A stretch of DNA of 64,000 nt, from IMG/VR virus record IMGVR_UViG_2910903598_000005, positions 69,058 to 133,057 of that record. The stretch is one strand, 5' to 3'. Below, one piece after another: positions 1 through 64,000 of this stretch (positions are counted from its first letter, which is position 1; the number at the start of each line of letters is the position of its first letter). The notes beneath the pieces were generated by a model. The model saw only the letters and a list, made by a program, of their open reading frames with translations, made no database searches and had not been told where the DNA came from. The position numbers and the translations under genes were made by a program. The DNA comes from a virus. Its lineage: Duplodnaviria; Heunggongvirae; Uroviricota; Caudoviricetes.

Positions 1-35
1 CTTTCTTTCTTCATTTTCTTTTTAAGCATATTGGT

Positions 36-73
36 ATTTTAACATACTTTTTGCACCTTGTCAACGGGTGCAA
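36..73 (-). promoter_or_regulatory. Leftward sigma70-like promoter embedded in palindromic operator TTGCACC-N9-GGTGCAA
   Basis: Minus strand reads TTGACA (rc of 59-64), a 17-nt spacer, then TAAAAT (rc of 36-41). The element is flanked by the inverted repeat TTGCACC (51-57) / GGTGCAA (67-73). It is nearly identical to the operator-promoter at 22794-22831. It transcribes out of the window start. Confidence 0.45.
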
Positions 74-119
74 TGAGGGAAGTTAGTCATATTTTTATCT
101 GGGTAGAATGTAATTTTCT

Positions 120-800
120 TTATACTGGATTCTGTACATTTAGAAGAGCTTTTCGTGGGGGAATTTCCATTCTATTGGTAAATTGGTATTGTTGGTAGTG
201 GAAAGGTATAAAATTGATTTATGATCTCTCAGGTGTATTTTTTCATAGGAAATACCATTGTACTTTTTCACGTACAATATATGCTGGCGCAGATAATGGT
301 CTTTTCAATGTAAAGTGTACCCCCTATGCGGTATGAGTGTGTGATATAGGTCATGTGTGCAATTACTTAGTGTACATTTTCAATGTTTAGATGAGAAATC
401 TGGTACTAATTTCCATTTTATATGTTTTGGCGATAACTTGTTAGGGTACGATAGTAGAATTAAAATTTGCTCTCTCAGAGTACATTTTTTAAGGGTATAA
501 TGAAGAGATATTTTTGTCTTAGATCTAAGATGTGTTGTGGCAGATATCTGATTTGGGAATCTGCTGCATGATGGTAGGTGTTGATTATATGTGATTCTCA
601 ATGTTTAGAAGAGTATATCCGTCAAATATGGATTTTGTGGTATGTTATGGAGAGTTGTTAAGGTAGACAGGTAAAATGGATTTATGATTTGTAGAGTGCG
701 ATTTTTTATAGGGTTGAATGAGAGATAAATTTTTGCATAAAAATAATCCCTGCTTACAAGGCTGAGTGTCTGATTGATAGATTGCTTGTGTTCACTATCT
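120..800. repeat. Three degenerate direct repeats of about 220-230 bp (approx 120-340, 375-600, 598-800)
   Basis: Blocks recur: aatgtttagA(a/t)GAG..., then ggta(t/a)aaa(t)tgatttatgat.t.t.agagtg..tttttt.atAGGg, then atgaagagata. The region has no ORF with a ribosome-binding site. Confidence 0.45.
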
Positions 801-1601
801 GTCACAAATCTGGTTGATAGCTCAAGGGATTCCATCTTATAAAATGTTTTGCCTTGCGAGGGATTGTTTTTATTGATACATGGAATACATTGAATGTTCT
901 TGTTCAATGCCATATATATGATTATATCATGTAAGATATTTTATTGCAATGAGAGATTGTTAGTTGTAAAAAATATGCCCAGAGAAATTTCCCTGAGTAT
1001 AAATTCTAATAATGCATTTGCCGATACATTATCTGGGAGTGTCAACTTGAACCCATTAATATCTTTTGTTGTGTCTGTTTTGGCATAGATGCCGAGGGTT
1101 GCCTAATCTCTCAATGGAAGTATAACATGATCTGCTAAGAAATGGAAGCGTGTAAGTGATATTACCTGCGGTAGCAATGTCGAGAAGGAACGCTGACGCT
1201 TATCCTGTCTCTCCTAAACTGCGCAATAAATTGCTTGTTTACTTGGGATAAGAGAGAAGAGGTAATTGTTGTTTTCTTTAGTGTTTATATGTGGTTTCTT
1301 GTAATTTATATATTTTTGTGCATGTCTTTGTTGAGAACCTTCGATATAGGGTGTCACCAATTTCGTAGGCAAAATGGTTAAAGGTATAGTGATTATAAAG
1401 AAAAAGTGACGATTATTTTGTGCGATTGATTGTGGAGATAAAATCGGTTTCGGGCATGATTGATTGAATTTATACATTTTTCTGGGAGTAATTTTGTGCA
1501 AAGGTTGAGATGTGATTTGTGTAGGGATTTACTGGGATTTGTGAGGGTATTAATTGTCAAAATCGTGCTTCGAGAAGAGCCAAAAATCATGTTTCGATAA
1601 A

Positions 1602-1636
1602 TTGTGTAAAACTGTGTAAAATCTGATGTGAAAAAT
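1602..1636. promoter_or_regulatory. Tandem TGTGTAAAA motif (ttgtgtaaaactgtgtaaaat plus a degenerate third copy), a putative regulator site
   Basis: The same twin motif, ttgtgtaaaaagtgtgtaaaat, recurs at 12565-12586 immediately upstream of the hicA promoter. Confidence 0.3.
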
Positions 1637-2049
1637 ATAAGGAATTACTTAGGTTTTTGAGGGCAAAACTTGCATGAAATGGCGCAAAACAAAAACGTGT
1701 CGTCGAGAGAATTGGGGAAAATAAAGGGGAAAATGGGGCTGATTTTTTGAAAAAGTGCGATTTTTGAAAGAAGGGGTTCTGAGAGCGTTGAAAAAAGAGT
1801 AGTAAAATAAACGATTCGCTCGACGACGCCTCCGAAGACATGTTTTCAATTAGCAGAAAGTGTTTATCTAGGAAAGTGTAGGAAATTGCTTGGGAAAGTG
1901 ATGATTTTGTGACAGTGGGTCGAAAAATTTTAGTTGACACGGTGATTGAACACGTCTGTCTAAAATGACAGTTATTTCCAATTATGTAAATGTAAACCTA
2001 CCCCCGCTTTTTGATCTGGTGGTATAAAAATTACATGGTTAAAATTGTA

Positions 2050-2090
2050 AAAATCTATTTGAAATACTATAATTTTATCAAATAGATTTT
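2050..2090. repeat. Perfect 13-bp inverted repeat AAAATCTATTTGA / TCAAATAGATTTT with a 15-nt spacer
   Basis: Read directly: arms at 2050-2062 and 2078-2090. Confidence 0.6.
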
Positions 2091-2259
2091 GTAAATGATT
2101 GTAAATAATTTATAGACAGATCAGGATCAGGAGTGCAAATAATTTCCAACTATTTCCATATAGTATTCAAAACTACATGATAGTGTATCAGATGCTGTAT
2201 AATGTAATATGGTTTACGACGTGTCGTAGTATTCCAAAATAGGACTACTACTTTGCGAC

Positions 2260-2940
2260 TATTTACACAACAGTTGTTGTTTATCATACACTTGTCTATT
2301 ATCCAACACTTTTACATAATGTGTTGGATAGTCTATCCACGCCATCAATACAAAATAAAACTTCACACCACACCACACTAGCAAAACAATATTTTCTTTA
2401 TCACTCACAACAAACCTATAACTTAACTCTATACCAAACCATCCACCCATAGCTTTTATCTATACCACTTGACAGCACAGCCAAACCATGCTACACTACT
2501 AAGCAAACAAGTGTTCGATGTTTGGCAGACTTCCAGCACTTGCAACAAATACACAAATTAAAATATAAACTAAACAAATTAATATATAGCAATCATACAA
2601 GATCAAGCTATCATACATAAATAAATACATATACAAACATAACACGATAGTATATCTTATACTACCACATTAAACTAGATCCAAACTACTATAACTATAC
2701 AAGTGCATATAATAGCATAACATATAACTATACACCATATACACCTATGACATAATATAGATATAGTACATATACATAATACTATATAAGTACACCTACG
2801 GCATAGACAATCATTATATACCAAACTATATCACATATACTCATATATTATATTAATAATACTGTTATATACGTGTTCCTTCTATATAATACAAATAATC
2901 TTTGCATACTTATATTCTAAAGCATTTAAACGACTGTATA
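2260..2940. other. G-depleted, C+A+T-rich tract of about 650 bp with strong strand skew, rich in ATAC/ACATA repeats. Candidate replication origin, terminal region or non-coding RNA locus.
   Basis: The top strand is almost free of G over several hundred bases (for example ccacaccacactagcaaaacaatattttctttatcactcacaacaaacc). Only short spurious ORFs occur. Confidence 0.4.
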
Positions 2941-2975
2941 AGTGTTTATAGGTGCATACGGCAGAGTAAACAGCA

Positions 2976-3227
2976 TTATTGATCTTTGCTGGTGTTATCT
3001 GTATTATCTTTTTGTTTTGGTATAATGTCTAATACTATCTGACCATCAACAGCATTTACATAGTTTAAAAGGGTATTTATAGTCATACTGTTTTTTCCTT
3101 TTAATGTACGACTTACTCCGCTATCTTTTAAATTTAATGCTTTACAAATATCTACTTGTGTATGCTTAGTATTTTTCATATACATTTTAAATAGTGTTAA
3201 GATATCATCTTGTGTATTAATAATCAT
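2976..3227 (-). CDS. XRE-family helix-turn-helix transcriptional regulator (CI/Cro-like repressor)
   Basis: 83 aa. Classic HTH stretch QVDICKALNLKDSGVSRTLKG. Minus-strand ribosome-binding site AAAGGAAG 9 nt upstream. Divergent from operator-bearing promoters. Confidence 0.7.
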   Translation of the reverse strand: MIINTQDDILTLFKMYMKNTKHTQVDICKALNLKDSGVSRTLKGKNSMTINTLLNYVNAVDGQIVLDIIPKQKDNTDNTSKDQ

Positions 3228-3246
3228 ATATTTTTACTTCCTTTTC

Positions 3247-3277
3247 TATATAATAAGTAGCTAACAAAAATGTTAAG
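3247..3277 (-). promoter_or_regulatory. Promoter of the repressor gene (minus strand: TTAACA, 18 nt, TATATA), overlapped by operator copy O1 ctAACAaaaaTGTTaag
   Basis: The -10 is the rc of 3247-3252 and the -35 is the rc of 3271-3276. The operator at 3261-3277 shares the CTAACA-N4/5-TGTTAA half-sites with O2 and O3. Confidence 0.45.
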
Positions 3278-3284
3278 ATTTTTC

Positions 3285-3313
3285 TTGACTTATCCTAACA
3301 AATATGTTAATAT
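3285..3313 (+). promoter_or_regulatory. Rightward promoter P1 (TTGACT, 17 nt, TAATAT) with operator O2 cCTAACAaataTGTTAAt in its spacer
   Basis: TTGACT at 3285-3290, TAATAT at 3308-3313. The imperfect palindrome CTAACA-N4-TGTTAA lies at 3294-3311. Confidence 0.55.
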
Positions 3314-3402
3314 AATAACTGTGATAAGGATATCACATAAATAAATATTGATTATATCTTAACACAAGATATAAAAGGTTTCAAGATAAAACAAAAAAGT
3401 TC

Positions 3403-3431
3403 TTGACAAAACCTAACAAATATGTTAAGAT
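3403..3431 (+). promoter_or_regulatory. Rightward promoter P2 (TTGACA, 17 nt, TAAGAT) with operator O3 cCTAACAaataTGTTAAg in its spacer
   Basis: TTGACA at 3403-3408, TAAGAT at 3426-3431. The flanking sequence ttcttgac...cctaacaaatatgttaa is a near-exact duplicate of P1. Confidence 0.55.
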
Positions 3432-3439
3432 ATAAACAA

Positions 3440-4239
3440 GTTAAGAGATAAGCCACTAAGGGCAAGGATAACAACCGATACTTGAAACCTTGACTTAACC
3501 GCTAATCAATTAACAAGTAACTTATAATCAGACTTTCAAAGGAGTTGAAAAAAATCTATACAATTTAATACATCACTCATTAAGATATGAGTTACTTAAG
3601 TAAAGAAAAAAGAAGATTGCTACAGTCGTGATGATTGCAACAACCTTCATAAGATATTGATATACCTTTACTTCGCAACTAAAGTATATCAAAAATCATT
3701 CTTTGGTGTCAAGTTTCTTTTGGCACATTTCCCAAACGGCTATACACAATTTCAAAGGCTGGTTACGCAAGAAGTAACCAGGGTTGGTTGCATCACCCTA
3801 AAGAGTGAAGCGAAATACGTGTGAACCCTATGATTAATTAGTTGGATCTAAGCCAAAGTATTAACGGCATTCATAGTTCGTTTGAGAAAATCACGCCACG
3901 TTGAAAAAGTAGACACTTATTAGAAGCAACATAGACTTAACATTGTACGGAATGACTAAGCACATAATAACAAGACTTTATACACCTTGTATGTGCTGAT
4001 TAAATCTTTTTTGAATAAAACATCATAGCCAAAGATTAACAATGAATCAACCAGTTATAAAGCTGGTTAAGATATCATAATTCTTTTATAGGTCGATGAT
4101 GGGGTACAAATTAACGCCTTGCATGGTATGCACTCGAAAGACAAGCCACTGTCCATGACACTGTTATTTGTATCCATTCATGAACTTATAAAAAATCCAG
4201 CCTTGAAAAGCTGGTCGTAGTGATAGGAGGTAAACAACT
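3440..4239 (+). ncRNA. Long leader or candidate non-coding RNA region downstream of P1/P2, carrying three ACCAG/CTGGT stem-loops
   Basis: No ORF of 60 aa or more with a ribosome-binding site. Hairpins: CTGGTTACgcaagaaGTAACCAG (3749-3773), AACCAGttataaagCTGGTT (4049-4070), CCAGCcttgaaaaGCTGG (4196-4215). Confidence 0.25.
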
Positions 4240-4422
4240 ATGAAAAGAATGAAATACTATATTGATTATGTCGATAAAAAAACAAATGTGGAACATTCGA
4301 CTAGTTTTGAAACAAAAATTGAATGTTGGGCTTTTATTCGAAAGAATGAAAAGGATATTCATTTAACTAAAAAACCATATACAAGTGAGTTTCTTGATTG
4401 GTTTTTTAGTGAAGGAATATAG
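4240..4422 (+). CDS. hypothetical protein (60 aa)
   Basis: ATG with ribosome-binding site GGAGGT 8 nt upstream. Confidence 0.5.
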   Translation: MKRMKYYIDYVDKKTNVEHSTSFETKIECWAFIRKNEKDIHLTKKPYTSEFLDWFFSEGI

Positions 4423-4527
4423 CGTAAACCACAAAGGCACGATCTAAAAAGATTGTGTCTTTTTTATTTGTAACTATTTAAAATCCCGCTTTTATGTAGG
4501 GTAACTTAAGAAAGAAGGTATATTATT

Positions 4528-4890
4528 ATGAAAAAACTAACAATCGCAGAAAGAAGAGAAAAAGAACTAGATATATTAATTAGTTATAAAACTAGCAACC
4601 CAACACCAGCGGATTATAAAGAAGCACGTAAAATAATGAATTCTTATTATCGTTTGTGTGGATTAGCCAATAGGAATTTAATGCTTACAAACAATGAAAA
4701 TACTTATAATCGAGTAAGCACTCATAAGAGTGAAGAACGAGAAAGTAAATGGTTTAAACGATTACAAAAAACTTTCAAAGAAATCTATGGACTAGATCTT
4801 TTTTATGTGTCATGGTATCCATTAATTGGTGCAAAAGATACAACAAATGGAGGCATACAAGAATTAGTTCATGCTATTTTCTATAATTAG
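4528..4890 (+). CDS. hypothetical protein (120 aa)
   Basis: Ribosome-binding site AGAAAGAAGG. Gene packing with neighbours. Confidence 0.55.
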   Translation: MKKLTIAERREKELDILISYKTSNPTPADYKEARKIMNSYYRLCGLANRNLMLTNNENTYNRVSTHKSEERESKWFKRLQKTFKEIYGLDLFYVSWYPLIGAKDTTNGGIQELVHAIFYN

Positions 4891-4910
4891 ATTTAGAAAG
4901 AAGGTATATT

Positions 4911-5309
4911 ATGAGTATTACATATAACAAAGAAATCAACAAAAAAATCAGAATCTATTTAACGGAATCAATCAAAGATTGGTTAGAAGCACACGAGTAT
5001 GATAAAAAGGACTGTGAAAACAGTCCTTTTCTTACTTACTGGAATATCATAACAGATGAAATCAACGGCGGTATTTATGATAAATACACCAACTTTGAAA
5101 AGTGGAAACATTTCCACATGGGGTTGCGTGGTTTTGGTGCTGATATTTATTGTCTATACAAAGATGATGAAAGAGTATCAAGTATTATCATGAAAGACTG
5201 GACTGGAAGAGAAGTTGTTGACGTGGAAGAAACGGCAAACTTAATGGATTATCTTTGCTTTAGGGAGTTTAGAAAGCTACTTAAAAAAGAAAGTAATATT
5301 ATTATTTAG
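4911..5309 (+). CDS. hypothetical protein (132 aa)
   Basis: Ribosome-binding site AGAAAGAAGG. Confidence 0.55.
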   Translation: MSITYNKEINKKIRIYLTESIKDWLEAHEYDKKDCENSPFLTYWNIITDEINGGIYDKYTNFEKWKHFHMGLRGFGADIYCLYKDDERVSSIIMKDWTGREVVDVEETANLMDYLCFREFRKLLKKESNIII

Positions 5310-5322
5310 GAGGTTATTAATC

Positions 5323-5538
5323 ATGAAAATAATACATACAAACAACGATAGTTTATTTACAATCAAAGAAACGCCAAACGGGATTTTTGTTAAAGGGTTT
5401 GGTAATGACGATAATGAAATGTGTATACCCGATCATGAAATAGTAATGTTGTTAAATTATTACCATAATTGTAAAGAAGGGTTAGAATCACAAGATTATA
5501 TTAACGATAAACCATATACACTAAACGATATTAAATAA
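5323..5538 (+). CDS. hypothetical protein (71 aa)
   Basis: Ribosome-binding site AGGAGG. Confidence 0.5.
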   Translation: MKIIHTNNDSLFTIKETPNGIFVKGFGNDDNEMCIPDHEIVMLLNYYHNCKEGLESQDYINDKPYTLNDIK

Positions 5539-5554
5539 AAGGAGTGTTTGAACG

Positions 5555-5917
5555 ATGGAACAATACTTATATGCTGATGAATACGACGACAATGAGATTA
5601 AAATTCTAACGGTTGGACAACTGTTGGAATTTTTTAATAAATCGGATGATAAAAAGAACGGTTCAAGTTTGGAAAGTTATATTCAAGATAACATAAGAAT
5701 GGATCTTATTGAACCGTTTTGCCCACATAAAGAAGCAGAAACGGTTGTTTGTGATTTACAGCCTTTAGCAAAACAGTATATCTTACAAGAAGCCGAAAAG
5801 GTTTTCAATGGTATATCGTGGGTTGACACTCAAGAAGAACTTGATAACGTGTATCATGAGAAAATCAAGAACTTATATGATACGGTTGATTTTTCAGAGT
5901 TTGTGGCGTATTTATAG
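5555..5917 (+). CDS. hypothetical acidic protein (120 aa)
   Basis: Ribosome-binding site AAAGGAG. Confidence 0.55.
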   Translation: MEQYLYADEYDDNEIKILTVGQLLEFFNKSDDKKNGSSLESYIQDNIRMDLIEPFCPHKEAETVVCDLQPLAKQYILQEAEKVFNGISWVDTQEELDNVYHEKIKNLYDTVDFSEFVAYL

Positions 5918-6012
5918 ATTGAATATTATAGACAAGTCAAAACACGGCTTGTCTATTTTGTTGAACTTATAAATAGAAAGAAAGTCCCGTAAAGGGCAGA
6001 AAGAAGGAAATT

Positions 6013-6264
6013 ATGACGAAATACAGAGTGATTTTTGGTTATTTCAGCGAACTTGTAACAGTTGACGAACCTACAACGGACTACGGCACAATTTTAGATC
6101 TTGCAATCGATCAACTAGAATCTGATGGAAATATGGGTGTATTTGTTTCAGATGAAGATATAGAACGTGATGGGATCACTGATGATATGTACATTACTGG
6201 TGGAAATCACGGACTCAATTTATATCATGGTGGTAATTTTATGATAGAAAGAGTTGACGAGTAG
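6013..6264 (+). CDS. hypothetical protein (83 aa)
   Basis: Ribosome-binding site AGAAGGAA. Confidence 0.5.
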   Translation: MTKYRVIFGYFSELVTVDEPTTDYGTILDLAIDQLESDGNMGVFVSDEDIERDGITDDMYITGGNHGLNLYHGGNFMIERVDE

Positions 6265-6279
6265 GAGGAGGAAAGAACA

Positions 6280-6471
6280 ATGGAAAAAATACAATTACAT
6301 AAACCACAACCGATAGATATAGCCGTTGCGATTGTAGGAATTGCAACGGCTATTATTGCGTTTATAAAGATCCCGCAAGCCTTTATATTAGAAGCGTTGT
6401 TGGTAATGATTACCGCTGTCTATATGCTTGCTTGCGTTGGATTTTTTGATGATGATACAGATACAGAATAA
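6280..6471 (+). CDS. small membrane protein (63 aa, two predicted transmembrane helices)
   Basis: Ribosome-binding site AGGAGGAGG. Hydrophobic core IDIAVAIVGIATAIIAF...LLVMITAVYMLACVGFF. Confidence 0.5.
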   Translation: MEKIQLHKPQPIDIAVAIVGIATAIIAFIKIPQAFILEALLVMITAVYMLACVGFFDDDTDTE

Positions 6472-6490
6472 GAAAGAAGGTAAAAACACA

Positions 6491-7105
6491 ATGAGAACAA
6501 AACAGAACAAAACAATCAAGATCTTATTAGCCGTAGCACTCATGTTTACAGCTTTTTTAATGCTGGGAAATACAGTACACGCAAAGACAAAAAAGAAACA
6601 CGTCACGTACAGAACTATAAACGGCATTTATAACAGTGACGGTACAATTGATACGGCAGATGGTTATTGCTGGAAAGTTCGCAAGGAATCATATGCCTAT
6701 CCAGGGACAACGCCCGTAACTGTAAAATTCAATACTCATAGAACAAAAGATAAGCTCGATGATAGCATTATAAAGATCGTAGCAAAGAATAGAAATATCC
6801 AGCTTGTAAACGATTATATACGCAGAAATTACGATCTAAACGCCTATAAGGTAAAGTATATCAACACTAGAAAATTAACGGATAAAATGATCCGTGAACG
6901 TGCTGTAAAGCATACTATTTACGTGGAAATTATCAAAAGTGTTTCTGCTGGTGGTAGACATGGAACGTATGGAAAAAACTACTACATTGCCTATAACAAA
7001 CGTGTACGCAAAGGAAAGCACGTAACAAGCTATTGTGTATGGAATCCTTGCAATAGTTACTGCGATGACGTAGAAGCCGTGGCAGATAATGGAAAAATCA
7101 GATAA
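6491..7105 (+). CDS. secreted protein with N-terminal signal peptide and Cys-rich C-terminus (204 aa)
   Basis: Start MRTKQNKTIKILLAVALMFTAFLMLGNTVHA. Ribosome-binding site AGAAGG. The longer ORF in the track begins inside the upstream gene. Confidence 0.55.
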   Translation: MRTKQNKTIKILLAVALMFTAFLMLGNTVHAKTKKKHVTYRTINGIYNSDGTIDTADGYCWKVRKESYAYPGTTPVTVKFNTHRTKDKLDDSIIKIVAKNRNIQLVNDYIRRNYDLNAYKVKYINTRKLTDKMIRERAVKHTIYVEIIKSVSAGGRHGTYGKNYYIAYNKRVRKGKHVTSYCVWNPCNSYCDDVEAVADNGKIR

Positions 7106-7123
7106 GAAGGAAGGTTGGAAATC

Positions 7124-7435
7124 ATGAAAGATTATAGAACGATTATTGATAATGATACACTAGAAATGTTTTGCACGATCTTAGATGATTACTTAGAAGA
7201 TAGTTTTGAAGGCTGTATGTTAGATAACTATTTCTTTGATATTGGAAATAATAACATGAGATGGGGCAGAATCAAGCTAAGAAAGTATGTCATGATCTTA
7301 GAAAAGGGCTTGAATGAATGGTCTAGTGTCAACGAATTGTATATGACAGATAGCTATGAAAAATATAAAGAACTCTATGATGCTTACTATAAGGATCGTG
7401 AAGAGTATGAGAAAGAAGAATTAGAAACGGCATAG
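7124..7435 (+). CDS. hypothetical protein
   Basis: ATG after ribosome-binding site AAGGAAGG. The TTG at 7115 is an alternative start. Confidence 0.5.
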   Translation: MKDYRTIIDNDTLEMFCTILDDYLEDSFEGCMLDNYFFDIGNNNMRWGRIKLRKYVMILEKGLNEWSSVNELYMTDSYEKYKELYDAYYKDREEYEKEELETA

Positions 7436-7452
7436 AATAGGAGTGTTGGAAA

Positions 7453-7791
7453 ATGAAAGAAAGAGAATTAAGAACTGCAAAGAAGTTTGGCATTTTAGAT
7501 AAATGTAAATCGTTGGAAAAAGATCTTTTACAAATTAATAGAGTTGAAGCGATAGAATTTGATCTTAACGGATTTTACAGCGATATATATCAAGTAATTA
7601 TCTTAGCAAGATATGATATTCCAATAACTTTAGAAAACTATTTTGAAACACGAAAAGAAGTTGTGAAAAATATTATCAAGGTTGCTGGGAATTATGGATT
7701 AACAAGAACAGAAGATTCTATAGAGGACTACGGAACGACATTTTATTTTGTGTTTCGTTGTTCTAAAGAATGGAAAAATAAAGAAAACTAA
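7453..7791 (+). CDS. hypothetical protein (112 aa)
   Basis: Ribosome-binding site TAGGAGTG. Confidence 0.5.
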   Translation: MKERELRTAKKFGILDKCKSLEKDLLQINRVEAIEFDLNGFYSDIYQVIILARYDIPITLENYFETRKEVVKNIIKVAGNYGLTRTEDSIEDYGTTFYFVFRCSKEWKNKEN

Positions 7792-7812
7792 GAAAAAAGG
7801 AAGGTACACAAA

Positions 7813-8049
7813 ATGGAAATTTCAAAGAAACAAACTTATGAACAGTATCAGTTACAATGGATGATTGATCACGGTTTTTCATTAAAAGATTTAATGGAAT
7901 CTATGGACAGATATTTTATGAACGATGGAGATTCTATCCAGGAATTGTTTGAGGATTGGGAGTGTAACTGTGGATTTGGCGGTATATTGTATGCTTGTAA
8001 AGATGAAGCAATAGATTGTGGCGAATGTATAGAAGATGAGGAAGAATAG
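7813..8049 (+). CDS. hypothetical acidic Cys-containing protein (78 aa)
   Basis: Ribosome-binding site AAGGAAGG. Confidence 0.5.
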   Translation: MEISKKQTYEQYQLQWMIDHGFSLKDLMESMDRYFMNDGDSIQELFEDWECNCGFGGILYACKDEAIDCGECIEDEEE

Positions 8050-8059
8050 GAGAATAATT

Positions 8060-8332
8060 ATGGAAATTTTAAAGATGACAAGAACAAACATGGTAGTGAT
8101 TCAGACAGTGGAAAAGGAAGAACGTAACACTTTTGACATTGGAAAAATCAGAGTCGCAGCCTTGCCACCGATCGCAAAGAAAGATCTTATCGCAGAACTT
8201 AAAAGCAAGGGCTTCTGCGATGGAATGATCCATACGGTATTACAATGCAAGCTGGAAGATCTAAACGGATATGTGAACGTATGGAAGTATGTAGCGTATA
8301 TCTTAGCCGTAGAACTGATGGAAAGATTATAG
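8060..8332 (+). CDS. hypothetical protein
   Basis: ATG after ribosome-binding site TAGGAGAA. The upstream ATG at 8036 overlaps the preceding gene. Confidence 0.45.
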   Translation: MEILKMTRTNMVVIQTVEKEERNTFDIGKIRVAALPPIAKKDLIAELKSKGFCDGMIHTVLQCKLEDLNGYVNVWKYVAYILAVELMERL

Positions 8333-8347
8333 AAGGGAGCTGGAAAT

Positions 8348-8467
8348 ATGGGAACTTCTTTTAAATTTGTAGATAGTGTAGGCAATATTTATTGGTATAA
8401 ATTTAATTCAGTTGACAAAGCTCGTCATTTTGCATATGTTCATGGTTTATGTTTCTTAGGTAGTTAG
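8348..8467 (+). CDS. small hypothetical protein (39 aa)
   Basis: Ribosome-binding site GAAGGGAG. Below the ORF-track cutoff. Confidence 0.3.
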   Translation: MGTSFKFVDSVGNIYWYKFNSVDKARHFAYVHGLCFLGS

Positions 8468-8494
8468 CAATGGCATAGAAGGAAGGTGGAAATT

Positions 8495-8683
8495 ATGATA
8501 ACAAGAAATACATATCCCGATGGTAGAACGGAAATTTTCTGTACAAATCCAGATGAATACTGGGATCTTAGTATTGAGTACGATCTTGAAGATTGCGGGA
8601 TGAGTGGAAAATATTATGGGTGGGGCTGGAGTCGTGATAACAAACGTAATGTTGATGTTTATTCTAAAAATTTAGAAGAATAG
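8495..8683 (+). CDS. hypothetical protein
   Basis: ATG in the recurring context AAGGTGGAAATTATG. Confidence 0.5.
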   Translation: MITRNTYPDGRTEIFCTNPDEYWDLSIEYDLEDCGMSGKYYGWGWSRDNKRNVDVYSKNLEE

Positions 8684-8699
8684 AAAGTAGGTGGAAAGA

Positions 8700-8954
8700 A
8701 TGAGTCGTAGAACGACAATGACAGCATTAGCGTGCCACGTAGAACGAAAGTATAATACTTTATACTTCACAGAAAATCCTCCGAACGCTGGAATTGATGA
8801 TAGCTTGCATGGATATAGATATTTCTTATTATATAAGAATACGTTCGGAATTTTTCGGAAATATAGAACGCAAGAAGAAGCAATTAACGGCATGACGGAA
8901 ATTTTAAGAGAAGATCCAACTAATCTATTCAATTTCTCTATGTGTCGTGCATAG
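8700..8954 (+). CDS. hypothetical protein
   Basis: ATG after AGGTGGAAAGA. Confidence 0.5.
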   Translation: MSRRTTMTALACHVERKYNTLYFTENPPNAGIDDSLHGYRYFLLYKNTFGIFRKYRTQEEAINGMTEILREDPTNLFNFSMCRA

Positions 8955-9250
8955 CTTATTACATAGCCAATTAAAGGCTTTTACTGTCTGTAATGAAGCA
9001 GACTACACCTTAACGGAAAGACTCGACTATTGAAGCTAATAGTTACGTTAAACGAACGGAATGACTGTACTATTGATTGCTAGTAGTGACGTATTGGAAC
9101 GGAAAAACGGTGGCGTATGGTAGATAAAAGAGTGCTTTTATCGGTGGGTTCAATTTCCACTCCGCCACTTCACACGATGGAAATTATCGTGTATAATATA
9201 AGAGAACAGTTAACTTAAAATCTGACCGCAAGGCAGTCAGTTCCTAAAAA
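8955..9250 (+). ncRNA. Structured intergenic region or possible small RNA, with an extended -10 promoter for the next gene
   Basis: Several stem-loops: CTATTgaagctAATAG, GATAAAAGagtgCTTTTATC (9123-9142), CTGACcgcaaggcaGTCAG. A TGTATAAT extended -10 at about 9191-9199. Confidence 0.25.
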
Positions 9251-9264
9251 GGATGGTGGAAATT

Positions 9265-10017
9265 ATGAAGTACAAAGAACTTATTATGACAGAACAATCT
9301 ACTGGAAAGAAAACGGTGCTTTATGAGAATGAAGAGTTCAAGAACTTTGATTATCTAAGTAATCTTATGATGAAGTATGGGTATAGCGAGAATGATTATG
9401 AAAACCTTAATGATGATATTATGAGTGGAATTGATCACTTTGATGTTATGGAATATGGAAACACAATCGAAACACTTTTATTTGAATATATTAAATATCC
9501 TGAGTGCTTTGAGATCCATAAGATTCCTGAAATGCCTGATGGATTTACAAAAATCACTTATCATGGTTATACAATCAAATTAAATCAATATAACTGTGAT
9601 TGGTACTACGGGAAGAGTTCTGACGGAAGTTTATGTGTGACAAGCACTAAGTACGATTGGAAAAAATACGACAAGATCAAGATACTAGTACAACGTGATT
9701 ATTACGGAAAATTTGAAGAAGAATGGTGGAATATTGTTGACGACAACGGAAATCTTATAGTAAAAATCATGGATGATGATATGGAAAAAGCTGTCGCAGA
9801 TATTAAAGATAATCGTGATCATGCAATGGATTTTGAAGATTGGCTATTATCAACCGATGCAGAAAAGTGGGACGTTGAATGGACTCAAGAAAATTATGAT
9901 AAAGATAGGGCAGATGAGATTATCAGAAATGCTTATAATGACTACCTTAATATGCACTGGAAATATTCATGGTTGGTTAGAATAGTAGCGGAAAATATGA
10001 TCAAGAAGGGAATGTAG
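9265..10017 (+). CDS. hypothetical protein (about 250 aa)
   Basis: ATG in context GGATGGTGGAAATTATG. Long ORF. Confidence 0.6.
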   Translation: MKYKELIMTEQSTGKKTVLYENEEFKNFDYLSNLMMKYGYSENDYENLNDDIMSGIDHFDVMEYGNTIETLLFEYIKYPECFEIHKIPEMPDGFTKITYHGYTIKLNQYNCDWYYGKSSDGSLCVTSTKYDWKKYDKIKILVQRDYYGKFEEEWWNIVDDNGNLIVKIMDDDMEKAVADIKDNRDHAMDFEDWLLSTDAEKWDVEWTQENYDKDRADEIIRNAYNDYLNMHWKYSWLVRIVAENMIKKGM

Positions 10018-10027
10018 GTGGTAAATT

Positions 10028-10306
10028 ATGTTTGATTATGAAAGAAAAGAATTTGAAAAGAATGTGGAAATTTTAATGGAAGATCGTTGTACACGAAAAG
10101 AAGCGGAACGATTGTTAAAAAATAGCACAGTAGTATATGAATTGAAAGATTTTACAGAACATTTTGGTCAGTTTATGGAAGATTGGCAAGAAGACAAGGA
10201 AGGAATTGAAGCATATAAGAAGATGCTTGAAACTAAAAAACCGATGAGTGGATATAGTTTTGTAGAATATAATGGAAAAGAATATTTGATTAATTATTGT
10301 TTATAG
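10028..10306 (+). CDS. hypothetical protein (92 aa)
   Basis: Ribosome-binding site GTAGGTGG. Confidence 0.5.
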   Translation: MFDYERKEFEKNVEILMEDRCTRKEAERLLKNSTVVYELKDFTEHFGQFMEDWQEDKEGIEAYKKMLETKKPMSGYSFVEYNGKEYLINYCL

Positions 10307-10341
10307 ACTAACGGAAAATTAAATAAAAACAAAGTAATCTA

Positions 10342-10371
10342 GGAAGATGCAGAAATGTATCTTCCTTTTTT
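10342..10371 (+). terminator. rho-independent terminator
   Basis: GGAAGATgcagaaatgtATCTTCC followed by TTTTTT. Confidence 0.7.
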
Positions 10372-10397
10372 GATGGAAAGAAACGAGGTAAGAACGA

Positions 10398-10685
10398 ATG
10401 AAAGTTAGTAAAGAAGAGTACGAAAGATTAGATTTTGAGGACTTTGTGGAAAAATTAAAACCACAATATGACACATTATGTAGCTTAGAAGATATGAAGA
10501 ACGCTTGCGTTGATGCAGTTAACGTGATGGAAGTTAGCCTTGCAATTCATATACTGGAACCGATTGAAGAGTACGGAGTGTGGTATTACGACTATGATCG
10601 AGAAAAGGGTATGCAGTATGTACCGCAACCACTATCACAAAAAGAAGATCTTGTGAAAGCTGGATACTTAGAACTGGTCGGATAA
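10398..10685 (+). CDS. hypothetical protein (95 aa)
   Basis: Ribosome-binding site AACGAGGTAAG. Confidence 0.5.
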   Translation: MKVSKEEYERLDFEDFVEKLKPQYDTLCSLEDMKNACVDAVNVMEVSLAIHILEPIEEYGVWYYDYDREKGMQYVPQPLSQKEDLVKAGYLELVG

Positions 10686-10727
10686 TAAAATGCAGATTTA
10701 ATTACTTTAAAATAATTAAAAAAGTTA

Positions 10728-10756
10728 TTGACGAGCAATTAAAAAAGTGATATTAT
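10728..10756 (+). promoter_or_regulatory. sigma70-like promoter (TTGACG, 17 nt, TATTAT)
   Basis: Read directly upstream of the RHH gene. Confidence 0.45.
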
Positions 10757-10778
10757 ATCATTGTAAGGAGTGAGAGAA

Positions 10779-10961
10779 ATGGCAAGAAAACCAATGTCGA
10801 TCCAAATCGAAGAAACCTTACAAGAAAGTTTTAAGCTGAAATGCAAGTGTAATTCATTAAAATATAGTGATGTTGCAGAAGCATTATTGCAGTCGTATGT
10901 TGATGGAAAAATTGACGTTCGAGTAGAAATGAAATACACTGTAACGCCTAAAACCTTGTAA
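10779..10961 (+). CDS. ribbon-helix-helix (CopG/Arc-like) DNA-binding protein
   Basis: MARKPMSIQIEETLQESFKLKCKCNSLKYSDVAEALLQSYVDG fits a beta-strand then two-helix RHH pattern. Ribosome-binding site AAGGAGTGAGAG. Confidence 0.5.
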   Translation: MARKPMSIQIEETLQESFKLKCKCNSLKYSDVAEALLQSYVDGKIDVRVEMKYTVTPKTL

Positions 10962-11258
10962 AACAAAAAAGGTGGCAAGCTGGAACTTACCACCAAAGAA
11001 TGTGTAAGATATCTTCCACGAATGGAAAGATATATACCCAATCCGAACAAATTGAGTATATATCAAATTATCAATTCTTTCAAGTGGAAATATTCATTTT
11101 CACATATTCCAATTTGTTTTAATAGCACATTGAGAATTGAATATCTTGTATTTAGTAGGTACCTGAGAACGGAAGCTACGAAAAGCCGAAACATCTAAAA
11201 GCTGTGAAGTATACAAGAGTGATGGAAATTATATTTTTACAGAAAGGACTTAGATAAG

Positions 11259-11972
11259 ATGGAAACAAACAGTATTAAGATCGGAGAAAATGATTTACAA
11301 GTCAAAGAATGGAATGGGCAGAGAGTTGTTACATTCAAAGATATTGACAGAGTTCATCAAAGACCTGACGGAACGGCAGGGAGAAACTTTAGAAAGAATA
11401 GAAATCATTTAATTGAGAACGAGGATTACTTTAAAGTTTGTCCCGACGAAATTCGTCGACACAACATCATGTATGTGTCAGAAAGATTACATCAAGATAT
11501 TGTGCTTTTAACAGAAAGTGGTTATCTGTTAATCGTGAAATCATTTACGGATGATCTTGCATGGGATGTGCAACGGAAATTAGTTAATACATATTTTAAG
11601 TTCAAAGAAACAATGGAAAACTTACAGCCTGTTGAGAATGGAATGGTTTTATCAACTGGAAAATTTGAAGAAGCTGTAGAGAGTATTGTATCTTGTGCAG
11701 ACACATTCAAATCTATGATTGATTATTCAACGATCAATTATAAGCAACAGCAGATTTTGCTTAAGACAGCCAGAATGAGAGTTGCGGATCTTTTAGGTGG
11801 TGCTAAATCACCTGAGTATAAGGAAAAGAGCCGAACATATTTTAAAAACTTATGGCAGAACTTTTGTTATAAGTTTGGATGTGGTTCTTATAAAGACCTT
11901 AATCCGCAATATATGGTTGGTGGAATTGCAGAGTTATGGATTTTACAATGGGAATATAAAGAACATAAGTAG
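11259..11972 (+). CDS. KilA-N/ORF6N-domain protein (Bro-like DNA-binding)
   Basis: WNGQRVVTFKDIDRVHQRPDGTAGRNFRKNRNHLIENEDYFKV matches the ORF6N/KilA-N N-terminal pattern. Confidence 0.55.
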   Translation: METNSIKIGENDLQVKEWNGQRVVTFKDIDRVHQRPDGTAGRNFRKNRNHLIENEDYFKVCPDEIRRHNIMYVSERLHQDIVLLTESGYLLIVKSFTDDLAWDVQRKLVNTYFKFKETMENLQPVENGMVLSTGKFEEAVESIVSCADTFKSMIDYSTINYKQQQILLKTARMRVADLLGGAKSPEYKEKSRTYFKNLWQNFCYKFGCGSYKDLNPQYMVGGIAELWILQWEYKEHK

Positions 11973-12002
11973 AATCGGAAACAATTAAATAAAAATACTT
12001 AG

Positions 12003-12034
12003 AAAGCGATATCTATTATAGGTATCGCTTTTTG
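12003..12034 (+). terminator. rho-independent terminator
   Basis: AAAGCGATAtctattataggTATCGCTTT followed by TTG. Confidence 0.6.
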
Positions 12035-12076
12035 AGTTAAAAGAAAAGTTTTATCACAGAACAGGAGTGAGAGATT

Positions 12077-12271
12077 ATGAATACAGAAACAAAACAGGAA
12101 ATTATCGGAATCGTTATGTGTCACGGAGAGAATGATTATGGATACTGGGGAGGATTTTCTCTAACAGAGGAAGAAGAAGAACAGATTTACGAGATCCTGA
12201 TGCGACATGATACAGAAGGATGCTCTATTAGAGGCACAAGAAATGACATTGCAAACGAGATTAGGGAATAG
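12077..12271 (+). CDS. hypothetical protein (64 aa)
   Basis: Ribosome-binding site CAGGAGTGAGAG. Confidence 0.5.
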   Translation: MNTETKQEIIGIVMCHGENDYGYWGGFSLTEEEEEQIYEILMRHDTEGCSIRGTRNDIANEIRE

Positions 12272-12285
12272 GAGATTGATTAGTT

Positions 12286-12537
12286 ATGGAAAATAACGAA
12301 GTAAAAAGAATTGCAAACATCTTATTCAATATGTCTTTGGGAATGGACTATGACACGTTCGTAGATGATTGTAAAGAAGATATGAAAATGTTAACTGAAA
12401 GCATTGGAAATTTATCTAAGGCAATCGGAAAATTGTCTAAAGCGGATGATTCTCTGTTTTATGTATTGCAGAATATTGCAGATAACAACGCAGATATGGA
12501 AAATAGATTGGTCAATGCAGATGGATCTATTAATTAA
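12286..12537 (+). CDS. hypothetical protein (83 aa)
   Basis: Ribosome-binding site TAGGAGATTG. Confidence 0.5.
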   Translation: MENNEVKRIANILFNMSLGMDYDTFVDDCKEDMKMLTESIGNLSKAIGKLSKADDSLFYVLQNIADNNADMENRLVNADGSIN

Positions 12538-12590
12538 TAGAATGTCAATTTTATTAAAATAATATTGTGTAAAAAGTGTGTAAAATATTA

Positions 12591-12618
12591 TTGACAGTGT
12601 GTAGATATTGTGTATAAT
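12591..12618 (+). promoter_or_regulatory. Near-consensus sigma70 promoter for hicAB (TTGACA, 16 nt, TATAAT), preceded by the tandem TGTGTAAAA motif at 12565-12586
   Basis: TTGACA at 12591-12596, TATAAT at 12613-12618. Confidence 0.6.
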
Positions 12619-12643
12619 ATAAGTAAGTAAAGGAGACAATACA

Positions 12644-12817
12644 ATGAAGCAGAAAGATTTAATCAAGAAGCTCAAAGCAGGCGGATTTGTCTTTGACAGA
12701 CATGGCGGTAACCATGATATCTACATCAAAGGAAACAAAGTTGAATCAGTTCCACGGCACAAGGAAGTTGATGAAAGACTTGCTAAAGAGATTCTAAGAA
12801 GGAACGGGCTGTTATAA
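12644..12817 (+). CDS. hicA: HicA-family toxin (mRNA interferase)
   Basis: 57 aa: MKQKDLIKKLKAGGFVFDRHGGNHDIYIKGNKVESVPRHKEVDERLAKEILRRNGLL, with the HicA motif G.H....G....VP.H. Ribosome-binding site AAAGGAGA. Missing from the ORF track because it is shorter than 60 aa. Confidence 0.75.
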   Translation: MKQKDLIKKLKAGGFVFDRHGGNHDIYIKGNKVESVPRHKEVDERLAKEILRRNGLL

Positions 12818-12875
12818 TACAGCCTGCCCTTGGAAAATCTTGTTTGCAATCATATATAAGAATAGAGGTGAAAAT

Positions 12876-13310
12876 ATGAAAGCAGTATATCCTGTACTAT
12901 TTACAAAAACCGATGACGGAAAATATTTAATTGAGGCACCAGATTTAAATGTATTAACGGAAGGAAAAGATATGTCGGATGCTATTAAAATGGCACGAGA
13001 CGCAATGGAATTAACTTGTGTTTCTATGGAAGATAGAGAGGTGGAAATTCCTAAACCAACAAATATTACAGATATCGATATTGCGAAAAGCACATTTTTT
13101 GATGAAGGAGAAACTATTATTTCATTGGTTGATATTGATTCAACAGAATATCGAAGAAAAATTGATACAAAATCTGTAAGAAGAAATGTTGCATTACCTA
13201 GTTGGTTAAATTATGAAGCAGAACATTCTGGAATTAATGTTTCTAAAGTGTTACAAGATGCACTTATTCAAGTATTGAATGTTACTGATAGACCAAATTA
13301 TAATAAATAA
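12876..13310 (+). CDS. hicB: HicB-family antitoxin (N-terminal HicB/UPF0150 fold plus C-terminal RHH-like DNA-binding tail)
   Basis: MKAVYPVLFTKTDDGKYLIEAPDLNVLTEGKDMSDAIKMARDAMEL, plus C-terminal RRNVALPSWLNYEAEHSGINVSKVLQDAL. Ribosome-binding site AGAGGTG. Confidence 0.75.
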   Translation: MKAVYPVLFTKTDDGKYLIEAPDLNVLTEGKDMSDAIKMARDAMELTCVSMEDREVEIPKPTNITDIDIAKSTFFDEGETIISLVDIDSTEYRRKIDTKSVRRNVALPSWLNYEAEHSGINVSKVLQDALIQVLNVTDRPNYNK

Positions 13311-13338
13311 TATATATAAAAACGATTAATTTATTGTC

Positions 13339-13368
13339 AATAGGCACTTTTAATAGTGCCTATTTTTT
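13339..13368 (+). terminator. rho-independent terminator after hicB
   Basis: AATAGGCACTtttaatAGTGCCTATT followed by TTTT. Confidence 0.7.
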
Positions 13369-13387
13369 AGCAAAGGAGAGTAAAATT

Positions 13388-13558
13388 ATGCCATTGGTTT
13401 TATTATTAATAATTATATTTATCGTTCCAGAGGATAGTTTGGAATATATGTTAGGAGCTATCTTAGGTGGTGGCTATGGAATTTTAATGGTTATAGCATT
13501 TGTTGCTATTCTGTATGGAATTTATAAGTTCTTTTCCGATCTTTGGAACGGAAGATAG
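13388..13558 (+). CDS. small membrane protein (56 aa)
   Basis: Ribosome-binding site AAAGGAGAG. Hydrophobic protein MPLVLLLIIIFIV...GILMVIAFVAILYGI. Confidence 0.45.
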   Translation: MPLVLLLIIIFIVPEDSLEYMLGAILGGGYGILMVIAFVAILYGIYKFFSDLWNGR

Positions 13559-13719
13559 AATGGAAAATATCATTTGATATGAATCATTCTGACACACCAG
13601 AAATTGACGAACTAGAATTAGAGTGAATACAAATTAATATAGGTAACTAGGACACTTATGGAAAATTCCAGAGTGTCTTTTTTAATACAAATTTTTACAT
13701 AAGAAAGGTGGAATTGATT

Positions 13720-15072
13720 ATGAATTTAAACGAAATGGAAATTCCTTGCGATCCAATTTTGGATAAAGCAAAGAGAGATGAACTGGTACAGAACACAGAA
13801 CTTTTGAAACAGGTTACAATCAAGCCGATCCCGTGGCTTCCTGGACGAGATTATATTACTACAGAACAGGTAGCACGATTTTTTGATGGAGATGTTGACG
13901 AGGTTAAGAGATTGTGTACGAAGTATCGCAAAGAGTTTTTAGACGATGGAATGGAAGTTAAGACAATACAAGAAATCATTGACGGTCAGGACGCAACAAC
14001 GGAAAAACAGAAGGGAAGAATCATTGTAACGTATCCGAACGGATTGAATATCTCATTCGGCTATAAGGGTGCTAAGGTGTTTACTCTTAAATGTTTGATC
14101 AGATTGTCTTTACTGATGGAAACTTCAAGCCTTGCTGAGAACGTAAGACATTATGTTTTTATTAATGAGTACATCACGATGGAAGAGCAGAGAGAACAAG
14201 AGCAGGTAGAGGCAGGTGTGCAGCTTGTAGACACAACGGAAATTTTAGGTAGAAGAATTGACTTATACAGAAGCATTGAAGATCCGTTATTCTTGGCAAG
14301 AGATGTTGCAGAATGGATTGATTATAGTAAACGTCCTGATGGAAGTTATAAAACAGATATGATGTTACAGGCGATTGATTCAGAGGAAAAATATAAGACC
14401 AAAATCTTAACCGCCAATAATGTTGGCGGGTCAAATTTAGGTCAGATTGATTCTACGGGAAAGACTATTAATCCATTTTGGTTTCTGACAGAAGATGGAC
14501 TCTATGAAGTATGTATGCAGTCACGCAAACCGATTGCAAAGCAGATGAAGAAACAGATTAAAGAATATCTTAGAAACATTCGTAAGACAGGCGGTGCGGT
14601 TGACTTTGGAAAAGAGTCACAGTTCATTGAACACTACTTCCCGTCATTTTCTGAGGATGTCAAGCTTGCTATGGTAACCGATCTGCGAACACAAAACAAA
14701 GAACTCAAAGAAGAGAATCAGAAGTTACAGAATGATAATAAGCTATTAGCAGCGGAAATTTTGACGTGGGATGATCGCAATAAGATGAACGCTGGAATTA
14801 GGAAGTTGGCTGCCGTTACAGGAACACAATTCTCTGTTATGTGGAACGAGCTTTATAAGAACTTGCAATACAAATATCAGATTGATGTTAAGAAACGTGG
14901 TAAGAAACCATTTCTTCAGTGGATTCAAGAACATGAATGGGATAAGGTAATGAAAGTCTTTTGTGCAATGTGTGAAGCTAGAAACCTATCTCCAACAGAT
15001 ATGTTCCAACAGACAGCACCAGTGGAAAATTTATATGATAATGAAGATGAGGATGATGAAGTATGGAATTAA
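13720..15072 (+). CDS. Bro-N/KilA-N-domain protein (antirepressor-like), about 450 aa
   Basis: Contains ARDVAEWIDYS...EDGLYEVCMQSRKPIAKQMKKQIKEYLRNIRKTGG (Bro-N pattern) and an N-terminal ORF6N-like segment. ATG in context AAAGGTGGAATTGATTATG. Confidence 0.55.
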   Translation: MNLNEMEIPCDPILDKAKRDELVQNTELLKQVTIKPIPWLPGRDYITTEQVARFFDGDVDEVKRLCTKYRKEFLDDGMEVKTIQEIIDGQDATTEKQKGRIIVTYPNGLNISFGYKGAKVFTLKCLIRLSLLMETSSLAENVRHYVFINEYITMEEQREQEQVEAGVQLVDTTEILGRRIDLYRSIEDPLFLARDVAEWIDYSKRPDGSYKTDMMLQAIDSEEKYKTKILTANNVGGSNLGQIDSTGKTINPFWFLTEDGLYEVCMQSRKPIAKQMKKQIKEYLRNIRKTGGAVDFGKESQFIEHYFPSFSEDVKLAMVTDLRTQNKELKEENQKLQNDNKLLAAEILTWDDRNKMNAGIRKLAAVTGTQFSVMWNELYKNLQYKYQIDVKKRGKKPFLQWIQEHEWDKVMKVFCAMCEARNLSPTDMFQQTAPVENLYDNEDEDDEVWN

Positions 15073-15308
15073 AACAGATTATTCATTTCTTTGAACAGTT
15101 CTGCGGAATATCTTTTGTGTTATATGTGATTGTTTTCCTAGCTTGGTTATCGCTAAGAAAAATTGATCGTGAACATAATAAGGTATATTTAAGCAAATAT
15201 ATAGACGTATTAGAGGAAATATTAGAAGCTATTATGAAGCCTATGAAAGCAATTACGACATTATGGGTTATCGTAGCTTTCGGAATGCTTATTTATCAGC
15301 TGATTTAA
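15063..15308 (+). CDS. small membrane protein (81 aa)
   Basis: Two hydrophobic segments. Overlaps the upstream gene end. Confidence 0.4.
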   Translation: MELKQIIHFFEQFCGISFVLYVIVFLAWLSLRKIDREHNKVYLSKYIDVLEEILEAIMKPMKAITTLWVIVAFGMLIYQLI

Positions 15309-15328
15309 TTCCATATAATAATTTTGGC

Positions 15329-15359
15329 AAAGAACCGAACGGAAGGTTCTTTTTATTTT
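15329..15359 (+). terminator. rho-independent terminator
   Basis: AAAGAACCgaacggaaGGTTCTTT followed by TTATTTT. Confidence 0.65.
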
Positions 15360-15368
15360 ACGGAAATA

Positions 15369-15412
15369 TTTGACAGGAACCGATTTGGCAGGTCGGTTCT
15401 TTGTCAAATTTA
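15369..15412 (+). terminator. Second long imperfect inverted repeat (TTTGACAGGAACCGA / TCGGTTCTTTGTCAAA), forming a tandem terminator or regulatory hairpin
   Basis: Read directly. Followed by an A/T-rich stretch. Confidence 0.4.
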
Positions 15413-15630
15413 TTATACACAAACTAATGATTAACTAAACATAGAATTGTTAATAGGTAAGGTGTTGATTACATAGAGAGCTAATAGGAATAGAATAGGT
15501 TTCTATTAGGATTGGCACACTAATAGTTGGAATTAAATGTTGATTTTATTTCTATTGGTTTACGGAATACAGTTATACAAAAATAATGAGTGTAGAGAAA
15601 AATAAGACAGTTTAGAAAGGAAGATGAAGA

Positions 15631-16725
15631 ATGAACCTACAGTTAGTAAAAACGGAAAATTTTAACGATATATCGTGTGATTTTTATAGTGCTGAGGACG
15701 ATATTTGGATGACAAGAAAGCAGATCGGAGAGGCACTGGAATATGGAGATCCACAGAAAGCAATTGATAATTTGCACAATAGATATAGAGATAGACTGGA
15801 TAAATATTCAGTTACCCTCAAACTGGGGGCTACTGATAACAAGAAGTATGACACTACACTCTATAATGAACGTGGCGTGATGGAAATTTGTAGATGGAGC
15901 AGACAGCCAAAGGCAAACGCCTTCATGGATTGGGTTTGGGACGTGATTTCCTCTTATCGTCATGGAAATTTAAAAACAGGAACTCCTGTAACAACAGTAG
16001 AACAGTTTCTTACAGAACAGACAGAACTTATGAAGCAGATGGAAAAGAATAATGAACGTCTGTATAAAGTTACTATTAAGGGTTTCAATCAGTTAGCAGA
16101 CATTGTGAAAGAGATGAAAGCCGAACGGAAAGAATTGTATAAGCAGATCAGCAAACCAACAAAAGATATTCCAGTAGTAGATACTGAAAGTGTTATCGCA
16201 GAATATAAGCTCAATGAATGGAAGTCCAATGTCTATTCAATCATTGATGATATTCTAAAAGAATCTGATGAATTAGGGACTACTACAAGAGATATTCTCA
16301 GAGAAGCATACAGGTATCTTACTAACACATATGGAATTGTGTGGGAGCAGGATCGGAAAGAATACAAAGAGAAATATAATATCGGGGAAAGAGGTAATGT
16401 ACCAACGATTGATCTTTGCTATGACAAGTATCCTGATCTGCTAGTCAATTCATTGGAAAAACTTCTGCGACAGTTCAGGAAAGAAAATGCACAGCCTGAT
16501 TGGGAAGAAATGAAGATCAAAATTACCAATTATGCCAATCATATTGGAAATAAATCTAAAGGTGGAACGTCTGTTTATCGGAAAATCTACACTAAGATGA
16601 CAGAGAATGGAGTTAACTGGGATGAATATGCTCATGGCTTGTCTAAATCTCAGCTTATTAAAACTAATGCAACTTTGTACAACAGATTTTACGAAGCAGC
16701 GGTGGAAATTATTTCAGAAGAATAG
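15631..16725 (+). CDS. Bro-N/AntA-like antirepressor-family protein (364 aa)
   Basis: N-terminus NFNDISCDFYSAEDDIWMTRKQIGEALEYGDPQKAI...NERGVMEICRWSRQPKANAFMDWVWDVI matches the Bro-N pattern. Ribosome-binding site AAAGGAAG. Confidence 0.6.
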   Translation: MNLQLVKTENFNDISCDFYSAEDDIWMTRKQIGEALEYGDPQKAIDNLHNRYRDRLDKYSVTLKLGATDNKKYDTTLYNERGVMEICRWSRQPKANAFMDWVWDVISSYRHGNLKTGTPVTTVEQFLTEQTELMKQMEKNNERLYKVTIKGFNQLADIVKEMKAERKELYKQISKPTKDIPVVDTESVIAEYKLNEWKSNVYSIIDDILKESDELGTTTRDILREAYRYLTNTYGIVWEQDRKEYKEKYNIGERGNVPTIDLCYDKYPDLLVNSLEKLLRQFRKENAQPDWEEMKIKITNYANHIGNKSKGGTSVYRKIYTKMTENGVNWDEYAHGLSKSQLIKTNATLYNRFYEAAVEIISEE

Positions 16726-16742
16726 AGAGGTATGATATAATT

Positions 16743-17045
16743 ATGACACAAAACGAAAAAGGAGTTGTCTCAAAAATGAATAAATTGGAAAACCGAAAAG
16801 AAGAAGCTAAAGAATATAGGAAATTAGTTGATAAATGTTTAGCTTTAATGGATAAATACGTTGGAGTAACATTTGGAATTCCTGTATGGGTAGATCGTGG
16901 CTCTCATACACTAGAGTTTAAAAAGAATGGAACTGATGAATGGAGACTCCTAACAAAAGAAGAAGTGTCTAATATTATTGAAAAATATGAGATGTTAGAT
17001 TCTGTAGCAGCAAAGATTACAAAAGAAACTAATATGGGATATTGA
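16743..17045 (+). CDS. hypothetical protein (100 aa)
   Basis: Ribosome-binding site GAGAGGTATG. Confidence 0.5.
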   Translation: MTQNEKGVVSKMNKLENRKEEAKEYRKLVDKCLALMDKYVGVTFGIPVWVDRGSHTLEFKKNGTDEWRLLTKEEVSNIIEKYEMLDSVAAKITKETNMGY

Positions 17046-17083
17046 AATGAAACAAATATTCGATCAGAAGGAGTGATGGAAAA

Positions 17084-17440
17084 ATGAATATATTAACATT
17101 AAAAGGGAACGGAAAATCTAAATTTCTCAGTGATTTTATTGATAGTTCTCGATCAGAAAAATGTTTTGTAATCATATTTGAAGATGAAAATATTTCTCGC
17201 AGTCTGTTTTCAAGATGTGATAATTTTATTTTAGATGATTCGCAGAGCATTAAAGAGGAAATGGAAAAATATTTAGGAATTGTTGAGAATTGGAGTGACA
17301 AACTGGAATATTTAATAATATATAGTATAGATAAATCCGAAAAAGATATGATCAATTTGGATGTATATTATTTATTAAATCAGGTTAAAGATCAACCGTT
17401 CTTTAAAGAGCTAACTTGCATTGTAGCTTGTAAGAAATAA
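17084..17440 (+). CDS. hypothetical protein (118 aa)
   Basis: Ribosome-binding site GAAGGAGTG. Confidence 0.5.
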   Translation: MNILTLKGNGKSKFLSDFIDSSRSEKCFVIIFEDENISRSLFSRCDNFILDDSQSIKEEMEKYLGIVENWSDKLEYLIIYSIDKSEKDMINLDVYYLLNQVKDQPFFKELTCIVACKK

Positions 17441-17464
17441 AGGAATTAAAAAGGAGTGTTTAAA

Positions 17465-17959
17465 ATGGAAAAATCTAAAGCATATACATCAGAAAAACCA
17501 TATATGTGTGTTTATGAAACAAAAGAGGATGGAATTGGTTATGCGACATTTGACAACGAAGAGGCTTTAATGGAATTGTTAAATGAGTGCAGAGAAAACG
17601 GAGATAAGATTTTAGATGCCTGCAAGGTTGAGGATCGTTATGAATTCAAAGATGGAAAATTTGAGTCTAAATATCAAAGAATGTATGAATATGCAGTCAT
17701 TAAAGCGATCAAAGATAAGCATAAGGAATTATGTAATAAATTAAGAAAAGTAATTAATGAAAGGATCGCTATAGAAGAAAAACTAGCAGATACAAACATG
17801 CCGTATCAAAAATATATGCATTTATTGCGTGAGAAAGAGGATATTGAAAAAAAAGAAGAAAAGTTAAGTCAGAGGAAACAAATCGTAAGAGATATGTTAG
17901 ATGTCTGCTATGAAGCGGTATGGGAATGTGATGATCATATAGATAAAATGAAACTTTGA
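17465..17959 (+). CDS. hypothetical coiled-coil protein
   Basis: ATG after AAAAGGAGTG. The GTG at 17456 is an alternative start. Confidence 0.5.
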   Translation: MEKSKAYTSEKPYMCVYETKEDGIGYATFDNEEALMELLNECRENGDKILDACKVEDRYEFKDGKFESKYQRMYEYAVIKAIKDKHKELCNKLRKVINERIAIEEKLADTNMPYQKYMHLLREKEDIEKKEEKLSQRKQIVRDMLDVCYEAVWECDDHIDKMKL

Positions 17960-17979
17960 TAGAAAGGAAGAGGAAATAA

Positions 17980-18708
17980 ATGGAAAAAAATATTAGAAAA
18001 GAAGGAGATTATGAAATCTCAGAAAATGCACTTGGGACATCATATAAACACCCATCATTTGGTATGTTGTCATTTAGCCGTACTCATGGTGGACATAGTA
18101 ATTTATTTGGTAGTAGTATTCAGCATAATGATACAATTCATATGGTGTTGAGAGAAGGAAAGGTCACTAGAGGATTAAATGATGATTGGTATGTTGGAGA
18201 AGATGAGATTCTGGAAGTAGAAATGTCGCAATCACAATTTGCGGAATTAATTACTTCTATGAATGTTGGAACAGGTACTCCATGTACTATTAAATATTTA
18301 CGTGGTAAAGGACGTATTAACGAAGCGGATTTTATCAATAAAAGACAGCAGATAACAAATGAATTTAAAGAGTCTATGAACGAGCGTATGAGCGATGCAA
18401 AAGAATTTTATGATGAAGTCAAGGAGCTTTTTACTACGAAGAAATCTATTGGAAAAGGCGATCGAGAAATGATTCTGAGAAGACTTGCCAACGTGACTCA
18501 AGGTATGGAATCTAGTTCAAAATTTATCTTTGATCAATTCCAAAATCAGATAGACAAAACAATTACAGAAGCTAAAGGAGAAATCGAGGCTTTTGCACAG
18601 AATAAAATTAATGCAATAGCTCAACAGGCTCTTGTAGAACAGAAAGAAGATATTTTAAAATTAGAGAATCCTGTTGATGTAAATCATATGGAACTTGATG
18701 AAGAATAA
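17980..18708 (+). CDS. hypothetical protein (242 aa)
   Basis: Ribosome-binding site GAAAGGAAGAGG. Confidence 0.55.
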   Translation: MEKNIRKEGDYEISENALGTSYKHPSFGMLSFSRTHGGHSNLFGSSIQHNDTIHMVLREGKVTRGLNDDWYVGEDEILEVEMSQSQFAELITSMNVGTGTPCTIKYLRGKGRINEADFINKRQQITNEFKESMNERMSDAKEFYDEVKELFTTKKSIGKGDREMILRRLANVTQGMESSSKFIFDQFQNQIDKTITEAKGEIEAFAQNKINAIAQQALVEQKEDILKLENPVDVNHMELDEE

Positions 18709-18735
18709 AACGAAAATTTGATAGGTGGTTAATAT

Positions 18736-18951
18736 ATGCGAAAAAAAATCAAATGTCCTCATTGTGGAAGTGAGTCAGGTTTAGAGCACAGAATTTATAT
18801 GAAAGGATACGATTTATATACAGGCAATGGAGAGCTGGAAGAAGAAGGTGTTACAGAGTACAACTATAGAAAGACTATGACTTGTAGAAACTGTGGGAAA
18901 CGTGTTATGACTTATGAAGAGTTTAAACGTGATTATTATGTTGACGAATAA
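18736..18951 (+). CDS. zinc-ribbon protein (CPHCG...CRNCG)
   Basis: Two CxxC pairs. Ribosome-binding site TAGGTGG. Confidence 0.5.
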   Translation: MRKKIKCPHCGSESGLEHRIYMKGYDLYTGNGELEEEGVTEYNYRKTMTCRNCGKRVMTYEEFKRDYYVDE

Positions 18952-19010
18952 TAAATATATGTAGGTATTAAAGGAGAATTTTATCTCCATATATAGAGGG
19001 GAGTGATGCC

Positions 19011-19733
19011 ATGAGTAACACAGGATGGATCAAACTCCATCGGAAAATTACAGATCATTGGCTATGGGAAGACAAACCATTTGCCAGAGGACAAGCAATG
19101 ATTGACTTACTTATTCTCGCAGGTTATAATAATCAACCTAAGTATATTGATGGAAACTTAGAAACAGTCGAGCGAGGATCGATGGTTACTTCGATCAGAA
19201 GATTGTGTGATCGATGGGGGTGGAGTAATTCAAAGGTTATCAAATTTTTAAAGACACTGGGAAACGACAGTATCATACATGTAAAAAGCGACACTAAAAA
19301 GACGGTCATAACCATAGTAAATTACAGTGTTTATCAAGGTTTTGTAGACGAACAAGCTACACAGAAACGACACCAAAACGACGCAGAAGCGACACATAAA
19401 AAGAAAGTAAAGAATAATAATAAATATAATAATAATAATATAAAGCGATTCACACCGCCTGATTGCGAGCAAGTCTCCAGATATTGTCAACAAAGAAACA
19501 ATGGGATTGATCCAGAAGAGTTTGTGGATTATTACACAGCCAAAGATTGGATGATGGGCAATAGCAAGATGCAAGACTGGAAGGCAGCAGTACGAAACTG
19601 GGAACGAAATCAGGCTAAGAAGAACGCTAAACAAAAGCCAAAGGTAACGAACCTTGCACACTTGGAATGTGATCGTGATTATGATTTTGGTGCGTTGGAA
19701 AGACAGTTGTTTGAGAAGCAGATGACAGGATAA
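19011..19733 (+). CDS. phage replisome-organiser / replication-initiator-like protein (winged-helix N-terminus, conserved phage C-terminal domain)
   Basis: N-terminus GWIKLHRKITDHWLWEDKPFARGQAMIDLLILA resembles the Phage_rep_org_N pattern. The C-terminus (FVDYYTAKDWMMGNSKMQDWKAAVRNWERNQ) resembles the conserved DnaD-like phage C-terminus. Confidence 0.55.
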   Translation: MSNTGWIKLHRKITDHWLWEDKPFARGQAMIDLLILAGYNNQPKYIDGNLETVERGSMVTSIRRLCDRWGWSNSKVIKFLKTLGNDSIIHVKSDTKKTVITIVNYSVYQGFVDEQATQKRHQNDAEATHKKKVKNNNKYNNNNIKRFTPPDCEQVSRYCQQRNNGIDPEEFVDYYTAKDWMMGNSKMQDWKAAVRNWERNQAKKNAKQKPKVTNLAHLECDRDYDFGALERQLFEKQMTG

Positions 19734-19754
19734 GTTTGACGAAAGGATGGAAAA

Positions 19755-20219
19755 ATGTCAGAAAATATTTATATTCACTACGGAAGTGATAAGTTTGAGA
19801 AAGAGTTGTTTATGTCAATTGTGAACAGAAACATGATTAACAAACCATTTGGAGGTTTATGGGCATCGGATATAAAGGCGGATCAGCCGTGGGAGAAATG
19901 GTGTATTGATAATGATTTTAGAATTGATAAACTAGACAAAAACTTTAAATTTACATTGGATGATTCGGCAAATATTGTTGAATGGACAGCGAAAGCCGAT
20001 TTAAAGCAGGTTCCAACGCAAGATCTATCGGGATATCTCCCAGAATATTTATTTGATACAATGGGCGTTGTGCCAGATTTTGAGAAGATGGTCGAAGATG
20101 GAGTTGATGCAATTAAGCTTAATTTATCCAAAGGTGATTATGAGTTATATTATGAGCTTTACGGTTGGGATTGTGATAGTATTCTGATCATGAATCCTGA
20201 TATTATTAGACCATTGTAG
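19755..20219 (+). CDS. hypothetical protein (154 aa)
   Basis: Ribosome-binding site AAAGGATGG. Confidence 0.5.
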   Translation: MSENIYIHYGSDKFEKELFMSIVNRNMINKPFGGLWASDIKADQPWEKWCIDNDFRIDKLDKNFKFTLDDSANIVEWTAKADLKQVPTQDLSGYLPEYLFDTMGVVPDFEKMVEDGVDAIKLNLSKGDYELYYELYGWDCDSILIMNPDIIRPL

Positions 20220-20372
20220 AAATTGAATAACAGAATGAGATTGAGAAGCTTATGGCTTCTTTTTATTTTGCCTAAATTTAGAGAATAGGAGTAAGAATTA
20301 TGGAATTAATCGAAGTAGAAATTAGACCAGAAGTACGTGAACAGTGCAATAATTAGAGAGGAGATTGGAACA

Positions 20373-20669
20373 ATGAAATTATACGGAACAGTGAATACAG
20401 AGGTTGATGTGAGTAAATATAATATATTAATAGCTGCGGCTCAAATACTATACGATGGACATCTATATGATAGTTGGGGAATTCATACAGAGTTATTGGA
20501 GTCAGATCATAGAGAAAATAACACTGGTAAAAGAGCATTATTTAAGGTTGAAGATATATCATATCATGGTTCCCCAGTATGGAAATATACATTGATTACT
20601 GACGATGAAAATGCAATAAATGATTTTCTGTTGGCACAGGAAATAGAAAAAGTAATTAAGAGAGTGTAA
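20373..20669 (+). CDS. hypothetical protein (98 aa)
   Basis: ATG after AGAGGAGATTGG. The track ORF begins at an upstream ATG without a ribosome-binding site. Confidence 0.45.
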   Translation: MKLYGTVNTEVDVSKYNILIAAAQILYDGHLYDSWGIHTELLESDHRENNTGKRALFKVEDISYHGSPVWKYTLITDDENAINDFLLAQEIEKVIKRV

Positions 20670-20695
20670 GAATAATTAAGAGAGGAGAGATTATC

Positions 20696-21646
20696 ATGGC
20701 AGCAACACAGTTTGAAGTTATTAAAACAGCAAACAATAATAACGCAGAAGAACCTGAAGCAAAGATCAAAAGACGTAAGGACGGAAATCCTAAATGGACT
20801 CGATCTAATAAACAAAAAGGCGTATCATCTTTAGTGTATCCAATTAAGAACAAAGAAAAATTTGCAGCCTTTAATGCATATTTTAGAGACCAGATTGATA
20901 AATCGTACACAGAGTACAAACGATATGTAGCTGCCAGAAACAATCTTTTGGTTGCAGTTGGAAACAATACAGCATATCGTATCTCTGATATCGTCAGACT
21001 CAAATGGGGCGATTTATTAGACGATAAGACTCGTAAGCAGGAAAAGAAAACAAAGAAATTCAGAACTGTATACTTTAACGATTTGGTAACTGAAGCAGTG
21101 GATATTTTCTTTGAAGCTGTTGCAGGAACTAAATATGATGTCAAGATTGATGGCGAAGTGCCAATGGATGATTATGTTTTTGGAACATGTAAGTCTGGAT
21201 CAGGACACATGACTGAAGCAAATGCTTTGGATTTTGTTAAAAAAGGTGCTAAAGCAGTTGGAATTGAGGACAATATTGGTACGCATACATTACGAAAGAA
21301 CTTTGTGTATTGGACACTTGTCGATCATAAAGATGATCAGAACGTATTGTATACACTTATGAGATTATTGAATCATAGTAGCCCTGCAATGACGTTTTTA
21401 TATGCTACAATTACAGAAGAGGAAACTCATGTGTTATTTGATGATATTGCTCAGACGTACAAGGATATTATCAGCGGAGCATTTAACGGATTAAAGGAAA
21501 ATGTTATTAATGTGAGTTATGATAGAGTTATGGAGATTATCAAGTGTGCTTATGAGACTGGTAAGGATGATGCAGATCAAAATGATAGGGTACATGAGGA
21601 CAATATGCAGGCACTAAAAGAGCTGCTGGAAGGAGTTATTTTATGA
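20696..21646 (+). CDS. tyrosine site-specific recombinase (XerC/D-like phage integrase family)
   Basis: Catalytic-domain motifs present: Arg in YRISDIVRLKWGDL, HxxR in GTHTLRKNF, and LLNHSSPAMTFLY with the Tyr nucleophile. Ribosome-binding site GAGAGGAGAG. Confidence 0.7.
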   Translation: MAATQFEVIKTANNNNAEEPEAKIKRRKDGNPKWTRSNKQKGVSSLVYPIKNKEKFAAFNAYFRDQIDKSYTEYKRYVAARNNLLVAVGNNTAYRISDIVRLKWGDLLDDKTRKQEKKTKKFRTVYFNDLVTEAVDIFFEAVAGTKYDVKIDGEVPMDDYVFGTCKSGSGHMTEANALDFVKKGAKAVGIEDNIGTHTLRKNFVYWTLVDHKDDQNVLYTLMRLLNHSSPAMTFLYATITEEETHVLFDDIAQTYKDIISGAFNGLKENVINVSYDRVMEIIKCAYETGKDDADQNDRVHEDNMQALKELLEGVIL

Positions 21647-22389
21647 TATTTGTAACAGGAGATACGCATGGGGATTGGATGACTCGATTAAACAGTCATT
21701 CTTTCCCAGAAGGAGTAGAGTTGACTAAAGATGATTACGTGATCATTTGCGGAGATTTTGGATTGTGGCATGACACAAAAGAAGAACGACATAATCTGGA
21801 ATGGTTGGACAACAAACCATTTACTACTTTGTTTGTATGTGGGAACCATGAAAATTATGATCGGCTGTACGAATATCCTGTAGAAGAATGGAATGGAGGA
21901 AAGATTCATAAGATTCGTGATTCTACCTTCCATCTCATGCGAGGACAGGTATTTGATATTCAAGGCAAGAAATTCTTTACGTTTGGCGGAGCAAGTTCCC
22001 ATGATGTTCAGGATGGAATTTTAAAACAAGACGATCCAAGAATTAATGAATGGTACAGAGATTACGACAAAATGTTTAGGATCAATCATACGTCATGGTG
22101 GAAAGAAGAGCTTCCTTCAGAGGAGGAAATGACAGAAGGTATGATGAATCTGAAGCAGAATGGATTGCAAGTGGATTATATAATTACACATAGTCCATAC
22201 GCATCTGTATTATGTCAAATGGATCAAGGATCAGGAGTGTATAAAACAGATATATTGACGGATTATTTGCAAGAGATTAAAGAATCTGTTGAATATAAAA
22301 AGTGGTTCTTTGGACATATGCATGTGAACCAGAACTTTCCAGGAGATAATGCGATTGCAATTTACGAACAAATTATTAGGATTTTATAG
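21643..22389 (+). CDS. calcineurin-like metallophosphoesterase (phage Ser/Thr phosphatase-like)
   Basis: Motifs VTGDTHG, ICGDFG and CGNHEN. Start overlaps the recombinase stop (ATGA). Confidence 0.7.
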   Translation: MIFVTGDTHGDWMTRLNSHSFPEGVELTKDDYVIICGDFGLWHDTKEERHNLEWLDNKPFTTLFVCGNHENYDRLYEYPVEEWNGGKIHKIRDSTFHLMRGQVFDIQGKKFFTFGGASSHDVQDGILKQDDPRINEWYRDYDKMFRINHTSWWKEELPSEEEMTEGMMNLKQNGLQVDYIITHSPYASVLCQMDQGSGVYKTDILTDYLQEIKESVEYKKWFFGHMHVNQNFPGDNAIAIYEQIIRIL

Positions 22390-22400
22390 GAGAATTTTGT

Positions 22401-22721
22401 ATGAAGATAAATACGATTAGACAAAATAAGGAAGAAAAGAAAGCAAACCAGAATCTTATGTGGATTTCAGCAGAGATTCCACCACTAAAACCAGATAACG
22501 CATCACGTTATATGAGATATAAAACATATCCTGTAATCGTGGATTACAAATATAATGATGGATGTGTAGACGAAGTGCTTGATTTCTGTGACTATGATTT
22601 TGAAGAAAAGAAATGGAAACTGGATAATTCTCATAAAGTTAGACAGTATTTCCCACTTCCAAGTAAGCACAAAGTAAAGTGTTCGAACAAAAAGAGAACA
22701 TTTGTTCGAAAAATATCTTGA
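22401..22721 (+). CDS. hypothetical basic protein (106 aa)
   Basis: Ribosome-binding site TAGGAGAA. Confidence 0.45.
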   Translation: MKINTIRQNKEEKKANQNLMWISAEIPPLKPDNASRYMRYKTYPVIVDYKYNDGCVDEVLDFCDYDFEEKKWKLDNSHKVRQYFPLPSKHKVKCSNKKRTFVRKIS

Positions 22722-22793
22722 TTTTGTTCTATGGTAGCATTATAATAAGAAATGTAGAGATTCTTTGTTCACAATAAAAATTAACTTTCTTTC

Positions 22794-22831
22794 TTGCACC
22801 TATTGACAGGGTGCAAACAGTATGGTATATT
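22794..22831 (+). promoter_or_regulatory. Promoter (TTGACA, 16 nt, TATATT) inside palindromic operator TTGCACC-N9-GGTGCAA. Second copy of the cassette seen at 36-73.
   Basis: ttgcacctattgacagggtgcaaacagtatggtatatt, compared with the rc of 36-73: ttgcacccgttgacaaggtgcaaaaagtatgttaaaat. Confidence 0.55.
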
Positions 22832-22881
22832 TAATTCATGAAAATAAAAAATGCAACTGGGGAAAGTTGAGGGACGTAAAA

Positions 22882-23331
22882 ATGAACGGATATACTAACA
22901 AAGAAAGAAAAGGAAACGATAACAGAAAAAGAAAAGACTATGTATATGGCAAATATCAAAATCCTCAAGTTTGGGGAATATATTTTGCAGATTTGCCGAA
23001 AATTGAAGGTAGTCACATCTTGCATGGAAAAAGACCAGTTATTGTATATTCTAATAATATTTGTAACAATACGAGTACAGAGATTAACGTGTATCCAATT
23101 ACAAAAAAATTAAGGAACTGGATACCGACACATGTAACCATTTATCCAAATACCAGTAATGGATTAAAAATGGTATCACAGGTGTATTTAGAGCAAGGAA
23201 GAACAATTCCAAAGAATAATCTTTTAGAGTATTGGGGAAGAATATCTGATCTATCTTTAATGTTAAAAATAGGACATGGCATTTTAATACAAAACGGCAT
23301 GTTATCGTACATGAATGCAATGGCATCCTAG
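22882..23331 (+). CDS. MazF/PemK-like endoribonuclease toxin with a 50-aa basic N-terminal extension. No adjacent MazE-like antitoxin was detected.
   Basis: GIYFADLPKIEGSHILHGKRPVIVYSNN...INVYPITKK...GLKMVSQVYLEQGRTI matches the PemK/MazF core pattern (G.i..v.l.p..G.E..k.RPvvVls...........vvPiTs). Ribosome-binding site GAGGGACG. Confidence 0.6.
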   Translation: MNGYTNKERKGNDNRKRKDYVYGKYQNPQVWGIYFADLPKIEGSHILHGKRPVIVYSNNICNNTSTEINVYPITKKLRNWIPTHVTIYPNTSNGLKMVSQVYLEQGRTIPKNNLLEYWGRISDLSLMLKIGHGILIQNGMLSYMNAMAS

Positions 23332-23333
23332 AA

Positions 23334-24362
23334 ATGGAGAATATTATGAATAATAAAGAATTGATACAAAATTATATAGATTCTCACGTATCAGAATCAC
23401 GTCGCCCAACATGGAATTGGTTATTAGATTCTGATATTGCGGACGACAATGAATCTGGGTTAACGTATGCACCAGGTACAATCCAAGAGGCTATATTATC
23501 AGATACTAGAGGTAAAAAAACCAAAAGTATGAATTCTATTAAAAAAAGATATGACCAGCTCGTTAAACTATATACTTATGCATATGAACAAAATTACATT
23601 AAATATAATCCATTTGTTAATGATAAATTTATAAACTTGCAATTAGCAGTTGATATATATTTTTCAAATAGAGTTAATGTTAATTATGTTACACCAGATA
23701 AAATAAATGCGTTTATTTCGAATCTGATGTCGTGCAATGCATCAGCCGATACCAAATTGAATACTAGATTTCACATTGTGAGTTTATATAATGGGATAAA
23801 TGGAAAGGAGTTAAGAAATCTAAAATTCTCAGATATTAATCAAAATGATTTAACAATTTTTGGGAAACCAGTCTCCAAAGATTTTATCGAGACATTGAAT
23901 GAATATAAATTGAAAATGGGAGATACGAATATATATGATGATTTTGTATTAATACCACGAAAAAAATGTAATAATATAGAAGAATATCAAGCAGAGCAAA
24001 AGAGGATATATAATAATGTGCAGTCTCAATTAGAATTAACTGGTAACACTTTATCTTATGAAAAATTGACAACCATTGATGTTATTAATTCTGGTTTTAT
24101 ACAATATTTAAAATCTAAAATGGATATCAAGGCAATTGCAGATTTATATTATATTAAATCAAAAGAAGGAATCGCACGATCTGTAATCGCACGTCAATTT
24201 AGTGATATTGCAATTGATTTTTATTATAATTATTATATATCATATAGAATAAAAAAGAAACAATTTAGCGATCGTCAAACGGTAATCGGTAAAAGTATTG
24301 GTTACCTATATAAAGACGAGGACTATAAGAATTATCGTGCACATCAAATAATGGCAGAATAA
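23334..24362 (+). CDS. hypothetical 342-aa protein. The N-terminus weakly resembles an integrase core-binding (SAM-like) domain, but no catalytic RHRY residues are evident.
   Basis: Starts 3 nt after the MazF-like stop (operon). KRYDQLVKLYTYAYEQNYIKYNPFVND resembles the recombinase N-domain pattern. Confidence 0.5.
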   Translation: MENIMNNKELIQNYIDSHVSESRRPTWNWLLDSDIADDNESGLTYAPGTIQEAILSDTRGKKTKSMNSIKKRYDQLVKLYTYAYEQNYIKYNPFVNDKFINLQLAVDIYFSNRVNVNYVTPDKINAFISNLMSCNASADTKLNTRFHIVSLYNGINGKELRNLKFSDINQNDLTIFGKPVSKDFIETLNEYKLKMGDTNIYDDFVLIPRKKCNNIEEYQAEQKRIYNNVQSQLELTGNTLSYEKLTTIDVINSGFIQYLKSKMDIKAIADLYYIKSKEGIARSVIARQFSDIAIDFYYNYYISYRIKKKQFSDRQTVIGKSIGYLYKDEDYKNYRAHQIMAE

Positions 24363-24376
24363 AGGAAGGTATATGT

Positions 24377-24742
24377 ATGGACAATCAAATATTAGAAATG
24401 TTAGCAGCGAATCAATCAAATCAAATGCATATTGATGTACTTGATTTACACTCATCAGAAATGTCATCGTGGTTTCTGAGCGAATATAAGATTCGAGCAG
24501 ATGATAGAAAGATGAAGATCTATGGCAAAGATAAAGATCTTTCATATCATTGGATCGAATTTATTCAAGATGAGAATTTGTTCTCTCATATTAGGCAGGA
24601 CGACATATTTGACATAATCAAATGCCTGCAATTTACATACAAAGAGAGATACAATGTTGGCATAAAAATACAGACAATAAAAAAGAAAGCAGAAGTCTTT
24701 GGTAAAACTTCTACTTTCACACAAACTAAAAATTTCAACTAA
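24377..24742 (+). CDS. hypothetical protein (121 aa)
   Basis: Ribosome-binding site AAGGAAGG. Confidence 0.5.
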   Translation: MDNQILEMLAANQSNQMHIDVLDLHSSEMSSWFLSEYKIRADDRKMKIYGKDKDLSYHWIEFIQDENLFSHIRQDDIFDIIKCLQFTYKERYNVGIKIQTIKKKAEVFGKTSTFTQTKNFN

Positions 24743-24818
24743 ACAAATCATAGATAACAAAAAAAGATTTTTTGAATCTACCGTGTTGGCAGCACGATAG
24801 AAAATCGAATTTGATATT

Positions 24819-24876
24819 TAGAATTGTTTAATCTGAAAGGATAATAATATCCTTTAAATCATTATAACAATTCTAA
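24819..24876. repeat. Nested inverted repeats (TAGAATTGTT...AACAATTCTA around AAAGGATAataaTATCCTTT) forming a long hairpin or cruciform
   Basis: Read directly in the 190-bp intergenic region. Confidence 0.5.
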
Positions 24877-24934
24877 ACATGTTCGTCAACATGAAATTTT
24901 TTCCAAAAAATACAACTAAATATAGGAGTGATGT

Positions 24935-25585
24935 ATGAAATACATAATTACGAATGAAGAGTTCTATGTGAAAAGAGATCATGCAAGAAATAAATACGTT
25001 CGTGATAATCGTAAGTCTGAAGCTACTCAGTTTACCTCCAAGCAAGCAAAGCACATTTTAGGTTTGAAGCATAAATATACGTGGATGAAAGACGGATTTT
25101 ATGCCAGAGAAATTGAACTAGGTAAAGTTGGAAAACCTATGGAATCTAGTGAAATAATGCGTAAAGGTAATGGAAATTGCTTTATGGATTGGGAATGCGA
25201 TAATACATTGATCGACAATATAGAGACTGAGGAAAGAGCTATAGTAGGACTTCTAGCATATGACTCAGATCAATTAGGAGAAAAGAAGTTTGAATTAGAG
25301 CAGGCATTATCATATGCCGATTCTGCCAGAAGTGATATTCTTCATGCGATTGAGTTTAAAAAGATTGATGCTGCGAAACGTGCAGTGATTATTGGGTATC
25401 TTAAAACCTTACAAGAATTACACAGAAAAATCAAGAATTGTATTCGATACATAGAAGTGATGCAGAATTGCATGGATAATCAGAAAGATATATGTACTTT
25501 GAAGAAAGAATTAAAAGATGCAGAACATAAGTCGTATGTCGGCAGGACAAAGTATTATGAGCTGATCCAGAATATAATTGGGTAG
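24935..25585 (+). CDS. hypothetical protein (216 aa)
   Basis: Ribosome-binding site TAGGAGTG. Confidence 0.5.
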   Translation: MKYIITNEEFYVKRDHARNKYVRDNRKSEATQFTSKQAKHILGLKHKYTWMKDGFYAREIELGKVGKPMESSEIMRKGNGNCFMDWECDNTLIDNIETEERAIVGLLAYDSDQLGEKKFELEQALSYADSARSDILHAIEFKKIDAAKRAVIIGYLKTLQELHRKIKNCIRYIEVMQNCMDNQKDICTLKKELKDAEHKSYVGRTKYYELIQNIIG

Positions 25586-25668
25586 AGTTTCTTCCTTATT
25601 ATATATGATGACTCGCACAGGAATTTGTGCAAAATTAAAATGTAAAATTATAACTTAGGAGGTATTTA

Positions 25669-26493
25669 ATGACAGAAGAAAAGAATGGTGTAAATGAAGC
25701 ATTGAATACGTTAGTGTTTAATAATGATGAGTTTGGAAATATTCGCACAGTGATTTTAGATAATAATCCGTGGTTTGTAGGGAAAGACGTAGCCAGTTGC
25801 CTTGGGTATGTAGATACGGTAAATGCATTAAAGAAACATATTGATGCCGAAGATAAGCGATTATTTCTAAGGTGTCAAATCGCCACCTTAGAAAATGTAC
25901 CAAACAGAGGACTTACATTTATTAATGAATCTGGTCTATATGCTTTAATTTTTGGAAGCAAGCTTGATAGTGCGAAAGAATTTAAACATTGGGTGACATC
26001 CGAAGTTCTTCCACAGATCCGTAAGACAGGTGGTTATATCCCAATTGATAAAGAAGATGATGATTTAACTATCATGGCGAAAGCATTGAATATTATGCAA
26101 AACACTTTGGTACAAAAGGATGAACTATTAGCCCAAAAAGAAGAAGTTATCAATCAGCAGAAACCACTTGTTGATTTTGCCAATACAGTCAGTGCCACAG
26201 AAACAATGGTTGACATGAAAACAATGGCAAAGCTTCTTGAGAAAGAAAATCAAGATATTCATATGGGCAGAAACAAATTATTTGCGTGGTTAAGAAAAGA
26301 AGGGTATCTCATGTCAGATAATACCCCATATGAAAGATATGTTAAGCAGGGCATTTTCAAATTAACAGAAAGTGAAGTTGAAACTAAGAATGGAAACAAG
26401 TTGATCACCAAAACATATGTGACTGGCAAAGGGCAATTATACTTGGCAAAGAAATTAGCACAATACTTTGCCTCACAGAGTGCATCAGCTTAG
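25669..26493 (+). CDS. Bro-N / KilAC-domain phage antirepressor
   Basis: IRTVILDNNPWFVGKDVASCLGY...NESGLYALIFGSKLDSAKEFKHWVTSEVLPQIRKTGGY is a canonical Bro-N domain. Ribosome-binding site TAGGAGG. Confidence 0.75.
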   Translation: MTEEKNGVNEALNTLVFNNDEFGNIRTVILDNNPWFVGKDVASCLGYVDTVNALKKHIDAEDKRLFLRCQIATLENVPNRGLTFINESGLYALIFGSKLDSAKEFKHWVTSEVLPQIRKTGGYIPIDKEDDDLTIMAKALNIMQNTLVQKDELLAQKEEVINQQKPLVDFANTVSATETMVDMKTMAKLLEKENQDIHMGRNKLFAWLRKEGYLMSDNTPYERYVKQGIFKLTESEVETKNGNKLITKTYVTGKGQLYLAKKLAQYFASQSASA

Positions 26494-26507
26494 AGAGGAG
26501 ACAAAGA

Positions 26508-27833
26508 ATGGAAGAAAATAAAACGGGCGTTTGGATACGGACTAAAAATGGACAAGAACTTAAATATAATTCACGTATGATGAAATTATTTGATGTAGGA
26601 GATATTGTCGAAGTAGATAATGATGATGTATATGCAAAATTTAAAATTGAGATTGTTGAATTAAAAAATGCTTCACGAATTGTTGCTACTTACACAATAA
26701 AACCTCAAGGTAAGATTATTAGAACAACACATCCTTGGCGATATGTTGCACTTCATGATGCTGAATCAATCGAAATGGATGTGTACATCAATGATAAGAT
26801 ATTGGTTATTGTTCCACCATGGTATAAAAAAGAACAGTATAGAAATCAGTGCATACGATCAACAGAAGCGAGCATTACTATAACAAGAAAGGAATCAGTA
26901 AGAACAATGAATGAGGATCTTGAGATTCATACAGGTACGATTTTAGCTGACGAAATAAAAATTGGAACATTAGCCCCACCACCACTTTCAGAAAGAAGAG
27001 TGTCTGTTCTGCCACACTATCAGCAAAAACCAATTACCGCAACGTCAGAAGCAGAAAAGAATTGGTGGAAAGAATGTTGTGGAGGATCCGAAACTGAACG
27101 TGGATTACGAGCAGACGCACCAACACTTGATGATTGGAATGGTGAAATGAGTGCAACTTTAACATTTGCGTCAGAAAAATTGGATGAAATCATGAGTGAA
27201 CTTACAGGAAACGAAGAGGAGAAAGATATGAATATAAAAAATCTAAAAGAAATGATTAAGAGACCGATTTATGTTGATAAAGAAATTACAGTAAAAGAAC
27301 CAATGTTAGACAATAACGGTAAACAGATTGAAAAAGATGGCGAACCAGTGTTTAAAGTAAAACATTATCATGGAATGGTTAAAATCTTATGGACTTCTGG
27401 AGCGGAAACTGTTGCGTATGTAGAAGGAAATGATGTGTATGACAGAGAAAATGGCTTCAAAACCTGTGTATTAAAATACCTTTGCGGCAACGCAGGGGCT
27501 TATGATGCAGTTGATTTCTGGACAAACAAATATGTGAAATATCCAAGCAGCTGTATTGAAGTGACAGAAAACTTATGTAAATTGGAAAAGATTCTGGAGA
27601 AAGATAAGTATAGAAAAGATGATCAGAAAGGTTTACCTCATGCGAAGTTCTTAAGAAGAATAGGTTTGCTTTCAGGTGGTTCTGTTGCTGGTAAACTGAT
27701 TTACAAAAACTGTGATATGAAGTATGTTAATGAATTCAAAAAACTTGCCAAGAAATATTTTCCAGAACTTCAGGGTAAAGAAATTTATGTGAATGGTAAC
27801 AAGAACGATGAAATTTTTGTAGCAATTAAATAA
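26508..27833 (+). CDS. hypothetical protein (441 aa)
   Basis: Ribosome-binding site AGAGGAGA. Long ORF. Confidence 0.6.
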   Translation: MEENKTGVWIRTKNGQELKYNSRMMKLFDVGDIVEVDNDDVYAKFKIEIVELKNASRIVATYTIKPQGKIIRTTHPWRYVALHDAESIEMDVYINDKILVIVPPWYKKEQYRNQCIRSTEASITITRKESVRTMNEDLEIHTGTILADEIKIGTLAPPPLSERRVSVLPHYQQKPITATSEAEKNWWKECCGGSETERGLRADAPTLDDWNGEMSATLTFASEKLDEIMSELTGNEEEKDMNIKNLKEMIKRPIYVDKEITVKEPMLDNNGKQIEKDGEPVFKVKHYHGMVKILWTSGAETVAYVEGNDVYDRENGFKTCVLKYLCGNAGAYDAVDFWTNKYVKYPSSCIEVTENLCKLEKILEKDKYRKDDQKGLPHAKFLRRIGLLSGGSVAGKLIYKNCDMKYVNEFKKLAKKYFPELQGKEIYVNGNKNDEIFVAIK

Positions 27834-27854
27834 TACATAAAAAGGAGATAAAGT

Positions 27855-29924
27855 ATGTGTACACCAATGAATGAAAGCTGGAGTAACTTTTTAAGCAAAT
27901 TGTCAGAGCGTTTAAATAAAATGCTCGACTATGTAGAGAAAAACAATTCTACATTGTATGAAACCGATATTGATAAGGATGAACTTTGGGAAGTATATCT
28001 GAGTAGTTTCCCTGAAGGAACTAACAAAATGTATCGCAAGCGAAGAGAATATGACTGTGGTCATTGTCGAAATTTTATTAAAACAATCGGTGGAGCTGTG
28101 ACAATTGTTGACGGTAAGATTCATACGATCTGGGAGATTGACACTGAGGATGTCGTATTTCAGCCAGTAGTTGATGCTCTGAGAACATATGTAGAATCTA
28201 AACCAATCAAAGATATTTGGAGACATTTTACAAATACAGTTGGTACAAAAACCACAAATGAGTATACAGAAGATAAGCAGATTATCAAATGGACTCATAT
28301 GTATACACCGATTCCAGAGAGATTACTAGAAAGAAAATCCGATATTCCTACAGCAAAAGCAAAAGTTAGAGATCGAAAGAGCGTGTTCAAAAGATCGCTT
28401 GATGAAATCACAGAAGAAGCTGTTGATACGGTATTAGAACTGATCGCTTCAAATACTCTTTATAGAGGACAGGAATGGGAAAGAATCTTAAAGGACTTTA
28501 GAAAATATCAGCGAGAATACAATAGTTTATCCGATGAAGAGAAAGATACATACACATGGGCAAAAGCCATGACGATCGGAGATGTAATTGGTCGTATTAG
28601 AAACCATAGTATTGGTACATTGCTTGTAAATATCAGTGAGGATATGGACTTAGATAATGCGGTTAAGGCTTATGAAAATGTTGTAGCTCCTGCGAATTAC
28701 AAACGACCAAAGGCAATTTTTACAAAGAAAATGCTTGAGGATGCAAAGAAAACTGTGACTGATTTAGGATATATGGATTCATTACAGCGTAGATTTGCGA
28801 AACTTGATGATATTACAGTCAACAATATCCTGTTTTGTAATCGTGATGCAGCACCACGTATTCAGGGCGGTTTAGATATTTTCGATGAGATGAGTAAGGA
28901 AGTTGCTGTAAATCCTAAGAAGTTCTCTAAAGTCGAAGAAATCAGTGCAGAGAAATTCGTATCAGATGTACTTCCAACGGCAAAAGAATTAGAAGTTCTG
29001 TTTGAAAATCGTCACAAGAAGAATATGGTTTCACTGATCGCACCTGTAAATAAAGATGCTAAGAACATGATGAAGTGGAGTAATCCTTTCAGTTGGGCAT
29101 ACACAGGAAATATGACAGATAGCGAAATGAAAGAAAGAGTTAAGAACGCAGGTGGAGCAGTCGATGGAGTCTTAAGATTTTCAATTCAGTGGAATGCAGG
29201 AAAAGATTGGAATAGGGATGATTTTGATGCACATTGTAAAACACCTTGTCAGCATATTTTCTTTAGCCATATGGTTGATCACGTGACACGAGGCAGACTT
29301 GATGTTGATGTAATCAATCCAGAAAAAGGAAAACCTGCTGTAGAAAATATTACATGGGCGGATAAATCTGAAATGGTTGATGGAGATTATGAATTTTTCG
29401 TACATAATTATTGCCATAGCAACGGTACATCAGGATTTACAGCAGAGATTGAATTTGATGGTCAGATTTACGAATTTGAATATGATAAACCTTTAAGACA
29501 GGGACAGAACGTACCAGTGGCTACAGTTACATTAAAAGATGGAGTATTCACAATCAAAGAGAAACTTCCATCAACAACATCTTCAAGAGAAATCTGGGGA
29601 ATCAATACAAATCAGTTTGTGCCAGTAACAGTAATGTGTTATTCACCTAACTATTGGGACGAGCAGACAGGTATTGGACATAAACATTATCTGTTTATGT
29701 TAAACGGATGTGTAAATGAAGATACTCCAAATGGATTCTTCAATGAGTTTTTGAAGCAGGAATTAGTACAGCACAAGAGAGTATTCGAGGCTTTAGGAAG
29801 CAAGATGCATGTCGCAGATGATCCAAACCAGTTATCAGGAATTGGCTTCAGTTCTACAAAACGAGATGATGTGATCGTTAAAGTCAAGGGTGCAACAGAA
29901 AGAGTTCTTAAAATTAAATTTTAA
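27855..29924 (+). CDS. large hypothetical protein (689 aa), Cys/His-containing (YDCGHCRNF), no recognisable catalytic motif by eye
   Basis: Ribosome-binding site AAAAGGAGA. Longest ORF in the accessory block. Confidence 0.6.
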   Translation: MCTPMNESWSNFLSKLSERLNKMLDYVEKNNSTLYETDIDKDELWEVYLSSFPEGTNKMYRKRREYDCGHCRNFIKTIGGAVTIVDGKIHTIWEIDTEDVVFQPVVDALRTYVESKPIKDIWRHFTNTVGTKTTNEYTEDKQIIKWTHMYTPIPERLLERKSDIPTAKAKVRDRKSVFKRSLDEITEEAVDTVLELIASNTLYRGQEWERILKDFRKYQREYNSLSDEEKDTYTWAKAMTIGDVIGRIRNHSIGTLLVNISEDMDLDNAVKAYENVVAPANYKRPKAIFTKKMLEDAKKTVTDLGYMDSLQRRFAKLDDITVNNILFCNRDAAPRIQGGLDIFDEMSKEVAVNPKKFSKVEEISAEKFVSDVLPTAKELEVLFENRHKKNMVSLIAPVNKDAKNMMKWSNPFSWAYTGNMTDSEMKERVKNAGGAVDGVLRFSIQWNAGKDWNRDDFDAHCKTPCQHIFFSHMVDHVTRGRLDVDVINPEKGKPAVENITWADKSEMVDGDYEFFVHNYCHSNGTSGFTAEIEFDGQIYEFEYDKPLRQGQNVPVATVTLKDGVFTIKEKLPSTTSSREIWGINTNQFVPVTVMCYSPNYWDEQTGIGHKHYLFMLNGCVNEDTPNGFFNEFLKQELVQHKRVFEALGSKMHVADDPNQLSGIGFSSTKRDDVIVKVKGATERVLKIKF

Positions 29925-29944
29925 TATAAAAAGGAGATTAAATT

Positions 29945-30334
29945 ATGACAACAGAAAAGTTATTCGAAATGGCAACAAGAAGCAAATTGAGATTCCCATC
30001 AACAAAGGGAGAATTATCCGTAGAAGATTTATGGGATTTATCTGATAAAGATTTAGACGTGGTTTATAAAAATCTGAAAGATCAGGAAGTTAAATCTTCA
30101 GAAGAAAGTCTGTTGGATGATGCAAATGTTGATCCAAAATTAACGGCTGCGATTGGTATTGTGAAGTATATCTTTACAACAAAACGTAATGAGAGACTTG
30201 CTGAAAAGGAACGTATTAATAAGAAACTGACACAGAGAAAATATATTGATGCTCTTTCCAAGAAACAGGATGAGGCTATTGAGAAGATGTCAGAAGCAGA
30301 ATTACGTGCAATGATTGATTCGTTAGAAGATTAA
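29945..30334 (+). CDS. hypothetical protein (129 aa)
   Basis: Ribosome-binding site AAAAGGAGA. Confidence 0.55.
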   Translation: MTTEKLFEMATRSKLRFPSTKGELSVEDLWDLSDKDLDVVYKNLKDQEVKSSEESLLDDANVDPKLTAAIGIVKYIFTTKRNERLAEKERINKKLTQRKYIDALSKKQDEAIEKMSEAELRAMIDSLED

Positions 30335-30391
30335 GATAATACACCTTCCCGTCAAATTTGACGGGTGGGTGCTTAAAGAAAGGAGACTGGA

Positions 30392-30859
30392 ATGATTTAT
30401 AAATTAGAATTAGGCGACTGGTCGGAAGATGGGCATAAAATATCAGAAAGTTTTTTATTTGATTGTAACTATGATATTCATAAAATTCGACAAGCGTATA
30501 AAGACAGTTGTAAAAAGCTAGGAGTAGCTTTTAATTACAATGAAGATTATACGGGTCTAGGTCTTGGTTATAGAAGTGAGAGACTGATTTGGACAGAGTA
30601 TCAAGAATCAGAAATGAGCGAAACAGCATTTGAAATTTTAAATAATTCTGGGTGTTTTAAAGAGGTTGATTTCTATAAAGAAGATGGCGTGTATTATATT
30701 GAAGAAAGGAAAGATTGTGCAAAACTTATTATGAATTTTATCGCACTGTCTATGCCTGAAGATTTTCGATATAAGCTTGTCCAAGAGCCAAAAGTTGAAT
30801 CGATTAATAGTTGGAATGATGAACTGAGACAGCACTTTGGGTATGGATTATTTGATTAA
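30392..30859 (+). CDS. hypothetical protein (155 aa)
   Basis: Ribosome-binding site AAAGGAGA. Confidence 0.55.
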   Translation: MIYKLELGDWSEDGHKISESFLFDCNYDIHKIRQAYKDSCKKLGVAFNYNEDYTGLGLGYRSERLIWTEYQESEMSETAFEILNNSGCFKEVDFYKEDGVYYIEERKDCAKLIMNFIALSMPEDFRYKLVQEPKVESINSWNDELRQHFGYGLFD

Positions 30860-30887
30860 TAAAACAGTAATTTAAAGGAAGAGAAAT

Positions 30888-31220
30888 ATGGAAGTTAAAG
30901 CAAAATGGACAGGTCGTGGTTTTGCACTCTGTATTGGAGAATGGAAGCTTTATGTTGATGGTAAAGATGTTACCGATAAGATTCCAGAAGACTTACGCAC
31001 AGAACCTATGAATACATATAAAAGATATGAGCGATGGTATTTTAAGGACTGGGTTGAAGAATGGGAATCATATTATGACGGACTGAAACAAGATGAGTGG
31101 ATTGAGTCTAATAAATATTGGTTAGATGAAATTACAACAGATATTGATGTTCAGCGCCAGATTTTCAAGGCAATCAACGAAGAGGATTTTCGCACTAATT
31201 CTTGTGGCGGATGTATTTAG
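30888..31220 (+). CDS. hypothetical protein (110 aa)
   Basis: Ribosome-binding site AAAGGAAGAG. Confidence 0.5.
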   Translation: MEVKAKWTGRGFALCIGEWKLYVDGKDVTDKIPEDLRTEPMNTYKRYERWYFKDWVEEWESYYDGLKQDEWIESNKYWLDEITTDIDVQRQIFKAINEEDFRTNSCGGCI

Positions 31221-31285
31221 TAACTAGATTATGACATCTGTATATGGTGTTGTGATAAATAAATTTTATAACAAAGGAGATATTT

Positions 31286-32746
31286 ATGATTGAAGTAATT
31301 GGAACAGTGGTACCAGTGGTTGTTGCGGTAGGTGGCGTAGGAGCTATTATCGGTAGCGGCTATGTCAAAGCAAGTCCAGATAAAGCTTATATTATTTCTG
31401 GACTTAGAAAGACACCTAAGACATTAATTGGTAAGGCAGGGTTAAAAATCCCATTCTTTGAAAAAGCAGATCATCTTAATCTTGAGTTAATTCCAATTGA
31501 TGTTAAGACATCAAGTTCTGTGCCTACAGCAGATTATATCAATATCAATGTAGATGCAGCGGTCAATGTAAAGGTTAGCAGTAATCCAGAAAGATTAAAA
31601 CTTGCAGCAGAAAACTTCTTAAATAAGCCAGTAGGCGATATTGGACAGGTCGCAAGAGAAGTCCTTGAAGGTAATATGCGAGAGATCGTTGGAAAGATGA
31701 GCCTCGAAGAAATGGTTTCTGATCGTCAGAAATTTGCACAGCTTGTTACAGAAAATGCGAAGCCAGACCTTGCTGCAATGGGATTAGATATCATCAGTTT
31801 TAATGTGCAGAATTTTATGGATGATAATGATGTTATTGAAAATCTTGGTGTAGATAATGTTGTTAAAATTCAGAAGAAGGCTGCAATTTCCAGAGCTGAA
31901 AGCGAAAGAGATATTGAAAAAGCAAAAGCAATGGCTGAAAAAGAAGCGAATGATGCAAGGGTTGAGTCAGAAACAGCGATCGCAGAAAAGAATAACAATC
32001 TGGAAATTAAAAAATCTGAACTTGAGAAGATTTCAAAAGCAAAGAAGGCTGAGGCAGATGCAGCATACAAGATTCAGGAAGAAAAATCACGTAAAGAAAT
32101 TGAAGTTGTAACTGCGGATGCTAATATTATGCGTCAGGAAAAGGAAATTGAACTGAAGCGTAAAGACGTTGAGGTAACAGAGCAGACATTAGATGCGCAG
32201 ATTAAGAAACAAGCAGAAGCTGAAAAATATGCTTCTCAGCAGAGAGCAGATGCAGACTTATACAAGAGACAGAAAGAATCTGAAGCTAATAAATATGCTA
32301 AAGAAAAAGAAGCTGAATCTACAAAATATGCTATGGAACAGGAAGCTGAAGGTATTCGTGCAAAGGGTGTAGCAGAAGCCGAGGCAATCAAAGCTAAAGG
32401 TATTGCTGAAGCAGAAGCAATCGAAAAGAAAGCAGAAGCTATGAAACAGATGGGTAAAGCTTCTATTGTAGAAATGATGTGCCAGATGTTCCCAGAAGCA
32501 GTTAAAAATGCAGCCGCACCATTAGGAAATGTAGGAAGTATCACTATGTATGGAGAAGGAAACACAACAAAATTAACAAAAGATATTATGAATGTTGTGA
32601 ATCAGGTATCAGATGGTGTTAAAGGATCTACAGGTGTTGATCTTGCAAAGATGCTAAAAGATTTTGTTTCTGAAGATAAAGAAGTAGAATCTACAGATAA
32701 TGAAAATCTTGGAACACCAGAGCCAGCAGATTACCGTGAGTTCTAA
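31286..32746 (+). CDS. flotillin-like SPFH/Band-7 membrane protein (FloT/YqiK-like)
   Basis: N-terminal transmembrane helix, an SPFH core (LIGKAGLKIPFFEKADHLNLELIPIDVKT...), and a long Ala/Glu/Lys-rich coiled coil with EA repeats (AEAEAIKAKGIAEAEAIEKKAEA). Ribosome-binding site AAAGGAGA. Confidence 0.8.
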   Translation: MIEVIGTVVPVVVAVGGVGAIIGSGYVKASPDKAYIISGLRKTPKTLIGKAGLKIPFFEKADHLNLELIPIDVKTSSSVPTADYININVDAAVNVKVSSNPERLKLAAENFLNKPVGDIGQVAREVLEGNMREIVGKMSLEEMVSDRQKFAQLVTENAKPDLAAMGLDIISFNVQNFMDDNDVIENLGVDNVVKIQKKAAISRAESERDIEKAKAMAEKEANDARVESETAIAEKNNNLEIKKSELEKISKAKKAEADAAYKIQEEKSRKEIEVVTADANIMRQEKEIELKRKDVEVTEQTLDAQIKKQAEAEKYASQQRADADLYKRQKESEANKYAKEKEAESTKYAMEQEAEGIRAKGVAEAEAIKAKGIAEAEAIEKKAEAMKQMGKASIVEMMCQMFPEAVKNAAAPLGNVGSITMYGEGNTTKLTKDIMNVVNQVSDGVKGSTGVDLAKMLKDFVSEDKEVESTDNENLGTPEPADYREF

Positions 32747-32760
32747 TAGGAGAAATTATT

Positions 32761-33495
32761 ATGACAATTATTATTATTTGTGTAATTGTAGCGATTATCG
32801 CATATTTACAATTTACTAAAAACGGAAAGCAGATTAAAAATGTGGCATCTGGAACAGTTACAGAAAAGATCAAAGAAAATGCAATGACTCCAGAGGGAGC
32901 AAGAGCCAGATATAATACTGCAATTAAAGAGAAACAAGACTTTTATAAGAAAACAATGGGTACATACACAACGGTAGCTGGTAGATTGGCAACAATGGAA
33001 GATGATCTCAAAGAAACAAAAGAAGAAATTTCTAAAACCGAGGCAATGATCAACCAGTACATTGATAATCATGATGATAAAAAAGCAATGTATTATGCTC
33101 AAAAATTAGCCACGCTAAAGGCACAGAAATCAGTGTACGAAAAGAAAATCCCAGAGTTGCAAACCACAAAGGATAAACAGGAAGAAATTAAAAACCAGGC
33201 ATATGATCAGCTCATTAAGTTAAAAGGCGAAAAAGATACTGTAGTTCTCCAGATGGAGGCAGATCAGCAGATTGCAGAATTACAGAAAAATTTAGATCAA
33301 TATAATAGTTCAAATGTTGCTCAGGAAGGTTTGGAAGAGGTTCGAGAAGGAGCAAAGAAACTTAGCGAACAAGCCAAAGGCGTTGCTATTGCGTATGAAT
33401 CTAGTGCAGAAACATTAGATTATCGTATGGAGCAGGATGAACGACAGCAGGAAGCTCAGGCTATCTTAGATCAGATGAAAAACGCTCGTAAATAG
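32761..33495 (+). CDS. membrane-anchored coiled-coil protein, PspA/IM30-like helical-hairpin candidate
   Basis: Single N-terminal transmembrane helix MTIIIICVIVAIIAYLQF, then about 200 aa of heptad-like coiled coil loosely alignable to PspA. Ribosome-binding site TAGGAGAA, 14 nt after the flotillin stop. Confidence 0.45.
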   Translation: MTIIIICVIVAIIAYLQFTKNGKQIKNVASGTVTEKIKENAMTPEGARARYNTAIKEKQDFYKKTMGTYTTVAGRLATMEDDLKETKEEISKTEAMINQYIDNHDDKKAMYYAQKLATLKAQKSVYEKKIPELQTTKDKQEEIKNQAYDQLIKLKGEKDTVVLQMEADQQIAELQKNLDQYNSSNVAQEGLEEVREGAKKLSEQAKGVAIAYESSAETLDYRMEQDERQQEAQAILDQMKNARK

Positions 33496-33536
33496 CAGAT
33501 AAATTCATCTACAAAAATTAATTTCACAAACATAAA

Positions 33537-33622
33537 ACTGGCATTTTATGACTCTATAAAACACAATATATAGTGATTATCCAATTATTGAACCACTATA
33601 TATAGTTGTATAAAGTGCCAGT
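33537..33622 (+). other. Long imperfect hairpin (ACTGGCA...TGCCAGT with inner ATATATAGTG / CACTATATAT) ending 4 nt before the tRNA 5' end
   Basis: Read directly. A possible precursor or leader structure, or a small RNA. Confidence 0.35.
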
Positions 33623-33625
33623 CAT

Positions 33626-33763
33626 GGAAACATAGCTCAGTTGGTAGAGCAGGCAATACATAAACATTCATTTTTCTACCTCCATATAAGTATTTTTATT
33701 TATTTACATTTAATTTTCATCACATATAAATTGCCGACACAGGTTCGATTCCTGTTGTTTCCA
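33626..33763 (+). tRNA. tRNA-like gene interrupted by an insertion of about 75 nt in the anticodon loop (identity undetermined)
   Basis: Perfect 7-bp acceptor stem GGAAACA/TGTTTCC. D-arm GCTC-AGTTGGTA-GAGC. Anticodon stem GGCAA ... TTGCC separated by about 74 nt. T-arm ACAGG-TTCGATT-CCTGT. Discriminator A. Terminator immediately downstream. Confidence 0.55.
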
Positions 33764-33765
33764 CT

Positions 33766-33805
33766 AAAAAAGACCTCAACCTAAATGGTTAAAGTCTTTT
33801 TGGTT
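33766..33805. terminator. bidirectional rho-independent terminator between the tRNA (+) and the HTH gene (-)
   Basis: AAAAAGACC...GGTtaAAGTCTTTTT, with A-run and T-run on both sides. Confidence 0.6.
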
Positions 33806-34007
33806 AATCGTTTGGTATGACCTCGATAACATCTTCAACTTTGCAATCAAGATATAAGCAAATTTTGTCAATGTTTTCGAGACTGATATACTGATTCTTT
33901 GCCATCTTGGCAATTGTACCAGACCCCATATTTAAAGCGGTTCGTAAATCAGATTTTGTCATACCCTTTTTCGCTAAAGTTACGAAAAGCGGTTTATAAC
34001 TTATCAT
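33804..34007 (-). CDS. small XRE/Cro-like helix-turn-helix DNA-binding protein (67 aa)
   Basis: MISYKPLFVTLAKKGMTKSDLRTALNMGSGTIAKMAKNQ... has an HTH pattern. Minus-strand ribosome-binding site GGAGGT 6 nt upstream. The longer track ORF lacks a ribosome-binding site. Confidence 0.6.
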   Translation of the reverse strand: MISYKPLFVTLAKKGMTKSDLRTALNMGSGTIAKMAKNQYISLENIDKICLYLDCKVEDVIEVIPND

Positions 34008-34088
34008 ATGATATACCTCCACATCTATATTGTAACATATTATATACAGGATGTAAAATAAAATATTCAAGAAGTTGAAGATTTTGTA

Positions 34089-34117
34089 TTGACACTATGT
34101 GCAAGAAGTGGTATATT
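34089..34117 (+). promoter_or_regulatory. sigma70-like promoter (TTGACA, 17 nt, TATATT) divergent from the HTH gene
   Basis: TTGACA at 34089-34094, TATATT at 34112-34117. A minus-strand TTGAAT/TATATA pair also lies in this intergenic region. Confidence 0.5.
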
Positions 34118-34173
34118 ATATTCAACAAATGAAAGGTAAACTTCAAGAAAATGAAATATGAAGGAGTGAGAAA

Positions 34174-34581
34174 ATGTCAAATAAAATTTACAGATATTAT
34201 CAACCAAACGATAAAGATACAAAAGACAATCATTCAGATTGCGTGATCAGAGCATTAACAAAAGTGCTTGATAAAGAATGGTTAACAACATTTGATGATT
34301 TGTTACCATACGCAAGGGATATGCAGTGTATGCCATCAGAGCGAAAATGTTACGAAGAATATTTATTCGATAATGGGTTTGCTTATCAAGGTATTAGCAA
34401 CCGAAAAGGATCTAAACGACCAACAGTTGAAAGTTTTGCAAAAGATCATAAACAAGGCAATTACTTGGTAAATGTTGCGAATCATGTAGTTGCAATTTCA
34501 GACGGTTGTTATTACGACACATGGGATTCTGGAGATTGTTGCTTGTATGGATATTACTATAAGGAAGAAGGAGAGAAATAA
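34174..34581 (+). CDS. hypothetical Cys-rich protein (135 aa)
   Basis: Ribosome-binding site GAAGGAGTGAG. Confidence 0.55.
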   Translation: MSNKIYRYYQPNDKDTKDNHSDCVIRALTKVLDKEWLTTFDDLLPYARDMQCMPSERKCYEEYLFDNGFAYQGISNRKGSKRPTVESFAKDHKQGNYLVNVANHVVAISDGCYYDTWDSGDCCLYGYYYKEEGEK

Positions 34582-34869
34582 ATGAGAAAGAAAATTTTGG
34601 CAACGGTTCTAGGAACAACGATTTGCTTAGGATCAATGACAGGATGTACCGCAGGATTCAAAAGAGGAGTTGTTGATATGAAAAGCAATTGGAATGGTGG
34701 TATGAATAGAGTCATTACAGTATACACGGCAGACGGTAAGAAGATTGCTGAATATAAAGGAAAAATTGATATTGATACAAATGATGGTGGATATGTCAAG
34801 TTTGACTACAAAGGTAAGAGATATATTTATTATAACTGTTTTGTAGAGAGTATCGCAGATATTGATTAG
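34582..34869 (+). CDS. small lipoprotein (signal peptide plus lipobox-like MTGC)
   Basis: MRKKILATVLGTTICLGSMTGCTAG. Ribosome-binding site GGAGAGAAATAAATG. Confidence 0.5.
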   Translation: MRKKILATVLGTTICLGSMTGCTAGFKRGVVDMKSNWNGGMNRVITVYTADGKKIAEYKGKIDIDTNDGGYVKFDYKGKRYIYYNCFVESIADID

Positions 34870-34884
34870 AGAGGAGAGAAACAA

Positions 34885-35277
34885 ATGAATTTAGAAGAAA
34901 CTATCAAATGCGCAAATGATATGACAACAAAGAAATACACAGAAGCCATGTTGTGTCATGCGAATCCAGACGATGAAGAACTTGATGGATTGATTGACTG
35001 TGCCTTAAATCATGAGCAACTTGCGAAGTGGCTGGGAGAATTGAAAGAGTTAAAAGAATATAAAGAAAAGTATAGATGGCATGACTTAAGAAAGAATCCT
35101 GATGATCTGCCAGAAGATATTAAGTACGTTTGGGTTTTTATAAAAGGTGAATGCACTCATAGGTCATGGCACGATTCTCATGGATGGAGAAGGCGTAACA
35201 GTAACATTTTATACTATAACGACGAAAGTGTTTTGGCGTGGAGAGAGATTGAAGAGTTTAAAAGTGAGGGGAAATAA
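34885..35277 (+). CDS. hypothetical protein (130 aa)
   Basis: Ribosome-binding site GAGAGGAGAG. Confidence 0.5.
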   Translation: MNLEETIKCANDMTTKKYTEAMLCHANPDDEELDGLIDCALNHEQLAKWLGELKELKEYKEKYRWHDLRKNPDDLPEDIKYVWVFIKGECTHRSWHDSHGWRRRNSNILYYNDESVLAWREIEEFKSEGK

Positions 35278-35790
35278 ATGAGTACAACAAAAACAATTGA
35301 TATTTCAGTGCTGCCAGAGGCAGAACAGGATCTAATAAAAGCATTATTTGATAAATGTTGTGAAAGAGCGAAACCAAAAGAAAAAACTAATTCAGGGTCT
35401 AAAGTTTGGAAACCAAAATACGGTGAAAGATATCATTACATTGATGGTAGCGGATCTATTTATAGTGCAATATGGTTTAATAGCATTGTCGATAACGGTA
35501 GATGGGTATTAGGCAACGTATTTAAAACACAAGAAGAAGCAGTATTTGCAAGAAAGAAAAGAAAAGTAGAAGTTGAACTTGAGCGGTATGCAAAGGAACA
35601 CAATGGCACAGAATTTGCCAATCGTTGTTATTGTATTCGATGTGAAGAAGACGGAAAAAGACTTCTTTGCGATACATGGGCTACAACAAAAATACAGGGT
35701 ACAGTTATGTTTACATCAAAAGATGTTTTAGTTGATGCAATTGAAGCAATCGGAAGAGACAGAATCATTAAATACATCTTTGGAGCATAA
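35278..35790 (+). CDS. hypothetical protein, paralog A of a tandem pair
   Basis: The N-terminus KTIDISVLPEAEQDLIKALFDKCCER matches the next ORF (KTIDISKLSEAQQNLFKSLFEQFCER). Both share LGNVFKT and RIIKYIFG/RIIKYLFD. Confidence 0.55.
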   Translation: MSTTKTIDISVLPEAEQDLIKALFDKCCERAKPKEKTNSGSKVWKPKYGERYHYIDGSGSIYSAIWFNSIVDNGRWVLGNVFKTQEEAVFARKKRKVEVELERYAKEHNGTEFANRCYCIRCEEDGKRLLCDTWATTKIQGTVMFTSKDVLVDAIEAIGRDRIIKYIFGA

Positions 35791-35806
35791 AGTGAGGTGA
35801 AAGAAA

Positions 35807-36340
35807 ATGGGTATAGCAAAGACAATTGATATTTCAAAATTATCTGAAGCACAACAGAATTTATTCAAATCATTATTTGAGCAATTTTGTGAAAGATCAG
35901 AAAAAGAAGAAAAAGCTAATTCATGTGGTTTAAAGAATGGGGATACGTATTATTTCATCACTGATGATGGGCATATCTGTATGGCAAAATGGCAAGGTAG
36001 AGCATCAGATTTTAGAAGATTAGCTTTAGGTAATGTATTTAAGACTGAAAAGGATACAGAGTTTGCTATTGAAAAGCAGAAGGTTAGGGTTGAATTGCAA
36101 ATATATGCTGATGAACATAATGATCCTGATCAAGAAGAATGGGATGGAGCGAATTTTCATTATTATATTGGATATGATGTGACTGAGGATGATTTGGCAA
36201 AAATCCCTGCCGTACAACTTAGACGCCTAAATGAGGTATATTTTTCTTCTAAAGAAATCGCTGAGGATGCCGCCAACAAGGTTGGAGCAAAACGCATCAT
36301 AAAATATCTATTTGATGTTGATTGTGAGGTGGATGAATAG
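35807..36340 (+). CDS. hypothetical protein, paralog B of the tandem pair
   Basis: See 35278. Ribosome-binding site AGTGAGGTG. Confidence 0.55.
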   Translation: MGIAKTIDISKLSEAQQNLFKSLFEQFCERSEKEEKANSCGLKNGDTYYFITDDGHICMAKWQGRASDFRRLALGNVFKTEKDTEFAIEKQKVRVELQIYADEHNDPDQEEWDGANFHYYIGYDVTEDDLAKIPAVQLRRLNEVYFSSKEIAEDAANKVGAKRIIKYLFDVDCEVDE

Positions 36341-36341
36341 T

Positions 36342-36545
36342 ATGAAAGTTTTATATAGAGGTAAGCCATACAAAGTGTATGGAACACATACAAAACATAC
36401 TGGGAGAGATCTTGCCAACGTAGAGGGGGAAGCAGTTGCATCGTTCTTAATATATATAGATGATAGATGGTTGTGGGTTTATGCTGGTGATTGTATACCA
36501 TACAAAAAGAAAAAACATAAGAAGGAAAAGGATAAACGATATTAG
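36342..36545 (+). CDS. hypothetical basic protein (67 aa)
   Basis: ATG after GAGGTGGATG. The track ORF starts at an upstream ATG. Confidence 0.4.
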   Translation: MKVLYRGKPYKVYGTHTKHTGRDLANVEGEAVASFLIYIDDRWLWVYAGDCIPYKKKKHKKEKDKRY

Positions 36546-36639
36546 ATACGCACTTAGAGATGTTTCGCTATTTGCACTTACAAATTGTGTTGATGATGAA
36601 GAAAAAATAATATTTACAATTCAAGGGAGCAAGGCTGAT

Positions 36640-36960
36640 ATGAATTACAATCTAACATTCCCTGTCGTAGTTCTGAAAGATGAAAATGACTCAGTTCCAT
36701 ATATGGCATATATCCCATATTTTGATGTGATGACGCAGGGATATGATGAAGAAGAATTGCAGATGATGATCAAAGATTTGTTGAATCTCTGCTTAGAAGA
36801 TAAGGAATCTTACACAATTCCAGGTTGGGCATATCATTATTTCAATGAAGACGATGTCAAAGAACGAGGCAGAAAATATTTTAAAGAACTTGATGACGGA
36901 GACGATACATATTTTCAAAAGAATTTTTACACAGTATGGTGGTTCGATTTCAGGCGATAG
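36640..36960 (+). CDS. HicB-like (UPF0150) domain protein with no adjacent HicA
   Basis: MNYNLTFPVVVLKDENDSVPYMAYIPYFDVMTQGYDEEELQMMIKDLLNLCLED matches the HicB N-domain pattern. Ribosome-binding site AAGGGAGCAAGG. Confidence 0.5.
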   Translation: MNYNLTFPVVVLKDENDSVPYMAYIPYFDVMTQGYDEEELQMMIKDLLNLCLEDKESYTIPGWAYHYFNEDDVKERGRKYFKELDDGDDTYFQKNFYTVWWFDFRR

Positions 36961-36987
36961 TAGTAGATAGAAAAGGAGAAAGATAAA

Positions 36988-37167
36988 ATGGACGTTTTGT
37001 TTTACATAATTTGGGTATTGGCGTTTATTGTAATCGTAGCAATTGGTGTTGGAGTACCATACATGACTTATTACAATTACAAAAGGATTAAGGCAATGGA
37101 TAAGAAACTTACGGGTATGTGCACAGGTCTTGGCATTATGTTAAGACCAGAAGAGGATGATGAATAA
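36988..37167 (+). CDS. small membrane protein (59 aa)
   Basis: Ribosome-binding site AAAAGGAGAAAG. Hydrophobic N-terminus. Stop overlaps the next start. Confidence 0.45.
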   Translation: MDVLFYIIWVLAFIVIVAIGVGVPYMTYYNYKRIKAMDKKLTGMCTGLGIMLRPEEDDE

Positions 37168-37829
37168 TGAGAGAGCTAAAAAACTATGAAGTTCTGATTA
37201 GTGGCGTTGTCACAGTTAGCGTTGTTGGTAGGACACAACCAGAAAAACGATATATTTTAGAGACTGTTTTAGATCATTTGCCAGAAATACGTGCTTCTTT
37301 TGGTGGTTGTATGAAAACCCATATCATTGAAAAAAATGGCATAACAGATCGTTCGTATCAAAATGAATTTGGACAGAATATCGATAAAAGCTATTCTACG
37401 CAAGATTCTTATATGATAGTTATTGAAGGAAAATATCGAGATGCACTGTATACCATTAATGAAGTCTACAGAGGTTTTCAAAAATGGATATGTAGATTGG
37501 CAAAAAGATTGTATGTTGAAGACACCTTAGTTAAGTTGACCCAATGCTGTGATAAATGGATTAAAAAAGAAAAAATTATCACAAATGCAAATAATCAATA
37601 TCAGAATATGTTTGAAGAATATTCATGGGTTGATTCAAGAAGTATGAATTGGACTGAATACTTATTATGGGATCGCACAGAGTTTCCACATATGCCAAAT
37701 GGCGTGAAAGAATATTATCAACACGGAAATGAATCTCATGAATGTACACATCATTGGCACAAGCTAATAGAAGAATCTCATCCACATGCTGTAACTCCGT
37801 ACATCAAAAAAAGGTTTATCGATGTTTAA
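37167..37829 (+). CDS. hypothetical protein (220 aa), His/Cys-rich C-terminus
   Basis: Long ORF. Translationally coupled to the upstream gene. Confidence 0.5.
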   Translation: MRELKNYEVLISGVVTVSVVGRTQPEKRYILETVLDHLPEIRASFGGCMKTHIIEKNGITDRSYQNEFGQNIDKSYSTQDSYMIVIEGKYRDALYTINEVYRGFQKWICRLAKRLYVEDTLVKLTQCCDKWIKKEKIITNANNQYQNMFEEYSWVDSRSMNWTEYLLWDRTEFPHMPNGVKEYYQHGNESHECTHHWHKLIEESHPHAVTPYIKKRFIDV

Positions 37830-37884
37830 AATGTCGGAATATGAAACAAATTAAGATATCTTTGAAAGATGGGAGAATAATTAA

Positions 37885-38052
37885 ATGAGAAGATTAATTT
37901 GGTATATCAGGTCTTGTTTCTGCAAACATGATTGGGAACAGATATTTGATTCAGATATATATTGGAGCAATAAATCAACTAAGCCTTATAAGTGTGAAAA
38001 AGTTTATCGCTGCAAGAAATGTGGTTGTGAGAAAAGATATGTAATAGAGTAA
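37885..38052 (+). CDS. small zinc-ribbon protein (55 aa)
   Basis: CxxC motifs (CFCKH ... CEKVYRCKKCGCEK). Ribosome-binding site GGGAGAA. Confidence 0.35.
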   Translation: MRRLIWYIRSCFCKHDWEQIFDSDIYWSNKSTKPYKCEKVYRCKKCGCEKRYVIE

Positions 38053-38085
38053 AATCTGAGTTTTATTTACGGGAGGTGATTAGAC

Positions 38086-38397
38086 ATGGGAGCAAATATT
38101 GAGTTTGTCATTGGCTATGCGATTGGATTTTGTATCGTTGGAGCGATTGTATTTCTGAGATACGAAAGAAAGTTAGATCGGATGAGGCAGGCAAATGTAA
38201 GTTTGATCTTAGATAAGATGTCGTTTATGGCTGATGCTAACAACAAAGAAAATGATACATATAATAAGGAAGAAACTCGTTCAGATGTTAAGGACGCAGT
38301 GAAGTATGCAATGAAGAAAAGTCATCCAGATAATGGTGGCAGTGCAGATGATTTTAGAAAATTTAGAGAGCTTTATGAAGAAATGGAAGGTAAGTAA
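38086..38397 (+). CDS. membrane-anchored J-domain protein (DnaJ-like co-chaperone fragment with HPD motif)
   Basis: N-terminal transmembrane helix IEFVIGYAIGFCIVGAIVFL. C-terminal DVKDAVKYAMKKSHPDNGGSADDFRKFRELYEEM matches J-domain helices II-III with the invariant HPD. Ribosome-binding site GGGAGGTG. Confidence 0.6.
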   Translation: MGANIEFVIGYAIGFCIVGAIVFLRYERKLDRMRQANVSLILDKMSFMADANNKENDTYNKEETRSDVKDAVKYAMKKSHPDNGGSADDFRKFRELYEEMEGK

Positions 38398-38679
38398 ATG
38401 CTAAAGGTCGGAGATAGAGTTTATATTTATAGAATGAAGCCAGCGGCTAAAGGAGGTTTGGTTAGAAATAACGACAAAGGTACAATTACTCGCATCGGAA
38501 CAGATGAGATTGGTCGCAGATATGGGTATAGATATATGACCGTTAAATTTGACAAACCAGTAAATACCTCTAATCGTGATATTTACTCTTTAGAATTTTT
38601 TGAAAACAAGGATGATCGTAAGATAGGTAGAATACGAGATATTGGATTCTTACTATATGGTAGAAAATGTGAGGAATAA
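38398..38679 (+). CDS. hypothetical protein (93 aa)
   Basis: Start overlaps the upstream stop (TAAATG). Confidence 0.5.
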   Translation: MLKVGDRVYIYRMKPAAKGGLVRNNDKGTITRIGTDEIGRRYGYRYMTVKFDKPVNTSNRDIYSLEFFENKDDRKIGRIRDIGFLLYGRKCEE

Positions 38680-38684
38680 GACTC

Positions 38685-38870
38685 ATGAGTAAACAAGAAT
38701 CATTGAAGTTTTTGCAAGGTTTGATTGACGAAGTAGAAAATTGGACAAAAGAAGATATTGAGCGAGGTCGGAAGTTGATGGAGAAAATATATAAAGAAGA
38801 ACCAAAAGAAGTTGAAAATAGTGATGGGTATTGGGAATTTATAATGCCAGATGGTAAGGTAGTGAAGTAG
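38685..38870 (+). CDS. hypothetical protein (61 aa)
   Basis: Ribosome-binding site GAGGAATAAG. Confidence 0.45.
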   Translation: MSKQESLKFLQGLIDEVENWTKEDIERGRKLMEKIYKEEPKEVENSDGYWEFIMPDGKVVK

Positions 38871-39079
38871 ATATGGCTAAGAAACAAAATAAAAATTTTA
38901 AAATATTTGGTGTGTTTTTGGAATATAAAAATATTCTGCTCAAATAGTTTTTGAGTACGCCAAAAGTGAGGTTTGTTATAGCACTCACTAAAATCTATGT
39001 TATTTTGTCGGATTTATGTTATTTGTGGGTTTGGCAACTATAAAAAATAACAGAACTAAAGGAATTTAAACAAAAAAAA

Positions 39080-39247
39080 ATGAAAACAAGACAAGAACGT
39101 AAACAGGAAATAAAACGATTCTTTGATCGGCTGAGTCCCAGTGAATTGGACAGGCTGTTAGAAAGAAATGGAATTAATGATAAAGAGTCTGATGAGGCTC
39201 TTGCATATAGAATTATTAAAGAAGAAATTGAGAAAGGAGAGATATAA
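39080..39247 (+). CDS. small hypothetical protein (55 aa)
   Basis: Weak ribosome-binding site. Stop overlaps the next start. Confidence 0.3.
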   Translation: MKTRQERKQEIKRFFDRLSPSELDRLLERNGINDKESDEALAYRIIKEEIEKGEI

Positions 39248-39552
39248 TGAACAACTTCTTATATATTGAATCACGGGAAGAAGAGAATACATCCCTCGAT
39301 TCTAAACGTGTTTTATTGAATGAAGAAAATTACAAACATATTATTTCATCATTAGATCATTATCCACCGACGGCAGACGAAGTTAAGAAAGCAATTTGTA
39401 TTTTGACTGGACGATTGATCTACAGAAGCGTTTGGAATATGGAATCTGATATTGATAGTTTAAATATGAGTTTATCACCGCCAAAAGAAATGACGGTTGC
39501 AGAAATTGAAAAGGAACTTGGTTATAAAGTTAAGATTGTAAAGGAGAAATAA
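39247..39552 (+). CDS. hypothetical protein (101 aa)
   Basis: Ribosome-binding site AAAGGAGAG. Confidence 0.5.
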   Translation: MNNFLYIESREEENTSLDSKRVLLNEENYKHIISSLDHYPPTADEVKKAICILTGRLIYRSVWNMESDIDSLNMSLSPPKEMTVAEIEKELGYKVKIVKEK

Positions 39553-39863
39553 TGCCAATGGCAAAAAAGAAACAAGGAATGTCGTTTGAAATGATGATGC
39601 AAAATATGGAAATTAATCCAAGGCAATTGTATCGTCGTAGTTCGTGGAAGAAGACACGAACAACTTATGATTATGTGTTTATGATGTGCGAAGAAGAATT
39701 AAATGAGATTATTCCATTTGATAAAAAATATAAAATGAAACCACTCTTATGTAGAGACCAAAATGGAGTTATAACATTGGGATGGTTGCCTACACAAGAG
39801 GATATTTTCGCAAATGATTGGGTTGAGCAAGGATGGGATTTTAACAGTAAAAGGAAGAGGTGA
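39552..39863 (+). CDS. hypothetical protein (103 aa)
   Basis: Ribosome-binding site AAGGAGAA. Confidence 0.5.
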   Translation: MPMAKKKQGMSFEMMMQNMEINPRQLYRRSSWKKTRTTYDYVFMMCEEELNEIIPFDKKYKMKPLLCRDQNGVITLGWLPTQEDIFANDWVEQGWDFNSKRKR

Positions 39864-39871
39864 ATAATTAA

Positions 39872-40171
39872 TTGAATTTTATAAAAGCAATGATCGCAAT
39901 AAAAAAAGACAAAACTACTATAAGAAGAGGCATTTGGGGAAAGGAAAAGTATTTGAAAATTTATTCGTCAGAATTAACTAATGTTTATTTTGAGTGTAAT
40001 GATATGGGTGAATATAAGCCAGATTCAATTATTTTTTTATTTGATAAAGAAAACGCAGAAGTTTGGATACCTCTTGCGGAAGATGTATATGCAGATGACT
40101 GGGAAATATATGTTGAATCGGTTAAAAAGCCAAATCAATCAAAAGCAAAGGTGAAGGAGAAAGAAGAATGA
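39872..40171 (+). CDS. hypothetical protein (TTG start)
   Basis: Ribosome-binding site AAGGAAGAGGTG upstream of TTG. Confidence 0.4.
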   Translation: MNFIKAMIAIKKDKTTIRRGIWGKEKYLKIYSSELTNVYFECNDMGEYKPDSIIFLFDKENAEVWIPLAEDVYADDWEIYVESVKKPNQSKAKVKEKEE

Positions 40172-40581
40172 AAGTGTTTTTAGGCGGAACATGCTCTGGA
40201 TGGAAGTGGAGAGACCAGCTACAGAAGATGTTGGATTGTGATTATTATAATCCAATCGTAAAAAATTGGAGTGAAGAAGACCGACTGCGGGAAGTCAAGG
40301 AAAGAGAAGAATCTGACTATGTTCTGTATGGCATTACGAATGGTATTAAAGGAGTATACAGTATTGCAGAAGTAGTTGATGATTCTCATAAGCGACCAGA
40401 TAAAGTGATCTTTCTTAATCTCTATCAGGAACAAAAGAATAAAGAATCTAAGCAGATGAGCCACAGTTTAAAAGCAGTCGAAAATTTATTGAAAGAAAAT
40501 CGTATTAAAGTATATTCTGGCGTACATGCTATGCAGGATGTTGCAGATTTTCTTAACTTAATGAATAAACGAAAGGGGTAA
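40168..40581 (+). CDS. nucleoside 2-deoxyribosyltransferase / DNPH1(Rcl)-like Rossmann protein, copy 1
   Basis: MKVFLGGTCSGWKWRDQL...YNPI resembles the N-terminal pattern (iYlAG...W) of PF05014-like proteins. Ribosome-binding site AAGGAGAAAG. Confidence 0.4.
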   Translation: MKVFLGGTCSGWKWRDQLQKMLDCDYYNPIVKNWSEEDRLREVKEREESDYVLYGITNGIKGVYSIAEVVDDSHKRPDKVIFLNLYQEQKNKESKQMSHSLKAVENLLKENRIKVYSGVHAMQDVADFLNLMNKRKG

Positions 40582-40587
40582 AGAAGA

Positions 40588-41541
40588 ATGAAATGTTTTT
40601 ATCATGTTGATCAGGACGGCATCGTATCTGGTTTCTATGTCAGAAAAGCTTGCGAACAGCGAGGTTTAGAGTTTAAACCAGAAGACTTCCGAAAAATTAA
40701 TTACGGCATGAAATTCCCGTTTCATGACATTAAACAGGATGAATTTGTATTCATTGTAGACTACAGCATTGAGCCAGAAGAAATGTGGCAGTTGCTTAGT
40801 ATTACAAAGAATGTATTTTGGATCGACCATCATCAGTCTACGATTGAAGCGTATAAAGATTTCAAGTGTGATGTAAAAGGAATCAGAATTACTGGAGCGG
40901 GTATTTCAGGAGCGAATTTGACATGGTTATATTTTAAATATATGTGTGATGAAAATTGGGAGCAAATTGAGAGGACGGATGAGAAAAATGTAAAAAGATT
41001 ACTCAATATATATAAATATAAAGCAGATTATCCAAAACTGGCAGAATATACAGCCATGTGGGATACATTTTATTTTGGTGAAACGTCAAAACAATTCGTA
41101 AAAGCATTTCACTATGCATTTGAATCGTATGATTTTGATGCGTTAAGTCCATTGCTAAACACGTTAAATAAAGATCAAGGAATTTATGAAGCAGCAAAAA
41201 TTATTGGTGATATGATAGCAGATGGCTTATCAATTATTGAGTATTTAGCAGCAAATGCAGAACAATATCTTAGAGCATATGGTTTTGAAACCATATTTGA
41301 GGGACATAAAGTCTATGCAATCAACAGAGCGTTAATCAATTCTGATTTCTTCGAATCTATTGATGCTTCAAAATATGATATGTTTATTGGTTTCTCATTC
41401 AATGGTAGTATGTGGGAATATCAGTTACGATCAGCAGAACAGGATAAAGTAAATGTATATGAACTTGCTGTGAAATATGGTGGTGGCGGTCATCCGAATG
41501 CAGCTGGATTTAGAAGTGAGAAATATGTGTTAGGAGTGTGA
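40588..41541 (+). CDS. DHH-DHHA1 family phosphoesterase (NrnA-like nanoRNase / pAp phosphatase)
   Basis: Motifs HVDQDGIVSG, WIDHHQS and C-terminal GGGGHPNAAGF. Ribosome-binding site AAAGGGGTAAAG. Confidence 0.7.
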   Translation: MKCFYHVDQDGIVSGFYVRKACEQRGLEFKPEDFRKINYGMKFPFHDIKQDEFVFIVDYSIEPEEMWQLLSITKNVFWIDHHQSTIEAYKDFKCDVKGIRITGAGISGANLTWLYFKYMCDENWEQIERTDEKNVKRLLNIYKYKADYPKLAEYTAMWDTFYFGETSKQFVKAFHYAFESYDFDALSPLLNTLNKDQGIYEAAKIIGDMIADGLSIIEYLAANAEQYLRAYGFETIFEGHKVYAINRALINSDFFESIDASKYDMFIGFSFNGSMWEYQLRSAEQDKVNVYELAVKYGGGGHPNAAGFRSEKYVLGV

Positions 41542-41544
41542 TGT

Positions 41545-42330
41545 ATGTCAAAGAAAAATACAAGAGAAATTGAACGTGCTTTTAGTAAAAGCAGAGATCC
41601 AGATTGGGAAGCCGATGTAGAAATTTATGGAAAAAGGATTTTAAAAACAGTACGTGGTATTTGTCTTGGTGATGAATGGACAGAAATTAATTCATTGAGA
41701 AATAAGGATCGGATTGAGTTAGCGGAGATGTTTTGTAATTTTGACGATCATAATCCACATTTTAATCTTAGCCCTCAATATGTTTTATTGGATAAGTTTT
41801 CTATAACATCTCCTGCGATATTGTGTAGCAATGAAATAGTTATGAAAAATGGCAAAGTTTTGAGTGTTGATAATATATCAGCAAATCTATCAGGCGAAAA
41901 TGAGGTATACAAGATTTATTCAAATACGAAATATGATGATTATACATATTATGATGAATCAAAAAATTTAGTATTTGAATTAGCATCAAAAGATGTTGAT
42001 AAGATAATCCGATTTATGAGAGATTTTATGGATGTATTGCGTGACAGTAAGTTAACAAAGTATAGAAATAGTAGTTTTTTATGGAGACTATTTAACACTC
42101 TTGATATGCCATATTTTAAACAAACATATTCCATGAATGATTTGAAAAAATATACAAACACATTTAGATCTGAGGTTTGTGGTCAACTAGAAGAAACTAT
42201 TCCTAATTTTAAATATACTGGAGTTCCAATGGGCGGGTATATTGAAAGATATTTTGAATTAAGTTATGTAGAGGAAGTACAAAAATTTATTAAAGAACAG
42301 GAGGCTAAGAAATGTGAAGAAACTAAATGA
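41545..42330 (+). CDS. hypothetical protein (261 aa)
   Basis: Coupled to the upstream gene. Confidence 0.5.
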   Translation: MSKKNTREIERAFSKSRDPDWEADVEIYGKRILKTVRGICLGDEWTEINSLRNKDRIELAEMFCNFDDHNPHFNLSPQYVLLDKFSITSPAILCSNEIVMKNGKVLSVDNISANLSGENEVYKIYSNTKYDDYTYYDESKNLVFELASKDVDKIIRFMRDFMDVLRDSKLTKYRNSSFLWRLFNTLDMPYFKQTYSMNDLKKYTNTFRSEVCGQLEETIPNFKYTGVPMGGYIERYFELSYVEEVQKFIKEQEAKKCEETK

Positions 42331-42865
42331 TGAACAGCGAAAGCTGATTGAAGATAATTATTCTTTGATTTGGCATTTGCATGAGAAGTATTTTACAAAA
42401 TTTAAAGATTTTGATACATATATGGATCTTGGTCGTATGGCAATTTGCAAAGCAGCATTAAAATGGGATGAGTCTAAAGGTAATTTTGGGACGTATTTTA
42501 GATGGGTATTACAGTCAGAAATTAATAAATATTATATAAAATGGCATAGCCCAACAGAGAAAATGAACAGAAATGCGGAATCATTGGATGCACCTGTTGA
42601 CGAAAGAGTTGACGCAGAAGAATTAACAATTGGTAGTTTGCTTGTGAGTAACGATGACATAGAGAGTCAAGCACTAACAACAGTATATTATCAAGGAGAA
42701 TTTAACAAATTATCAGACAAGCAGAAGAAAATTATATATATGTTACTTGATGATATTGAGCATAAATACATAGCCAAAGAATTTGGAAAGAGTATTCAAT
42801 GGGTAAGTTGGCAACTTGGTAATATTAAAAAAATAATGCATAGGGCAAAGGCGGTGAGATCATGA
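42314..42865 (+). CDS. sigma-70 family RNA polymerase sigma factor, copy 1
   Basis: Region 2-like YMDLGRMAICKAALKWDESKGNFGTYFRWVLQSEINKY and region 4 HTH LSDKQKKIIYMLLDD...YIAKEFGKSIQWVSWQ. GTG start after GGAGG. Confidence 0.65.
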   Translation: MKKLNDEQRKLIEDNYSLIWHLHEKYFTKFKDFDTYMDLGRMAICKAALKWDESKGNFGTYFRWVLQSEINKYYIKWHSPTEKMNRNAESLDAPVDERVDAEELTIGSLLVSNDDIESQALTTVYYQGEFNKLSDKQKKIIYMLLDDIEHKYIAKEFGKSIQWVSWQLGNIKKIMHRAKAVRS

Positions 42866-43695
42866 CAATTGAAGAAGTGAAAGATTACATAAACTCGTCT
42901 ACAGAGTATGATTTTTTGCGAGATTATCCTCATAAAATCGCTTTTCTCACACTAGGTGGAAGTTATGCTTACGGAACAAATACAGAGGATTCTGACATTG
43001 ATTTACGTGGTGTTTTCCTTAGTGATAAAAGAGAGATTTTGTTGAATAATAATCCAAATAATCTTGAAAAGACAGACGATCATAAAGATGTTGATACTGT
43101 GTTACATTCGCATATTAAGATGATCAATATGCTTGCAAAGGGTAATCCTACGTTTTTAGAGCTGTTATATTTTGCACCAGACCGCTATTTATATATATCT
43201 GATATTGGTATGGAACTGATCAAAAATAGAGATATGTTTTTATCTAAGAGAGTTTATCATGCATATAAAGGATATATATGTGATTGCCTGACTCGAACGA
43301 GTTTTAAGTATTATAAAAATAAAGATTCAGAGAAAGAAAAGCAAAAGGCGGAACGATACGCTAATAAATCAATGATGCACGCAGTTCGATTATTGTTACA
43401 GGGCATTGAATTATTGCATAACGGAACAATGTTAGGATCTATGGATGACATAGGAAAAGATCTTGTAAAGATCAAAGAAGGATATAATAGTACGCATAAA
43501 ACATATAGATTTAGCAAACACAATGAGCATACAGAATATTTCCCAAATCAGTCATACGATGTTTTTATTGAAGGATTACTTTATCAATTTGATTATGATT
43601 ATATGAATACTGATTTGCCAGACGAACCAGACTGGGATCGTATCAATAACTTCTTGATGACAACAAATGAACGAATTGTGAGAGGAATGGTGTAA
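42862..43695 (+). CDS. Pol-beta-superfamily nucleotidyltransferase (RlaP-like)
   Basis: GGSYAYGTNTEDSDIDLRGVF (G-S...SD.D) and a helical region KSMMHAVRLLLQGIELLHNGTM. Confidence 0.55.
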   Translation: MTIEEVKDYINSSTEYDFLRDYPHKIAFLTLGGSYAYGTNTEDSDIDLRGVFLSDKREILLNNNPNNLEKTDDHKDVDTVLHSHIKMINMLAKGNPTFLELLYFAPDRYLYISDIGMELIKNRDMFLSKRVYHAYKGYICDCLTRTSFKYYKNKDSEKEKQKAERYANKSMMHAVRLLLQGIELLHNGTMLGSMDDIGKDLVKIKEGYNSTHKTYRFSKHNEHTEYFPNQSYDVFIEGLLYQFDYDYMNTDLPDEPDWDRINNFLMTTNERIVRGMV

Positions 43696-43697
43696 AA

Positions 43698-43967
43698 ATG
43701 TATGTAAAGATTGGAGACGAAATTGCTTTTCATCCTGGCGAATGCTTAGAAGAATTTGTTGAATCTTGCAGGATGACTCCTTATCAGCTTGCGAGTCAAA
43801 TCGGCATGGATGTTGATTATGTGCAAGGGCTGATTAACGGATCACAAAGTGTTACAAAAGAATTTGCGAAAACAATGGCAGACCATTATGGGTTTGCTGA
43901 TGATGGACAGTTCTGGTTAAATTTACAAGAAACATTTAATAAGAAAGTGGGTGGTAGAGATGTTTAA
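43698..43967 (+). CDS. HigA-family antitoxin-like helix-turn-helix protein (orphan)
   Basis: HPGECLEEFVESCRMTPYQLASQIGMDVDYVQGLINGSQSVTKEFAKTMADHYGF...WLNLQ matches the HigA/VapI pattern. No HigB-like ORF upstream. Confidence 0.6.
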   Translation: MYVKIGDEIAFHPGECLEEFVESCRMTPYQLASQIGMDVDYVQGLINGSQSVTKEFAKTMADHYGFADDGQFWLNLQETFNKKVGGRDV

Positions 43968-44493
43968 ATTAATAAAACGCCCACGTTCTGATAACGATAA
44001 ATGTACTAAATATGATGTTGTGCTTGATAAAGAGTATACTGTAGAAGAATTTATTGATGCGATTGCAGATGGAAGAAATGGAACGCATGGTCAAATCACA
44101 ATAAAAAATGATAAAGAAGCCATTGAATCACTTGTCTATAATATCGAGAGTATTGATTATAGACATTGTATACTTCAAAATGCTGAAGAAAAAATTAAAC
44201 AAGTATGGGCAGATGGTAGCTGGTTAAAAATCAATTATACTATCTTGCTTGAAAACAAAAAGGAAACACAAAAAGGTGCGCTCAGATTCATTGTTAAGAA
44301 ACCAAATGGAGAAGAATCAGTGGTTGTTATTTTTAAGAACAAGTCAGATGGCACATATTCATTTGTTAATTTGACCAAAGAGCATATTTGTTCATGTAAA
44401 TTTAAAACAATCGAGGAAGCGATTCAGGATATGAATGATCGACTAAGGAAAGGATTGATTGAGTCATATGTTATGAAAGGAGAAAGAAAATAA
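43951..44493 (+). CDS. hypothetical protein (180 aa)
   Basis: Overlapping start. Long ORF. Confidence 0.5.
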   Translation: MVEMFKLIKRPRSDNDKCTKYDVVLDKEYTVEEFIDAIADGRNGTHGQITIKNDKEAIESLVYNIESIDYRHCILQNAEEKIKQVWADGSWLKINYTILLENKKETQKGALRFIVKKPNGEESVVVIFKNKSDGTYSFVNLTKEHICSCKFKTIEEAIQDMNDRLRKGLIESYVMKGERK

Positions 44494-44831
44494 TGGATGT
44501 ACATATTGGAGATTTTTGGCAGAGTAAATGTAATCCAAAAGTAATTCAACATGTGGTTAATTTTTCATTTAGAATGGGTGGATTTCCAAGTAGTAAAGAT
44601 ATGCTACTGATCTGTGAAGAATTTCATTATACAAAGATAGGTGAGAATCCTGCCTCTGTCAAAGAAGATTCCAGATTCTTTTCACATATTACAGTGGATA
44701 ATTTTAAAAAGATGAATCAATGTATTCTAAGTGCTGAGAGGATTATGAAAGATACTCAGGCATTTAAAACAGATAAAGATATTTTGGATTATTTAACAAA
44801 GAAAGTGGAGGAGAAATTAAATGCAAAATAA
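44493..44831 (+). CDS. hypothetical protein (112 aa)
   Basis: Ribosome-binding site AAAGGAGAAAG. Confidence 0.5.
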   Translation: MDVHIGDFWQSKCNPKVIQHVVNFSFRMGGFPSSKDMLLICEEFHYTKIGENPASVKEDSRFFSHITVDNFKKMNQCILSAERIMKDTQAFKTDKDILDYLTKKVEEKLNAK

Positions 44832-45294
44832 TGTATTTCAGATTTATCTTGCAGGCGGTATGCAGGATTTATCATTTGAAGAGCAGAATACTTGGAGAGA
44901 AAGAATTTGCAATCAAATTATTGCTATGCGTAGAATACTTAATGTTAATATGAAAGAAGTCAACATTATTAACCCCGTTGATTATTACAATTTTCAAACA
45001 GAGTTACATGATACAGAAAAAGAAGTAATGAGATTTGATACAAATTTTGTTAGAAATAGTGATCTTGTTGTGGTAAATGCGAATGATCCGAAGAGCATTG
45101 GTACATCTATGGAGATTGCAATTGCATATGAACGTCATATTCCTGTACTGATTTTGAATACAGAAAAGAAAAGATTGCATGCTTGGTGGGTGCAAATGTC
45201 TGACAAGATATTTGACGATGAGAAAAAATTATGTACATATATATATGACTTTTATCTCAGGATGAATCATAGTAGTATTCGAGCATGGGTGTAA
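44821..45294 (+). CDS. nucleoside 2-deoxyribosyltransferase / DNPH1-like protein, copy 2
   Basis: IYLAGGMQ...W...NPVDY...SDLVVVNANDPKSIGTSMEIAIAYERHIPVLIL matches the PF05014 pattern. Ribosome-binding site GGAGGAG. Confidence 0.6.
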   Translation: MQNNVFQIYLAGGMQDLSFEEQNTWRERICNQIIAMRRILNVNMKEVNIINPVDYYNFQTELHDTEKEVMRFDTNFVRNSDLVVVNANDPKSIGTSMEIAIAYERHIPVLILNTEKKRLHAWWVQMSDKIFDDEKKLCTYIYDFYLRMNHSSIRAWV

Positions 45295-45332
45295 ATGCAA
45301 TGATATAAAATAGGAATTTGATGTTAAAAATA

Positions 45333-45381
45333 ACCACAATATATAGTATGTCTATAAATATTATATACTATATATTGTGGT
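45333..45381. repeat. perfect 17-bp inverted repeat ACCACAATATATAGTAT / ATACTATATATTGTGGT with a 15-nt loop
   Basis: Read directly. Not followed by a T-run on the + strand. Confidence 0.55.
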
Positions 45382-45509
45382 AGAAAAGGAGTTGAAACAC
45401 TATTACAGCAGAAAAACAAGGCAAGTTTATTATTTTCCATCTGGATGATGATAAAACTTGCAAATATGATTTATCAAATGGTGATTGCTATGGCAAGAGC
45501 GGCAAGAAA

Positions 45510-46544
45510 GTGAAAGCTTTGAACAATATTCTGTCTGGACATTCAGCTGATGAATTGGATAAATTGTTTGTGTCCGATCCACATTATGCAGAGTTTCTAA
45601 AATATGTAAATTGGCGAAGAAATTGTGAAATGGGAAGAACTACATGGGGCTTCATTGATTATAATTTAGGAACTTTGTTTGAATATGCAAGTAAGTATTC
45701 TATGTGCGAGCAGTTCTTTGCTATAGGTTTTACACACAAACAAGTCACAGAAGATTTTAAATATTCAATTAATGAAGTACCAAAATGGTTGAGAAATTAT
45801 TGTCTTGGTGTGAAGAATAGACGATTGTTAAGTAATGATTTTGTTGATTTTTATAAGATGTATCCAGATTATGTACAAACGATTTTACAGACAGAGTATA
45901 TGACATTAACTAAAGAATATTTAATAAATTTCTTTGAGGATAATCATAGATATCGTTTTACGAAAATTTTGGAGGCTTTAAATCAGGATTATGGCTATAA
46001 TCTTGCAGATGTGTTTGTTTATATAGATAGAATAATTACATTTGAAGCTGTTACCAATAGTATAAATTGGTTACTCGGAGAATTGCGTGATTATGCCCGT
46101 ATGATGGACGCAATCAGTCATAAATTTGATAGATATCCAAGACATTTCAAAACAACAATGGATATTGTCACAAGAAATTACAAAAGATTACAAAAAGAAT
46201 TTTCGGAAGAAGTCTTTAAGAGCCGTATTAATAAAGAATACGAATTTACATATAAAGGACTGAGATTCTTTTATCCAGACTCCACTCAAGACATTAAAGA
46301 CGAAGCGGTGCAGCAAAATAATTGTGTGGCAAGTTACATAGATCGAGTCATTGATGGCGAATGCCATATCATGTTTTTGAGAAACGCAAAAGAACCAAAC
46401 AAATCCTTAGTGACGATTGAAATACAAAATGGACGAATCGTACAAGCACTGCAAAGATTCAATGATCCTCTAACTGCCGATCAACAAGAAGCGGTCGATG
46501 CATGGAATGAACATTTTAGTAAGAAAGGTAAGGTGGCAGCATGA
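45510..46544 (+). CDS. hypothetical protein (344 aa or longer). The reading frame is open and protein-like from 45396 with ribosome-binding site AAAAGGAG at 45383-45390 but no ATG, so it may start at ATT 45402.
   Basis: The track start is GTG 45510. Upstream in-frame text ...TITAEKQGKFIIFHLDDDKTCKYDLSNGDCYGKSGKK looks coding. Confidence 0.5.
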   Translation: MKALNNILSGHSADELDKLFVSDPHYAEFLKYVNWRRNCEMGRTTWGFIDYNLGTLFEYASKYSMCEQFFAIGFTHKQVTEDFKYSINEVPKWLRNYCLGVKNRRLLSNDFVDFYKMYPDYVQTILQTEYMTLTKEYLINFFEDNHRYRFTKILEALNQDYGYNLADVFVYIDRIITFEAVTNSINWLLGELRDYARMMDAISHKFDRYPRHFKTTMDIVTRNYKRLQKEFSEEVFKSRINKEYEFTYKGLRFFYPDSTQDIKDEAVQQNNCVASYIDRVIDGECHIMFLRNAKEPNKSLVTIEIQNGRIVQALQRFNDPLTADQQEAVDAWNEHFSKKGKVAA

Positions 46545-47086
46545 TTAATATTAATGAATTGACTATAGATCATAAGATTAAATTAAAGAAGCCAATGGGA
46601 TGCTTTGATAATCTTGGAGAGGTATGCGAGATTGTTAAGATTGATACAGATGAAAATGTTATCAATTTTAGATTTGATGTAGATGGAGTGCATCTTGGTG
46701 TGATGTCTGGAGATGAATTAGAAAAATATTTTGATGTTATTGAACCTGCTGTTGTACCAGATGATTATGAGTGGCATCCGTATGGGTTTATTGACGGATA
46801 TCAGGTTGAATATCAGGCGCTTAAGAATGGTGGTATTTTGATGGAGACTGCATACGATAGAGATGATGGAACAATTTCTGTGGAGTATTGTCATCCTGAA
46901 AATCCTTATCGGCAAATTAAAAATGGGCAAAGAGGTAAGTTTTATGAAGATGATTTAAAAATGGCATTTTTCAAATTAAAGAAAATGTATTATGGCACAT
47001 TATACGAAGGTATGCAAAAAGAAGTCATGTTAGATTTTGTTAAAAATAAAGACAAATTAGAGCCAGTTGAAGCAGATGAATGGTAG
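46541..47086 (+). CDS. hypothetical protein (181 aa)
   Basis: Overlapping start (ATGA). Confidence 0.5.
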   Translation: MININELTIDHKIKLKKPMGCFDNLGEVCEIVKIDTDENVINFRFDVDGVHLGVMSGDELEKYFDVIEPAVVPDDYEWHPYGFIDGYQVEYQALKNGGILMETAYDRDDGTISVEYCHPENPYRQIKNGQRGKFYEDDLKMAFFKLKKMYYGTLYEGMQKEVMLDFVKNKDKLEPVEADEW

Positions 47087-47092
47087 GATGCG

Positions 47093-47296
47093 ATGATAGA
47101 TAATGTCAAACTAGCAATTAGAATATTTTCAATTACTATGTGCGTATTGGTATATGTAATTGTTTGGGTTTGGTTCATAGTTACTGGTTGTGATGATTCA
47201 TATAATTGGGATTTAACTGAATATAGGATATTTTTCTTATGGGTTATGCTCCATGTATCATGCTTAATTGGAGTAATTTTGTGGGCTTGGTGTTAG
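47093..47296 (+). CDS. small membrane protein (two predicted transmembrane helices)
   Basis: Hydrophobic: ITMCVLVYVIVWVWFIV ... VMLHVSCLIGVILWAWC. Confidence 0.45.
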   Translation: MIDNVKLAIRIFSITMCVLVYVIVWVWFIVTGCDDSYNWDLTEYRIFFLWVMLHVSCLIGVILWAWC

Positions 47297-47311
47297 AAAG
47301 AGGTGATAAAG

Positions 47312-47698
47312 ATGGGCAATGTCAAAGTTGGAGACGAAGTGTATTTTGCTTGGTACGATGAACCATATACTGTTAAGTCTGGAATTATTACCGAGATTAA
47401 ATGTCTTGGCGATCTAACATATATAATGATACAAGATAGTATAACGCATGGTTTATATATGGTTCTTTTAGAAGAGATATATCGCACTGAATCAGAAATA
47501 AAAGCGGTTCTAAAACGAGAGTTTTATGCCAAGGTAAATGAAGTCAAAAAAGATATTCATACCTTAGAAGAGTTACTAAAATTCATGTACAATAATGATC
47601 TTACAATTGATGAAGATGATGGATATTGTGTTTGTGAAGAACGTGTTGCGGTAAGAGAACTGGCGAAAGAAATTTGTGGGATTGAGTTAGGAGAGTAA
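47312..47698 (+). CDS. hypothetical protein
   Basis: ATG after GAAAGAGGTG. The GTG at 47303 is an alternative start. Confidence 0.5.
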   Translation: MGNVKVGDEVYFAWYDEPYTVKSGIITEIKCLGDLTYIMIQDSITHGLYMVLLEEIYRTESEIKAVLKREFYAKVNEVKKDIHTLEELLKFMYNNDLTIDEDDGYCVCEERVAVRELAKEICGIELGE

Positions 47699-47703
47699 TG
47701 TAG

Positions 47704-48345
47704 ATGGAGAAGAAACTTTTGTGCGCATATTGTCGAAAGCTAGTTGATTATGAACTTGAAACAAGGTTTACAATTGTTCCAATGATAGGTGAAAGAATTT
47801 CGTTTGCAGAGACATATGGTATTTGTAAGATTTGTGGAAGGGAAATTTTTATTCCAGAGGTACATGATCATAACATGGAAGCTATGGACAGAGTATATCG
47901 GATTACAAAAGAGCGAAAGGGGAATTTAGCAATGAATCAAACCTATCAAAATTGTGGTATATACTGCAAGGCACAGAATTATGATACTAATAAGTGGATT
48001 ACTGGGACATACATCGGTAAAGGATGGTTATTATTCCCAAGATGTGAACCAGCAGACCATAGTGGTATGTATGGGTGTCAAGTAAAAGAAGATACCATTT
48101 GTCAATCAACTGGCAGAGAAAATGAATTTGAATATGATGTTGTACAATTGGTTGATGATGACGAAGACGTATATTTGATTATTTATAATGATGAAGATTT
48201 GGCGTGGCAGATGTTATCTGTTTATGGTTCTGATATGATTGATTTAGGAGAAATTAAACCAGATCAATATGTGAAACTTGGCAATATCAAAGAAGATGAT
48301 TATTGGAGAAAGGAATGGGAAAGACAGAGTGAAAAAAGAAAATAA
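47704..48345 (+). CDS. hypothetical zinc-ribbon protein (213 aa)
   Basis: CAYCRK...CKICGR pairs. Confidence 0.5.
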   Translation: MEKKLLCAYCRKLVDYELETRFTIVPMIGERISFAETYGICKICGREIFIPEVHDHNMEAMDRVYRITKERKGNLAMNQTYQNCGIYCKAQNYDTNKWITGTYIGKGWLLFPRCEPADHSGMYGCQVKEDTICQSTGRENEFEYDVVQLVDDDEDVYLIIYNDEDLAWQMLSVYGSDMIDLGEIKPDQYVKLGNIKEDDYWRKEWERQSEKRK

Positions 48346-48787
48346 TAAAGTATTTACATACGGGCAGTTAGAAGAATTAAGAAATAGTTTAGCACTTTCA
48401 ATAGGCGAGGTTGAATCATCAAATAAGCAAGATCATATACTTCGAAAATATTATAATATATGTAGTTTTCTTGATACGTTTCAACTGACGAAACCGCTAG
48501 TTGATGAACTAAAACGTCATCCGATTGCAGCGAGATATTTTGTTTTGTCGTTATGGAACGAATTGGTGGATTCGTGTCTTAATGCGTGCGATACATTGAC
48601 TGTGAATGATATAGAGAATCGAGATTCCGAAAAGCTACTATCTACTAAAACCAATGCGGCACAGTACATCCATGTATTAAATGATATGATTTCCATAAAT
48701 GATTATACAACAATTCAAGATGAGGCGTTGCAGTTTGCAATTGATACAATTAAGGAGAAATATAATGGAGAAAGAAAAGAAAAGTAA
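48296..48787 (+). CDS. hypothetical protein (start uncertain: TTG 48278, ATG 48296 or GTG 48326)
   Basis: The ORF overlaps the upstream gene end and has a weak ribosome-binding site. Confidence 0.35.
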   Translation: MIIGERNGKDRVKKENNKVFTYGQLEELRNSLALSIGEVESSNKQDHILRKYYNICSFLDTFQLTKPLVDELKRHPIAARYFVLSLWNELVDSCLNACDTLTVNDIENRDSEKLLSTKTNAAQYIHVLNDMISINDYTTIQDEALQFAIDTIKEKYNGERKEK

Positions 48788-48998
48788 ATTACATACGCCA
48801 AAAGAAATTTTAAATGCACTGCATGTGATTCAGGATACGTGCGAATACCATCTTGATGGAGCAGACGAAGATTGTAAAGCCTGTCCTTTATGCACGATGA
48901 TGGGCGAAGCCCCGACTTGTACACCTAGAGACCTTGACCCTTGTAATTGGGAAATTGATGATGATCCAGATACTATATGGCGAGCATTCAAGAAGTAG
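48765..48998 (+). CDS. small Cys-rich protein, paralog 1
   Basis: Ribosome-binding site TAAGGAGAA. TPKEILNALHVIQDTCE...C..C matches the next ORF. Confidence 0.5.
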   Translation: MEKEKKSKLHTPKEILNALHVIQDTCEYHLDGADEDCKACPLCTMMGEAPTCTPRDLDPCNWEIDDDPDTIWRAFKK

Positions 48999-49009
48999 GA
49001 GGTGATATT

Positions 49010-49252
49010 GTGAGCGAGAAAAATTATAAAGAGTATACACCTGATGAGATATATGATGCTTTAAGCGTAGTTCAAAATATCTGTAAGGCAAACAGAGTTC
49101 ATGATATGGGAAGTAGAAGTGTCGATTATGAGAATTGCTTAAATTGTGATTTTTATAATGTAGTTAGAGGTTGCAGGGTAAGAGTTTCATTACCGAAATA
49201 TTGGAAGCTAAATGCTCCACCCAGAGAATGGGAACCATTTGTTCATGATTAA
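49010..49252 (+). CDS. small Cys-rich protein, paralog 2 (GTG start)
   Basis: Ribosome-binding site AGGAGG 7 nt before GTG. TPDEIYDALSVVQNICK...C..C. Confidence 0.45.
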   Translation: MSEKNYKEYTPDEIYDALSVVQNICKANRVHDMGSRSVDYENCLNCDFYNVVRGCRVRVSLPKYWKLNAPPREWEPFVHD

Positions 49253-49281
49253 CACATAAACACAAGTAAATAAAGGAGAAA

Positions 49282-49824
49282 ATGTCGTTGAAATTAAATG
49301 ACGAACAGAGAAAATTGGTAGAACAAAATCATAATTTGATTTACTCTGCTATGACAAAATGCGGTATCCGCAGACAAGATTTTGATGACTATTATGGATT
49401 CGCTGCTATTGGGTTGTGTAAGGCAGCAATTGATTATGATGAAACACGATCTAAATCATTTTCGACATATGCGTATTTATGTATACAAAATGAAATAACG
49501 GTATATAACAAATACAGATTTCGGCAGAGAAGAAAGGGCGATATGAATACTATTTCATATAATCATATGTTAGATGATTGGGATGAAGACAAAAATGAAA
49601 ATTCATTTCTTTTAAAGGATGAAGAAAATTTTGAAAAAAATATTATTTTCAAGTTGAATTTTCAAGATAAATGTTACACACTAAATAATAAGGACAGAAT
49701 GATTGTTGATTTAAAATCAAAAGGTTATACATATCAAGAAATCGCAAAAATGTTTGGTACATCATTTCAAGCGATACAACAAAAGATTAAAAGAATGCGA
49801 TCAACAACATTTTCCAGATTATAA
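49282..49824 (+). CDS. sigma-70 family sigma factor, copy 2
   Basis: LNDEQRKLVEQNHNLIY...GFAAIGLCKAAIDYDETRSKSFSTYAYLCIQNEI, and C-terminal HTH MIVDLKSKGYTYQEIAKMFGTSFQAIQQKIKRMR. Paralogous to 42314. Confidence 0.65.
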   Translation: MSLKLNDEQRKLVEQNHNLIYSAMTKCGIRRQDFDDYYGFAAIGLCKAAIDYDETRSKSFSTYAYLCIQNEITVYNKYRFRQRRKGDMNTISYNHMLDDWDEDKNENSFLLKDEENFEKNIIFKLNFQDKCYTLNNKDRMIVDLKSKGYTYQEIAKMFGTSFQAIQQKIKRMRSTTFSRL

Positions 49825-49861
49825 AAGTTGAATAACGCAAACAACTTTTATTATTTTTTTT
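49823..49861 (+). terminator. rho-independent terminator
   Basis: AAAAGTTGaataacgcaaaCAACTTTT followed by ATTATTTTTTTT. Confidence 0.7.
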
Positions 49862-50036
49862 GACGCATTTGTTATAAACGTAATAGAACGATTATAACAA
49901 TATAAGCCGATCAGATAAAATTATTTTTTGTTCCTGTTGGCTTTGGCAGAGTTGACAGTGGATATAAATTGATGACTTATTTACAAACTAAAAACTAACT
50001 AAACAAATTTAATAACAAGAGGAGGAATTCTATTTA

Positions 50037-51281
50037 ATGAATTTTGAAATGACAGGAAAGCTCAGCATTAGCAAGGACACAGAAAAATTTCACCCTTACA
50101 GTGAGACAAAATATGAAAAGTCAGGCTGGGTACGAAGAAGACTGTTATTTAATGTGACATGCGGTGACAGTAGACATATGTTAACTGTTGACGCAGGAAG
50201 TTTCGAAGATGGACACGGTGATGTCTATACATATTCCAAACCAGAATACGACCCAAGTGGTAAGAAAATCAAAGATGGAGAAAAAATTCAGATTCCTTTT
50301 AAAGACAGATTAACATCTCCAAAACTGGAAGAAGTATCAGATTTCAGAAAATTTGTTTTTGACCTAGAAAAACCAGGAAGAAGATACAAATTAAAAAATG
50401 ACTTAGAAAAAATTAAAGAAGGTAAAGATGTTACGGATAAAGATCTTGCCGAAGTTGGATTAACGTCCGTAGATGAGCTTGAAAAAGAGTACGAAAAGAG
50501 CAAAAAGAGACATCATGAGTTTATCTCTGAATGGGATTACGCAGAATTTATCAAAAAAGTCATTGATAGTGGCAAATATGATGATTGCAATTTTCATATC
50601 AGGGGGCGTGGAGATTATTCATATTCTGATGACAAAGAAAGATTTTATGAGAATCTAATTCCTAACAGAATTTATCTCGCAGCAGATGATGATGAACCAT
50701 ATTCTACAGCAACAATGAGTTTTGTATTTGGAGCTGAGAGCTTAGACGAAACAAGTGTTGAGGAAGACGGTAAATATTACGTTAATGGATTTGTCTTTGA
50801 ATACATCCAGAGCAGAAAGAAAAAATTAGCCGTTCCAACAACAGTTGTTATTCCAGTTCCTGATAAAGAAAAAGACGAAAGCGGATACAAGAAGGCTAAT
50901 GGCTTAAAGAGAAAATTCATTGTCGACGATGAAGACAAATACATGGAATACGGCATTGTCGTAGATATGATCAATGGTTCTCAGCGTGTAGAACTTACAG
51001 AGGACATGCTCTCAGAAGAACAGAGAGATGATCTTGAATGTGGAATCATTACTATGGAAGAGATTCAAAAGGCGATTGGCGGAAGTGCTTATGGAGATAA
51101 AGTCAAAGAGTATCAGTTAATTAAACCATCACGCAACGGTATTAAAGAGGGCGTTCAGGACACGGTTTATACAGCAGAAGATATGGAAATACCTGCATTA
51201 GAGATTGACGAGAACGAAGATTTATTCTCAGAAGAATCAATCGATAACGATAATGATGACGACGATGACTTATTCGATTAG
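50037..51281 (+). CDS. SSB-like OB-fold protein with an acidic C-terminal tail (414 aa)
   Basis: N-terminus NFEMTGKLSISKDTEKFHPYSETKYEKSGWVRRRLLFNV follows the SSB OB pattern. The C-terminus ...DNDNDDDDDLFD resembles the SSB acidic tip. Ribosome-binding site AAGAGGAGG. Confidence 0.5.
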   Translation: MNFEMTGKLSISKDTEKFHPYSETKYEKSGWVRRRLLFNVTCGDSRHMLTVDAGSFEDGHGDVYTYSKPEYDPSGKKIKDGEKIQIPFKDRLTSPKLEEVSDFRKFVFDLEKPGRRYKLKNDLEKIKEGKDVTDKDLAEVGLTSVDELEKEYEKSKKRHHEFISEWDYAEFIKKVIDSGKYDDCNFHIRGRGDYSYSDDKERFYENLIPNRIYLAADDDEPYSTATMSFVFGAESLDETSVEEDGKYYVNGFVFEYIQSRKKKLAVPTTVVIPVPDKEKDESGYKKANGLKRKFIVDDEDKYMEYGIVVDMINGSQRVELTEDMLSEEQRDDLECGIITMEEIQKAIGGSAYGDKVKEYQLIKPSRNGIKEGVQDTVYTAEDMEIPALEIDENEDLFSEESIDNDNDDDDDLFD

Positions 51282-51286
51282 AGTTT

Positions 51287-51303
51287 AGAGCTTTTAGCTC
51301 TTT
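51287..51303 (+). terminator. weak hairpin terminator (AGAGCttttAGCTCTTT)
   Basis: Short stem with a short T-run. Confidence 0.3.
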
Positions 51304-51359
51304 ACTCGCTTGATGATTTATAAAACAAAATACTGTCTTTAAAAGGAGAAATTATACAT

Positions 51360-52568
51360 ATGGAATTACCAGTAATTAACGAAATTAAACCAGATATTAA
51401 AAACCTGTCAATCTATCTTAGATCAATTAAAAAGTTTGGAAAGACTACATTATTCAGAGATGTAATTATTGCAAAATATGGAGATCCGTCATGTGGACTT
51501 CTCGTACAGTGTGGATTTGAAAAAGGAACAAAGATGTTAGATAACATCAACACTCTGCGTATTACATCTTATGAAGATGCGATCGAACTTAAAGAATACT
51601 TAATTAACAAAAGGGTATTTAAAAGAGATAAATCTGGCAAGATTGTTCGCAATGAAAAGAGAAAACCAGAATACGTTCCAGTAAAACATAATATTCAGAT
51701 GGTCTGCTTTGATACAGTCGATGAAATTTGCCCACTGTTTGAGGAAGAAACAATCAGAATCAGCAATAAAGAAGGACAGAAAAAATGTAAAACTATCAAC
51801 GCTGCAATGGGTGGTTATCAGGCAGGACAGAGATACACAGCTGATATGATCAAAGCCTACATGGGTGATATTGAAGATGCTGGTATCGGTGTTTGGGGAA
51901 TTGCTCATACAAAATTCAAGACTATCAGAGAAAAAGGTGGCTTAGAAGAAGATGGATATCAGCAGTTAACATCTAATCTTGTAAGTGCTTATGAATCTGC
52001 TTTTGGTGATATCTTTGATGTAACTTTCACTGGTGTAATTGACAGAAATGTTGAAGTCAGAGGTGAAGGTGATAAAGCTAAGAGATATGCTACAGATGAA
52101 ATTAGAAAACTTTATTTCCGTGGAACAACATTAATTGATGCTGGTGGTAGATTTGCTTCCGATGCAGTTCCTGAATATATGGTATTTGACAAAGGAAATA
52201 TGGGAGAAGATTTCATTGAAGTGGTAGAAGACGGAATGGAGAAATCTAAAACAGTTCTTTCTAAAAAAACTAAAAAGCCAACTCCTCAGCCAGAGCCAGA
52301 AGATGAGATCGAGGAAGACATCGATGATATTATTGAAGACGATATTACAGAAGCTGACGAAGATTTAATGGAAGATGTTATTGATGATATTGATGAAGAT
52401 ATATCAGACGACTATCCAGAAGATTTAAGAGAACATGTAAAAGAGTTGTGTAAAACTTGTGAAGACGCAGAATTAAAAACAAAAGTCAAAGGAATCATTA
52501 AGCAGTATGGAAAACTTAGTGAAGTCGACGATGATGGATTAAAAGAAATGTATGATCTGCTGAAATAG
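51360..52568 (+). CDS. putative RecA-fold ATPase or recombination mediator (Sak4/AAA_24-like?) with a long poly-acidic C-terminus
   Basis: Degenerate P-loop SIKKFGKTTLF, a DTVDE-type Walker B candidate (VCFDTVDEI), and a C-terminal E/D-rich tail of about 90 aa. Ribosome-binding site AAAAGGAGAA. Confidence 0.35.
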   Translation: MELPVINEIKPDIKNLSIYLRSIKKFGKTTLFRDVIIAKYGDPSCGLLVQCGFEKGTKMLDNINTLRITSYEDAIELKEYLINKRVFKRDKSGKIVRNEKRKPEYVPVKHNIQMVCFDTVDEICPLFEEETIRISNKEGQKKCKTINAAMGGYQAGQRYTADMIKAYMGDIEDAGIGVWGIAHTKFKTIREKGGLEEDGYQQLTSNLVSAYESAFGDIFDVTFTGVIDRNVEVRGEGDKAKRYATDEIRKLYFRGTTLIDAGGRFASDAVPEYMVFDKGNMGEDFIEVVEDGMEKSKTVLSKKTKKPTPQPEPEDEIEEDIDDIIEDDITEADEDLMEDVIDDIDEDISDDYPEDLREHVKELCKTCEDAELKTKVKGIIKQYGKLSEVDDDGLKEMYDLLK

Positions 52569-52579
52569 GAGTCTGAGCA

Positions 52580-53116
52580 ATGCTTGTAAAATGTAGAATT
52601 TGCGGCAAAAAAGTAGACAGAAACGAAGCTTTTAAAGTAGCAGTAGAAGGTAAACCAAATGCCTACTACTGCTCAGAAGCTGAGTATAACAAAATGATGG
52701 AAAACCGCAAAAATAGGAATGATACATATTATTGTATTTATGATATTTTCGGATATACGGTGACGAATACTGTATTAAATAAGGAAGTAAATGCCCTCGG
52801 CAAAATCTACGGATTTAAATTGATATTAGAATACTTGCATGACAATCAAGAATATTTAACAAGAATTGTTGGGAGAGAATACAATAGCGAATTTGCTAAG
52901 ATTAAATATTTTTCAGCAATTTTAAAAAATAGTCTGGTTGATTATAGGGACTCAGACGATGGAGTTCCACAGAGACAACAGGCTATTGTTAAACATCATG
53001 TTGTAAGCAAGCAGATCAATGAAAATATCGGAGCTGAAAAAACTAAATACAAGAAGAAAAAGAAATCTCGTAGATGTATTAACGATATTTTGACGGAAGT
53101 TGGTGAGAAAGAATAG
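52580..53116 (+). CDS. hypothetical zinc-finger protein (178 aa)
   Basis: CRICGKK...YYCSE. Ribosome-binding site TAGGAGTCTG. Confidence 0.5.
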   Translation: MLVKCRICGKKVDRNEAFKVAVEGKPNAYYCSEAEYNKMMENRKNRNDTYYCIYDIFGYTVTNTVLNKEVNALGKIYGFKLILEYLHDNQEYLTRIVGREYNSEFAKIKYFSAILKNSLVDYRDSDDGVPQRQQAIVKHHVVSKQINENIGAEKTKYKKKKKSRRCINDILTEVGEKE

Positions 53117-53172
53117 CAGATTTTGTTGCAGGAGTTAAAGACAAATATCCGTCAAAATTATTAAAAGGTCGT

Positions 53173-54663
53173 ATGGAGGCAGAGGGAAATGTAATCAGTT
53201 GTTTCTTTAAAGATATGTTGCTTTTGGATGACACTACATTCGAACAACACGATTTCATTACAAAAGATGGGCTTTTTTACTTTTCTATGCTCAAAAAATT
53301 ACGTGAACAGGGCTTCTATTCTCTGGATGAAATCACGATTTTATCCAACCTGTCTGAGAACGCTATAAAAAGATACACTGACATGGGAGGATGGGATTCT
53401 ATTCAACATCAGATAGATATTATCAACACACAGAATTTTGATGTGTATATCGACATTCTGTATAGAGAAAACACTATGCTGAAGATGTATGATGATGGAT
53501 TTAACCTGTTCAAAGAGATAGACATTGACGGCAAGAAAATCGTACCAGTAACACTTTTCAGAAGAATGACCGCCGAGGAAGTTACGGATTGGTATGATGC
53601 AAGACTAAGTACATATGGTACGGGATATTCCAGTAAGATTCTGGAAGAAGAAGAAATTGATTTTGATGATGATTTTATTGATTCCTGCGTGGAAGGTGAA
53701 GAAAATGGAGTTCCATTTGATGTGGCAGGGATTGATATTAATGGCGAAGAAATGAACTGCTTTCCGTTCTTATCCAGACAGATCATGGGTATTCTTGAGG
53801 GAACACTTACTATGATGGGTGGATTCAGTAGTGCAGGTAAATCAACATGGTTTATCACTTTGCTTATGGCATTGCTGAATTATGATAGGAAAGTATTGAT
53901 CATTTCAAACGAAGAAAAAGTAAAGAAATTTAAAGTCAAGTTTATGATTTGGCTTTTGGCGAAGCATAATCGTTATTTTAAGTTGACAAAAAAGAAAATG
54001 ATGTCTGGACAGATTGATGATGCAAGCCGAAGAGAACTAAAAGACGTGCAACAGTTATGGCGAGAACGGTATAAGGGTAGAGTGAAATTCTTACTTATCA
54101 ACGATGCTGATATGACTGTTGTCAAGAAGAAAATTAGAGAACATGTACTTCGCTACGGATATGACACAGTGTTGTATGACACTTTTAAGATTCAAGAAGG
54201 AGATTTTAAAGGTAATCGTACTGATTTATCTTTGGTTCATGACAGTCGAGAGTTAGATAAACTTGCAAAAAAATACAACATTATCATGCTGGCATCTGTG
54301 CAGTTAGCAGAGTATATGAGAGGAAGGCTATTTCTTGATAGCTCTGTTCTTTCAAACTCTAAACAGATCAAAGAAGTATTAGAGAATCTTTTCTTGATGA
54401 GGACTGTATATGACGAAGAACTTGATGAAAAGAGTAAATTCTATTGTCGTCCATTTAGGCTAAAAAAAGTTAATGATAAATGGATTGAGGAAGAATATCA
54501 TCCTGATCGTACTGCGGTGTGGAGAGCTTTATTTGTTGAGAAATGTCGAAGCGGTTCAAACTCATCAGATACAGGAGTTGGTTATCTACTTAAATTCGAT
54601 GGTGATCATTGTATCTTTAGAGAGGTTGCGCAGGCAAGATTTAAACATGGAGAAATCAAATAA
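53173..54663 (+). CDS. DnaB-like replicative DNA helicase
   Basis: Walker A GGFSSAGKST. LLINDADMTV... and MLASVQLAEYMRGR match the DnaB C-terminal RecA-like domain. Confidence 0.7.
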   Translation: MEAEGNVISCFFKDMLLLDDTTFEQHDFITKDGLFYFSMLKKLREQGFYSLDEITILSNLSENAIKRYTDMGGWDSIQHQIDIINTQNFDVYIDILYRENTMLKMYDDGFNLFKEIDIDGKKIVPVTLFRRMTAEEVTDWYDARLSTYGTGYSSKILEEEEIDFDDDFIDSCVEGEENGVPFDVAGIDINGEEMNCFPFLSRQIMGILEGTLTMMGGFSSAGKSTWFITLLMALLNYDRKVLIISNEEKVKKFKVKFMIWLLAKHNRYFKLTKKKMMSGQIDDASRRELKDVQQLWRERYKGRVKFLLINDADMTVVKKKIREHVLRYGYDTVLYDTFKIQEGDFKGNRTDLSLVHDSRELDKLAKKYNIIMLASVQLAEYMRGRLFLDSSVLSNSKQIKEVLENLFLMRTVYDEELDEKSKFYCRPFRLKKVNDKWIEEEYHPDRTAVWRALFVEKCRSGSNSSDTGVGYLLKFDGDHCIFREVAQARFKHGEIK

Positions 54664-54684
54664 TTAAAATGTGCGGTGTGATAT

Positions 54685-55713
54685 ATGTTAGACAATATAA
54701 AAAAAGAACTATTGTCTAATCCTGAAAAAATAAGAGAAGTCTTGGAGCATTTTGATTATTGTCATGTAGTGATCAGAAACACATATATGTCATTTGGTCG
54801 AGATGAGGTCTCTTCAAAGAAGTCCATAGTAATCAATCTGAAAAATAACAAAGCGTTGTTTGTGCATGATTATGCTAGAGCAATCCAAAAAGATTTGTTC
54901 TCATATATTATGCAGCAACGTGGAGTTGATTTTGCAGAGGTTTTAGGAGTTGTTAAAAACATCTTAGGGATTACTGATTACTATGATTTCTTTGATAGAC
55001 AAGGTATTTTTGGCGGATTTTATGAAAGGATTAGAAATCACAATGTAGTTCGAATCCAAACTTATGATGAATCTATATTAGATAAATACAATAATGTAGG
55101 GAATTTAAGATTCCTTAAAGATAATATATCACTTGAAGCACAAAGAACTTTTGGCATTCGGTTTGATACATCATCTCAAGGGATCGCAATTCCGATTAGA
55201 AATCAATTAGGACAACTAATTGGTGTAAAAGAAAGATTTAACTATGATGTTGAAGATGGTGAAATGAAATATTTCTACGATGTTCCGTGTCAAATGTCTC
55301 AAACATTATATGGATATTCTCAGAATTATCAGTATTTAGCCAACGGTGTTGTGTTGATATTTGAGGCAGAGAAATCTGTAATGCAGTGTTTTACATATGG
55401 AATTAGAAACTGTGTGGCACTTGGCAGTGGAACAATCAGCAAGAAACAGGTGCAATTATTATTGGAATTAAATCCTAAAAAAGTAATATTTATGCATGAT
55501 GTTGGCTATGATATTGAGAATATTATGAGAAATATTGACATGGTAAAAGGATACTCAAGATTTGCTGAGATTGAGTTAGGATACTGGGACTTTAATTTAA
55601 GTGAGTATTCCAATAAGGTATCACCGTCCGATATGGGAAAAGAAAAGTTAAATTACATATTAGAAAACGAAATAAAAATGATAGGGGATGAAGACGTCGA
55701 AGAAGAAATATAA
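54685..55713 (+). CDS. DNA primase (DnaG-like, Toprim domain)
   Basis: Toprim region FEAEKSVMQCFTYGIRNCVALGSGTIS...VIFMHDVGYD (E ... DxD). Confidence 0.6.
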   Translation: MLDNIKKELLSNPEKIREVLEHFDYCHVVIRNTYMSFGRDEVSSKKSIVINLKNNKALFVHDYARAIQKDLFSYIMQQRGVDFAEVLGVVKNILGITDYYDFFDRQGIFGGFYERIRNHNVVRIQTYDESILDKYNNVGNLRFLKDNISLEAQRTFGIRFDTSSQGIAIPIRNQLGQLIGVKERFNYDVEDGEMKYFYDVPCQMSQTLYGYSQNYQYLANGVVLIFEAEKSVMQCFTYGIRNCVALGSGTISKKQVQLLLELNPKKVIFMHDVGYDIENIMRNIDMVKGYSRFAEIELGYWDFNLSEYSNKVSPSDMGKEKLNYILENEIKMIGDEDVEEEI

Positions 55714-57307
55714 CATTTTGAACGATTGCAGAGGACTTTTTGAAGATGAGGTGTTTGAAATTATCATGCAGGAGCGTGGTATTGACGATCCAGAGCATTT
55801 TCTAAATCCTACGGAAGATGATTTACTTTCTCTTGATGACTTAAAAAATATTGATAAAGCATATAAGCTTTTGGTAGATGCAGTATACAAAGATAAACGT
55901 ATTGCAGTACATTTTGACACAGATACTGACGGAGTTGCAGCGGGAACTATTATTACACGACATTTAAAAAACATGACAGAAAATCCAGTAGATGTATACA
56001 TTAACCGAGGCAAACAGCATGGATTAGCAAATCAGGACATTGCTAAGTTTTATGGGTATGATTTACTGATTGTCGTTGATAGTTTGGATAAAGACGAGAC
56101 TCAGTATAAGGATTTAAAAGAAACAGGAGTTGATGTGATTGTGTTAGACCACCATGCCATCGATCCAGATGTTCCTTATGACAACTATTGCACATTAGTT
56201 TCTTCTCAGAGAGAATATGAAAATCCACAGCTATCTGGCGCAGGTGTTGTTTGGAAGTTTTGCAAGTATATTGATGAGCAGAATGGTACAGATTATGCAG
56301 ATGATTTGGTCGATCTAGCAGGTGTTGGGCTGATTGCAGATATGATGGATATGAGAGTAATGGAGAATCGTTACATTGTATCCGAAGCTTTGAAAGAAAT
56401 TAGAAATCCTGCGATTAAGAAGATTATTGGTGGATTTGAATTCAACAGCACAGCAGTTGCTTTTAGTATTGCACCGTTGGTTAATGCTGCAAACAGAATG
56501 GATCAGAATGAAATTGCCCTAAATGCTTTCCTTGAAGACGACAATAAAAAGTTACGAGGATATATTAAACAGTTAAAGCAATGCAAAGAAGACCAAAATG
56601 AAGAGGTCGCACAGCTGATGCCAATGATTGTGGAACAGTGTGAAGCTCAGAGTTATAAAAAGATGATCACAACTTTTATCGACACTGATTATGGTATTTC
56701 TGGGTTAATTGGAAACAAATTGCTTGAAAAATACCAGAAGCCGATTCTTGTGCTAAAGAAAAATGAAGATACATATGCAGGATCTATGCGAGCAGTTGGT
56801 GTAAAAGACTTCCGACAGATGTGTAATAACAGTCAGTTGGCTGAAGCAAATGGACATGAACTTGCCAGTGGTATTGAAATTCCTAGAAAGAACTTCGCTG
56901 AGTTCACCTCTTATATAGAAGAAACTCTTTCAGATAAGCCAGAAGATACAACAGTTGATGTCGATATTATGCTTGATATTTCAGACATCACAAGAAAAAT
57001 GGTTGACATGATTAAGAAAATTGATCGTATTTCTGGACAAGGATTTAAACCTGTAAGAGTTTATATTGAAGAGATTGACGACTATGACATTGGTCAGATG
57101 AGCAATTATAAACATCTTGTCCTGAAACCATGTAACAATGATAAATTGTGGATCATTAAATGGAACTACGATGGATCATTTGAGGATATGGAAGACCACT
57201 CTATGATGAATGATGAATTTTGTGCTGTAACTACTCTTGATTGTGGATTCTTTGGCAGAAAGTTTGTGCTGAAAGCAGTGTGTGATTCACTTGAAGAGGT
57301 GGGATGA
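55688..57307 (+). CDS. RecJ-like single-strand DNA exonuclease (DHH/DHHA1)
   Basis: Motifs IAVHFDTDTDGVAAG, VIVLDHH and distal GSMRAVGV/ANGHELASG. Confidence 0.7.
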   Translation: MKTSKKKYNILNDCRGLFEDEVFEIIMQERGIDDPEHFLNPTEDDLLSLDDLKNIDKAYKLLVDAVYKDKRIAVHFDTDTDGVAAGTIITRHLKNMTENPVDVYINRGKQHGLANQDIAKFYGYDLLIVVDSLDKDETQYKDLKETGVDVIVLDHHAIDPDVPYDNYCTLVSSQREYENPQLSGAGVVWKFCKYIDEQNGTDYADDLVDLAGVGLIADMMDMRVMENRYIVSEALKEIRNPAIKKIIGGFEFNSTAVAFSIAPLVNAANRMDQNEIALNAFLEDDNKKLRGYIKQLKQCKEDQNEEVAQLMPMIVEQCEAQSYKKMITTFIDTDYGISGLIGNKLLEKYQKPILVLKKNEDTYAGSMRAVGVKDFRQMCNNSQLAEANGHELASGIEIPRKNFAEFTSYIEETLSDKPEDTTVDVDIMLDISDITRKMVDMIKKIDRISGQGFKPVRVYIEEIDDYDIGQMSNYKHLVLKPCNNDKLWIIKWNYDGSFEDMEDHSMMNDEFCAVTTLDCGFFGRKFVLKAVCDSLEEVG

Positions 57308-58575
57308 TTATGTATGAAGATTTAATTGCAAAAATTATCCCAACATTAAAATTTAAATTTCCATATTCTGTTGAAGATTATGGAAGAAATCTATATCTTG
57401 AAAACTACCATTGTCATAAAGATTTTAGTAATACATCAACTCCAGATTGTGCAGAATCAATTGAAAATTATGCAAAACGTATTCATGAATTTGGTGCAAA
57501 ATGTCTTTATTCAGGGGAGCATGGGTCACAAGGAAACCAGTTTGAAGTATATAAAGTGGCTGAAAAGGAGCATTTGAAATATATTCATTCTGCTGAAGCC
57601 TACTGGGTGAAAGATAGAAAAGAAAAAGACAAAGCAAACTGTCATATGATGATACTTGCGAAAAATGCTGAAGGGAGAGAAGATATTAACTTCGCCCTTT
57701 CTATGGCAAATATTGATGGATATTATTACAAACCAAGAATTGACTTAGAATTACTTTTTAATATTCCAAAAGAGAATGTAATTGTTACATCAGCTTGCTT
57801 ATCTGGTTGGCATTATAAAGATGCAGAGGACATTTGGTTAAAAATACATGACTATTTTGGCGATAATTTCTTTTTAGAAGTGCAGGCTCATAATACTGAT
57901 CCACAAAAAAGACTTAACAGAAAAATCTTAAAACTTGCAAAAGAACACAATATTCAGATCATTTGTGGGCTTGATAGTCATTACATTGATGATAAGACGG
58001 CAGTAAAAAGGGATCAGATTTTAAAGTACAAGCATATTGAATATCCAGAAGAATTTGGATGGTATATGGATTATCCAGACACAACAACGGTTATAGAGCG
58101 ATTTCAAGAGCAAGGAGTTCTTTCTGATGAAGAAGTCTTAACTGCTATTATGAACACAAACGTGTTCATGTCAGAATGCGAAGAAATTGTTTTTGACAGA
58201 AAATTTAAAATTCCAAGCGTTCATAAAGATAAAACATATGAAGGCAAATGTGCTATTTATAAGAAAATATTAAACAAAGCCTATGCTAAAGAAAAAGAAA
58301 AATCAAAAGAAAAAGCAGATGGAATTAGGTATGAAGCAAAACAAGTCATGGATTCAGGAGTTGTAGATTACTTTTTAACAAGTAAAGCAATTGTAGATGA
58401 TGCAGTAAATTGCGAAGGTGGAATATTAACTACTACGTCAAGAGGTAGCGCTGCATCATTCATTACAAATAAGTTGCTAGGATTAACAACGGTAGATAGA
58501 TTCAATGCAGATATTCCTATTTATCCAGAACGCTTTTTAACAAAAGACCGTGTTTTAGCAGGTCAGATGCCCGAT
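57304..58575 (+). CDS. DNA polymerase III alpha subunit, exon 1 (PHP domain), ending at the conserved MPD of the MPDxDxDF motif
   Basis: ENYHCHKDFSNTSTPDCAESIENYAKRIHEFGAKCLYSGEHGSQGNQFEVYKVAEKEHLKYIHSAEAYW is a PHP domain. The last residues are ...ERFLTKDRVLAGQMPD, then an in-frame stop. Confidence 0.65.
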
Positions 58576-59717
58576 TAAAACAATAGTGCATATAAACCAG
58601 TAAAGGAGGAATTTTTATTACAGGTATTTACTGTATTGAAAATATTGTAAATCATAAAAAATATGTTGGACAAAGTGTAGATATAAATGATCGATGGAAA
58701 CATCATCTAAATAGTTTAAGAAGAAACGATCATGCAAATTGTTATTTGCAACGTAGTTTTAATAAATATGGTGAAGAAAGTTTTAAACATTATATTTTAG
58801 AAGAGTGTAAAAGAGAAGATCTTGATGAGAAAGAGAAGAGTTGGATTAAAAAATTAAACACATATAAAAATGGCTACAATATGAATGGTGGTGGATCTGG
58901 ATGTTATATCCCAAATCCTACAGATGAATATAGAGAAAAAATGCGAAGAATGGTTATGGGGACGAATAACCCAAATTATGGGCATAAATGGACTGAAGAA
59001 ATGAAAAGAAATTTATCTCAAAAAAAGATTGGGAAAAATTTAAATGAAAATAACCCAAATGCCAAGTCTGTAATATGTGTTGAAACTCTAAAAATATATA
59101 AGACACAAAAGGATGCTGCAAAAGAATTACATATTAAAAATACATCATCAATATCAAGGTGCTTATTAAATAAACAAAATTTAGCTTATGGTTATCATTT
59201 TGTTTTATATACAAAAGAAATGTATGAATATTTATTAAACAATCAATTTGAGTATTTGTGCGAATGTAATGTCGGACGAAAAATCTATGCAGATATGACT
59301 AATAAAAGATTTTATTTGTTGAAAGATATGATGAAAAAATTGTATCCACTACTAAATTGCACTCAACGAGAACTAAAACAATTTCTTAAACAAGAAAAGT
59401 TCAATGTAAATAACGTAGAATATGTACTGTTATAATAGTCGCTATATGTAGTGATATATATAGAAAACCCAGAATATCAGGGGAAGTCCTAAAACCTTGT
59501 CCACCAAGCATTAGAGAAATCAAAATGTGGCATTGTTAACTGCAATGATATGGTAACAGCGGCAAGGATTGGATAATCCTGAGAGATAGCCCTAAGTTGT
59601 TTAAATATACAATATGGGAAGCTCGCAACGACTACCAATGGGAATCCGAGATAATATCGACGATTATGGTATAGTCTACTCCCCTATTAAAATATCGGGA
59701 AACCGAGGGTATCAAGG
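58576..59717 (+). mobile_element. Putative group I intron carrying a GIY-YIG homing-endonuclease ORF, inserted in the Pol III alpha gene
   Basis: Lies between conserved polymerase segments. The 3' ~280 nt has group-I-like core elements: R-like GCAACGACTACC (59625-59636) pairing with S-like TATAGTCTAC (59672-59681) through GACTA/TAGTC, and a P4-like AGGATT/AATCCT (59565-59580). Boundaries are approximate, not confirmed. Confidence 0.5.
58617..59435 (+). CDS. GIY-YIG homing endonuclease (I-TevI-like), probable non-AUG (ATT) start
   Basis: GIYCIENIVNHKKYVGQSVDINDRWKHH is a GIY-YIG motif. The frame is open from 58596. Ribosome-binding site AAAGGAGGA at 58602-58610. There is no ATG, GTG or TTG before the GIY motif; ATT at 58617 has 7-nt spacing. 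Confidence 0.55.
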   Translation: MTGIYCIENIVNHKKYVGQSVDINDRWKHHLNSLRRNDHANCYLQRSFNKYGEESFKHYILEECKREDLDEKEKSWIKKLNTYKNGYNMNGGGSGCYIPNPTDEYREKMRRMVMGTNNPNYGHKWTEEMKRNLSQKKIGKNLNENNPNAKSVICVETLKIYKTQKDAAKELHIKNTSSISRCLLNKQNLAYGYHFVLYTKEMYEYLLNNQFEYLCECNVGRKIYADMTNKRFYLLKDMMKKLYPLLNCTQRELKQFLKQEKFNVNNVEYVLL

Positions 59718-61745
59718 ATTGACCTAAATGTAGCTACTCAGGAGCCATTTGTGAAAGCTGCAAAAAAACTTCTTGGAGAGCATGGATGTTATCCGTTAAT
59801 GGCTATAGAAAAGTTAAAAGAGAAAGCAGCATGGCAATTATATGCTGGAGCTAATGATGTTAGTTCAGAAGATGCAAATAGAATTTCAAAATATCTTGAT
59901 GATTATAATAAAGCATTGAAATATGCTGATGAAGAAGATAAAGATTTTATTCATGTTGAAGACTACATTCCAGAAGAATATGTTGATTTATTTAAACAAA
60001 GCAATGAGTACCAAGGAATCACTATCAATCTAAAAGTACATGCTTGTGGACATTTTATATTCGACGGAGATATTCGTAGAGAAGTAGGATTAATTAGTGC
60101 TGTTTCAGAAACGACTGGGAAAAGAACAATTTGTGCCGCCATTGAAGGTGGCTATCTTGATGAATTTGGATATGTAAAAGAAGATTTTCTTATTGTAGAT
60201 AGTGTTTATCTTACATATAAATTTTTTCACAGTATAGGAATGGAGGTTCCTACATCTGAAGAACTGAGAGAGATGATAGAAGGAGATCATAAAACATGGG
60301 ATATTTATGCAAAAGGAATTACTTGTTGTGTTAACCAATGTGAAAAAGAAGCGACAACAAATAGAGCAAAGAAATATAAGCCACAAAATTTAGCAGAATT
60401 AAGTAGTTTCATTGCTGCAATTAGACCAGGATTTGCATCTTTATTAAATACTTTTTTAAATCGTGAACCATATTCAACAGGCGAAAAGAAAATTGATGAG
60501 TTGTTACAAGATACAGCACATTTTATGATTTATCAAGAGTCAATTATGAAGGTATTATCTTTCCTGCAATTGAAGATGGGCGAAACGTATGGAGTTATTA
60601 AAAATATCTCGAAAAAAAAATATAAAGCTCATCCTGAAAAGTTAAAAGAACTGAAAGAAAGATTAAAAGATGGTTGGCAAATTGAAATTGGAGAACTTAA
60701 TAATTTCAATAATATATGGGAAGTTATAGACTCATCAGCTTCGTACGCCTTCAACTCTCCGCATGCTTGGTCGATGGCTGAGGATTCTGCCTATCAGGCA
60801 TGGTTTAAAGCTCATTATACGAAAATGTTCTATGAAGTAGCAATTAATCATTACCAAGAAAAAAATAAGAAAGATAAAATTGATGCTCTAGTAAAAGAAG
60901 CCATTAAATTTTGGGGATATAAATTGGGAGATTATCGGTTTGGAGCAGACAATAGAAAAGTCACGATTGATGAAGAACATAAAATTATATATCCCAATTT
61001 ATCAAGCATTAAAGGATTTGGAGAAGGTGTCGCCAATTCACTATATGATTTAGGACAGGCTAAATACAGCTCATTCATAGAAGTAATCAATGTATTAAAG
61101 CAGAATCATCTCAATAAAACAGTGATAGACAAATTAATTAAAATTAATTATTTTGTAGAGTTCGGAGATGCGAATACCTTATTAGAAACAGTTAAATATT
61201 ATGAATTATTAAATGGGAAAAAGCAATTGTCCAAAGAAAAGGCGATAGAATATCACATTTCTTCTGATTTACTTTTGAAGTATGGTCATGAGACAAAAAC
61301 ACTTTATAATCAATTAGATTCAGAACAATTACTTATTGAATCTATAAAAAATATTCCATACAGAGAATTGTCTTTGAAAGAAAAATTAGACAATCAGAGA
61401 AATGTTCTCGGAATTGTAAGCTATGCTAACGTAAAAGTTAATAAACGATTATATTATGTTTCAGATCTTGATGTTAAAAAATCCATCGTTAACATTCAGT
61501 TATATGAAATTTACTCTGGAAAAACACAGAAAGTAAAAATGTGGACAAACCAATATAAGAAGAACCCATTCGATGAAGGAGATATTCTATATCTGAAATC
61601 AGTTGAGAAGAAACATAAAAAAGAACCAACTGGGGAGATCAATACAAAAACAGGAAAGAAAATCTACAAAGATGTGCCAGATAAATTTGAGTTTTGGCTT
61701 AAGAATTTCACTATTAAAAATGACGTAGAGGAGGAATTAGTATAA
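59718..61745 (+). CDS. DNA polymerase III alpha subunit, exon 2 (palm/fingers core); the 5' boundary is a hypothesis
   Basis: ASYAFNSPHAWSMAEDSAYQAWFKAHYTKMF matches the Pol III alpha FNKSHAAAY...LKAHYP motif. The frame is open from 59691 (IDLNVATQ... could continue MPD-IDL). The track start is GTG 59751. Confidence 0.6.
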   Translation: MDLNVATQEPFVKAAKKLLGEHGCYPLMAIEKLKEKAAWQLYAGANDVSSEDANRISKYLDDYNKALKYADEEDKDFIHVEDYIPEEYVDLFKQSNEYQGITINLKVHACGHFIFDGDIRREVGLISAVSETTGKRTICAAIEGGYLDEFGYVKEDFLIVDSVYLTYKFFHSIGMEVPTSEELREMIEGDHKTWDIYAKGITCCVNQCEKEATTNRAKKYKPQNLAELSSFIAAIRPGFASLLNTFLNREPYSTGEKKIDELLQDTAHFMIYQESIMKVLSFLQLKMGETYGVIKNISKKKYKAHPEKLKELKERLKDGWQIEIGELNNFNNIWEVIDSSASYAFNSPHAWSMAEDSAYQAWFKAHYTKMFYEVAINHYQEKNKKDKIDALVKEAIKFWGYKLGDYRFGADNRKVTIDEEHKIIYPNLSSIKGFGEGVANSLYDLGQAKYSSFIEVINVLKQNHLNKTVIDKLIKINYFVEFGDANTLLETVKYYELLNGKKQLSKEKAIEYHISSDLLLKYGHETKTLYNQLDSEQLLIESIKNIPYRELSLKEKLDNQRNVLGIVSYANVKVNKRLYYVSDLDVKKSIVNIQLYEIYSGKTQKVKMWTNQYKKNPFDEGDILYLKSVEKKHKKEPTGEINTKTGKKIYKDVPDKFEFWLKNFTIKNDVEEELV

Positions 61746-61795
61746 TTCAATTTTACAAATATACCGACAAGGAAATCAAAGAACTCATCAGCTCG

Positions 61796-62278
61796 ATGAC
61801 AATCCTGGTCGACACAAGGGAGCAAAAGGCTGATCATATCATAGGTTACTTCGATAGAAAAAGCGTAAATCATAAAAAGAAAGCATTGAATTATGGAGAC
61901 TACAGTTTCATGATTCCTGCAAATGAGAAGCTTGGTATTCAGAGAGATATTTATTTTGACAGCAAAGTATGTATTGAACGCAAAGGAAGTCTTGAAGAAA
62001 TCAGTGGCAATTTATCAAAAGATCGTGCCAGATTCGAAAAAGAGCTAAGTCTTGCACCAGAGACAAAAGTTATTCTGCTTGAAAACGCCAATTACTCAGA
62101 TATTGCAGATGGCAATTATAACACGCAGTATAACAAGAAATCATTCATTGGATCATTGCACAGCTTTTGGTTTAAATACAATGTGCCGATATTCTTCATG
62201 CCAGATAATAAATATTCTGGGCTGTTTATTCGATTGTATTTTGAATATTACTTTAAAAATTATTTAAAAGGGAAATGA
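61796..62278 (+). CDS. ERCC4-type (XPF/Mus81/Hef-like) nuclease-domain protein
   Basis: ILVDTREQK ... NYGDYSF ... IERKGSLEE match the ERCC4 motifs (VDxRE, GDY, ERKx3E). The upstream frame is open from 61724 with GAGGAGGA at 61727-61734, so the start may lie earlier. Confidence 0.5.
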   Translation: MTILVDTREQKADHIIGYFDRKSVNHKKKALNYGDYSFMIPANEKLGIQRDIYFDSKVCIERKGSLEEISGNLSKDRARFEKELSLAPETKVILLENANYSDIADGNYNTQYNKKSFIGSLHSFWFKYNVPIFFMPDNKYSGLFIRLYFEYYFKNYLKGK

Positions 62279-62294
62279 GGTGCTGCCTAAATAA

Positions 62295-64000
62295 TGGAGA
62301 GTCAGACATGCGGAAAGGTATGCGAGTTTGAAATGATTCCTACATATCAGATATTTTATAATGAAGAATCAATGTTTGGTATCTATGCGTTTTGTACAAA
62401 AGACCAGATACCACAATTCAGTCCATACAATGATAATAAATTTGATGACTCAGGAGATAAAGAATATGTTGCAAGTAAACTTGTTGGAGAAGTTCAACAG
62501 TTATATATTGGGACAAAGTATAATGTAAAAGCGACATGTATTTATTCTCAAAAATATCACGAATATCAATATAAGCCGATTTCGGTTGTTGCAGATGTTC
62601 CAAAAACACAGACCGATCAGCTAATGTTTTTAAAAACACAAGCGAAAGAATCAATTGCTGAAAGCTTGCTTGCTGAATATCCAAATATCATTGAGGATGT
62701 TATGGCAGGAAAATGCAAGACTATCGATACATCTATGATTAAAGGACTTGGCAACAAGACATGGGCGAAGCTCAGAGAGAAGATCATTAATAATTATGTG
62801 ATTTCCGAGGTTGTAATTATGCTACAGCCTCATGGGATTACTTTTAATATGATTAAGAAATTGGTAGAAGCTGAGCCAGATTCAGAAAAGTTAAAGTATA
62901 AAATCAACACAAATCCTTACATTTTAACTAAGATCAGAGGTCTTGGATTTAAGAAAGTTGATGATATTGCTTTAAAGATCCGTCCAGAATTGAGAGATTC
63001 CAAGTATCGACTTGATTATTTTATGACGTATTATTTAACGAATCTTGGCGAAAGTGACGGACATACATATATGGCGATTGCCACATTGCGATCAGAAGTT
63101 AGTACAACAGTTGGAGAGTGTCTGCATATATTTGACGATTATGTTGAAAATGATTTTCCTCCAGACATCTATGTTAGTGGCGAACTAATTGGTTTGAAAA
63201 AGTACCATGACACAGAAATGAATATACTGGCATTGTTGCAAGAACGCAGAGATACTAATTCTACCAAGAAGAAAGAGATAATCACTGTAAACGAAATTGG
63301 ACAAGTTATTGCCGAAGTTGAAAAAGAAGAAGGATTTACTTTTAGTGAAGAACAAAACAAAGGTATTTATACTGCATTACAAACAAATGTCGTCTTGATT
63401 AGTGGTGAAGCTGGAACTGGTAAAACTACCTTATTAAAGCCGATCATCAGATGTTATAAGAAAAGAAATTACAGCATTGCTGCATGTGCATTATCTGCGA
63501 AAGCAGCACAGAGAATCCAAGAAGCAACAGGATTAGAAGCAAAAACTATTCATAGATTGCTTGAGGCACAAGGCGTAGATTCATTTATGCACGATGCCAA
63601 CAATCCGTTGCCAATAGATGTAGTTCTTTTAGATGAGGCAAGTATGGTTAATGCAGGGTTGTTCTATCAATTACTTTTGGCAATTCGTCCAGGTACAAAG
63701 ATTATTATTAGCGGAGATCATATGCAGTTACCACCAATTGGCTATGGCAATATTTTTTCTGATCTGCTCAAAATGGATGAGTTGGCTTCTGTGAAATTAA
63801 CGAAGCCAATGAGACAAGCAGAAAAGTCTGGTATTCTTAGTGATGCTAGAAAAGTGCGTAGAGCGATTTCACCAATTGAGGATTTTAGTGCTAAACAAGT
63901 TCATGGAGAACTGCATGATATGTTTTACATCTTCAGAAATAATCGTGAGAATATTTTTAATTTGGTTGTAAAGCAGTTCATGACGTGTGTTAAACAAGAC
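62295..64000 (+). CDS. RecD2/Dda-like SF1 DNA helicase (partial, runs off the window end)
   Basis: Open frame to 64000. HhH-like LTKIRGLGFKKVDDIALKI, Walker A GEAGTGKTT, Walker B VVLLDEASMV, motif III ISGDHMQLPPIG. Not in the ORF track because it has no stop. Confidence 0.7.

What the first reader, a model, noticed from the sequence alone, without database searches (positions are those of the whole stretch)
33626..33763. tRNA-like gene with an apparent insertion of about 75 nt inside the anticodon loop
What the sequence shows: perfect acceptor (GGAAACA/TGTTTCC), D-arm and T-arm (ACAGG-TTCGATT-CCTGT) with discriminator A. The anticodon stem halves GGCAA (33652-33656) and TTGCC (33731-33735) are separated by about 74 nt of AT-rich sequence containing CTACCTCC. 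Without removing this insert no cloverleaf forms.

Established knowledge: bacterial and phage tRNA introns are group I (more than 200 nt) in the anticodon loop. Nothing of this size is known, and it is far too short for a group I ribozyme.

Inference, three possibilities:
- a novel small intervening sequence removed by an endonuclease/ligase or by an unknown RNA-based route;
- a deliberately disrupted pseudo-tRNA;
- a tRNA-like structural RNA.

A long hairpin at 33537-33622 abuts its 5' end and a terminator follows, so it is probably transcribed.
Basis: partly seen in the sequence, partly recalled or inferred. Interest (0 to 1): 0.65.

Follow-up and report, generated by a model that had tools for sequence, protein, structure and literature searches.

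The report
tRNA-shaped phage RNA, giant anticodon loop
A family of large human-gut phages carries one gene that folds like a textbook tRNA except that its anticodon loop is replaced by about 72 unstructured, almost G-free bases. It most likely makes a stable tRNA-shaped small RNA rather than a spliced, decoding tRNA, and what that RNA does is still unknown.

Summary
Window 33626-33763 (+) matches Rfam tRNA (46.4 bits, E 1e-6) and has canonical acceptor, D and T arms. A 5-6 bp anticodon stem closes a 72-74 nt loop.

The interrupted gene is present in every related genome recovered from IMG/VR and gut metagenomes (65 loci with full flanks, 51 distinct haplotypes). No uninterrupted copy was found. 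Nucleotide diversity is 0.02 in the tRNA body and 0.038 in the insert, against 0.09-0.19 at neighbouring third codon positions. The element is therefore constrained, not a freely decaying pseudogene.

An intron is poorly supported:
- There is no group I core, no bulge-helix-bulge motif and no Rfam ribozyme.
- No splice choice gives a normal loop: either A at position 33 with CAU, or an unnatural AUA anticodon.
- Insert length (56-71 nt by ARAGORN's call) and the 5' junction vary between genomes.

The insert is predicted to be unstructured. It has 1 G in 72 nt and carries CAU-N7-CCUCC, the antisense of an ideal ribosome-binding site.

Best reading: a tRNA-derived, non-decoding stable RNA, cut out by RNase P and RNase Z, that displays a single-stranded loop. 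A role as an anti-RBS regulator is speculative.

The closest precedent is the unexplained short "introns" in Lak megaphage tRNA genes. Interest is moderate.

The parts
32761..33495 (+). Upstream 244-aa gene, the last gene of the long + strand block. The element is probably co-transcribed with it.
   Evidence: ORF list and PHROG 33389. There is no terminator or conserved promoter between it and the element. It served as the synteny anchor for finding relatives.
33537..33622 (+). Long hairpin that ends 3 nt before the tRNA 5' end. The outer stem is ACTGGCA / TGCCAGT. The inner ~60 nt (about 33549-33610) is an optional insertion, present in some genomes and absent in others.
   Evidence: The long form folds at -25 kcal/mol, z -5.2. 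The short form (L039) has z -4.2. The presence/absence polymorphism and paired changes in the inner stem are seen. Diversity of the optional part is 0.12.
33626..33657 (+). 5' half of the tRNA-like body: acceptor 33626-33632, D arm 33635-33650, and the 5' strand of the anticodon stem 33652-33657.
   Evidence: Rfam tRNA hit, ARAGORN with introns allowed, minimum-free-energy cloverleaf. Diversity 0.016.
33658..33729 (+). 72-nt expansion of the anticodon loop. Composition is T34 A25 C12 G1 and it is predicted to be unstructured.
   Evidence: Folding energy is only -4.2 kcal/mol, z -0.8. It is the only stretch with one G or fewer in the + strand coding part of the window; P about 1e-6 from base composition. 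Diversity 0.038. ARAGORN calls an insert of 56-71 nt across relatives. It is not repeated elsewhere.
33669..33683 (+). CAT-N7-CCTCC block. Its reverse complement is GGAGG-N7-ATG, the shape of an ideal ribosome-binding site. CCTCC lies at 33679-33683.
   Evidence: Read directly from the sequence. P(CCTCC present) is 0.016 in composition-preserving shuffles. CCTCC is retained in the most divergent variant, L271. The loop bases 33677-33687 can form 11 bp with the RBS of the neighbouring HTH gene.
33705..33725 (+). The two invariant ACAT repeats, TACAT at 33705-33709 and ACAT at 33722-25. Two more lie at 33658-61 and 33664-67. The insert holds 7 CAT triplets in all.
   Evidence: Counts and shuffle tests: P(CAT>=7) = 0.001 and P(ACAT>=4) = 0.003. 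All four are kept in L271.
33730..33763 (+). 3' half of the tRNA-like body: anticodon stem 33730-33735, 3-nt variable region 33736-33738, T arm 33739-33755, acceptor 33756-33762, discriminator A at 33763. No CCA is encoded.
   Evidence: Rfam and ARAGORN. Diversity 0.025.
33764..33803 (.). Imperfect hairpin flanked by A6 and T5. It is a likely bidirectional terminator shared with the convergent HTH gene.
   Evidence: Folds at -12 kcal/mol, z -3.4. The simple terminator scan did not flag it.
33804..34007 (-). Convergent 67-aa HTH (XRE/Cro-like) regulator gene. Its RBS TGGAGGTA (34021-34014) is complementary to the loop.
   Evidence: Translation; weak PHROG repressor hits. The 8-mer occurs only 3 times in the window and never at a + strand RBS. 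Promoter-like sites lie at 34057-34029.

Best explanation
This is a tRNA-derived but non-decoding gene for a stable, tRNA-shaped small RNA of about 140 nt. The inserted sequence is part of the product, not an intron.

Proposed pathway:
1. It is transcribed as the tail of the upstream + strand operon. (Inferred: no terminator or conserved promoter lies between them.)
2. RNase P cuts at G33626. This releases the RNA and leaves the upstream mRNA ending in a strong hairpin. (Inferred from canonical substrate features: a 7-bp acceptor stacked on a 5-bp T stem, with U at -1.)
3. The 3' end is made at A33763 by RNase Z or at the terminator. CCA is then added, since none is encoded. (Inferred.)
4. The acceptor, D and T arms form the tRNA elbow, which gives nuclease resistance and correct processing. 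(Shown only in silico and by conservation.)
5. The 72-nt, nearly G-free loop stays single-stranded and is the working part.
6. Least certain step: the loop's CAU-N7-CCUCC block, the exact antisense of a Shine-Dalgarno sequence plus start codon, pairs with the translation-initiation regions of target mRNAs. The best candidate in the window is the convergent HTH regulator, with 11 bp over its RBS.

I put steps 1-5 at about 0.5 and step 6 at about 0.2.
For: - The body is a near-perfect tRNA: Rfam 46.4 bits despite the insertion, with all conserved tertiary nucleotides present.
- The element is present and always interrupted in every clade member recovered: 65 loci with full flanks and 51 haplotypes. 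No uninterrupted copy exists in IMG/VR.
- Diversity is low: body 0.016-0.025 and insert 0.038. Third codon positions of flanking genes show 0.09-0.19, and the optional 60-nt hairpin insert shows 0.12. Mann-Whitney P runs from 2e-6 to 8e-3.
- Of 9 stem substitutions, 7 give G-U pairs and cells are 99.6% paired.
- C>T outnumbers G>A 13:1 in the element, against 21:19 at neutral sites. That is the pattern expected if the + strand RNA fold is what is selected.
- The loop is predicted to be unstructured and is uniquely G-depleted.
- CCUCC and the ACAU repeats survive in the most divergent variant.
- Loop bases 33677-33687 pair over 11 bp with the HTH RBS. That duplex ranks 3rd of 112 initiation regions.
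- Related phages carry ordinary tRNAs (L316), or tRNA-like elements without a normal anticodon arm (L076, L079), at the same module boundary. The latter show three compensatory T-stem pairs.
Against: - There are no expression data.
- No double compensatory change occurs in the window's clade; it is too shallow.
- Insert diversity is not significantly below that of other intergenic DNA (P = 0.065).
- The statistical signals for RNA-level selection are marginal (P about 0.04-0.05).
- No target stands out. The best loop-to-TIR duplexes are no better than for shuffled loops.
- The HTH match is only 3rd of 112 and shows no covariation with the loop.
- The reverse complement of the insert resembles a generic initiation region of this phage. 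The anti-RBS look could therefore be a relic of an inverted gene start rather than a design.
- The C>T changes inside CCUCC are what mutation alone would give.
Confidence: 0.45

Rival explanations
1. This is a genuine interrupted tRNA. The ~67-nt sequence is removed by an unknown RNA-based route, or by endonuclease plus ligase, to give a decoding tRNA. The anticodon would be CAU (Met or Ile2) if the cut is at 37/38, or AUA if it is at 32/33.
For:
- The body most resembles phage tRNA-Met and tRNA-Ile(CAU) genes.
- CAU followed by A sits exactly at the 5' edge of the insert. That is where group I introns interrupt CAU tRNAs (own knowledge).
- The phage has an RNA-repair-type RlaP nucleotidyltransferase and DHH phosphoesterases.
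- Lak megaphage tRNA genes carry similar short insertions that were published as introns.
Against: - No splice choice gives a canonical loop. The CAU version has A33. The only versions with U33 and a purine at 37 have the unnatural anticodon AUA on a body without a Tyr-type long variable arm (and direct reading).
- Several haplotype groups have an extra A after the stem, which would give an 8-nt loop. One has CAT changed to CGT. The A-run after CATA varies from 1 to 3.
- There is no bulge-helix-bulge motif (direct reading).
- There is no group I intron or small ribozyme at E <= 1.
- There is a single G, in mid-insert, so no terminal G at a 3' splice site.
- No RNA ligase, RtcB, PNK or splicing endonuclease was found among about 50 window ORFs scanned.
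- The insert has no predicted structure for a ribozyme.
Confidence: 0.12
2. This is a dead tRNA gene: a pseudogene left after an insertion, or a decayed intron, in the anticodon loop. It persists only because the clade is young and the region recombines as a block.
For: - The whole intergenic region is highly conserved, even in genomes whose upstream protein is only 73% identical. That points to recent mosaic exchange.
- There is no double compensatory change.
- Insert diversity is not clearly below that of other intergenic DNA.
- The insert tolerates indels in its T-runs.
- Relatives show a range of aberrant tRNA-like remnants at this locus.
Against: - Diversity of body and insert is 2.4-9 times lower than at adjacent third codon positions, and about 3-6 times lower than in the optional 60-nt hairpin insert about 50 nt away.
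- No member has lost or truncated the element.
- Every conserved tertiary nucleotide of the tRNA core is intact.
- Stem changes are biased towards G-U, and G>A changes are nearly absent.
Confidence: 0.2
3. The element is mainly a processing signal. A tRNA-shaped RNase P site at the end of the operon gives the upstream mRNA a hairpin-protected 3' end, as in MALAT1 and mascRNA. The released tRNA-like RNA is a by-product, and its loop content is irrelevant.
For: - A strong, covarying hairpin ends 3 nt before the RNase P site in both its long and short forms.
- No promoter is conserved between the upstream gene and the element.
- RNase P and RNase Z need only the acceptor and T arms (own knowledge), which would explain tolerance of a giant loop.
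- L076 keeps only the acceptor, D and T arms.
Against: - A terminator-like hairpin 1-40 nt downstream would already give a stable 3' end.
- The D arm and anticodon stem, which RNase P does not need, are also conserved.
- The insert sequence is itself constrained.
Confidence: 0.13
4. The functional strand is the minus strand. GGAGG-N7-ATG in the insert would start a small minus-strand ORF that reads through the tRNA 5' half.
For: The reverse complement of 33669-33683 is a perfect RBS plus ATG. In the window it opens a 28-aa ORF (direct reading).
Against: - The ORF is not conserved. It is 28 aa in the window, longer in short-hairpin genomes, and 9 aa in the variant group (9 or more contigs) that lacks one base before the ATG.
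- No minus-strand promoter is predicted between the terminator and the ATG.
- The C>T excess fits + strand RNA pairing.
Confidence: 0.03
5. The feature acts at the DNA level: an attachment site for integration into a host tRNA gene, an operator array, or a small mobile insertion.
For: - A tyrosine recombinase gene lies at 20696-21646.
- ACAT motifs repeat in one orientation.
- Both the hairpin and the anticodon stem carry insertions in their loops.
Against: - No bacterial genome among 185,579 species holds the 18-mer that spans the anticodon stem, variable region and T stem inside a tRNA or a prophage. All 16 hits are chance matches in coding sequence.
- The recombinase gene is 12 kb away.
- The insert occurs once per genome and only in this context.
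- Removing one copy of the short ACATA repeat does not restore a 7-nt loop (direct reading).
Confidence: 0.04

Closest known systems
Short 'enigmatic introns' in Lak megaphage tRNA genes (Devoto et al. 2019, PMC6784885)
   Same: - Both come from gut phages.
- Both have an insertion under 100 nt in the anticodon loop of an otherwise normal tRNA gene. The Tyr example there spans 93 nt.
- Both are missed by bacterial tRNA finders.
- In both, the insert sequence is almost identical across genomes, and no splicing mechanism is known.
   Different: - Lak insertions sit at the canonical 37/38 position of a normal loop, with U33 and a sensible anticodon. Some contain structured, even tRNA-like, sequence.
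- Versions with and without the insert coexist in Lak phages.
- Here no normal loop can be rebuilt, the insert is unstructured and G-free, and no insert-free copy exists.
Group I introns in bacterial and phage tRNA genes (for example tRNA-Ile(CAU) of Azoarcus and tRNA-fMet(CAU) of cyanobacteria; own knowledge)
   Same: The insertion lies in the anticodon loop of a CAU-type tRNA body, right after CAU.
   Different: - These introns are at least about 200 nt, with a conserved P1-P9 core and a terminal G.
- Here the insert is 72 nt with a single G, no predicted structure, and no Rfam group I hit.
mascRNA at the 3' end of MALAT1, and tRNA punctuation generally (own knowledge)
   Same: A tRNA-shaped module sits at the end of a longer transcript. 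A protective structure lies just upstream of the RNase P site. The anticodon region is free to diverge.
   Different: These are eukaryotic nuclear RNAs. mascRNA is small (about 61 nt) and has no expanded loop. Processing has not been tested here.
C-rich, anti-Shine-Dalgarno small RNAs of Firmicutes (RoxS/RsaE type; own knowledge)
   Same: A C-rich motif in an unpaired, AU-rich context is complementary to GGAGG-type ribosome-binding sites. The likely host is a Firmicute, since the nearest cultured relatives are Clostridioides and Bacillus phages.
   Different: Those RNAs are hairpin-based, not tRNA-shaped, and have validated targets. No specific target was found here.
T4 RNAC and RNAD, stable small RNAs from the T4 tRNA gene cluster (PMC3014915)
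   Same: They are phage-encoded stable RNAs made from a tRNA region, and their function is still unknown.
   Different: No sequence or structural relationship was tested. T4 also encodes ordinary tRNAs alongside them.
tmRNA
   Same: It has a tRNA-like acceptor and T-arm module, with a long non-tRNA segment where the anticodon arm would be.
   Different: There is no G3-U70 pair (the element has A3-U70). The element has a full D arm, no pseudoknots and no conserved tag reading frame, since insert lengths differ by non-multiples of 3. ARAGORN finds no tmRNA.

Membership tests
Canonical bacterial/phage tRNA | Cloverleaf with acceptor, D and T arms and the conserved tertiary nucleotides | tested here: met
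   Rfam RF00005 scores 46.4 bits against a gathering score of 29. The minimum-free-energy fold has all four stems. U8, A14, G18G19, A21 and GTTCGAnnC are present.
Canonical bacterial/phage tRNA | 7-nt anticodon loop with U33 and a purine at 37 | tested here: not met
   The loop is 72-74 nt. ARAGORN in default mode finds nothing. Every way of joining the two loop ends gives either A33 or the anticodon AUA (and direct reading).
Canonical bacterial/phage tRNA | Variable region of 4-5 nt, or a long arm | tested here: not met
   Only GAC (33736-33738) lies between the anticodon stem and the T stem.
Group I intron in a tRNA gene | Ribozyme core (P1-P9) of roughly 200 nt or more, with a terminal G at the 3' splice site | tested here: not met
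   The insert is 72 nt. No Rfam intron hit at E <= 1. Folding energy is -4.2 kcal/mol, z -0.8. The only G is at 33690, in mid-insert.
Archaeal/eukaryal protein-spliced tRNA intron | Bulge-helix-bulge motif at the exon-intron junctions | tested here: not met
   Hand threading was done for both the 5-bp and 6-bp anticodon stems. The required 4-bp central helix cannot form (UAAA against AUAA, and AUAA against UAAA), from the sequence.
Archaeal/eukaryal protein-spliced tRNA intron | Splicing endonuclease and RNA ligase available | tested here: inconclusive
   None was found among about 50 ORFs of the window. However, only 64 kb of a genome of about 160 kb was seen, and the host is unknown.
Small self-cleaving ribozymes (hammerhead, twister, pistol, hatchet, HDV-like) | Match to the family covariance model | tested here: not met
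   Apart from tRNA, there is no hit at E <= 1 in 33400-33900.
Lak-type short insertions in phage tRNA genes | Short insertion in the anticodon loop of a phage tRNA gene, conserved across genomes | tested here: met
   compared with PMC6784885.
Lak-type short insertions in phage tRNA genes | A normal anticodon loop is restored by removal at 37/38, and insert-free alleles exist | tested here: not met
   The restored loop would have A33. Some variants would have 8-nt loops. No insert-free copy was found.
tmRNA | G3-U70 pair, tag reading frame and pseudoknots | tested here: not met
   The element has A3-U70. ARAGORN finds no tmRNA. Insert lengths of 68, 72, 73, 74 and 75 nt break any reading frame.
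RNase P / RNase Z substrate (tRNA-like processing module) | Acceptor stacked on the T arm (12 bp), an intact elbow, and no encoded CCA for RNase Z | tested here: met
   These sequence features are present.
RNase P / RNase Z substrate (tRNA-like processing module) | Actual cleavage at 33626 and 33763 | not testable with these tools
   This needs in vitro cleavage assays or end-mapping of the RNA.
Trans-acting anti-Shine-Dalgarno small RNA | Unpaired C-rich seed | tested here: met
   CCUCC lies in a loop predicted to be unstructured and is conserved in L271.
Trans-acting anti-Shine-Dalgarno small RNA | A specific complementary target, with co-variation | tested here: inconclusive
   The loop forms 11 bp with the HTH RBS. 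That duplex ranks 3rd of 112 and shows no covariation. The whole loop does no better than shuffled loops against + strand initiation regions. Host mRNAs could not be tested.
Small mobile insertion (MITE-like) | Multiple copies, or occurrence in other contexts | tested here: not met
   There is one copy per contig, always in this gene. No other copy lies in the window.

The most novel reading that the evidence does not exclude
Gut Firmicute phages use a natural 'tRNA scaffold'. A tRNA body ensures RNase P/RNase Z processing, CCA addition and stability. Its anticodon loop has been turned into a long, G-free, single-stranded effector that acts as an anti-RBS regulator, or as a decoy for a host RNA-binding or RNA-cleaving factor. 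The anticodon-arm-less tRNA-like elements at the same locus in related phages (L076, L079, next to a CCA-adding enzyme gene) would then be further members of one class of top-half tRNA mimics.
Probability: 0.25. Interest if true: 0.8.

Novelty: new variant of a known kind. Interest (0 to 1): 0.55.

Why it matters
If the RNA is stable and unspliced, it would be a natural counterpart of the engineered tRNA scaffold and a new architecture for phage small RNAs. Standard tRNA finders and sRNA screens both miss such genes.

If it is spliced instead, bacteria or their phages must have a route for removing short tRNA introns that is neither group I nor archaeal-type. That would also explain the Lak megaphage cases.

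Either outcome can be tested with one small-RNA-seq or northern experiment. Existing gut metatranscriptomes may already contain the answer.

Tried and rejected
- **Minus-strand small ORF starting at the GGAGG-N7-ATG in the insert.** Rejected: length and reading frame are not conserved.
- **tmRNA-like tag frame.** Rejected: indels are not multiples of 3, the element has A3-U70, and ARAGORN finds no tmRNA.
- **Mobile or repeated element.** The 21-mer of the insert occurs only in this context, once per contig. There is no second copy in the window.
- **attP or host tRNA homology.** The genome-contig scan gave 16 chance hits in coding sequence, with no tRNA and no prophage. There is no match in plasmids and no near match in cultured phages.
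- **An uninterrupted allele.** None in IMG/VR.
- **A specific antisense target in the window.** No extended complement exists. Duplex energies are no better than for shuffled loops. A 16-nt AT-only antisense match at 11986-12001 lies in the length-variable part of the insert and was judged to be chance.
- **Scan for GGAGGTAGAAAAATG in IMG/VR.** It returned generic ribosome-binding sites from unrelated phages and was uninformative.
- **The insert as an inverted duplicate of the neighbouring HTH gene start.** The alignment is not significant: P = 0.25, and 32 of 96 other initiation regions score at least as well.
- **Decoy for a UACAU-specific MazF-type RNase.** This was prompted by the PemK gene at 22822-23331 and the TACAT repeats. 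It is unsupported: TACAT is not avoided in phage transcripts, with observed/expected = 1.19.
- **Rfam tRNA model on the distant tRNA-like elements (L076, L077, L079).** No hit at E <= 5. Their tRNA-likeness rests on ARAGORN at lowered thresholds, folding and T-stem covariation only.
- **A dedicated promoter upstream.** The TTGAAC-N15-TATAAA in the window is not conserved among long-form or short-form hairpins.
Full report
**Setting**

The window is part of a phage genome with 33% G+C. Nearly all genes lie on the + strand.
- Related contigs are 140-215 kb and come from human gut metagenomes.
- The nearest cultured relatives are only distantly similar: large Clostridioides and Bacillus phages.
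- There is no nucleotide match in cultured phages or in plasmids.

**The observation**

- Rfam's tRNA model hits 33626-33763 at 46.4 bits (gathering score 29, E 9.6e-07 for the window). It treats 81 nt as an insertion. This is the only Rfam hit in the 64 kb.
- ARAGORN finds nothing by default. With introns allowed it calls a tRNA with a 67-nt intron.
- The ARAGORN answer depends on the option. It gives Tyr(AUA) with the intron at 32/33, or Met(CAU) with the intron forced to 37/38.
- The same intron-permissive run on 0.95 Mb of unrelated phage DNA gives a single intron call. The hit is therefore not background noise.
- ViennaRNA's minimum-free-energy fold of the 138 nt has all four tRNA stems, a 6-bp anticodon stem and one giant loop (z -3.0). 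The loop alone is essentially unstructured (-4.2 kcal/mol, z -0.8).
- The upstream hairpin (z -5.2) and a downstream hairpin flanked by A6 and T5 (z -3.4) are real.
- The body has every conserved tertiary nucleotide but only a 3-nt variable region.

**Distribution**

- An exact 28-mer of the 3' half occurs in 34 IMG/VR contigs.
- Synteny searches with the upstream 244-aa protein gave 75 IMG/VR loci and 79 metagenome loci.
- In every locus whose protein is 65-100% identical and whose DNA reaches far enough downstream, the interrupted gene is present. The ARAGORN-called insert is 56-71 nt long.
- No uninterrupted version exists in IMG/VR.
- An 18-mer that spans the anticodon stem, variable region and T stem has only chance matches in coding sequence among the genomes of 185,579 bacterial species. 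There is therefore no host tRNA twin and no integrated prophage copy.
- Compared with annotated phage tRNAs, the body is closest to tRNA-Met and tRNA-Ile(CAU).

**Is it under selection?**

Diversity was measured among 51 distinct haplotypes of the region.

| Region | Nucleotide diversity |
|---|---|
| tRNA halves | 0.016 and 0.025 |
| Insert | 0.038 |
| Third codon positions, three flanking genes | 0.09-0.19 |
| First and second codon positions | 0.017-0.036 |
| Other intergenic DNA | 0.055-0.07 |
| Optional 60-nt segment of the upstream hairpin | 0.12 |

- Both insert and body are significantly less diverse than third positions (P about 2e-6 overall; 0.008 and 0.018 against the adjacent gene alone). 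Both are also less diverse than the optional segment (P about 1e-4).
- Neither differs significantly from other intergenic DNA (P = 0.065 and 0.13).
- On the cloverleaf, 99.6% of cells pair. Seven one-sided changes all give G-U pairs. One sequence (L052) has two breaks. There is no double compensatory change, so covariation cannot be shown in this shallow clade.
- C>T outnumbers G>A 13:1 in the element, against 21:19 at neutral sites. This is the pattern expected if the + strand RNA fold is what matters. The test is marginal (about P = 0.04).
- Overall, the element is constrained and the + strand RNA is the likely functional form. The evidence is moderate, not decisive.

**Why not an intron**

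- No Rfam intron or ribozyme family matches at E <= 1.
- At 72 nt, with a single mid-insert G and no predicted structure, the insert cannot be a group I ribozyme. It also offers no terminal G.
- Threading the junctions onto a bulge-helix-bulge motif fails for both possible stem lengths.
- Joining the first k and last 7-k loop bases gives only two kinds of loop:
  - U-A-CAU-A-A, with A at the near-universal U33 position;
  - (A/U)-U-AUA-A-A, with an anticodon unknown in bacteria, on a body that lacks the Tyr-type long variable arm.
- The 5' junction is not fixed. Several haplotype groups carry an extra A after the stem, which would make an 8-nt loop. The A-run after CATA varies from 1 to 3. One variant has CGT in place of CAT.
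- The 3' junction (TTTTCATCACATATAAA) is nearly invariant.
- About 50 ORFs of the window were scanned. No RNA ligase, RtcB, PNK, splicing endonuclease or CCA-adding enzyme was found.
- An RlaP 'RNA repair' nucleotidyltransferase (42862-43695) and DHH phosphoesterases are present. Only 64 kb of a genome of about 160 kb was seen.

**What the insert looks like**

- Composition is T34 A25 C12 G1. The + strand of the window averages 21% G, giving P about 1e-6 for one G or fewer.
- Only one other place in the window is as G-poor, and it lies in the region of reversed skew near 2.3 kb.
- The insert holds 7 CAT triplets and 4 ACAT motifs (shuffle P = 0.001 and 0.003) and one CCTCC (P = 0.016).
- CAT-N7-CCTCC (33669-33683) is the exact antisense of GGAGG-N7-ATG.
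- The most divergent variant found (L271) has lost or changed much of the intervening sequence. It keeps CCTCC, all four ACAT motifs and the 3' junction.
- The 3' half of the insert changes length by slippage in T-runs. Region lengths are 68-75 nt among the 51 haplotypes.
- The insert is not a mobile element.
- Its reverse complement resembles generic translation-initiation regions of this and other phages. The anti-RBS look could therefore be designed, or it could be a relic of an inverted gene start.
- The minus-strand ORF it would open is not conserved.

**Possible targets**

- No extended complement exists in the window. Whole-loop duplex energies against + strand initiation regions are no better than for shuffled loops.
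- One lead remains. Loop bases 33677-33687 (UACCUCCAUAU) can form 11 bp (10 Watson-Crick and 1 G-U) with AUGUGGAGGUA (34024-34014). That sequence is the RBS of the convergent 67-aa HTH regulator gene.
- The 8-mer core occurs only three times in the window and at no + strand RBS.
- The duplex ranks 3rd of 112 initiation regions.
- Natural variants on both sides mostly keep pairing, but they do not co-vary.
- I treat this lead as a hypothesis with a probability of about 0.2.

**The neighbourhood in relatives**

The same module boundary is a tRNA locus in more distant phages.
- L316 has an ordinary tRNA-Gln there.
- L079, L080 and L108 have a 135-nt element with acceptor, D and T arms and two long AT-rich hairpins in place of the anticodon arm (z -4.6).
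- L076 has the same scaffold reduced to 57 nt with no anticodon arm at all.
- Between those two forms, three T-stem pairs differ by compensatory double changes (TAGGG/CCCTA against CGAGG/CCTCG).
- In both forms the element sits just upstream of a CCA-adding enzyme gene.
- These elements do not reach Rfam's tRNA model at E <= 5, so the link is suggestive only. It fits the idea that these phages keep tRNA 'top halves' for something other than decoding.

**Upstream hairpin**

- Its outer stem, ACTGGCA / TGCCAGT, is conserved and ends 3 nt before the tRNA 5' end.
- Its loop is variable. In about half of the haplotypes it carries a 60-nt insertion that extends the hairpin, with paired changes in the inner stem.
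- No promoter is conserved between the upstream gene and the element. Co-transcription with the operon, followed by RNase P release, is therefore the simplest route. That route would also leave the upstream mRNA with a hairpin-protected 3' end.

**Verdict**

- The feature is real, conserved and constrained.
- The best-supported reading is a tRNA-derived, non-decoding, stable tRNA-shaped RNA in which the expanded loop is retained (about 0.5). An anti-RBS function of the loop is the leading but weak mechanistic guess.
- The rivals are a functionless relic (0.2), a pure processing signal (0.13) and a true spliced tRNA (0.12).
- Published precedent exists for short, unexplained insertions in gut-phage tRNA genes: the Lak megaphages (PMC6784885). 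T4's RNAC and RNAD are a reminder that stable RNAs from phage tRNA regions remain unexplained (PMC3014915).
- This case differs from the Lak ones. No normal anticodon loop can be rebuilt, and the insert is a G-free single strand.

Noticed in passing
window 57304-61745: The DNA polymerase III alpha gene is split. The PHP domain and the N-terminal part lie at 57304-58578 and the rest at 59751-61745. A NUMOD3 homing-endonuclease-like ORF (58746-59435) sits between them. This could be a group I intron or a split gene.
   Followed up: no
window 40588-43695: A cluster with a DHH phosphoesterase (40588-41541), an unassigned 261-aa ORF, a sigma-factor-like protein (42314-42865) and an RlaP 'RNA repair pathway' Pol-beta nucleotidyltransferase (42862-43695, 85 bits). 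This may be an RNA-end repair module.
   Followed up: partly
window 20696-26493: This stretch holds a tyrosine recombinase (20696-21646), a metallophosphoesterase, a PemK/MazF-type toxin (22822-23331), a second weak integrase-like ORF (23334-24362) and a Bro-N/KilAC antirepressor (25669-26493). Together they hint at a temperate or phage-plasmid lifestyle.
   Followed up: partly
window about 33549-33610 (inside hairpin 33537-33622): A 60-nt segment is present in some genomes and absent in others. It sits in the loop of the hairpin just upstream of the tRNA-like gene. It extends the hairpin and shows paired changes, but its diversity is high, at 0.12.
   Followed up: partly
L076 5081-5137; L079 5061-5195; L077 about 5075-5231: Distant relatives carry tRNA-like elements without a normal anticodon arm at the syntenic place. 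These are a 57-nt mini form, a 135-nt form with two AT-rich hairpins, and a 157-nt form. L076 and L079 differ by three compensatory T-stem pairs and lie immediately upstream of a CCA-adding enzyme gene. The element might act as a leader or regulator for that gene.
   Followed up: partly
L079 about 4850-5040: A noncoding block is conserved among L076-L080, between a small membrane ORF and the tRNA-like element. It might be a structured RNA. There is no Rfam hit.
   Followed up: no
window 34008-34173: Strong divergent promoter-like sites lie between the minus-strand HTH gene and the next + strand block: TTGACA-17-TATATT on the + strand and TTTACA-17-TACAAT on the - strand, both preceded by TG. 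The layout resembles a Cro/CI-type switch.
   Followed up: no
window 2000-4000 (G-poor stretch about 2342-2420): This is the only region with negative GC skew, and it holds the only other 72-nt stretch with one G or fewer. It probably marks a minus-strand transcription unit or a module boundary.
   Followed up: no
window 31286-32746: An SPFH/Band 7 flotillin-like protein is encoded two genes upstream of the element. This is unusual cargo for a phage.
   Followed up: no
L316 3215-3661: In a relative whose anchor protein is 34% identical, the same boundary holds two strong promoter-like sequences, a normal tRNA-Gln(UUG) and the start of a second tRNA-like sequence. This locus is therefore an ancestral tRNA site.
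   Followed up: partly

What the first reader, a model, noticed from the sequence alone, without database searches (positions are those of the whole stretch)
38086..38397. Phage-encoded membrane-anchored J-domain protein
What the sequence shows: one N-terminal transmembrane helix, then a C-terminal segment with a J-domain signature including the invariant HPD (KYAMKKSHPDNGGSADDFRKFRELYEEM).

Established knowledge: J-domains recruit and activate DnaK/Hsp70 ATPase; viral J-proteins are used to hijack host chaperones.

Inference: tethering a J-domain at the membrane suggests localised DnaK recruitment, for example for replication-complex or virion-assembly chaperoning, or for sequestering DnaK.
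Basis: partly seen in the sequence, partly recalled or inferred. Interest (0 to 1): 0.55.

Follow-up and report, generated by a model that had tools for sequence, protein, structure and literature searches.

The report
Membrane-anchored truncated J-domain prophage protein
A small protein of a large gut-bacterium prophage carries a membrane anchor and a cut-down version (two helices plus the HPD loop) of the J-domain that normally switches on the DnaK/Hsp70 chaperone, so it is a new, truncated variant of a known kind of co-chaperone, and its activity is still untested.

Summary
ORF 38086-38397 (+, 103 aa, good Shine-Dalgarno) is a real gene under purifying selection (dN/dS 0.18 overall, 0.05 in the C-terminal module). 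It has an N-terminal transmembrane helix with predicted N-out/C-in topology and a C-terminal helix-HPD-helix segment.

The segment is homologous to the J-domain core (helix II, HPD loop, helix III). hhalign gives 89-98% probability, and DnaJ positions K26, H33, P34, D35 and F47 are conserved. It is not a complete J-domain: helix I and helix IV are absent, and Pfam DnaJ scores 14.6 bits against a cutoff of 27.8. Proteins with the same HPDNGG signature plus helix I pass Pfam (40-52 bits), so truncation explains the low score. Fold searches cannot decide, because an alpha-hairpin is generic.

The family has at least 394 clusters at 50% identity, in phages and prophages of Lachnospiraceae. The gene is in 53/53 evaluable members of this ~140-170 kb Anaerostipes hadrus prophage lineage. 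It has no conserved partner gene.

Phage J-proteins (Rki) and membrane-anchored J-proteins (DjlA, DjlB/C, Pam18) are already known, so this is a new variant of a known kind. DnaK recruitment at the membrane is the best-supported mechanism but is only inferred.

The parts
38071..38079 (+). Shine-Dalgarno sequence GGGAGGTGA, 6 nt upstream of the ATG
   Evidence: Read directly from the sequence.
38086..38397 (+). Complete ORF, 103 aa plus TAA stop. It encodes the membrane-anchored truncated J-domain protein and is identical to RefSeq WP_173774545.1, 'hypothetical protein [Anaerostipes hadrus]'.
   Evidence: Purifying selection, dN/dS 0.18. Present in 53/53 evaluable lineage members.
38098..38157 (+). 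Transmembrane helix, residues ~5-24 (IEFVIGYAIGFCIVGAIVFL). Predicted N-out/C-in signal anchor.
   Evidence: KD19 = 2.29, uncharged 4-aa N-flank, K/R-rich C-flank; conserved in 23/23 and 39/47 homologues. Part of the AF2 helix 3-78. dN/dS 0.155.
38158..38274 (+). Variable helical linker or stalk, residues 25-63. This is the least conserved part.
   Evidence: dN/dS 0.29. Length varies from 36 to 107 aa across the family. A heptad signal is seen in 16/47 members but not in this protein (z=-0.57). pLDDT dips to 67 at residues 51-60.
38275..38322 (+). Helix II equivalent, residues 64-79 (TRSDVKDAVKYAMKKS). It is basic; K73 corresponds to DnaJ K26, A71 to A24 and V72 to Y25.
   Evidence: hhalign register. 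A71, K73, Y74, A75, M76, K77, K78 and S79 are invariant in A1. Predicted helical at pLDDT ~90.
38323..38343 (+). HPD loop, residues 80-86 (HPDNGGS). H80/P81/D82 correspond to DnaJ H33/P34/D35.
   Evidence: Invariant in 47/47 sampled family members. Lies in a loop between helices in both AF2 models. The same HPDNGG[SN] loop occurs in Pfam-validated J-domains.
38344..38388 (+). Helix III equivalent, residues 87-101 (ADDFRKFRELYEEME). F90 corresponds to DnaJ F47, Y97 to Y54 and M100 to L57. The protein ends 2 residues later, so there is no helix IV.
   Evidence: hhalign register. F90 is invariant and Y97 nearly so. AF2 helix 87-101. The tail after HPD is 18-39 aa (median 21) family-wide.
38398..38679 (+). 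Abutting downstream ORF (93 aa, ORFan) whose ATG directly follows the TAA stop. It is a possible co-translated neighbour, not an obligate partner.
   Evidence: Start is adjacent to the stop in every locus that has it, but it is present in only 41/54 and 40/57 lineage loci and in none of the distant loci. No Pfam, PHROG or PADLOC hit.

Best explanation
The gene encodes a small class C-like J-protein reduced to its working core.

Anatomy (shown or predicted here):
- A single N-terminal helix inserts in the cytoplasmic membrane with N-out/C-in topology.
- A variable helical stalk of about 40 residues projects into the cytoplasm.
- The last 40 residues form a hairpin homologous to J-domain helix II, the HPD loop and helix III.

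Mechanism (inferred):
- The basic helix II docks on the nucleotide-binding domain of host DnaK in its ATP state.
- H80/P81/D82 contact the DnaK interdomain linker and the equivalent of R167.
- This triggers ATP hydrolysis, so DnaK is captured and activated at the inner face of the membrane. DjlA does this in E. coli and Pam18/Tim14 does it at the mitochondrial import motor.
- The protein has no client-binding domain, so it acts by localisation.

Benefit to the prophage or phage (speculative): chaperoning of membrane-associated phage processes, or diverting DnaK from its normal duties, as the phage RB43 J-protein Rki does.
For: 1. Homology of the core to J-domains:
- hhalign of the family against 8 Pfam-verified classical J-domains gives 91.8% (E=7e-7, 40 columns) with A1 and 89.2% with the 47-member A3.
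- Against a set that also holds Pfam-validated HPDNGG J-domains it gives 97.8% (E=1e-12, 45 columns).
- PF00226 is the only recurrent Pfam hit, in 14/23 members.
- The best PDB sequence hits are SV40 T-antigen J-domains, E=0.028-0.11.

2. Bridging sequences: the identical HPDNGG[SN]..[DE]F signature occurs in proteins with helix I that pass Pfam DnaJ at 51.9, 42.2 (plus DnaJ_C) and 39.9 bits. Versions without helix I score 13-21 bits. Truncation therefore explains the low score.

3. Conservation falls on the positions that the literature marks as functionally critical (PMC1906734, PMC8215388). K73=K26, H80/P81/D82=H33/P34/D35 and F90=F47 are invariant. M100=L57 is conservatively hydrophobic.

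4. Selection: dN/dS is 0.05 in the module against 0.29 in the linker.

5. Structure: the HPD sits in a loop between two helices at pLDDT ~90. The Tim14 J-domain superposes at 1.3-1.4 A with 30% identity.

6. Topology puts the module in the cytoplasm, where DnaK is.

7. No gene is consistently linked to it across phage types. No Hsp70 was found among the window ORFs scanned against Pfam. This fits a conserved host partner.

8. Some members replace the TM anchor with a zinc ribbon. This is the 'targeting domain plus J' logic of class C J-proteins.
Against: - No experiment and no complex model. DnaK binding and ATPase stimulation are inferred only.
- Helix I is absent. In canonical J-domains the helix I residues Y7 and L10 stabilise the II/III hairpin, and L10A abolishes function (PMC1906734). 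A bare hairpin may not fold or position the HPD correctly on its own.
- Helix IV is absent.
- DnaJ Y25 is replaced by V72.
- DnaJ R36 is replaced by N83. R36G inactivates E. coli DnaJ (cited in PMC1906734), although N at this position also occurs in Pfam-validated J-domains.
- Pfam score is 14.6 against a cutoff of 27.8.
- The A4 reference set was partly selected through the family's own HPDNGG pattern, which inflates the 97.8% figure. The unbiased figure is 89-92%.
Confidence: 0.55

Rival explanations
1. J-derived decoy or inhibitor. The hairpin still binds the J-site of DnaK, but because it lacks helices I and IV and any client-binding domain it does not support productive cycles. It would sequester DnaK at the membrane or block host DnaJ. 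Possible outcomes are rewired host proteostasis, or, when expressed from the prophage, exclusion of superinfecting phages whose replication needs DnaK/DnaJ.
For: The homology evidence is the same as for the best explanation. The truncation and the absence of a client-binding domain are established. The element is an integrated prophage. The gene sits among accessory and anti-defence genes, including two Tad2-like genes 1.2 kb downstream. Rki, the known phage J-protein, acts by perturbing DnaK-dependent regulation and is toxic in a DnaK-dependent way (PMC3486835).
Against: An invariant HPD under very strong purifying selection is what is expected for ATPase triggering, not for mere binding. Known J-like scaffolds such as Pam16 have lost the HPD (my own knowledge). 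There are no expression data. Sequestration and activation are not mutually exclusive.
Confidence: 0.2
2. Not a J-module at all. On this view it is a small single-pass membrane protein of unrelated function, such as lysis timing, superinfection exclusion or membrane remodelling. Its conserved C-terminal hairpin would bind some other target, and the HPD would be a convergent or fortuitous motif.
Against: Profile-profile probability is 89-98% in the correct register across 40-45 columns. The conserved positions coincide with the J-domain functional residues, not only HPD. Full J-domains share the exact HPDNGG[SN]..[DE]F loop. Shuffled controls never reach the family's median score. The SH3_3/3D adjacency is not conserved. 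There is no PADLOC or functional PHROG match.
Confidence: 0.12
3. The module is an incomplete J-domain that becomes functional only in a complex. The missing helix I/IV packing would be supplied by homodimerisation through the stalk, or by another phage protein such as the abutting 93-aa ORF.
For: In canonical domains the hydrophobic face of the hairpin (V72, M76, F90, F93, L96, Y97) is buried by helix I. A heptad periodicity is significant in the linker of 16/47 members. The downstream ORF starts directly after the stop codon in all loci that have it.
Against: The window protein's own linker shows no heptad signal (z=-0.57). The 93-aa ORF is missing from about a quarter of lineage members and from all distant relatives, while the HPD gene persists. 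No multimer modelling was possible with these tools.
Confidence: 0.13

Closest known systems
DjlA (E. coli class C J-protein)
   Same: N-terminal transmembrane anchor and C-terminal cytoplasmic J-module. No client-binding domain. Thought to localise DnaK activity to the inner membrane (PMC3486835, PMC8215388).
   Different: DjlA has a complete four-helix J-domain; its recalled J-domain scores 45.9 bits in Pfam. The census lists a 'TerB-DnaJ' architecture class, which I take (my own knowledge) to be DjlA's central domain (PMC10410713). DjlA is about 270 aa, chromosomal and proteobacterial. The protein here is 103 aa, has no TerB hit, lacks helices I and IV, and is a phage/prophage gene of Clostridia.
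Pam18/Tim14 and human DNAJC19 (mitochondrial import-motor J-proteins)
   Same: Single-pass anchor, short linker, and a J-domain at the extreme C-terminus that ends after helix III. The loop is HPDKGGS, compared with HPDNGGS here. The length is similar (DNAJC19 is 116 aa). Tim14 (2guz_A) is the J-domain that superposes on the model: 1.3-1.4 A, 30% identity over 37 columns.
   Different: Pam18/DNAJC19 keep helix I (EAALILGV) and pass Pfam (29.5 bits). They are eukaryotic and work with the J-like partner Pam16. The resemblance here is an analogy plus shared J-domain ancestry, not family membership.
Rki (gene 057w of T4-like phage RB43), the first characterised phage J-protein
   Same: A phage-encoded protein with an HPD-dependent J-module that acts on host DnaK (PMC3486835).
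   Different: Rki is soluble and 237 aa, with a complete N-terminal J-domain (~75 aa) and a C-terminal domain of unknown function. It stabilises sigma32 in E. coli. It has no TM and no sequence relation beyond the J-core.
Polyomavirus large and small T-antigen J-domains
   Same: These are the best PDB sequence matches (1gh6_A, 2pf4_E): HPDKGGDEEKMKKMNTLYKKME against HPDNGGSADDFRKFRELYEEME. They are viral J-modules with an HPD-x-GG loop.
   Different: They are eukaryotic-virus proteins with helix I and a long extra loop, and they are N-terminal and nuclear. E-values are only 0.03-0.5.
Phage and archaeal full J-domains with the HPDNGG loop (L085, L088, L014)
   Same: They carry the identical HPDNGG[SN]..[DE]F loop and helix III signature. 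L085 also ends right after helix III at the protein's C-terminus.
   Different: They keep helix I (...EVLGV...) and pass Pfam DnaJ (40-52 bits). They have other partner domains (DnaJ_C, Fer2) and no TM anchor.

Membership tests
J-domain (Pfam PF00226; J-domain proteins, class C) | Invariant His-Pro-Asp tripeptide in the loop between two antiparallel helices | tested here: met
   H80/P81/D82 are invariant in 47/47 sampled members. They lie in a loop between helices at pLDDT ~90.
J-domain (Pfam PF00226; J-domain proteins, class C) | Basic helix II with the conserved A-[YF]-[KR] positions (DnaJ A24, Y25, K26) | tested here: met
   A71 and K73 are invariant in A1. K69, K77 and K78 add positive charge. 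Y25 is replaced by V72, which is hydrophobic but not aromatic.
J-domain (Pfam PF00226; J-domain proteins, class C) | Helix III with the conserved core residues (DnaJ F47, Y54, L57) | tested here: met
   F90 is invariant, Y97 is nearly invariant, and M100 is hydrophobic (M/I/L).
J-domain (Pfam PF00226; J-domain proteins, class C) | Helix I (DnaJ Y7/L10, '..[ILV]LG[VIL]') packing on the II/III hairpin | tested here: not met
   The Pfam match starts at profile position 10 and hhalign starts at DnaJ residue 17. The upstream sequence is polar and unconserved. AF2 shows no separate helix packing on the hairpin.
J-domain (Pfam PF00226; J-domain proteins, class C) | Helix IV | tested here: not met
   The protein ends 21 residues after HPD; the family median is 21 and the range 18-39. 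Helix IV is reported as dispensable in E. coli DnaJ and is also absent in Pam18-type domains (PMC1906734).
J-domain (Pfam PF00226; J-domain proteins, class C) | Score above the curated Pfam gathering threshold (27.8 bits) | tested here: not met
   14.6 bits, E=0.035. The best E-value in the family is 0.0052.
J-domain (Pfam PF00226; J-domain proteins, class C) | Significant profile-profile homology to bona fide J-domains in the correct register | tested here: met
   91.8%, 89.2% and 97.8% probability. Reference sequences were verified by Pfam.
J-domain (Pfam PF00226; J-domain proteins, class C) | J-domain fold recovered by structure search | tested here: inconclusive
J-domain (Pfam PF00226; J-domain proteins, class C) | HPD-dependent stimulation of Hsp70/DnaK ATPase | not testable with these tools
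   Requires biochemistry or genetics.
DjlA family | N-terminal TM, central TerB-like domain (my reading of the census's 'TerB-DnaJ' class as DjlA's architecture) and a complete C-terminal J-domain | tested here: not met
   The TM is present. There is no TerB or other Pfam domain, and the J-domain is incomplete. The census lists a 'TerB-DnaJ' class and names DjlA as the most abundant class C architecture (PMC10410713).
Pam18/Tim14/DNAJC19 family | Mitochondrial single-pass protein with a three-helix C-terminal J-domain that includes helix I | tested here: not met
   Helix I is absent. The origin is prokaryotic and viral. The architecture is analogous only.
Rki (RB43 057w) family | Soluble ~237-aa protein with an N-terminal complete J-domain | tested here: not met
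   The architecture is different (PMC3486835). No such hits appear in the homologue lists.

The most novel reading that the evidence does not exclude
This family may be the smallest natural J-module: a 40-residue helix II-HPD-helix III hairpin, without helices I and IV, that is sufficient to engage and fire DnaK. It would have been overlooked by Pfam-based J-protein censuses, yet it is present in about 400 sequence clusters of gut Clostridia phages. Temperate phages would use it, tethered to the membrane or in some members to a zinc ribbon, to relocate or disable the host Hsp70. One possible use is as a prophage-encoded block to superinfecting phages that depend on DnaK.
Probability: 0.35. Interest if true: 0.6.

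Novelty: new variant of a known kind. Interest (0 to 1): 0.42.

Why it matters
If the hairpin really activates DnaK, the helix II-HPD-helix III core would be an autonomous functional unit. That would define a minimal J-module useful for chaperone engineering. It would also mean that censuses of J-proteins based on the Pfam threshold miss a whole class.

Biologically, it would add a membrane-tethered Hsp70 recruiter to the toolkit of temperate phages of Lachnospiraceae. The carrier is a very common ~160 kb prophage of Anaerostipes hadrus, which I know as an abundant butyrate producer of the human gut. The exact protein is listed in 581 blocks of the assembly collection.

If it does not act on DnaK, it is simply one more conserved small phage membrane protein.

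Tried and rejected
- Megablast of the 6 kb neighbourhood against INPHARED phages gave no match.
- PHROGs gave only families of unknown function for the protein (best phrog_13942, E=3e-5) and nothing useful for its neighbours.
- PADLOC gave no match for the protein or its neighbours.
- The promoter/terminator scan found fewer promoter-like sites than in shuffles and no terminators, so no dedicated transcription unit is visible.
- I searched for a conserved partner gene. None is shared between the large-prophage lineage, the temperate Blautia-type prophages (where the gene follows dUTPase) and the other viral loci.
- The idea that the stalk is a coiled coil is not supported for the window protein (z=-0.57) and holds for only about a third of the family.
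- A signal-peptide reading, with a secreted C-terminus, was rejected. The N-flank has no positive charge, the hydrophobic run is 19-20 residues, and K/R residues follow it.
- I looked for a phage-encoded Hsp70 partner. None was found among the window ORFs scanned against Pfam.
- The key census (Barriot et al. 2020, J Mol Biol) could not be read. The string 'HPDNGG' occurs in no held paper.

Full report
**1. The observation**

A strong Shine-Dalgarno sequence, GGGAGGTGA, lies at 38071-38079. The quoted peptide is present, with HPD encoded at 38323-38331.

Residues 5-23 form a strongly hydrophobic stretch (mean Kyte-Doolittle 2.29). The N-flank is four uncharged residues, and the C-flank carries five K/R in fifteen residues. 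This is the signature of an N-out/C-in signal anchor, not a cleavable signal peptide. All 23 aligned homologues show the same pattern, as do 39 of 47 in a broader sample.

A bare HPD is not remarkable, since it occurs four times in the six-frame translation. The context is. An HMM built from eight classical J-domains alone ranks this ORF first of 772 ORF segments (E=2.9e-4, next 0.17). It scores every one of 47 family members at 6.3-17.5 bits, while 940 composition-matched shuffles never exceed 10.5.

The gene is real and constrained. Among 30 distinct orthologous sequences dN/dS is 0.18 overall, 0.155 in the TM segment, 0.29 in the linker and 0.05 in the C-terminal 40 residues.

**2. Is it a J-domain?**

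Single-sequence tests are sub-threshold.
- Pfam DnaJ (PF00226) gives 14.6 bits, E=0.035, against a cutoff of 27.8. The match covers only profile positions 10-47 of 63, that is helix II, the HPD loop and helix III.
- phmmer against PDB finds only SV40 large and small T-antigen and DNAJB9 J-domains, at E about 0.5-1.
- Family profiles improve the T-antigen hit to E=0.11 and 0.028.
- PF00226 is the only Pfam family that recurs across members, in 14 of 23.

Profile-profile comparison is clearer.
- hhalign of the family against that set gives 91.8% probability (E=7e-7, 40 columns) with the 23-member alignment and 89.2% with a 47-member alignment.
- The register is the expected one. A71/V72/K73 align to DnaJ A24/Y25/K26, H80/P81/D82 to H33/P34/D35, F90 to F47, Y97 to Y54 and M100 to L57.
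- The literature identifies exactly these helix II, loop and helix III positions as functionally critical (PMC1906734). It describes H33, P34 and D35 as contacting DnaK L391, P419 and R167/Q378 in the 5NRO complex (PMC8215388).
- In the family, K73, H80, P81, D82 and F90 are invariant or nearly so.

**3. Bridging sequences**

Scanning viral and genome collections with the family's own motif also returned proteins in which the identical HPDNGG[SN]..[DE]F loop and helix III are preceded by a canonical helix I (PYELLGV, WCEVLGV, PFKVLGI).
- These pass Pfam DnaJ comfortably: 51.9 bits (archaeal J+Fer2), 42.2 bits (viral, with a DnaJ_C domain) and 39.9 bits (viral, with the J-domain at the C-terminus ending after helix III).
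- Relatives without helix I score 13-21 bits.
- The query's low Pfam score is therefore a consequence of truncation rather than a divergent core. N after HPD, instead of the usual K/R, is within the repertoire of true J-domains.
- With these sequences added to the reference set, hhalign rises to 97.8% (E=1e-12, 45 columns). That figure is inflated by how the sequences were found. The unbiased estimate is about 90%.

**4. What is missing**

- Helix I is absent. The residues upstream of helix II are polar and unconserved. AlphaFold2 predicts no helix packing onto the hairpin.
- In the full-length model (pLDDT 84.8) one helix runs from residue 3 to 78, with a confidence dip at 51-60. A loop at 79-86 follows, then a helix at 87-101.
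- The isolated module (pLDDT 85.8) is a plain hairpin.
- Helix IV is absent, because the protein ends 21 residues after HPD. The family median is 21.
- Helix IV is reported as dispensable in E. coli DnaJ, and Pam18-type domains also lack it. Helix I residues Y7 and L10, however, stabilise the hairpin, and L10A is inactivating (PMC1906734). This is the main reason for caution.

**5. The family and its setting**

- An exhaustive profile search finds 394 clusters at 50% identity (269 at E<=1e-10). Among the best 150, lengths are 68-183 aa and the module ends within a few residues of the C-terminus in nearly all.
- The N-terminal part varies freely. It is usually a TM helix, but four sampled members have a CxxC...CxxC zinc ribbon instead. 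This suggests a modular plan: targeting domain, then stalk, then HPD hairpin.
- None of the homologues carries a precomputed Pfam domain.
- RefSeq calls the window protein 'hypothetical protein [Anaerostipes hadrus]' (WP_173774545.1). UniRef labels one Blautia hansenii member 'DnaJ domain protein'.
- The window is a phage-type region with nearly all genes on one strand at 33% GC. It encodes a DnaB-like helicase, a split Pol III alpha, AAA_24, antirepressors, an integrase, PcfJ, RlaP and SPFH/flotillin.
- It belongs to a lineage of ~140-170 kb elements found as IMG/VR viral contigs and embedded in bacterial contigs of 0.5-3.6 Mb. It is therefore a large integrated prophage.
- The nearest characterised phages, by Pol III alpha, are Clostridium phages c-st and phiCD211, at about 33% identity.
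- When lineage members are retrieved independently through the neighbouring DHH gene, the HPD gene is present in 53 of 53 evaluable loci, while its neighbours are patchy (16-52 of 57).
- In smaller temperate Lachnospiraceae prophages the homologue sits directly after dUTPase, in a nucleotide-metabolism block near the integrase.
- No neighbour is shared between these settings. No Hsp70 was found among the window ORFs scanned against Pfam. The likely partner is therefore a conserved host protein.

**6. Mechanism**

Shown or predicted here: a single-pass anchor with the C-terminus predicted to be inside, a variable helical stalk, and a strongly constrained hairpin homologous to the DnaK-contacting core of the J-domain.

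Inferred: the hairpin docks on host DnaK-ATP and triggers hydrolysis through H80/P81/D82. DnaK would then be recruited and clamped at the inner membrane face. This is the localisation logic of DjlA, DjlB/C, Pam18/Tim14 and Sec63 (PMC8215388).

Why the phage wants this is unknown. Candidates are chaperoning of membrane-associated phage processes, or diversion of DnaK as with Rki (PMC3486835).

Rivals:
- A decoy that binds but does not fire DnaK (0.2).
- A module that needs dimerisation or a partner to replace helix I (0.13).
- A non-J membrane protein with a fortuitous HPD (0.12).

**7. Comparison and novelty**

Phage J-proteins are known. [quoted passage not shown] Membrane-anchored class C J-proteins are also known.

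The protein is not a DjlA: it has no TerB-type domain and its J-domain is incomplete. It is not a Pam18 and not an Rki relative.

What is new is the truncation to a two-helix J-module, its invisibility to standard annotation, and the size and phage specificity of the family. I rate it a new variant of a known kind, with interest 0.42. The interest would rise if the hairpin proves sufficient to activate DnaK.

Noticed in passing
window 39552-39863 and 39872-40171 (+): Two adjacent Tad2-like (Thoeris anti-defence 2, PF11195) genes, scoring 34.2 and 45.3 bits against a cutoff of 25. They lie 1.2 kb downstream of the HPD gene and are present in only about half of lineage members (26/54, 27/57).
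   Followed up: partly
window 57304-58578, 58746-59435, 59751-61745 (+): The Pol III alpha gene is split into two ORFs: PHP plus the first part of the NTPase domain, then the rest of the NTPase, finger and HHH domains. Between them lies a 229-aa ORF carrying a NUMOD3 motif, which suggests a homing endonuclease inserted in the polymerase gene.
   Followed up: partly
window 31286-32746 (+); L005 1-1321: The prophage encodes an SPFH/Band-7 plus flotillin protein. A relative on a 189 kb contig has TerD and a weak PspA/IM30 hit just upstream of the same region. These are membrane-stress or membrane-organisation genes that could relate to a membrane-tethered chaperone recruiter.
   Followed up: no
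P0157, P0213, P0215, P0246 (family members, 169-183 aa): In these members the N-terminal TM helix is replaced by a CxxC...CxxC zinc ribbon (MGLFYKYKCKxCGK...C..CGTELSF), ahead of a long heptad-rich stalk and the same HPD hairpin. The targeting domain appears to be swappable.
   Followed up: partly
L082, L086, L090-L095 (IMG/VR viral contigs), proteins of 157-162 aa: A second phage family has an N-terminal helix II-HPDNGG-helix III module without the LG-type helix I (PF00226 at 18.6-20.8 bits), followed by a Trp-rich C-terminal domain. It is another truncated-J family missed by the Pfam threshold.
   Followed up: partly
L001-L004, L007-L010 (Lachnospiraceae prophages): In temperate prophages the HPD gene always directly follows dUTPase. 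It is often followed by one or two small HPr-like (PF00381) proteins, thymidylate synthase, or an SH3_3+3D cell-wall-type protein next to the integrase. Phage-encoded PTS-HPr-like proteins are unusual.
   Followed up: no
window 37885-38052 and 36988-37167 (+): Immediately upstream are a 55-aa Cys-rich ORF (CFCKH...CEKVYRCKKCGC), which may be a zinc ribbon and is present in 43/54 lineage loci, and a 59-aa single-TM ORF, present in 51/54. Neither has any database match.
   Followed up: partly
window 13708-15072, 15631-16725, 25669-26493, 11259-11972, 20696-21646 (+): There are three Bro-N domain proteins (one with a KilAC antirepressor domain), an ORF6N/ORF6C protein and a tyrosine recombinase. 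This fits a temperate element with several antirepressor-type genes.
   Followed up: no

Follow-up and report, generated by a model that had tools for sequence, protein, structure and literature searches.

Gene content of the locus

The stretch of DNA analyzed here, 64,000 nucleotides in length, is referred to as the window. Between about 39.5 and 49.8 kb, it covers part of a hypervariable accessory (host-takeover/counter-defence) region of an SPbeta-like gut Firmicutes phage of ~160 kb, for which there are hints of a Faecalibacillus/Erysipelotrichales host. A replication module (AAA_24, DnaB, RecJ, DnaE) is encoded just downstream. An earlier note had described nine ORFs at 40168-45294 as one island bracketed by two nucleoside 2-deoxyribosyltransferase (NDT)-like genes, and all nine were recovered on the plus strand at the coordinates given then (Table 1). 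From 39552 to 45294, the genes follow one another closely, either overlapping or separated by no more than 8 nt, and a 215-nt gap then precedes the next gene. Within this gap lies an inverted repeat with the motif CACAATATATAGT, which occurs again at 33562-33607 (6 matches versus 0.3 expected).

Table 1. Features of the accessory region discussed in the text, with positions in the window
Feature	Position	Strand	Match or distribution
Tad2-like (DUF2829), first of tandem pair	39552..39863	+	PF11195, 34.2 bits vs cut-off 25
Tad2-like (DUF2829), second of tandem pair	39872..40171	+	PF11195, 45.3 bits vs cut-off 25
NDT1, PF15891-type NDT-like Rossmannoid, optional cassette	40168..40581	+	PF15891 E=3e-6
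DHH, stand-alone DHH-DHHA1 phosphoesterase, backbone gene	40588..41541	+	phrog_4771 E=1e-35
Lineage-specific ORFan, 261 aa	41545..42330	+	at least 4 divergent allele classes, or absent
sigma-1, phage sigma-70/ECF-type sigma factor, left edge of deletable ~7 kb block	42314..42865	+	TIGR02937, 45.1 bits vs 42.9
RlaP-family Pol-beta nucleotidyltransferase (RNA 3'-end nucleotide addition)	42862..43695	+	PF10127 E=6e-24, 85.5 bits vs 23
Xre/HigA-like HTH, regulator or orphan antitoxin	43698..43967	+	TIGR02607 HigA E=5e-11, 42.3 bits, below cut-off 47.7
Family-less 180-aa protein	43951..44493	+	two allele classes, about 95% and 57%
Family-less 112-aa protein	44493..44831	+	in 26/45 related loci
NDT2, PF05014 nucleoside 2-deoxyribosyltransferase/DNPH1-superfamily N-glycosidase	44821..45294	+	PF05014, 32.1 bits vs 28.8
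Perfect 17-bp inverted repeat, 15-nt loop, with motif CACAATATATAGT	45333..45381		sole sizeable intergenic gap
PcfJ-like protein, backbone gene after the region	45510..46544	+	PF14284 E=2e-19
sigma-2, second sigma factor, right edge of deletable block	49282..49824	+	Sigma70_r2 E=2e-9

Family matches bore out the earlier assignments of NDT2 to PF05014 and of the RlaP, sigma, DHH-DHHA1 and HigA-like HTH proteins, the last of these below the cut-off. NDT2 carries the motif DPKSIGTSMEIAIA and retains the catalytic Glu; E98 and E68 are invariant across 22 homologues, and its profile matches the NDT 7m5h (E=2e-3). For NDT1, which had also been called PF05014-like, the family call is instead a weaker one, of PF15891 type, at a score (28 bits) just below the cut-off of 30. 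Its 630 homologues, 70-80% identical and spread across Clostridia prophages, carry precomputed PF15891 assignments. The AF2 model (pLDDT 88) finds its best structural matches in the NDT-like 4mcj, 8of6 and 7o62 (TM about 0.6), with E values of only about 1e-2 and with TIR and GTPase folds nearly as good. Profiles of the two NDT-like proteins showed no significant likeness to each other (hhalign probability 2%).

The DHH protein has a sub-threshold match in Pfam. All of its motifs are invariant (H6/D8/D10, D58, D80-H81-H82, D159 and GGGGH302), and its AF2 model (pLDDT 91.6) matches DHH-DHHA1 enzymes in Foldseek (E=5e-9). The DHH-DHHA1 part of the earlier label is thus upheld. The "NrnA-like" part is without specific support, since the protein is equally close to every DHH subfamily (12-16% identity) and scores 16 against a cut-off of 350 in the NCBIfam NrnA model. 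In RlaP, the GGS and the catalytic D45/D47/D78 are invariant. The sigma-1 protein matches phrog_351 (E=1e-17), and the HTH protein matches phrog_1381, "plasmid antitoxin with HTH domain" (E=1e-10), and HTH_31 (E=6e-6). No significant family was found for the 261-, 180- and 112-aa proteins in Pfam, PHROG and NCBIfam searches; the first of these is represented only 11 times in a set of 1.84 billion proteins.

A tandem pair of Tad2-like genes, previously unnoticed, lies upstream of and outside 40168-45294; the second gene overlaps the start of NDT1 by 4 nt. The C-terminal W-x-P...D...DW motif of the first protein aligns with Tad2/AcrIIA7-type PDB chains, and by its sequence this protein is probably a sponge for an immune signal (gcADPR). 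The second aligns end-to-end with SPO1 Gp34.65/Tad2 (8sme; phmmer E=4e-4). Both sponges would sequester Thoeris-type signals, making the pair anti-Thoeris candidates.

Cassette exchange among related phages

Forty-five full-length related phage loci were compared, with allele classes scored over nine genes. The region is hypervariable among near-identical phages: 40 allele-class haplotypes occur among the 45 loci, and the combination found in the window is matched by none. Mosaicism spans about 35 to 50 kb, past the limits of 40168-45294. NDT1 occurs in 19 of the 45 loci, both Tad2-like genes together in 24, and the PcfJ-like gene in 43; DHH is kept in all 45, even where RlaP is deleted. NDT2 falls into classes at 100, 96, 81, 69 and 65%. 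RlaP comprises three recombinant cassette alleles (99, 77 and 54% identity) and is itself an intragenic mosaic, with gene ends 100% identical at the nucleotide level and a middle at pS 0.5-0.9 and dN/dS <1. The HTH gene, which keeps its place beside RlaP, occurs in 41 of the 45 loci at 89% identity or higher. Bracketing by two NDT-like genes, although present in the window, is not a conserved feature, as the alleles of NDT1 and NDT2 show little association (Cramer's V 0.21, p=0.69). Those of DHH and RlaP likewise assort independently among these relatives (V=0.18).

The two sigma genes are paralogous (29% identity, E=4e-21). In two relatives (L124 and L125), everything from RlaP through sigma-2, the PcfJ-like gene included, is absent, and a sigma-1/sigma-2 hybrid gene is carried. 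In the single sigma factor of L124, a sigma-1 N-terminus is joined to a body of sigma-2 type (54% identity, E=5e-68). The block from RlaP to PcfJ was lost in these relatives through recombination between the paralogous sigma genes.

Conservation among relatives, which the earlier note had made the test of whether the island is a unit, was not found, as the haplotype count and the L124/L125 deletion demonstrate. The region is a row of co-directional cassettes swapped independently by homologous recombination rather than one system. In order, the cassettes are the Tad2-like pair, the optional PF15891 NDT-like gene, the backbone DHH-DHHA1 gene, an ORFan, a sigma factor that would serve phage transcription, RlaP with the adjoining Xre/HigA-like HTH, two ORFans, and the PF05014 NDT/DNPH1-like N-glycosidase. 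The proposed counter-defence and nucleotide-handling character of the locus is supported by its hypervariability, the adjoining Tad2-like pair, the RNA-repair family of RlaP, and the surroundings of the NDT genes in relatives. There, both NDT families neighbor the dNTP-synthesis genes ThyX, NT5C, NrdD, LigA and FolD (an NDT2 homologue adjoins FolD in L189), which suggests roles in nucleotide pools. In one published case, a PF05014 NDT encoded by a phage shifted the pools of purine deoxynucleosides (bioRxiv 10.1101/2025.10.22.683976). NDT2 probably adjusts deoxynucleoside or deoxynucleotide pools.

Linkage of DHH and RlaP to CCA-adding enzymes

Only DHH and RlaP, of the nine genes, recur in distant phages, where the order is RlaP-(unk313)-CCA-adding enzyme-DHH, with Thg1 in some. 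In L055/L056, L109 (with Thg1), L111, L112, L179, L181, L199 (a Lachnospiraceae A4 prophage) and L206, a homologue with 40-47% identity to the window's DHH has RlaP and a class II CCA-adding enzyme as neighbors, and L180, L169, L174 and L185 carry Thg1 within 2-10 kb. In the Lachnospiraceae A4 prophage, a PcfJ-like homologue (46% identity) also follows shortly after DHH. In the reciprocal search, 44 of 80 CCA-encoding viral loci have a DHH-family ORF whose start, relative to the CCA stop, lies between -16 and +118 nt (median -7), a count that overstates independent events because many of these loci are closely related to each other; RlaP occurs in 57 of the 80. Neither NDT gene, the HTH nor the family-less ORFs were found beside DHH in distant lineages, and the 261-aa ORFan is unrelated to unk313, the partner of RlaP and the CCA-adding enzyme.

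In the window's lineage, an ORFan and a sigma gene lie between DHH and RlaP. No CCA-adding enzyme, RNA ligase, PNK or RtcB was found among the scanned ORFs and no standard tRNA gene in the window, outside which a further ~100 kb of the genome lies. DHH is retained without RlaP and CCA in L124/L125 and in the L165-L176 lineage, where a sigma-1 homologue directly follows it; the role of DHH is thus not strictly dependent on them. Part of the linkage could also stem from shared residence in one accessory hotspot.

From these neighborhoods, DHH and RlaP appear to be the only functionally linked pair at the locus and may represent a reduced version of a phage module for tRNA 3'-end repair. We propose that DHH is an RNA 3'-end trimming or healing enzyme, its substrate being suggested by gene neighborhood only. 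Host ribotoxins or tRNA-end-modifying toxins would leave tRNA 3' ends missing, blocked or extended, and DHH would trim or dephosphorylate the end to yield a clean 3'-OH. RlaP would then restore one or two nucleotides, as shown for other RlaPs, and a CCA-adding enzyme, phage-encoded in relatives and the host's own here, would finish the end.

Competing readings and known systems

Among the alternatives, a housekeeping nucleotide economy is the strongest, although we consider it unlikely. In such a scheme, DHH would act as a nanoRNase that turns 2-5-nt host-RNA fragments into NMPs, and the NDTs would rebalance or salvage deoxynucleosides and deoxynucleotides for replication of 160 kb, with no role in defence. 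NrnA and NrnB are nanoRNases (PMC12709177), and the nearby replication module, the presence of DHH in every relative and the dNTP-synthesis neighbors of the NDT homologues all fit. However, the overlapping, apparently translationally coupled CCA-DHH pair and the association with RlaP and Thg1 would go unexplained, and the NDTs show a presence/absence pattern with multiple alleles that is odd for core metabolism.

Less probable still is an integrated anti-signalling island along the lines of the earlier note, in which DHH degrades cyclic or linear oligonucleotide messengers of the host (CBASS, type III CRISPR), the NDTs and the nucleotidyltransferase process the products, and the HTH neutralizes a host toxin. 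Enzymes of the DHH family are able to cleave c-di-AMP, pApA and cOA, and a role against SMODS and type III signals has been suggested for those of jumbo phages (PMC7824862). In L111, the DHH homologue is followed by an Acb2/Tad1-hairpin gene, as would equally fit an anti-signalling neighborhood, and hypervariability is typical of anti-defence loci. The Tad2-like pair directly upstream lends the idea partial support, via genes other than those first named. Against it, the genes are neither co-inherited nor conserved together, and Acb1, Apyc1 and ring-nuclease-like domains were absent from the ten genes searched. The genes that repeatedly accompany DHH (those for the CCA-adding enzyme, RlaP and Thg1) speak against an anti-CBASS or anti-type III enzyme, as do three characterized NrnB enzymes, from outside this phage clade, that left c-di-AMP uncleaved (PMC12709177). 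Nor did the suggestion that RlaP makes or transfers messenger nucleotides hold, given the RNA-repair activity of its characterized relatives (PMC12776372).

A toxin-antitoxin or addiction pair, formed by the HTH with the 180-aa protein or with RlaP (MntA-like), or alternatively an orphan antitoxin against a host toxin, is very improbable: the HigA and phrog_1381 matches, the 17-nt overlap of the HTH with the 180-aa ORF, the weak resemblance of the RlaP N-terminus to the MntA antitoxin NTase (E=1e-4) and the MazF/PemK-like and HicB-like proteins encoded elsewhere in the window are set against a HigA score under the curated cut-off, neighbors in which family and profile searches found no HigB-like, RelE, HEPN or other toxin domain, 180-aa alleles that assort against a nearly invariant HTH, and an Xre-type HTH gene that flanks RlaP in L109 as well, as would fit a regulator.

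The best overall reading, which we favor by a modest degree, is that of a reduced tRNA/RNA 3'-end repair pair, DHH and RlaP, serving counter-defence amid unrelated, independently exchanged cassettes. RlaP, the CCA-adding enzyme and Thg1 are recognized components of phage RNA repair (PMC7824862), and NrnB-type DHH enzymes are 3'-to-5' exoribonucleases (PMC12709177). Characterized RlaP extends damaged RNA at its 3'-OH by one or two NMPs and restores aminoacylation of over-damaged tRNA (PMC12776372).

Gene families of the region

The nine genes that the earlier note had grouped into a nucleotide-metabolism or anti-signalling island were all found at the coordinates collected in the table. Between 39552 and 45294, neighbouring genes overlap or stand no more than 8 nt apart. 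The components all belong to known families. The calls were confirmed for the second 2-deoxyribosyltransferase-like gene, NDT2 (PF05014, 32.1 bits against a cut-off of 28.8; nucleophile Glu invariant), the nucleotidyltransferase RlaP (PF10127, 85.5 bits against 23; GGS and three Asp kept), and the ECF-like, sigma-70 family sigma factor (TIGR02937, 45.1 bits against 42.9; weak Sigma70_r2 and Sigma70_r4 matches; phrog_351 at E=1e-17). The HTH protein is HigA-like, as proposed, while its TIGR02607 score (42.3 bits) lies under the curated cut-off of 47.7. Scans with Pfam, PHROG, NCBIfam, and PADLOC found no HigB/RelE-type toxin domain in the genes flanking the HTH gene and no homology to Acb1, Apyc1, or AcrIII-1 in the ten genes. 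The 261-aa protein is an ORFan of this phage group; homology to unk313, an unknown protein of 313-365 aa found between RlaP and the CCA-adding enzyme in relatives, was ruled out, as BLASTP similarity was nil.

For the DHH phosphoesterase, the DHH-DHHA1 part of the earlier call held and its NrnA-specific part did not. The protein is sub-threshold in Pfam and matches PHROG at E=1e-35, and its DHH motifs I-IV and DHHA1 GGGH motif (H6, D8, D10, D58, D80-H81-H82, D159, and G299-G300-G301-H302) are invariant or near-invariant in alignments of 16 and 44 sequences. An AF2 model (pLDDT 91.6) yielded 72 matches in the PDB (E<=1e-3), with DHH-family enzymes alone in the leading ranks. Foldseek ranked RecJ-Cdc45, TmPDE, NrnA, GdpP, and PggH equally for this model, and the NrnA equivalog NF053633 scored 16 bits against a cut-off of 350. 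The C-terminus ends ~15 residues past GGGGH, and the NrnB-A extension (>100 aa) is absent; the JGI name carried by homologues, "oligoribonuclease NrnB/cAMP/cGMP phosphodiesterase", is a COG-style label only. Characterised NrnB-type DHH enzymes degrade RNA from the 3' end and did not cleave c-di-AMP (PMC12709177).

The NDT1 call is the weakest of the set. Its best family match is PF15891 (Nuc_deoxyri_tr2), at 28 bits against a cut-off of 30 and over the N-terminal half only; homologues bear precomputed PF15891 annotations, and no characterised PF15891-like member was found. The AF2 model of NDT1 is confident, and its best matches are NDT-like, at E about 1e-2 and only marginally ahead of other flavodoxin-like folds, with TIR and GTPase folds nearby. 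In NDT2, the invariant E98 lies within a D-x-x-S-x-G-T-x-x-E motif and aligns with the Glu of the NDT 7m5h. An hhalign probability of 2% between the two family profiles rules out a duplicated pair of paralogues; NDT1 and NDT2 represent different families of one fold class.

The genomic settings of NDT relatives favour the nucleotide-pool role that the earlier note had offered as one of its alternatives. The NDT1 family is 70-80% identical across prophages of Lachnospiraceae, Anaerostipes, and Romboutsia, where it sits between a Dam methylase and an NAD-dependent ligase, near ThyX, NT5C, and NrdD. A Romboutsia-type phage carries a PF05014 NDT 6 kb from its NDT1 homologue, and a distant NDT2 homologue adjoins FolD, with RNA ligase and PNK-like kinase genes not far away (L189, a related phage locus). 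A phage NDT preferring dA provides a precedent, and phage NDTs have been proposed to deplete dA in dZ phages (bioRxiv 10.1101/2025.10.22.683976). A dZ (2-aminoadenine) pathway was ruled out for the scanned ORFs, which contain no PurZ or DatZ-type domains.

Directly upstream of NDT1, and running straight into it, lies a pair of Tad2-like genes that was absent from the earlier gene list. Tad2 (DUF2829) is an anti-Thoeris sponge of Bacillus phage SPO1 (bioRxiv 10.1101/2023.05.01.538930). One of the two proteins can be aligned with SPO1 Tad2 (Gp34.65) over the full length, the C-terminal W-x-P...D...DW segment included; in a phmmer alignment against the SPO1 Tad2 contacts (W25/N26, W73, and D79), the C-terminal segment is kept and the N-terminal W is one position off. 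The pair supports the anti-signalling idea at the family level, as anti-Thoeris activity, in genes other than those originally named, through sequestration, and in a cassette gained or lost independently. From the earlier reading as a whole, a flavour of counter-defence and nucleotide handling remains; its one-island architecture and the roles given to RlaP and DHH are unsupported.

Mosaic structure and setting

Related loci were compared by tblastn, 57 at first and then 45 full-length ones. The island did not emerge as a unit: the 45 loci yield 40 distinct combinations of allele classes, and the window's own combination occurs in none. Across relatives, DHH, sigma, HTH, RlaP, and the PcfJ-like gene are almost always present, and most genes of the region fall into discrete, deeply diverged allele classes (RlaP at 99, 77, and 54%; sigma at 99, 63, and 35%; the ORFan at 100, 49, and 35% or absent; NDT2 at 100, 96, 81, 69, and 65%). 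Of the 45 loci, 19 have NDT1, 26 have the 112-aa ORF, and 24 have the Tad2-like genes, which are gained and lost jointly. This mosaicism spans ~35 to 50 kb, far past the island limits.

The two NDT genes had been taken as brackets of the island, and across the 45 loci they are statistically unlinked (V=0.21, p=0.69). Two paralogous sigma genes with 29% identity, sigma-1 and sigma-2, flank a block of ~7 kb. In loci L124 and L125, the whole block from RlaP through NDT2 and PcfJ up to the second sigma gene is absent, and the sole sigma gene is a sigma-1/sigma-2 hybrid, a record of deletion via recombination between the sigma paralogues. If anything, the brackets of a deletable block here would be these paralogues and not the NDT genes.

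RlaP itself is mosaic within the gene. Its alleles agree completely over the first ~60 and last ~28 codons, and the middle, which is the helical and presumably RNA-binding part, shows 38-88% nucleotide identity. Nucleotide identity falls abruptly from 100% to 50-65%, synonymous divergence is near-saturated, and dN/dS is <1; these features indicate old cassettes exchanged through conserved gene ends rather than recent diversification, and they rule out positive selection in situ. The Pol-beta GS motif (G32-G33-S34) and the catalytic aspartates D45, D47, and D78 are invariant among 10 sequences with 35-78% identity, the PF10127 match covers residues 20-266, and a PDB sequence search gave no informative match.

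The window belongs to a population of phages known from human-gut metagenomes (IMG/VR UViGs), with genomes of ~140-170 kb. Among the relatives, which encode YorF, YorH, and YopX-type genes, are prophages, e.g., in Lachnospiraceae bacterium A4; an assembly of Faecalibacillus intestinalis includes one annotated NDT2 homologue. The nearest isolates are Thomasclavelia phages, with protein identity of only ~31%, and a megablast search with 38-47 kb as query found no match among 50,697 phage records. In the window, all genes lie on the plus strand and GC content is ~33%. Antirepressor-like genes, an integrase-like gene, a MazF/PemK-like gene, and an SPFH protein are encoded upstream of the island. 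A HicB-like antitoxin gene was also seen, the integrase-family gene overlaps a calcineurin-like phosphoesterase gene, and the pair of integrase and PemK genes recurs in the distant lineage L185. In the accessory region of relatives, TnpB/IS605 OrfB (Cas12f-like TNB) genes occupy varied insertion points. Downstream lies a replication module with an AAA_24/Sak4-like protein, DnaB, a RecJ-like second DHH-DHHA1 protein (539 aa, distinct from the 317-aa DHH protein), a split DnaE, and ERCC4. The NUMOD3 homing-endonuclease-like ORF between the two DnaE parts may be an intron or a mobile insertion.

Promoter and terminator scans gave counts no higher than the shuffled expectation, Rfam at the gathering threshold found nothing in 36-50.5 kb, and PADLOC returned marginal matches only. 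The core of an inverted repeat before the PcfJ-like gene, CACWATATATAGT, has two further copies directly upstream of an interrupted tRNA gene (6 matches against 0.3 expected) and may serve the phage as a promoter, operator, or terminator. The PcfJ frame is open for 38 codons 5' of the listed GTG start, without a canonical start codon; within this extension, an ATT lies 10 nt past an AAAGGAG Shine-Dalgarno-like site. For the corresponding region in the relative L187, gene callers give a separate 43-aa ORF.

The locus illustrates that a plausible single-genome "functional island" can dissolve on comparison of relatives. It also offers a recombination hotspot of ~15 kb that can be mined for anti-defence genes, with a Tad2-like pair, three multi-allele ORFans, and two NDT-like families.

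Features of the window and of related or distant loci (L-numbers)
Feature	Locus	Position	Strand	Details
HicB-like antitoxin gene	window	12840-13310	+	
Integrase-family gene	window	20696-21646	+	
Calcineurin-like phosphoesterase gene	window	21643-22389	+	
MazF/PemK-like endoribonuclease toxin gene	window	22822-23331	+	
Two copies of inverted-repeat core	window	33562-33607		
Interrupted tRNA gene	window	33626-33764	+	AT-rich insertion, 67-81 nt, in anticodon loop; CCA not encoded
Tad2-like gene (DUF2829/PF11195)	window	39552-39863	+	tandem divergent pair with next; 34.2 bits, cut-off 25
Tad2-like gene (DUF2829/PF11195)	window	39872-40171	+	45.3 bits, cut-off 25
NDT1	window	40168-40581	+	
DHH	window	40588-41541	+	
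261-aa ORFan	window	41545-42330	+	
Sigma-1	window	42314-42865	+	
RlaP	window	42862-43695	+	
HTH	window	43698-43967	+	
180-aa unknown	window	43951-44493	+	
112-aa unknown	window	44493-44831	+	
NDT2	window	44821-45294	+	
Inverted repeat	window	45333-45381		perfect 17 bp, ACCACAATATATAGTAT, 15-nt loop; inside 215-nt gap before PcfJ
Open frame 5' of PcfJ	window	45396-45510	+	
PcfJ-like gene	window	45510-46544	+	
Sigma-2	window	49282-49824	+	
RecJ-like DHH-DHHA1 gene	window	55688-57307	+	
DnaE, PHP/N-terminal ORF	window	57304-58578	+	
NUMOD3-type ORF	window	58746-59435	+	
DnaE, finger/HhH ORF	window	59751-61745	+	
RlaP-CCA-DHH	L055, L056			Ro60/TROVE-related vWA protein close by
RlaP-unk313-CCA-DHH-Thg1	L109			
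RlaP + CCA upstream of DHH	L111, L112, L179, L181, L199, L206			L199: Lachnospiraceae A4 prophage
unk313	L109	5701-6642		
unk313	L112	2352-3449		
unk313	L199	7681-8616		
RlaP alleles compared	L087, L095	8001-88xx		
Hybrid sigma gene	L124	11745-12281		
Interrupted tRNA gene	L185	4833-4983		syntenic site, distant lineage
Acb2/Tad1-hairpin family gene	L111	8995-9381		
TnpB/IS605 OrfB gene	L055	2685-3797		
TnpB/IS605 OrfB gene	L109	1073-2314		
TnpB/IS605 OrfB gene	L187	2096-3703		
TnpB/IS605 OrfB gene	L185	20622 onward		

The DHH gene among tRNA-end enzymes

DHH homologues with 40-47% identity occur in several other phage lineages, and NDT1, NDT2, the HTH gene, and the unknowns are all missing from those distant DHH loci. 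What recurs there, immediately upstream of DHH, is RlaP together with a class II CCA-adding enzyme (CCA; PolyA_pol, HD, and tRNA_NucTran2_2), and Thg1 lies 2-10 kb off in further lineages. With a profile HMM, a DHH-family ORF was found beside CCA in 44 of 80 CCA-encoding phage loci, starting -16 to +118 nt from the CCA stop codon (median -7); the tblastn figure of 12/80 is an undercount. RlaP is present in 57 of these 80 loci. In another lineage, a sigma homologue directly follows DHH, matching the window lineage without the ORFan. Judged from these neighbourhoods, DHH belongs to the backbone, and the functional neighbours it has most often are enzymes acting on tRNA ends; the anti-signalling role given to it in the earlier note is unsupported.

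The role proposed there for RlaP likewise found no support, as published RlaPs extend damaged RNA at its 3'-OH by one or two NMPs and are required to restore the aminoacylation of tRNAs short of a nucleotide (PMC12776372). RlaP, the CCA-adding enzyme, and Thg1 are together recognised as the part of phage RNA repair that restores nucleotides (PMC7824862). Taking the gene linkage and the intact catalytic residues as the observations, we infer a substrate and a pathway: the phage DHH protein would ready damaged or blocked tRNA or RNA 3' ends, by trimming or dephosphorylation, for nucleotide addition by RlaP and CCA, and the window phage would possess a reduced DHH and RlaP version leaning on the host CCA enzyme. 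The targets would be host toxins acting on tRNA 3' ends by cutting, extension, or chemical blockage, with acceptor-stem nucleases, MenT-type nucleotide adders, and CapRel-type pyrophosphorylation as candidates. That a phage-specific clade of stand-alone DHH-DHHA1 proteins serves as the 3'-end trimming or healing partner of CCA and RlaP, with or without Thg1, in a tRNA-end repair pathway of large gut Firmicutes phages is a tentative proposal, which we consider somewhat unlikely to be correct as it stands.

Several observations speak against the repair reading. The linkage may in part mirror common residence in one accessory hotspot, some phages keep DHH without RlaP or CCA, and RNA ligase, PNK, and CCA genes are absent from the scanned window ORFs. 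RtcB is likewise absent from these ORFs. RlaP is named for a genomic association with an RNA ligase, and none of RNA ligase, RtcB, and PNK lies beside RlaP in relatives; the RNA ligase and PNK-like kinase of L189 are not beside RlaP. Standard tRNA genes were rejected as tight neighbours of the module: only 22 of the 80 CCA loci contain one, at a median distance of 6.2 kb, and they lend the module weak support. The interrupted tRNA gene of the window (Rfam tRNA 46.4 bits), which was overlooked by default ARAGORN, might serve as an additional substrate for RNA processing by the phage. An insertion of 70-78 nt is kept in 48 of 52 relatives, and the uninterrupted form was found in none; the insertion is too short to be a group I intron, the anticodon reads ATA or CAT depending on the choice of insertion boundary, and a similar gene lies in L185.

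Other genes were seen around the module. The unk313 protein, for which Pfam has no family, is encoded between RlaP and CCA in ~21 of the 80 CCA loci and may be an uncharacterised component of the RlaP-CCA-DHH module. In L111, an Acb2/Tad1-hairpin family gene lies directly 3' of the DHH homologue, and both L111 and L112 encode PTH2 peptidyl-tRNA hydrolase within 7-8 kb. Displacement of DHH after CCA by a calcineurin-like phosphoesterase was ruled out, as 7 of 9 loci with that gene also encode DHH.

The new element is the recurrent CCA-DHH(-RlaP) arrangement; no description of this arrangement, of the proposed tRNA-end repair pathway, or of a stand-alone DHH-DHHA1 protein as RlaP partner was found in the searchable literature, which did not cover Burroughs & Aravind 2016. 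If DHH works with RlaP and CCA, it would fill a gap raised by RlaP biochemists, since RlaP needs a clean 3'-OH but ribotoxin products have phosphorylated ends. If true, the proposal would amount to a new, testable phage counter-defence aimed at tRNA 3' ends in abundant human-gut phages.

Comparison with known systems

Like SPO1 Tad2, both Tad2-like proteins exceed the PF11195 cut-off, and one aligns with Gp34.65 over the full length; unlike it, they are tandem divergent copies, and the N-terminal W-N ligand contact lies one position off in the alignment. In common with the NDT/DNPH1 (Rcl) superfamily, NDT2 passes PF05014 with its nucleophile Glu, NDT1 has the same fold class, and both occur among dNTP-synthesis genes in relatives. 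The setting differs from that of dZ-phage NDTs in that PurZ and DatZ-type genes were not seen in the scanned window ORFs. Anti-defence hotspots of SPbeta-like and other phages hold different counter-defence genes at the same position in close relatives (bioRxiv 10.1101/2023.05.01.538930), and the region resembles them in its near-identical backbones, alternative alleles, presence/absence cassettes, and inclusion of a known anti-defence family (Tad2). Unlike the hotspots described, it extends over ~15 kb, with >10 exchangeable slots and intragenic cassette exchange in RlaP.

The DHH protein shares the two-domain DHH-DHHA1 fold, all metal and catalytic motifs, and a length of ~300 aa with NrnA/NrnB, TmPDE, Pde2, the GdpP catalytic domain, PggH, and PAP phosphatase. 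It is only 12-16% identical to each solved member, with no subfamily preferred, and, unlike NrnA/NrnB-type enzymes, belongs to a phage-specific clade whose conserved neighbour is the CCA-adding enzyme. RlaP resembles known RlaP RNA repair systems (Carruthers, Fatma & Huang 2025, PMC12776372; phage T4 NrdC.11; the jumbo-phage sets of PMC7824862) in PF10127, GGS, and the three catalytic Asp, and in related phages it adjoins the CCA-adding enzyme and Thg1, as in those systems. It departs from them in that no RNA ligase, RtcB, PNK, or Hen1 adjoins it in the window or most relatives, the window-lineage RlaP occurs as three recombinant alleles, all of which lack the ~80-aa helical insert of other phage RlaPs, and its partner is a stand-alone DHH-DHHA1 phosphoesterase.
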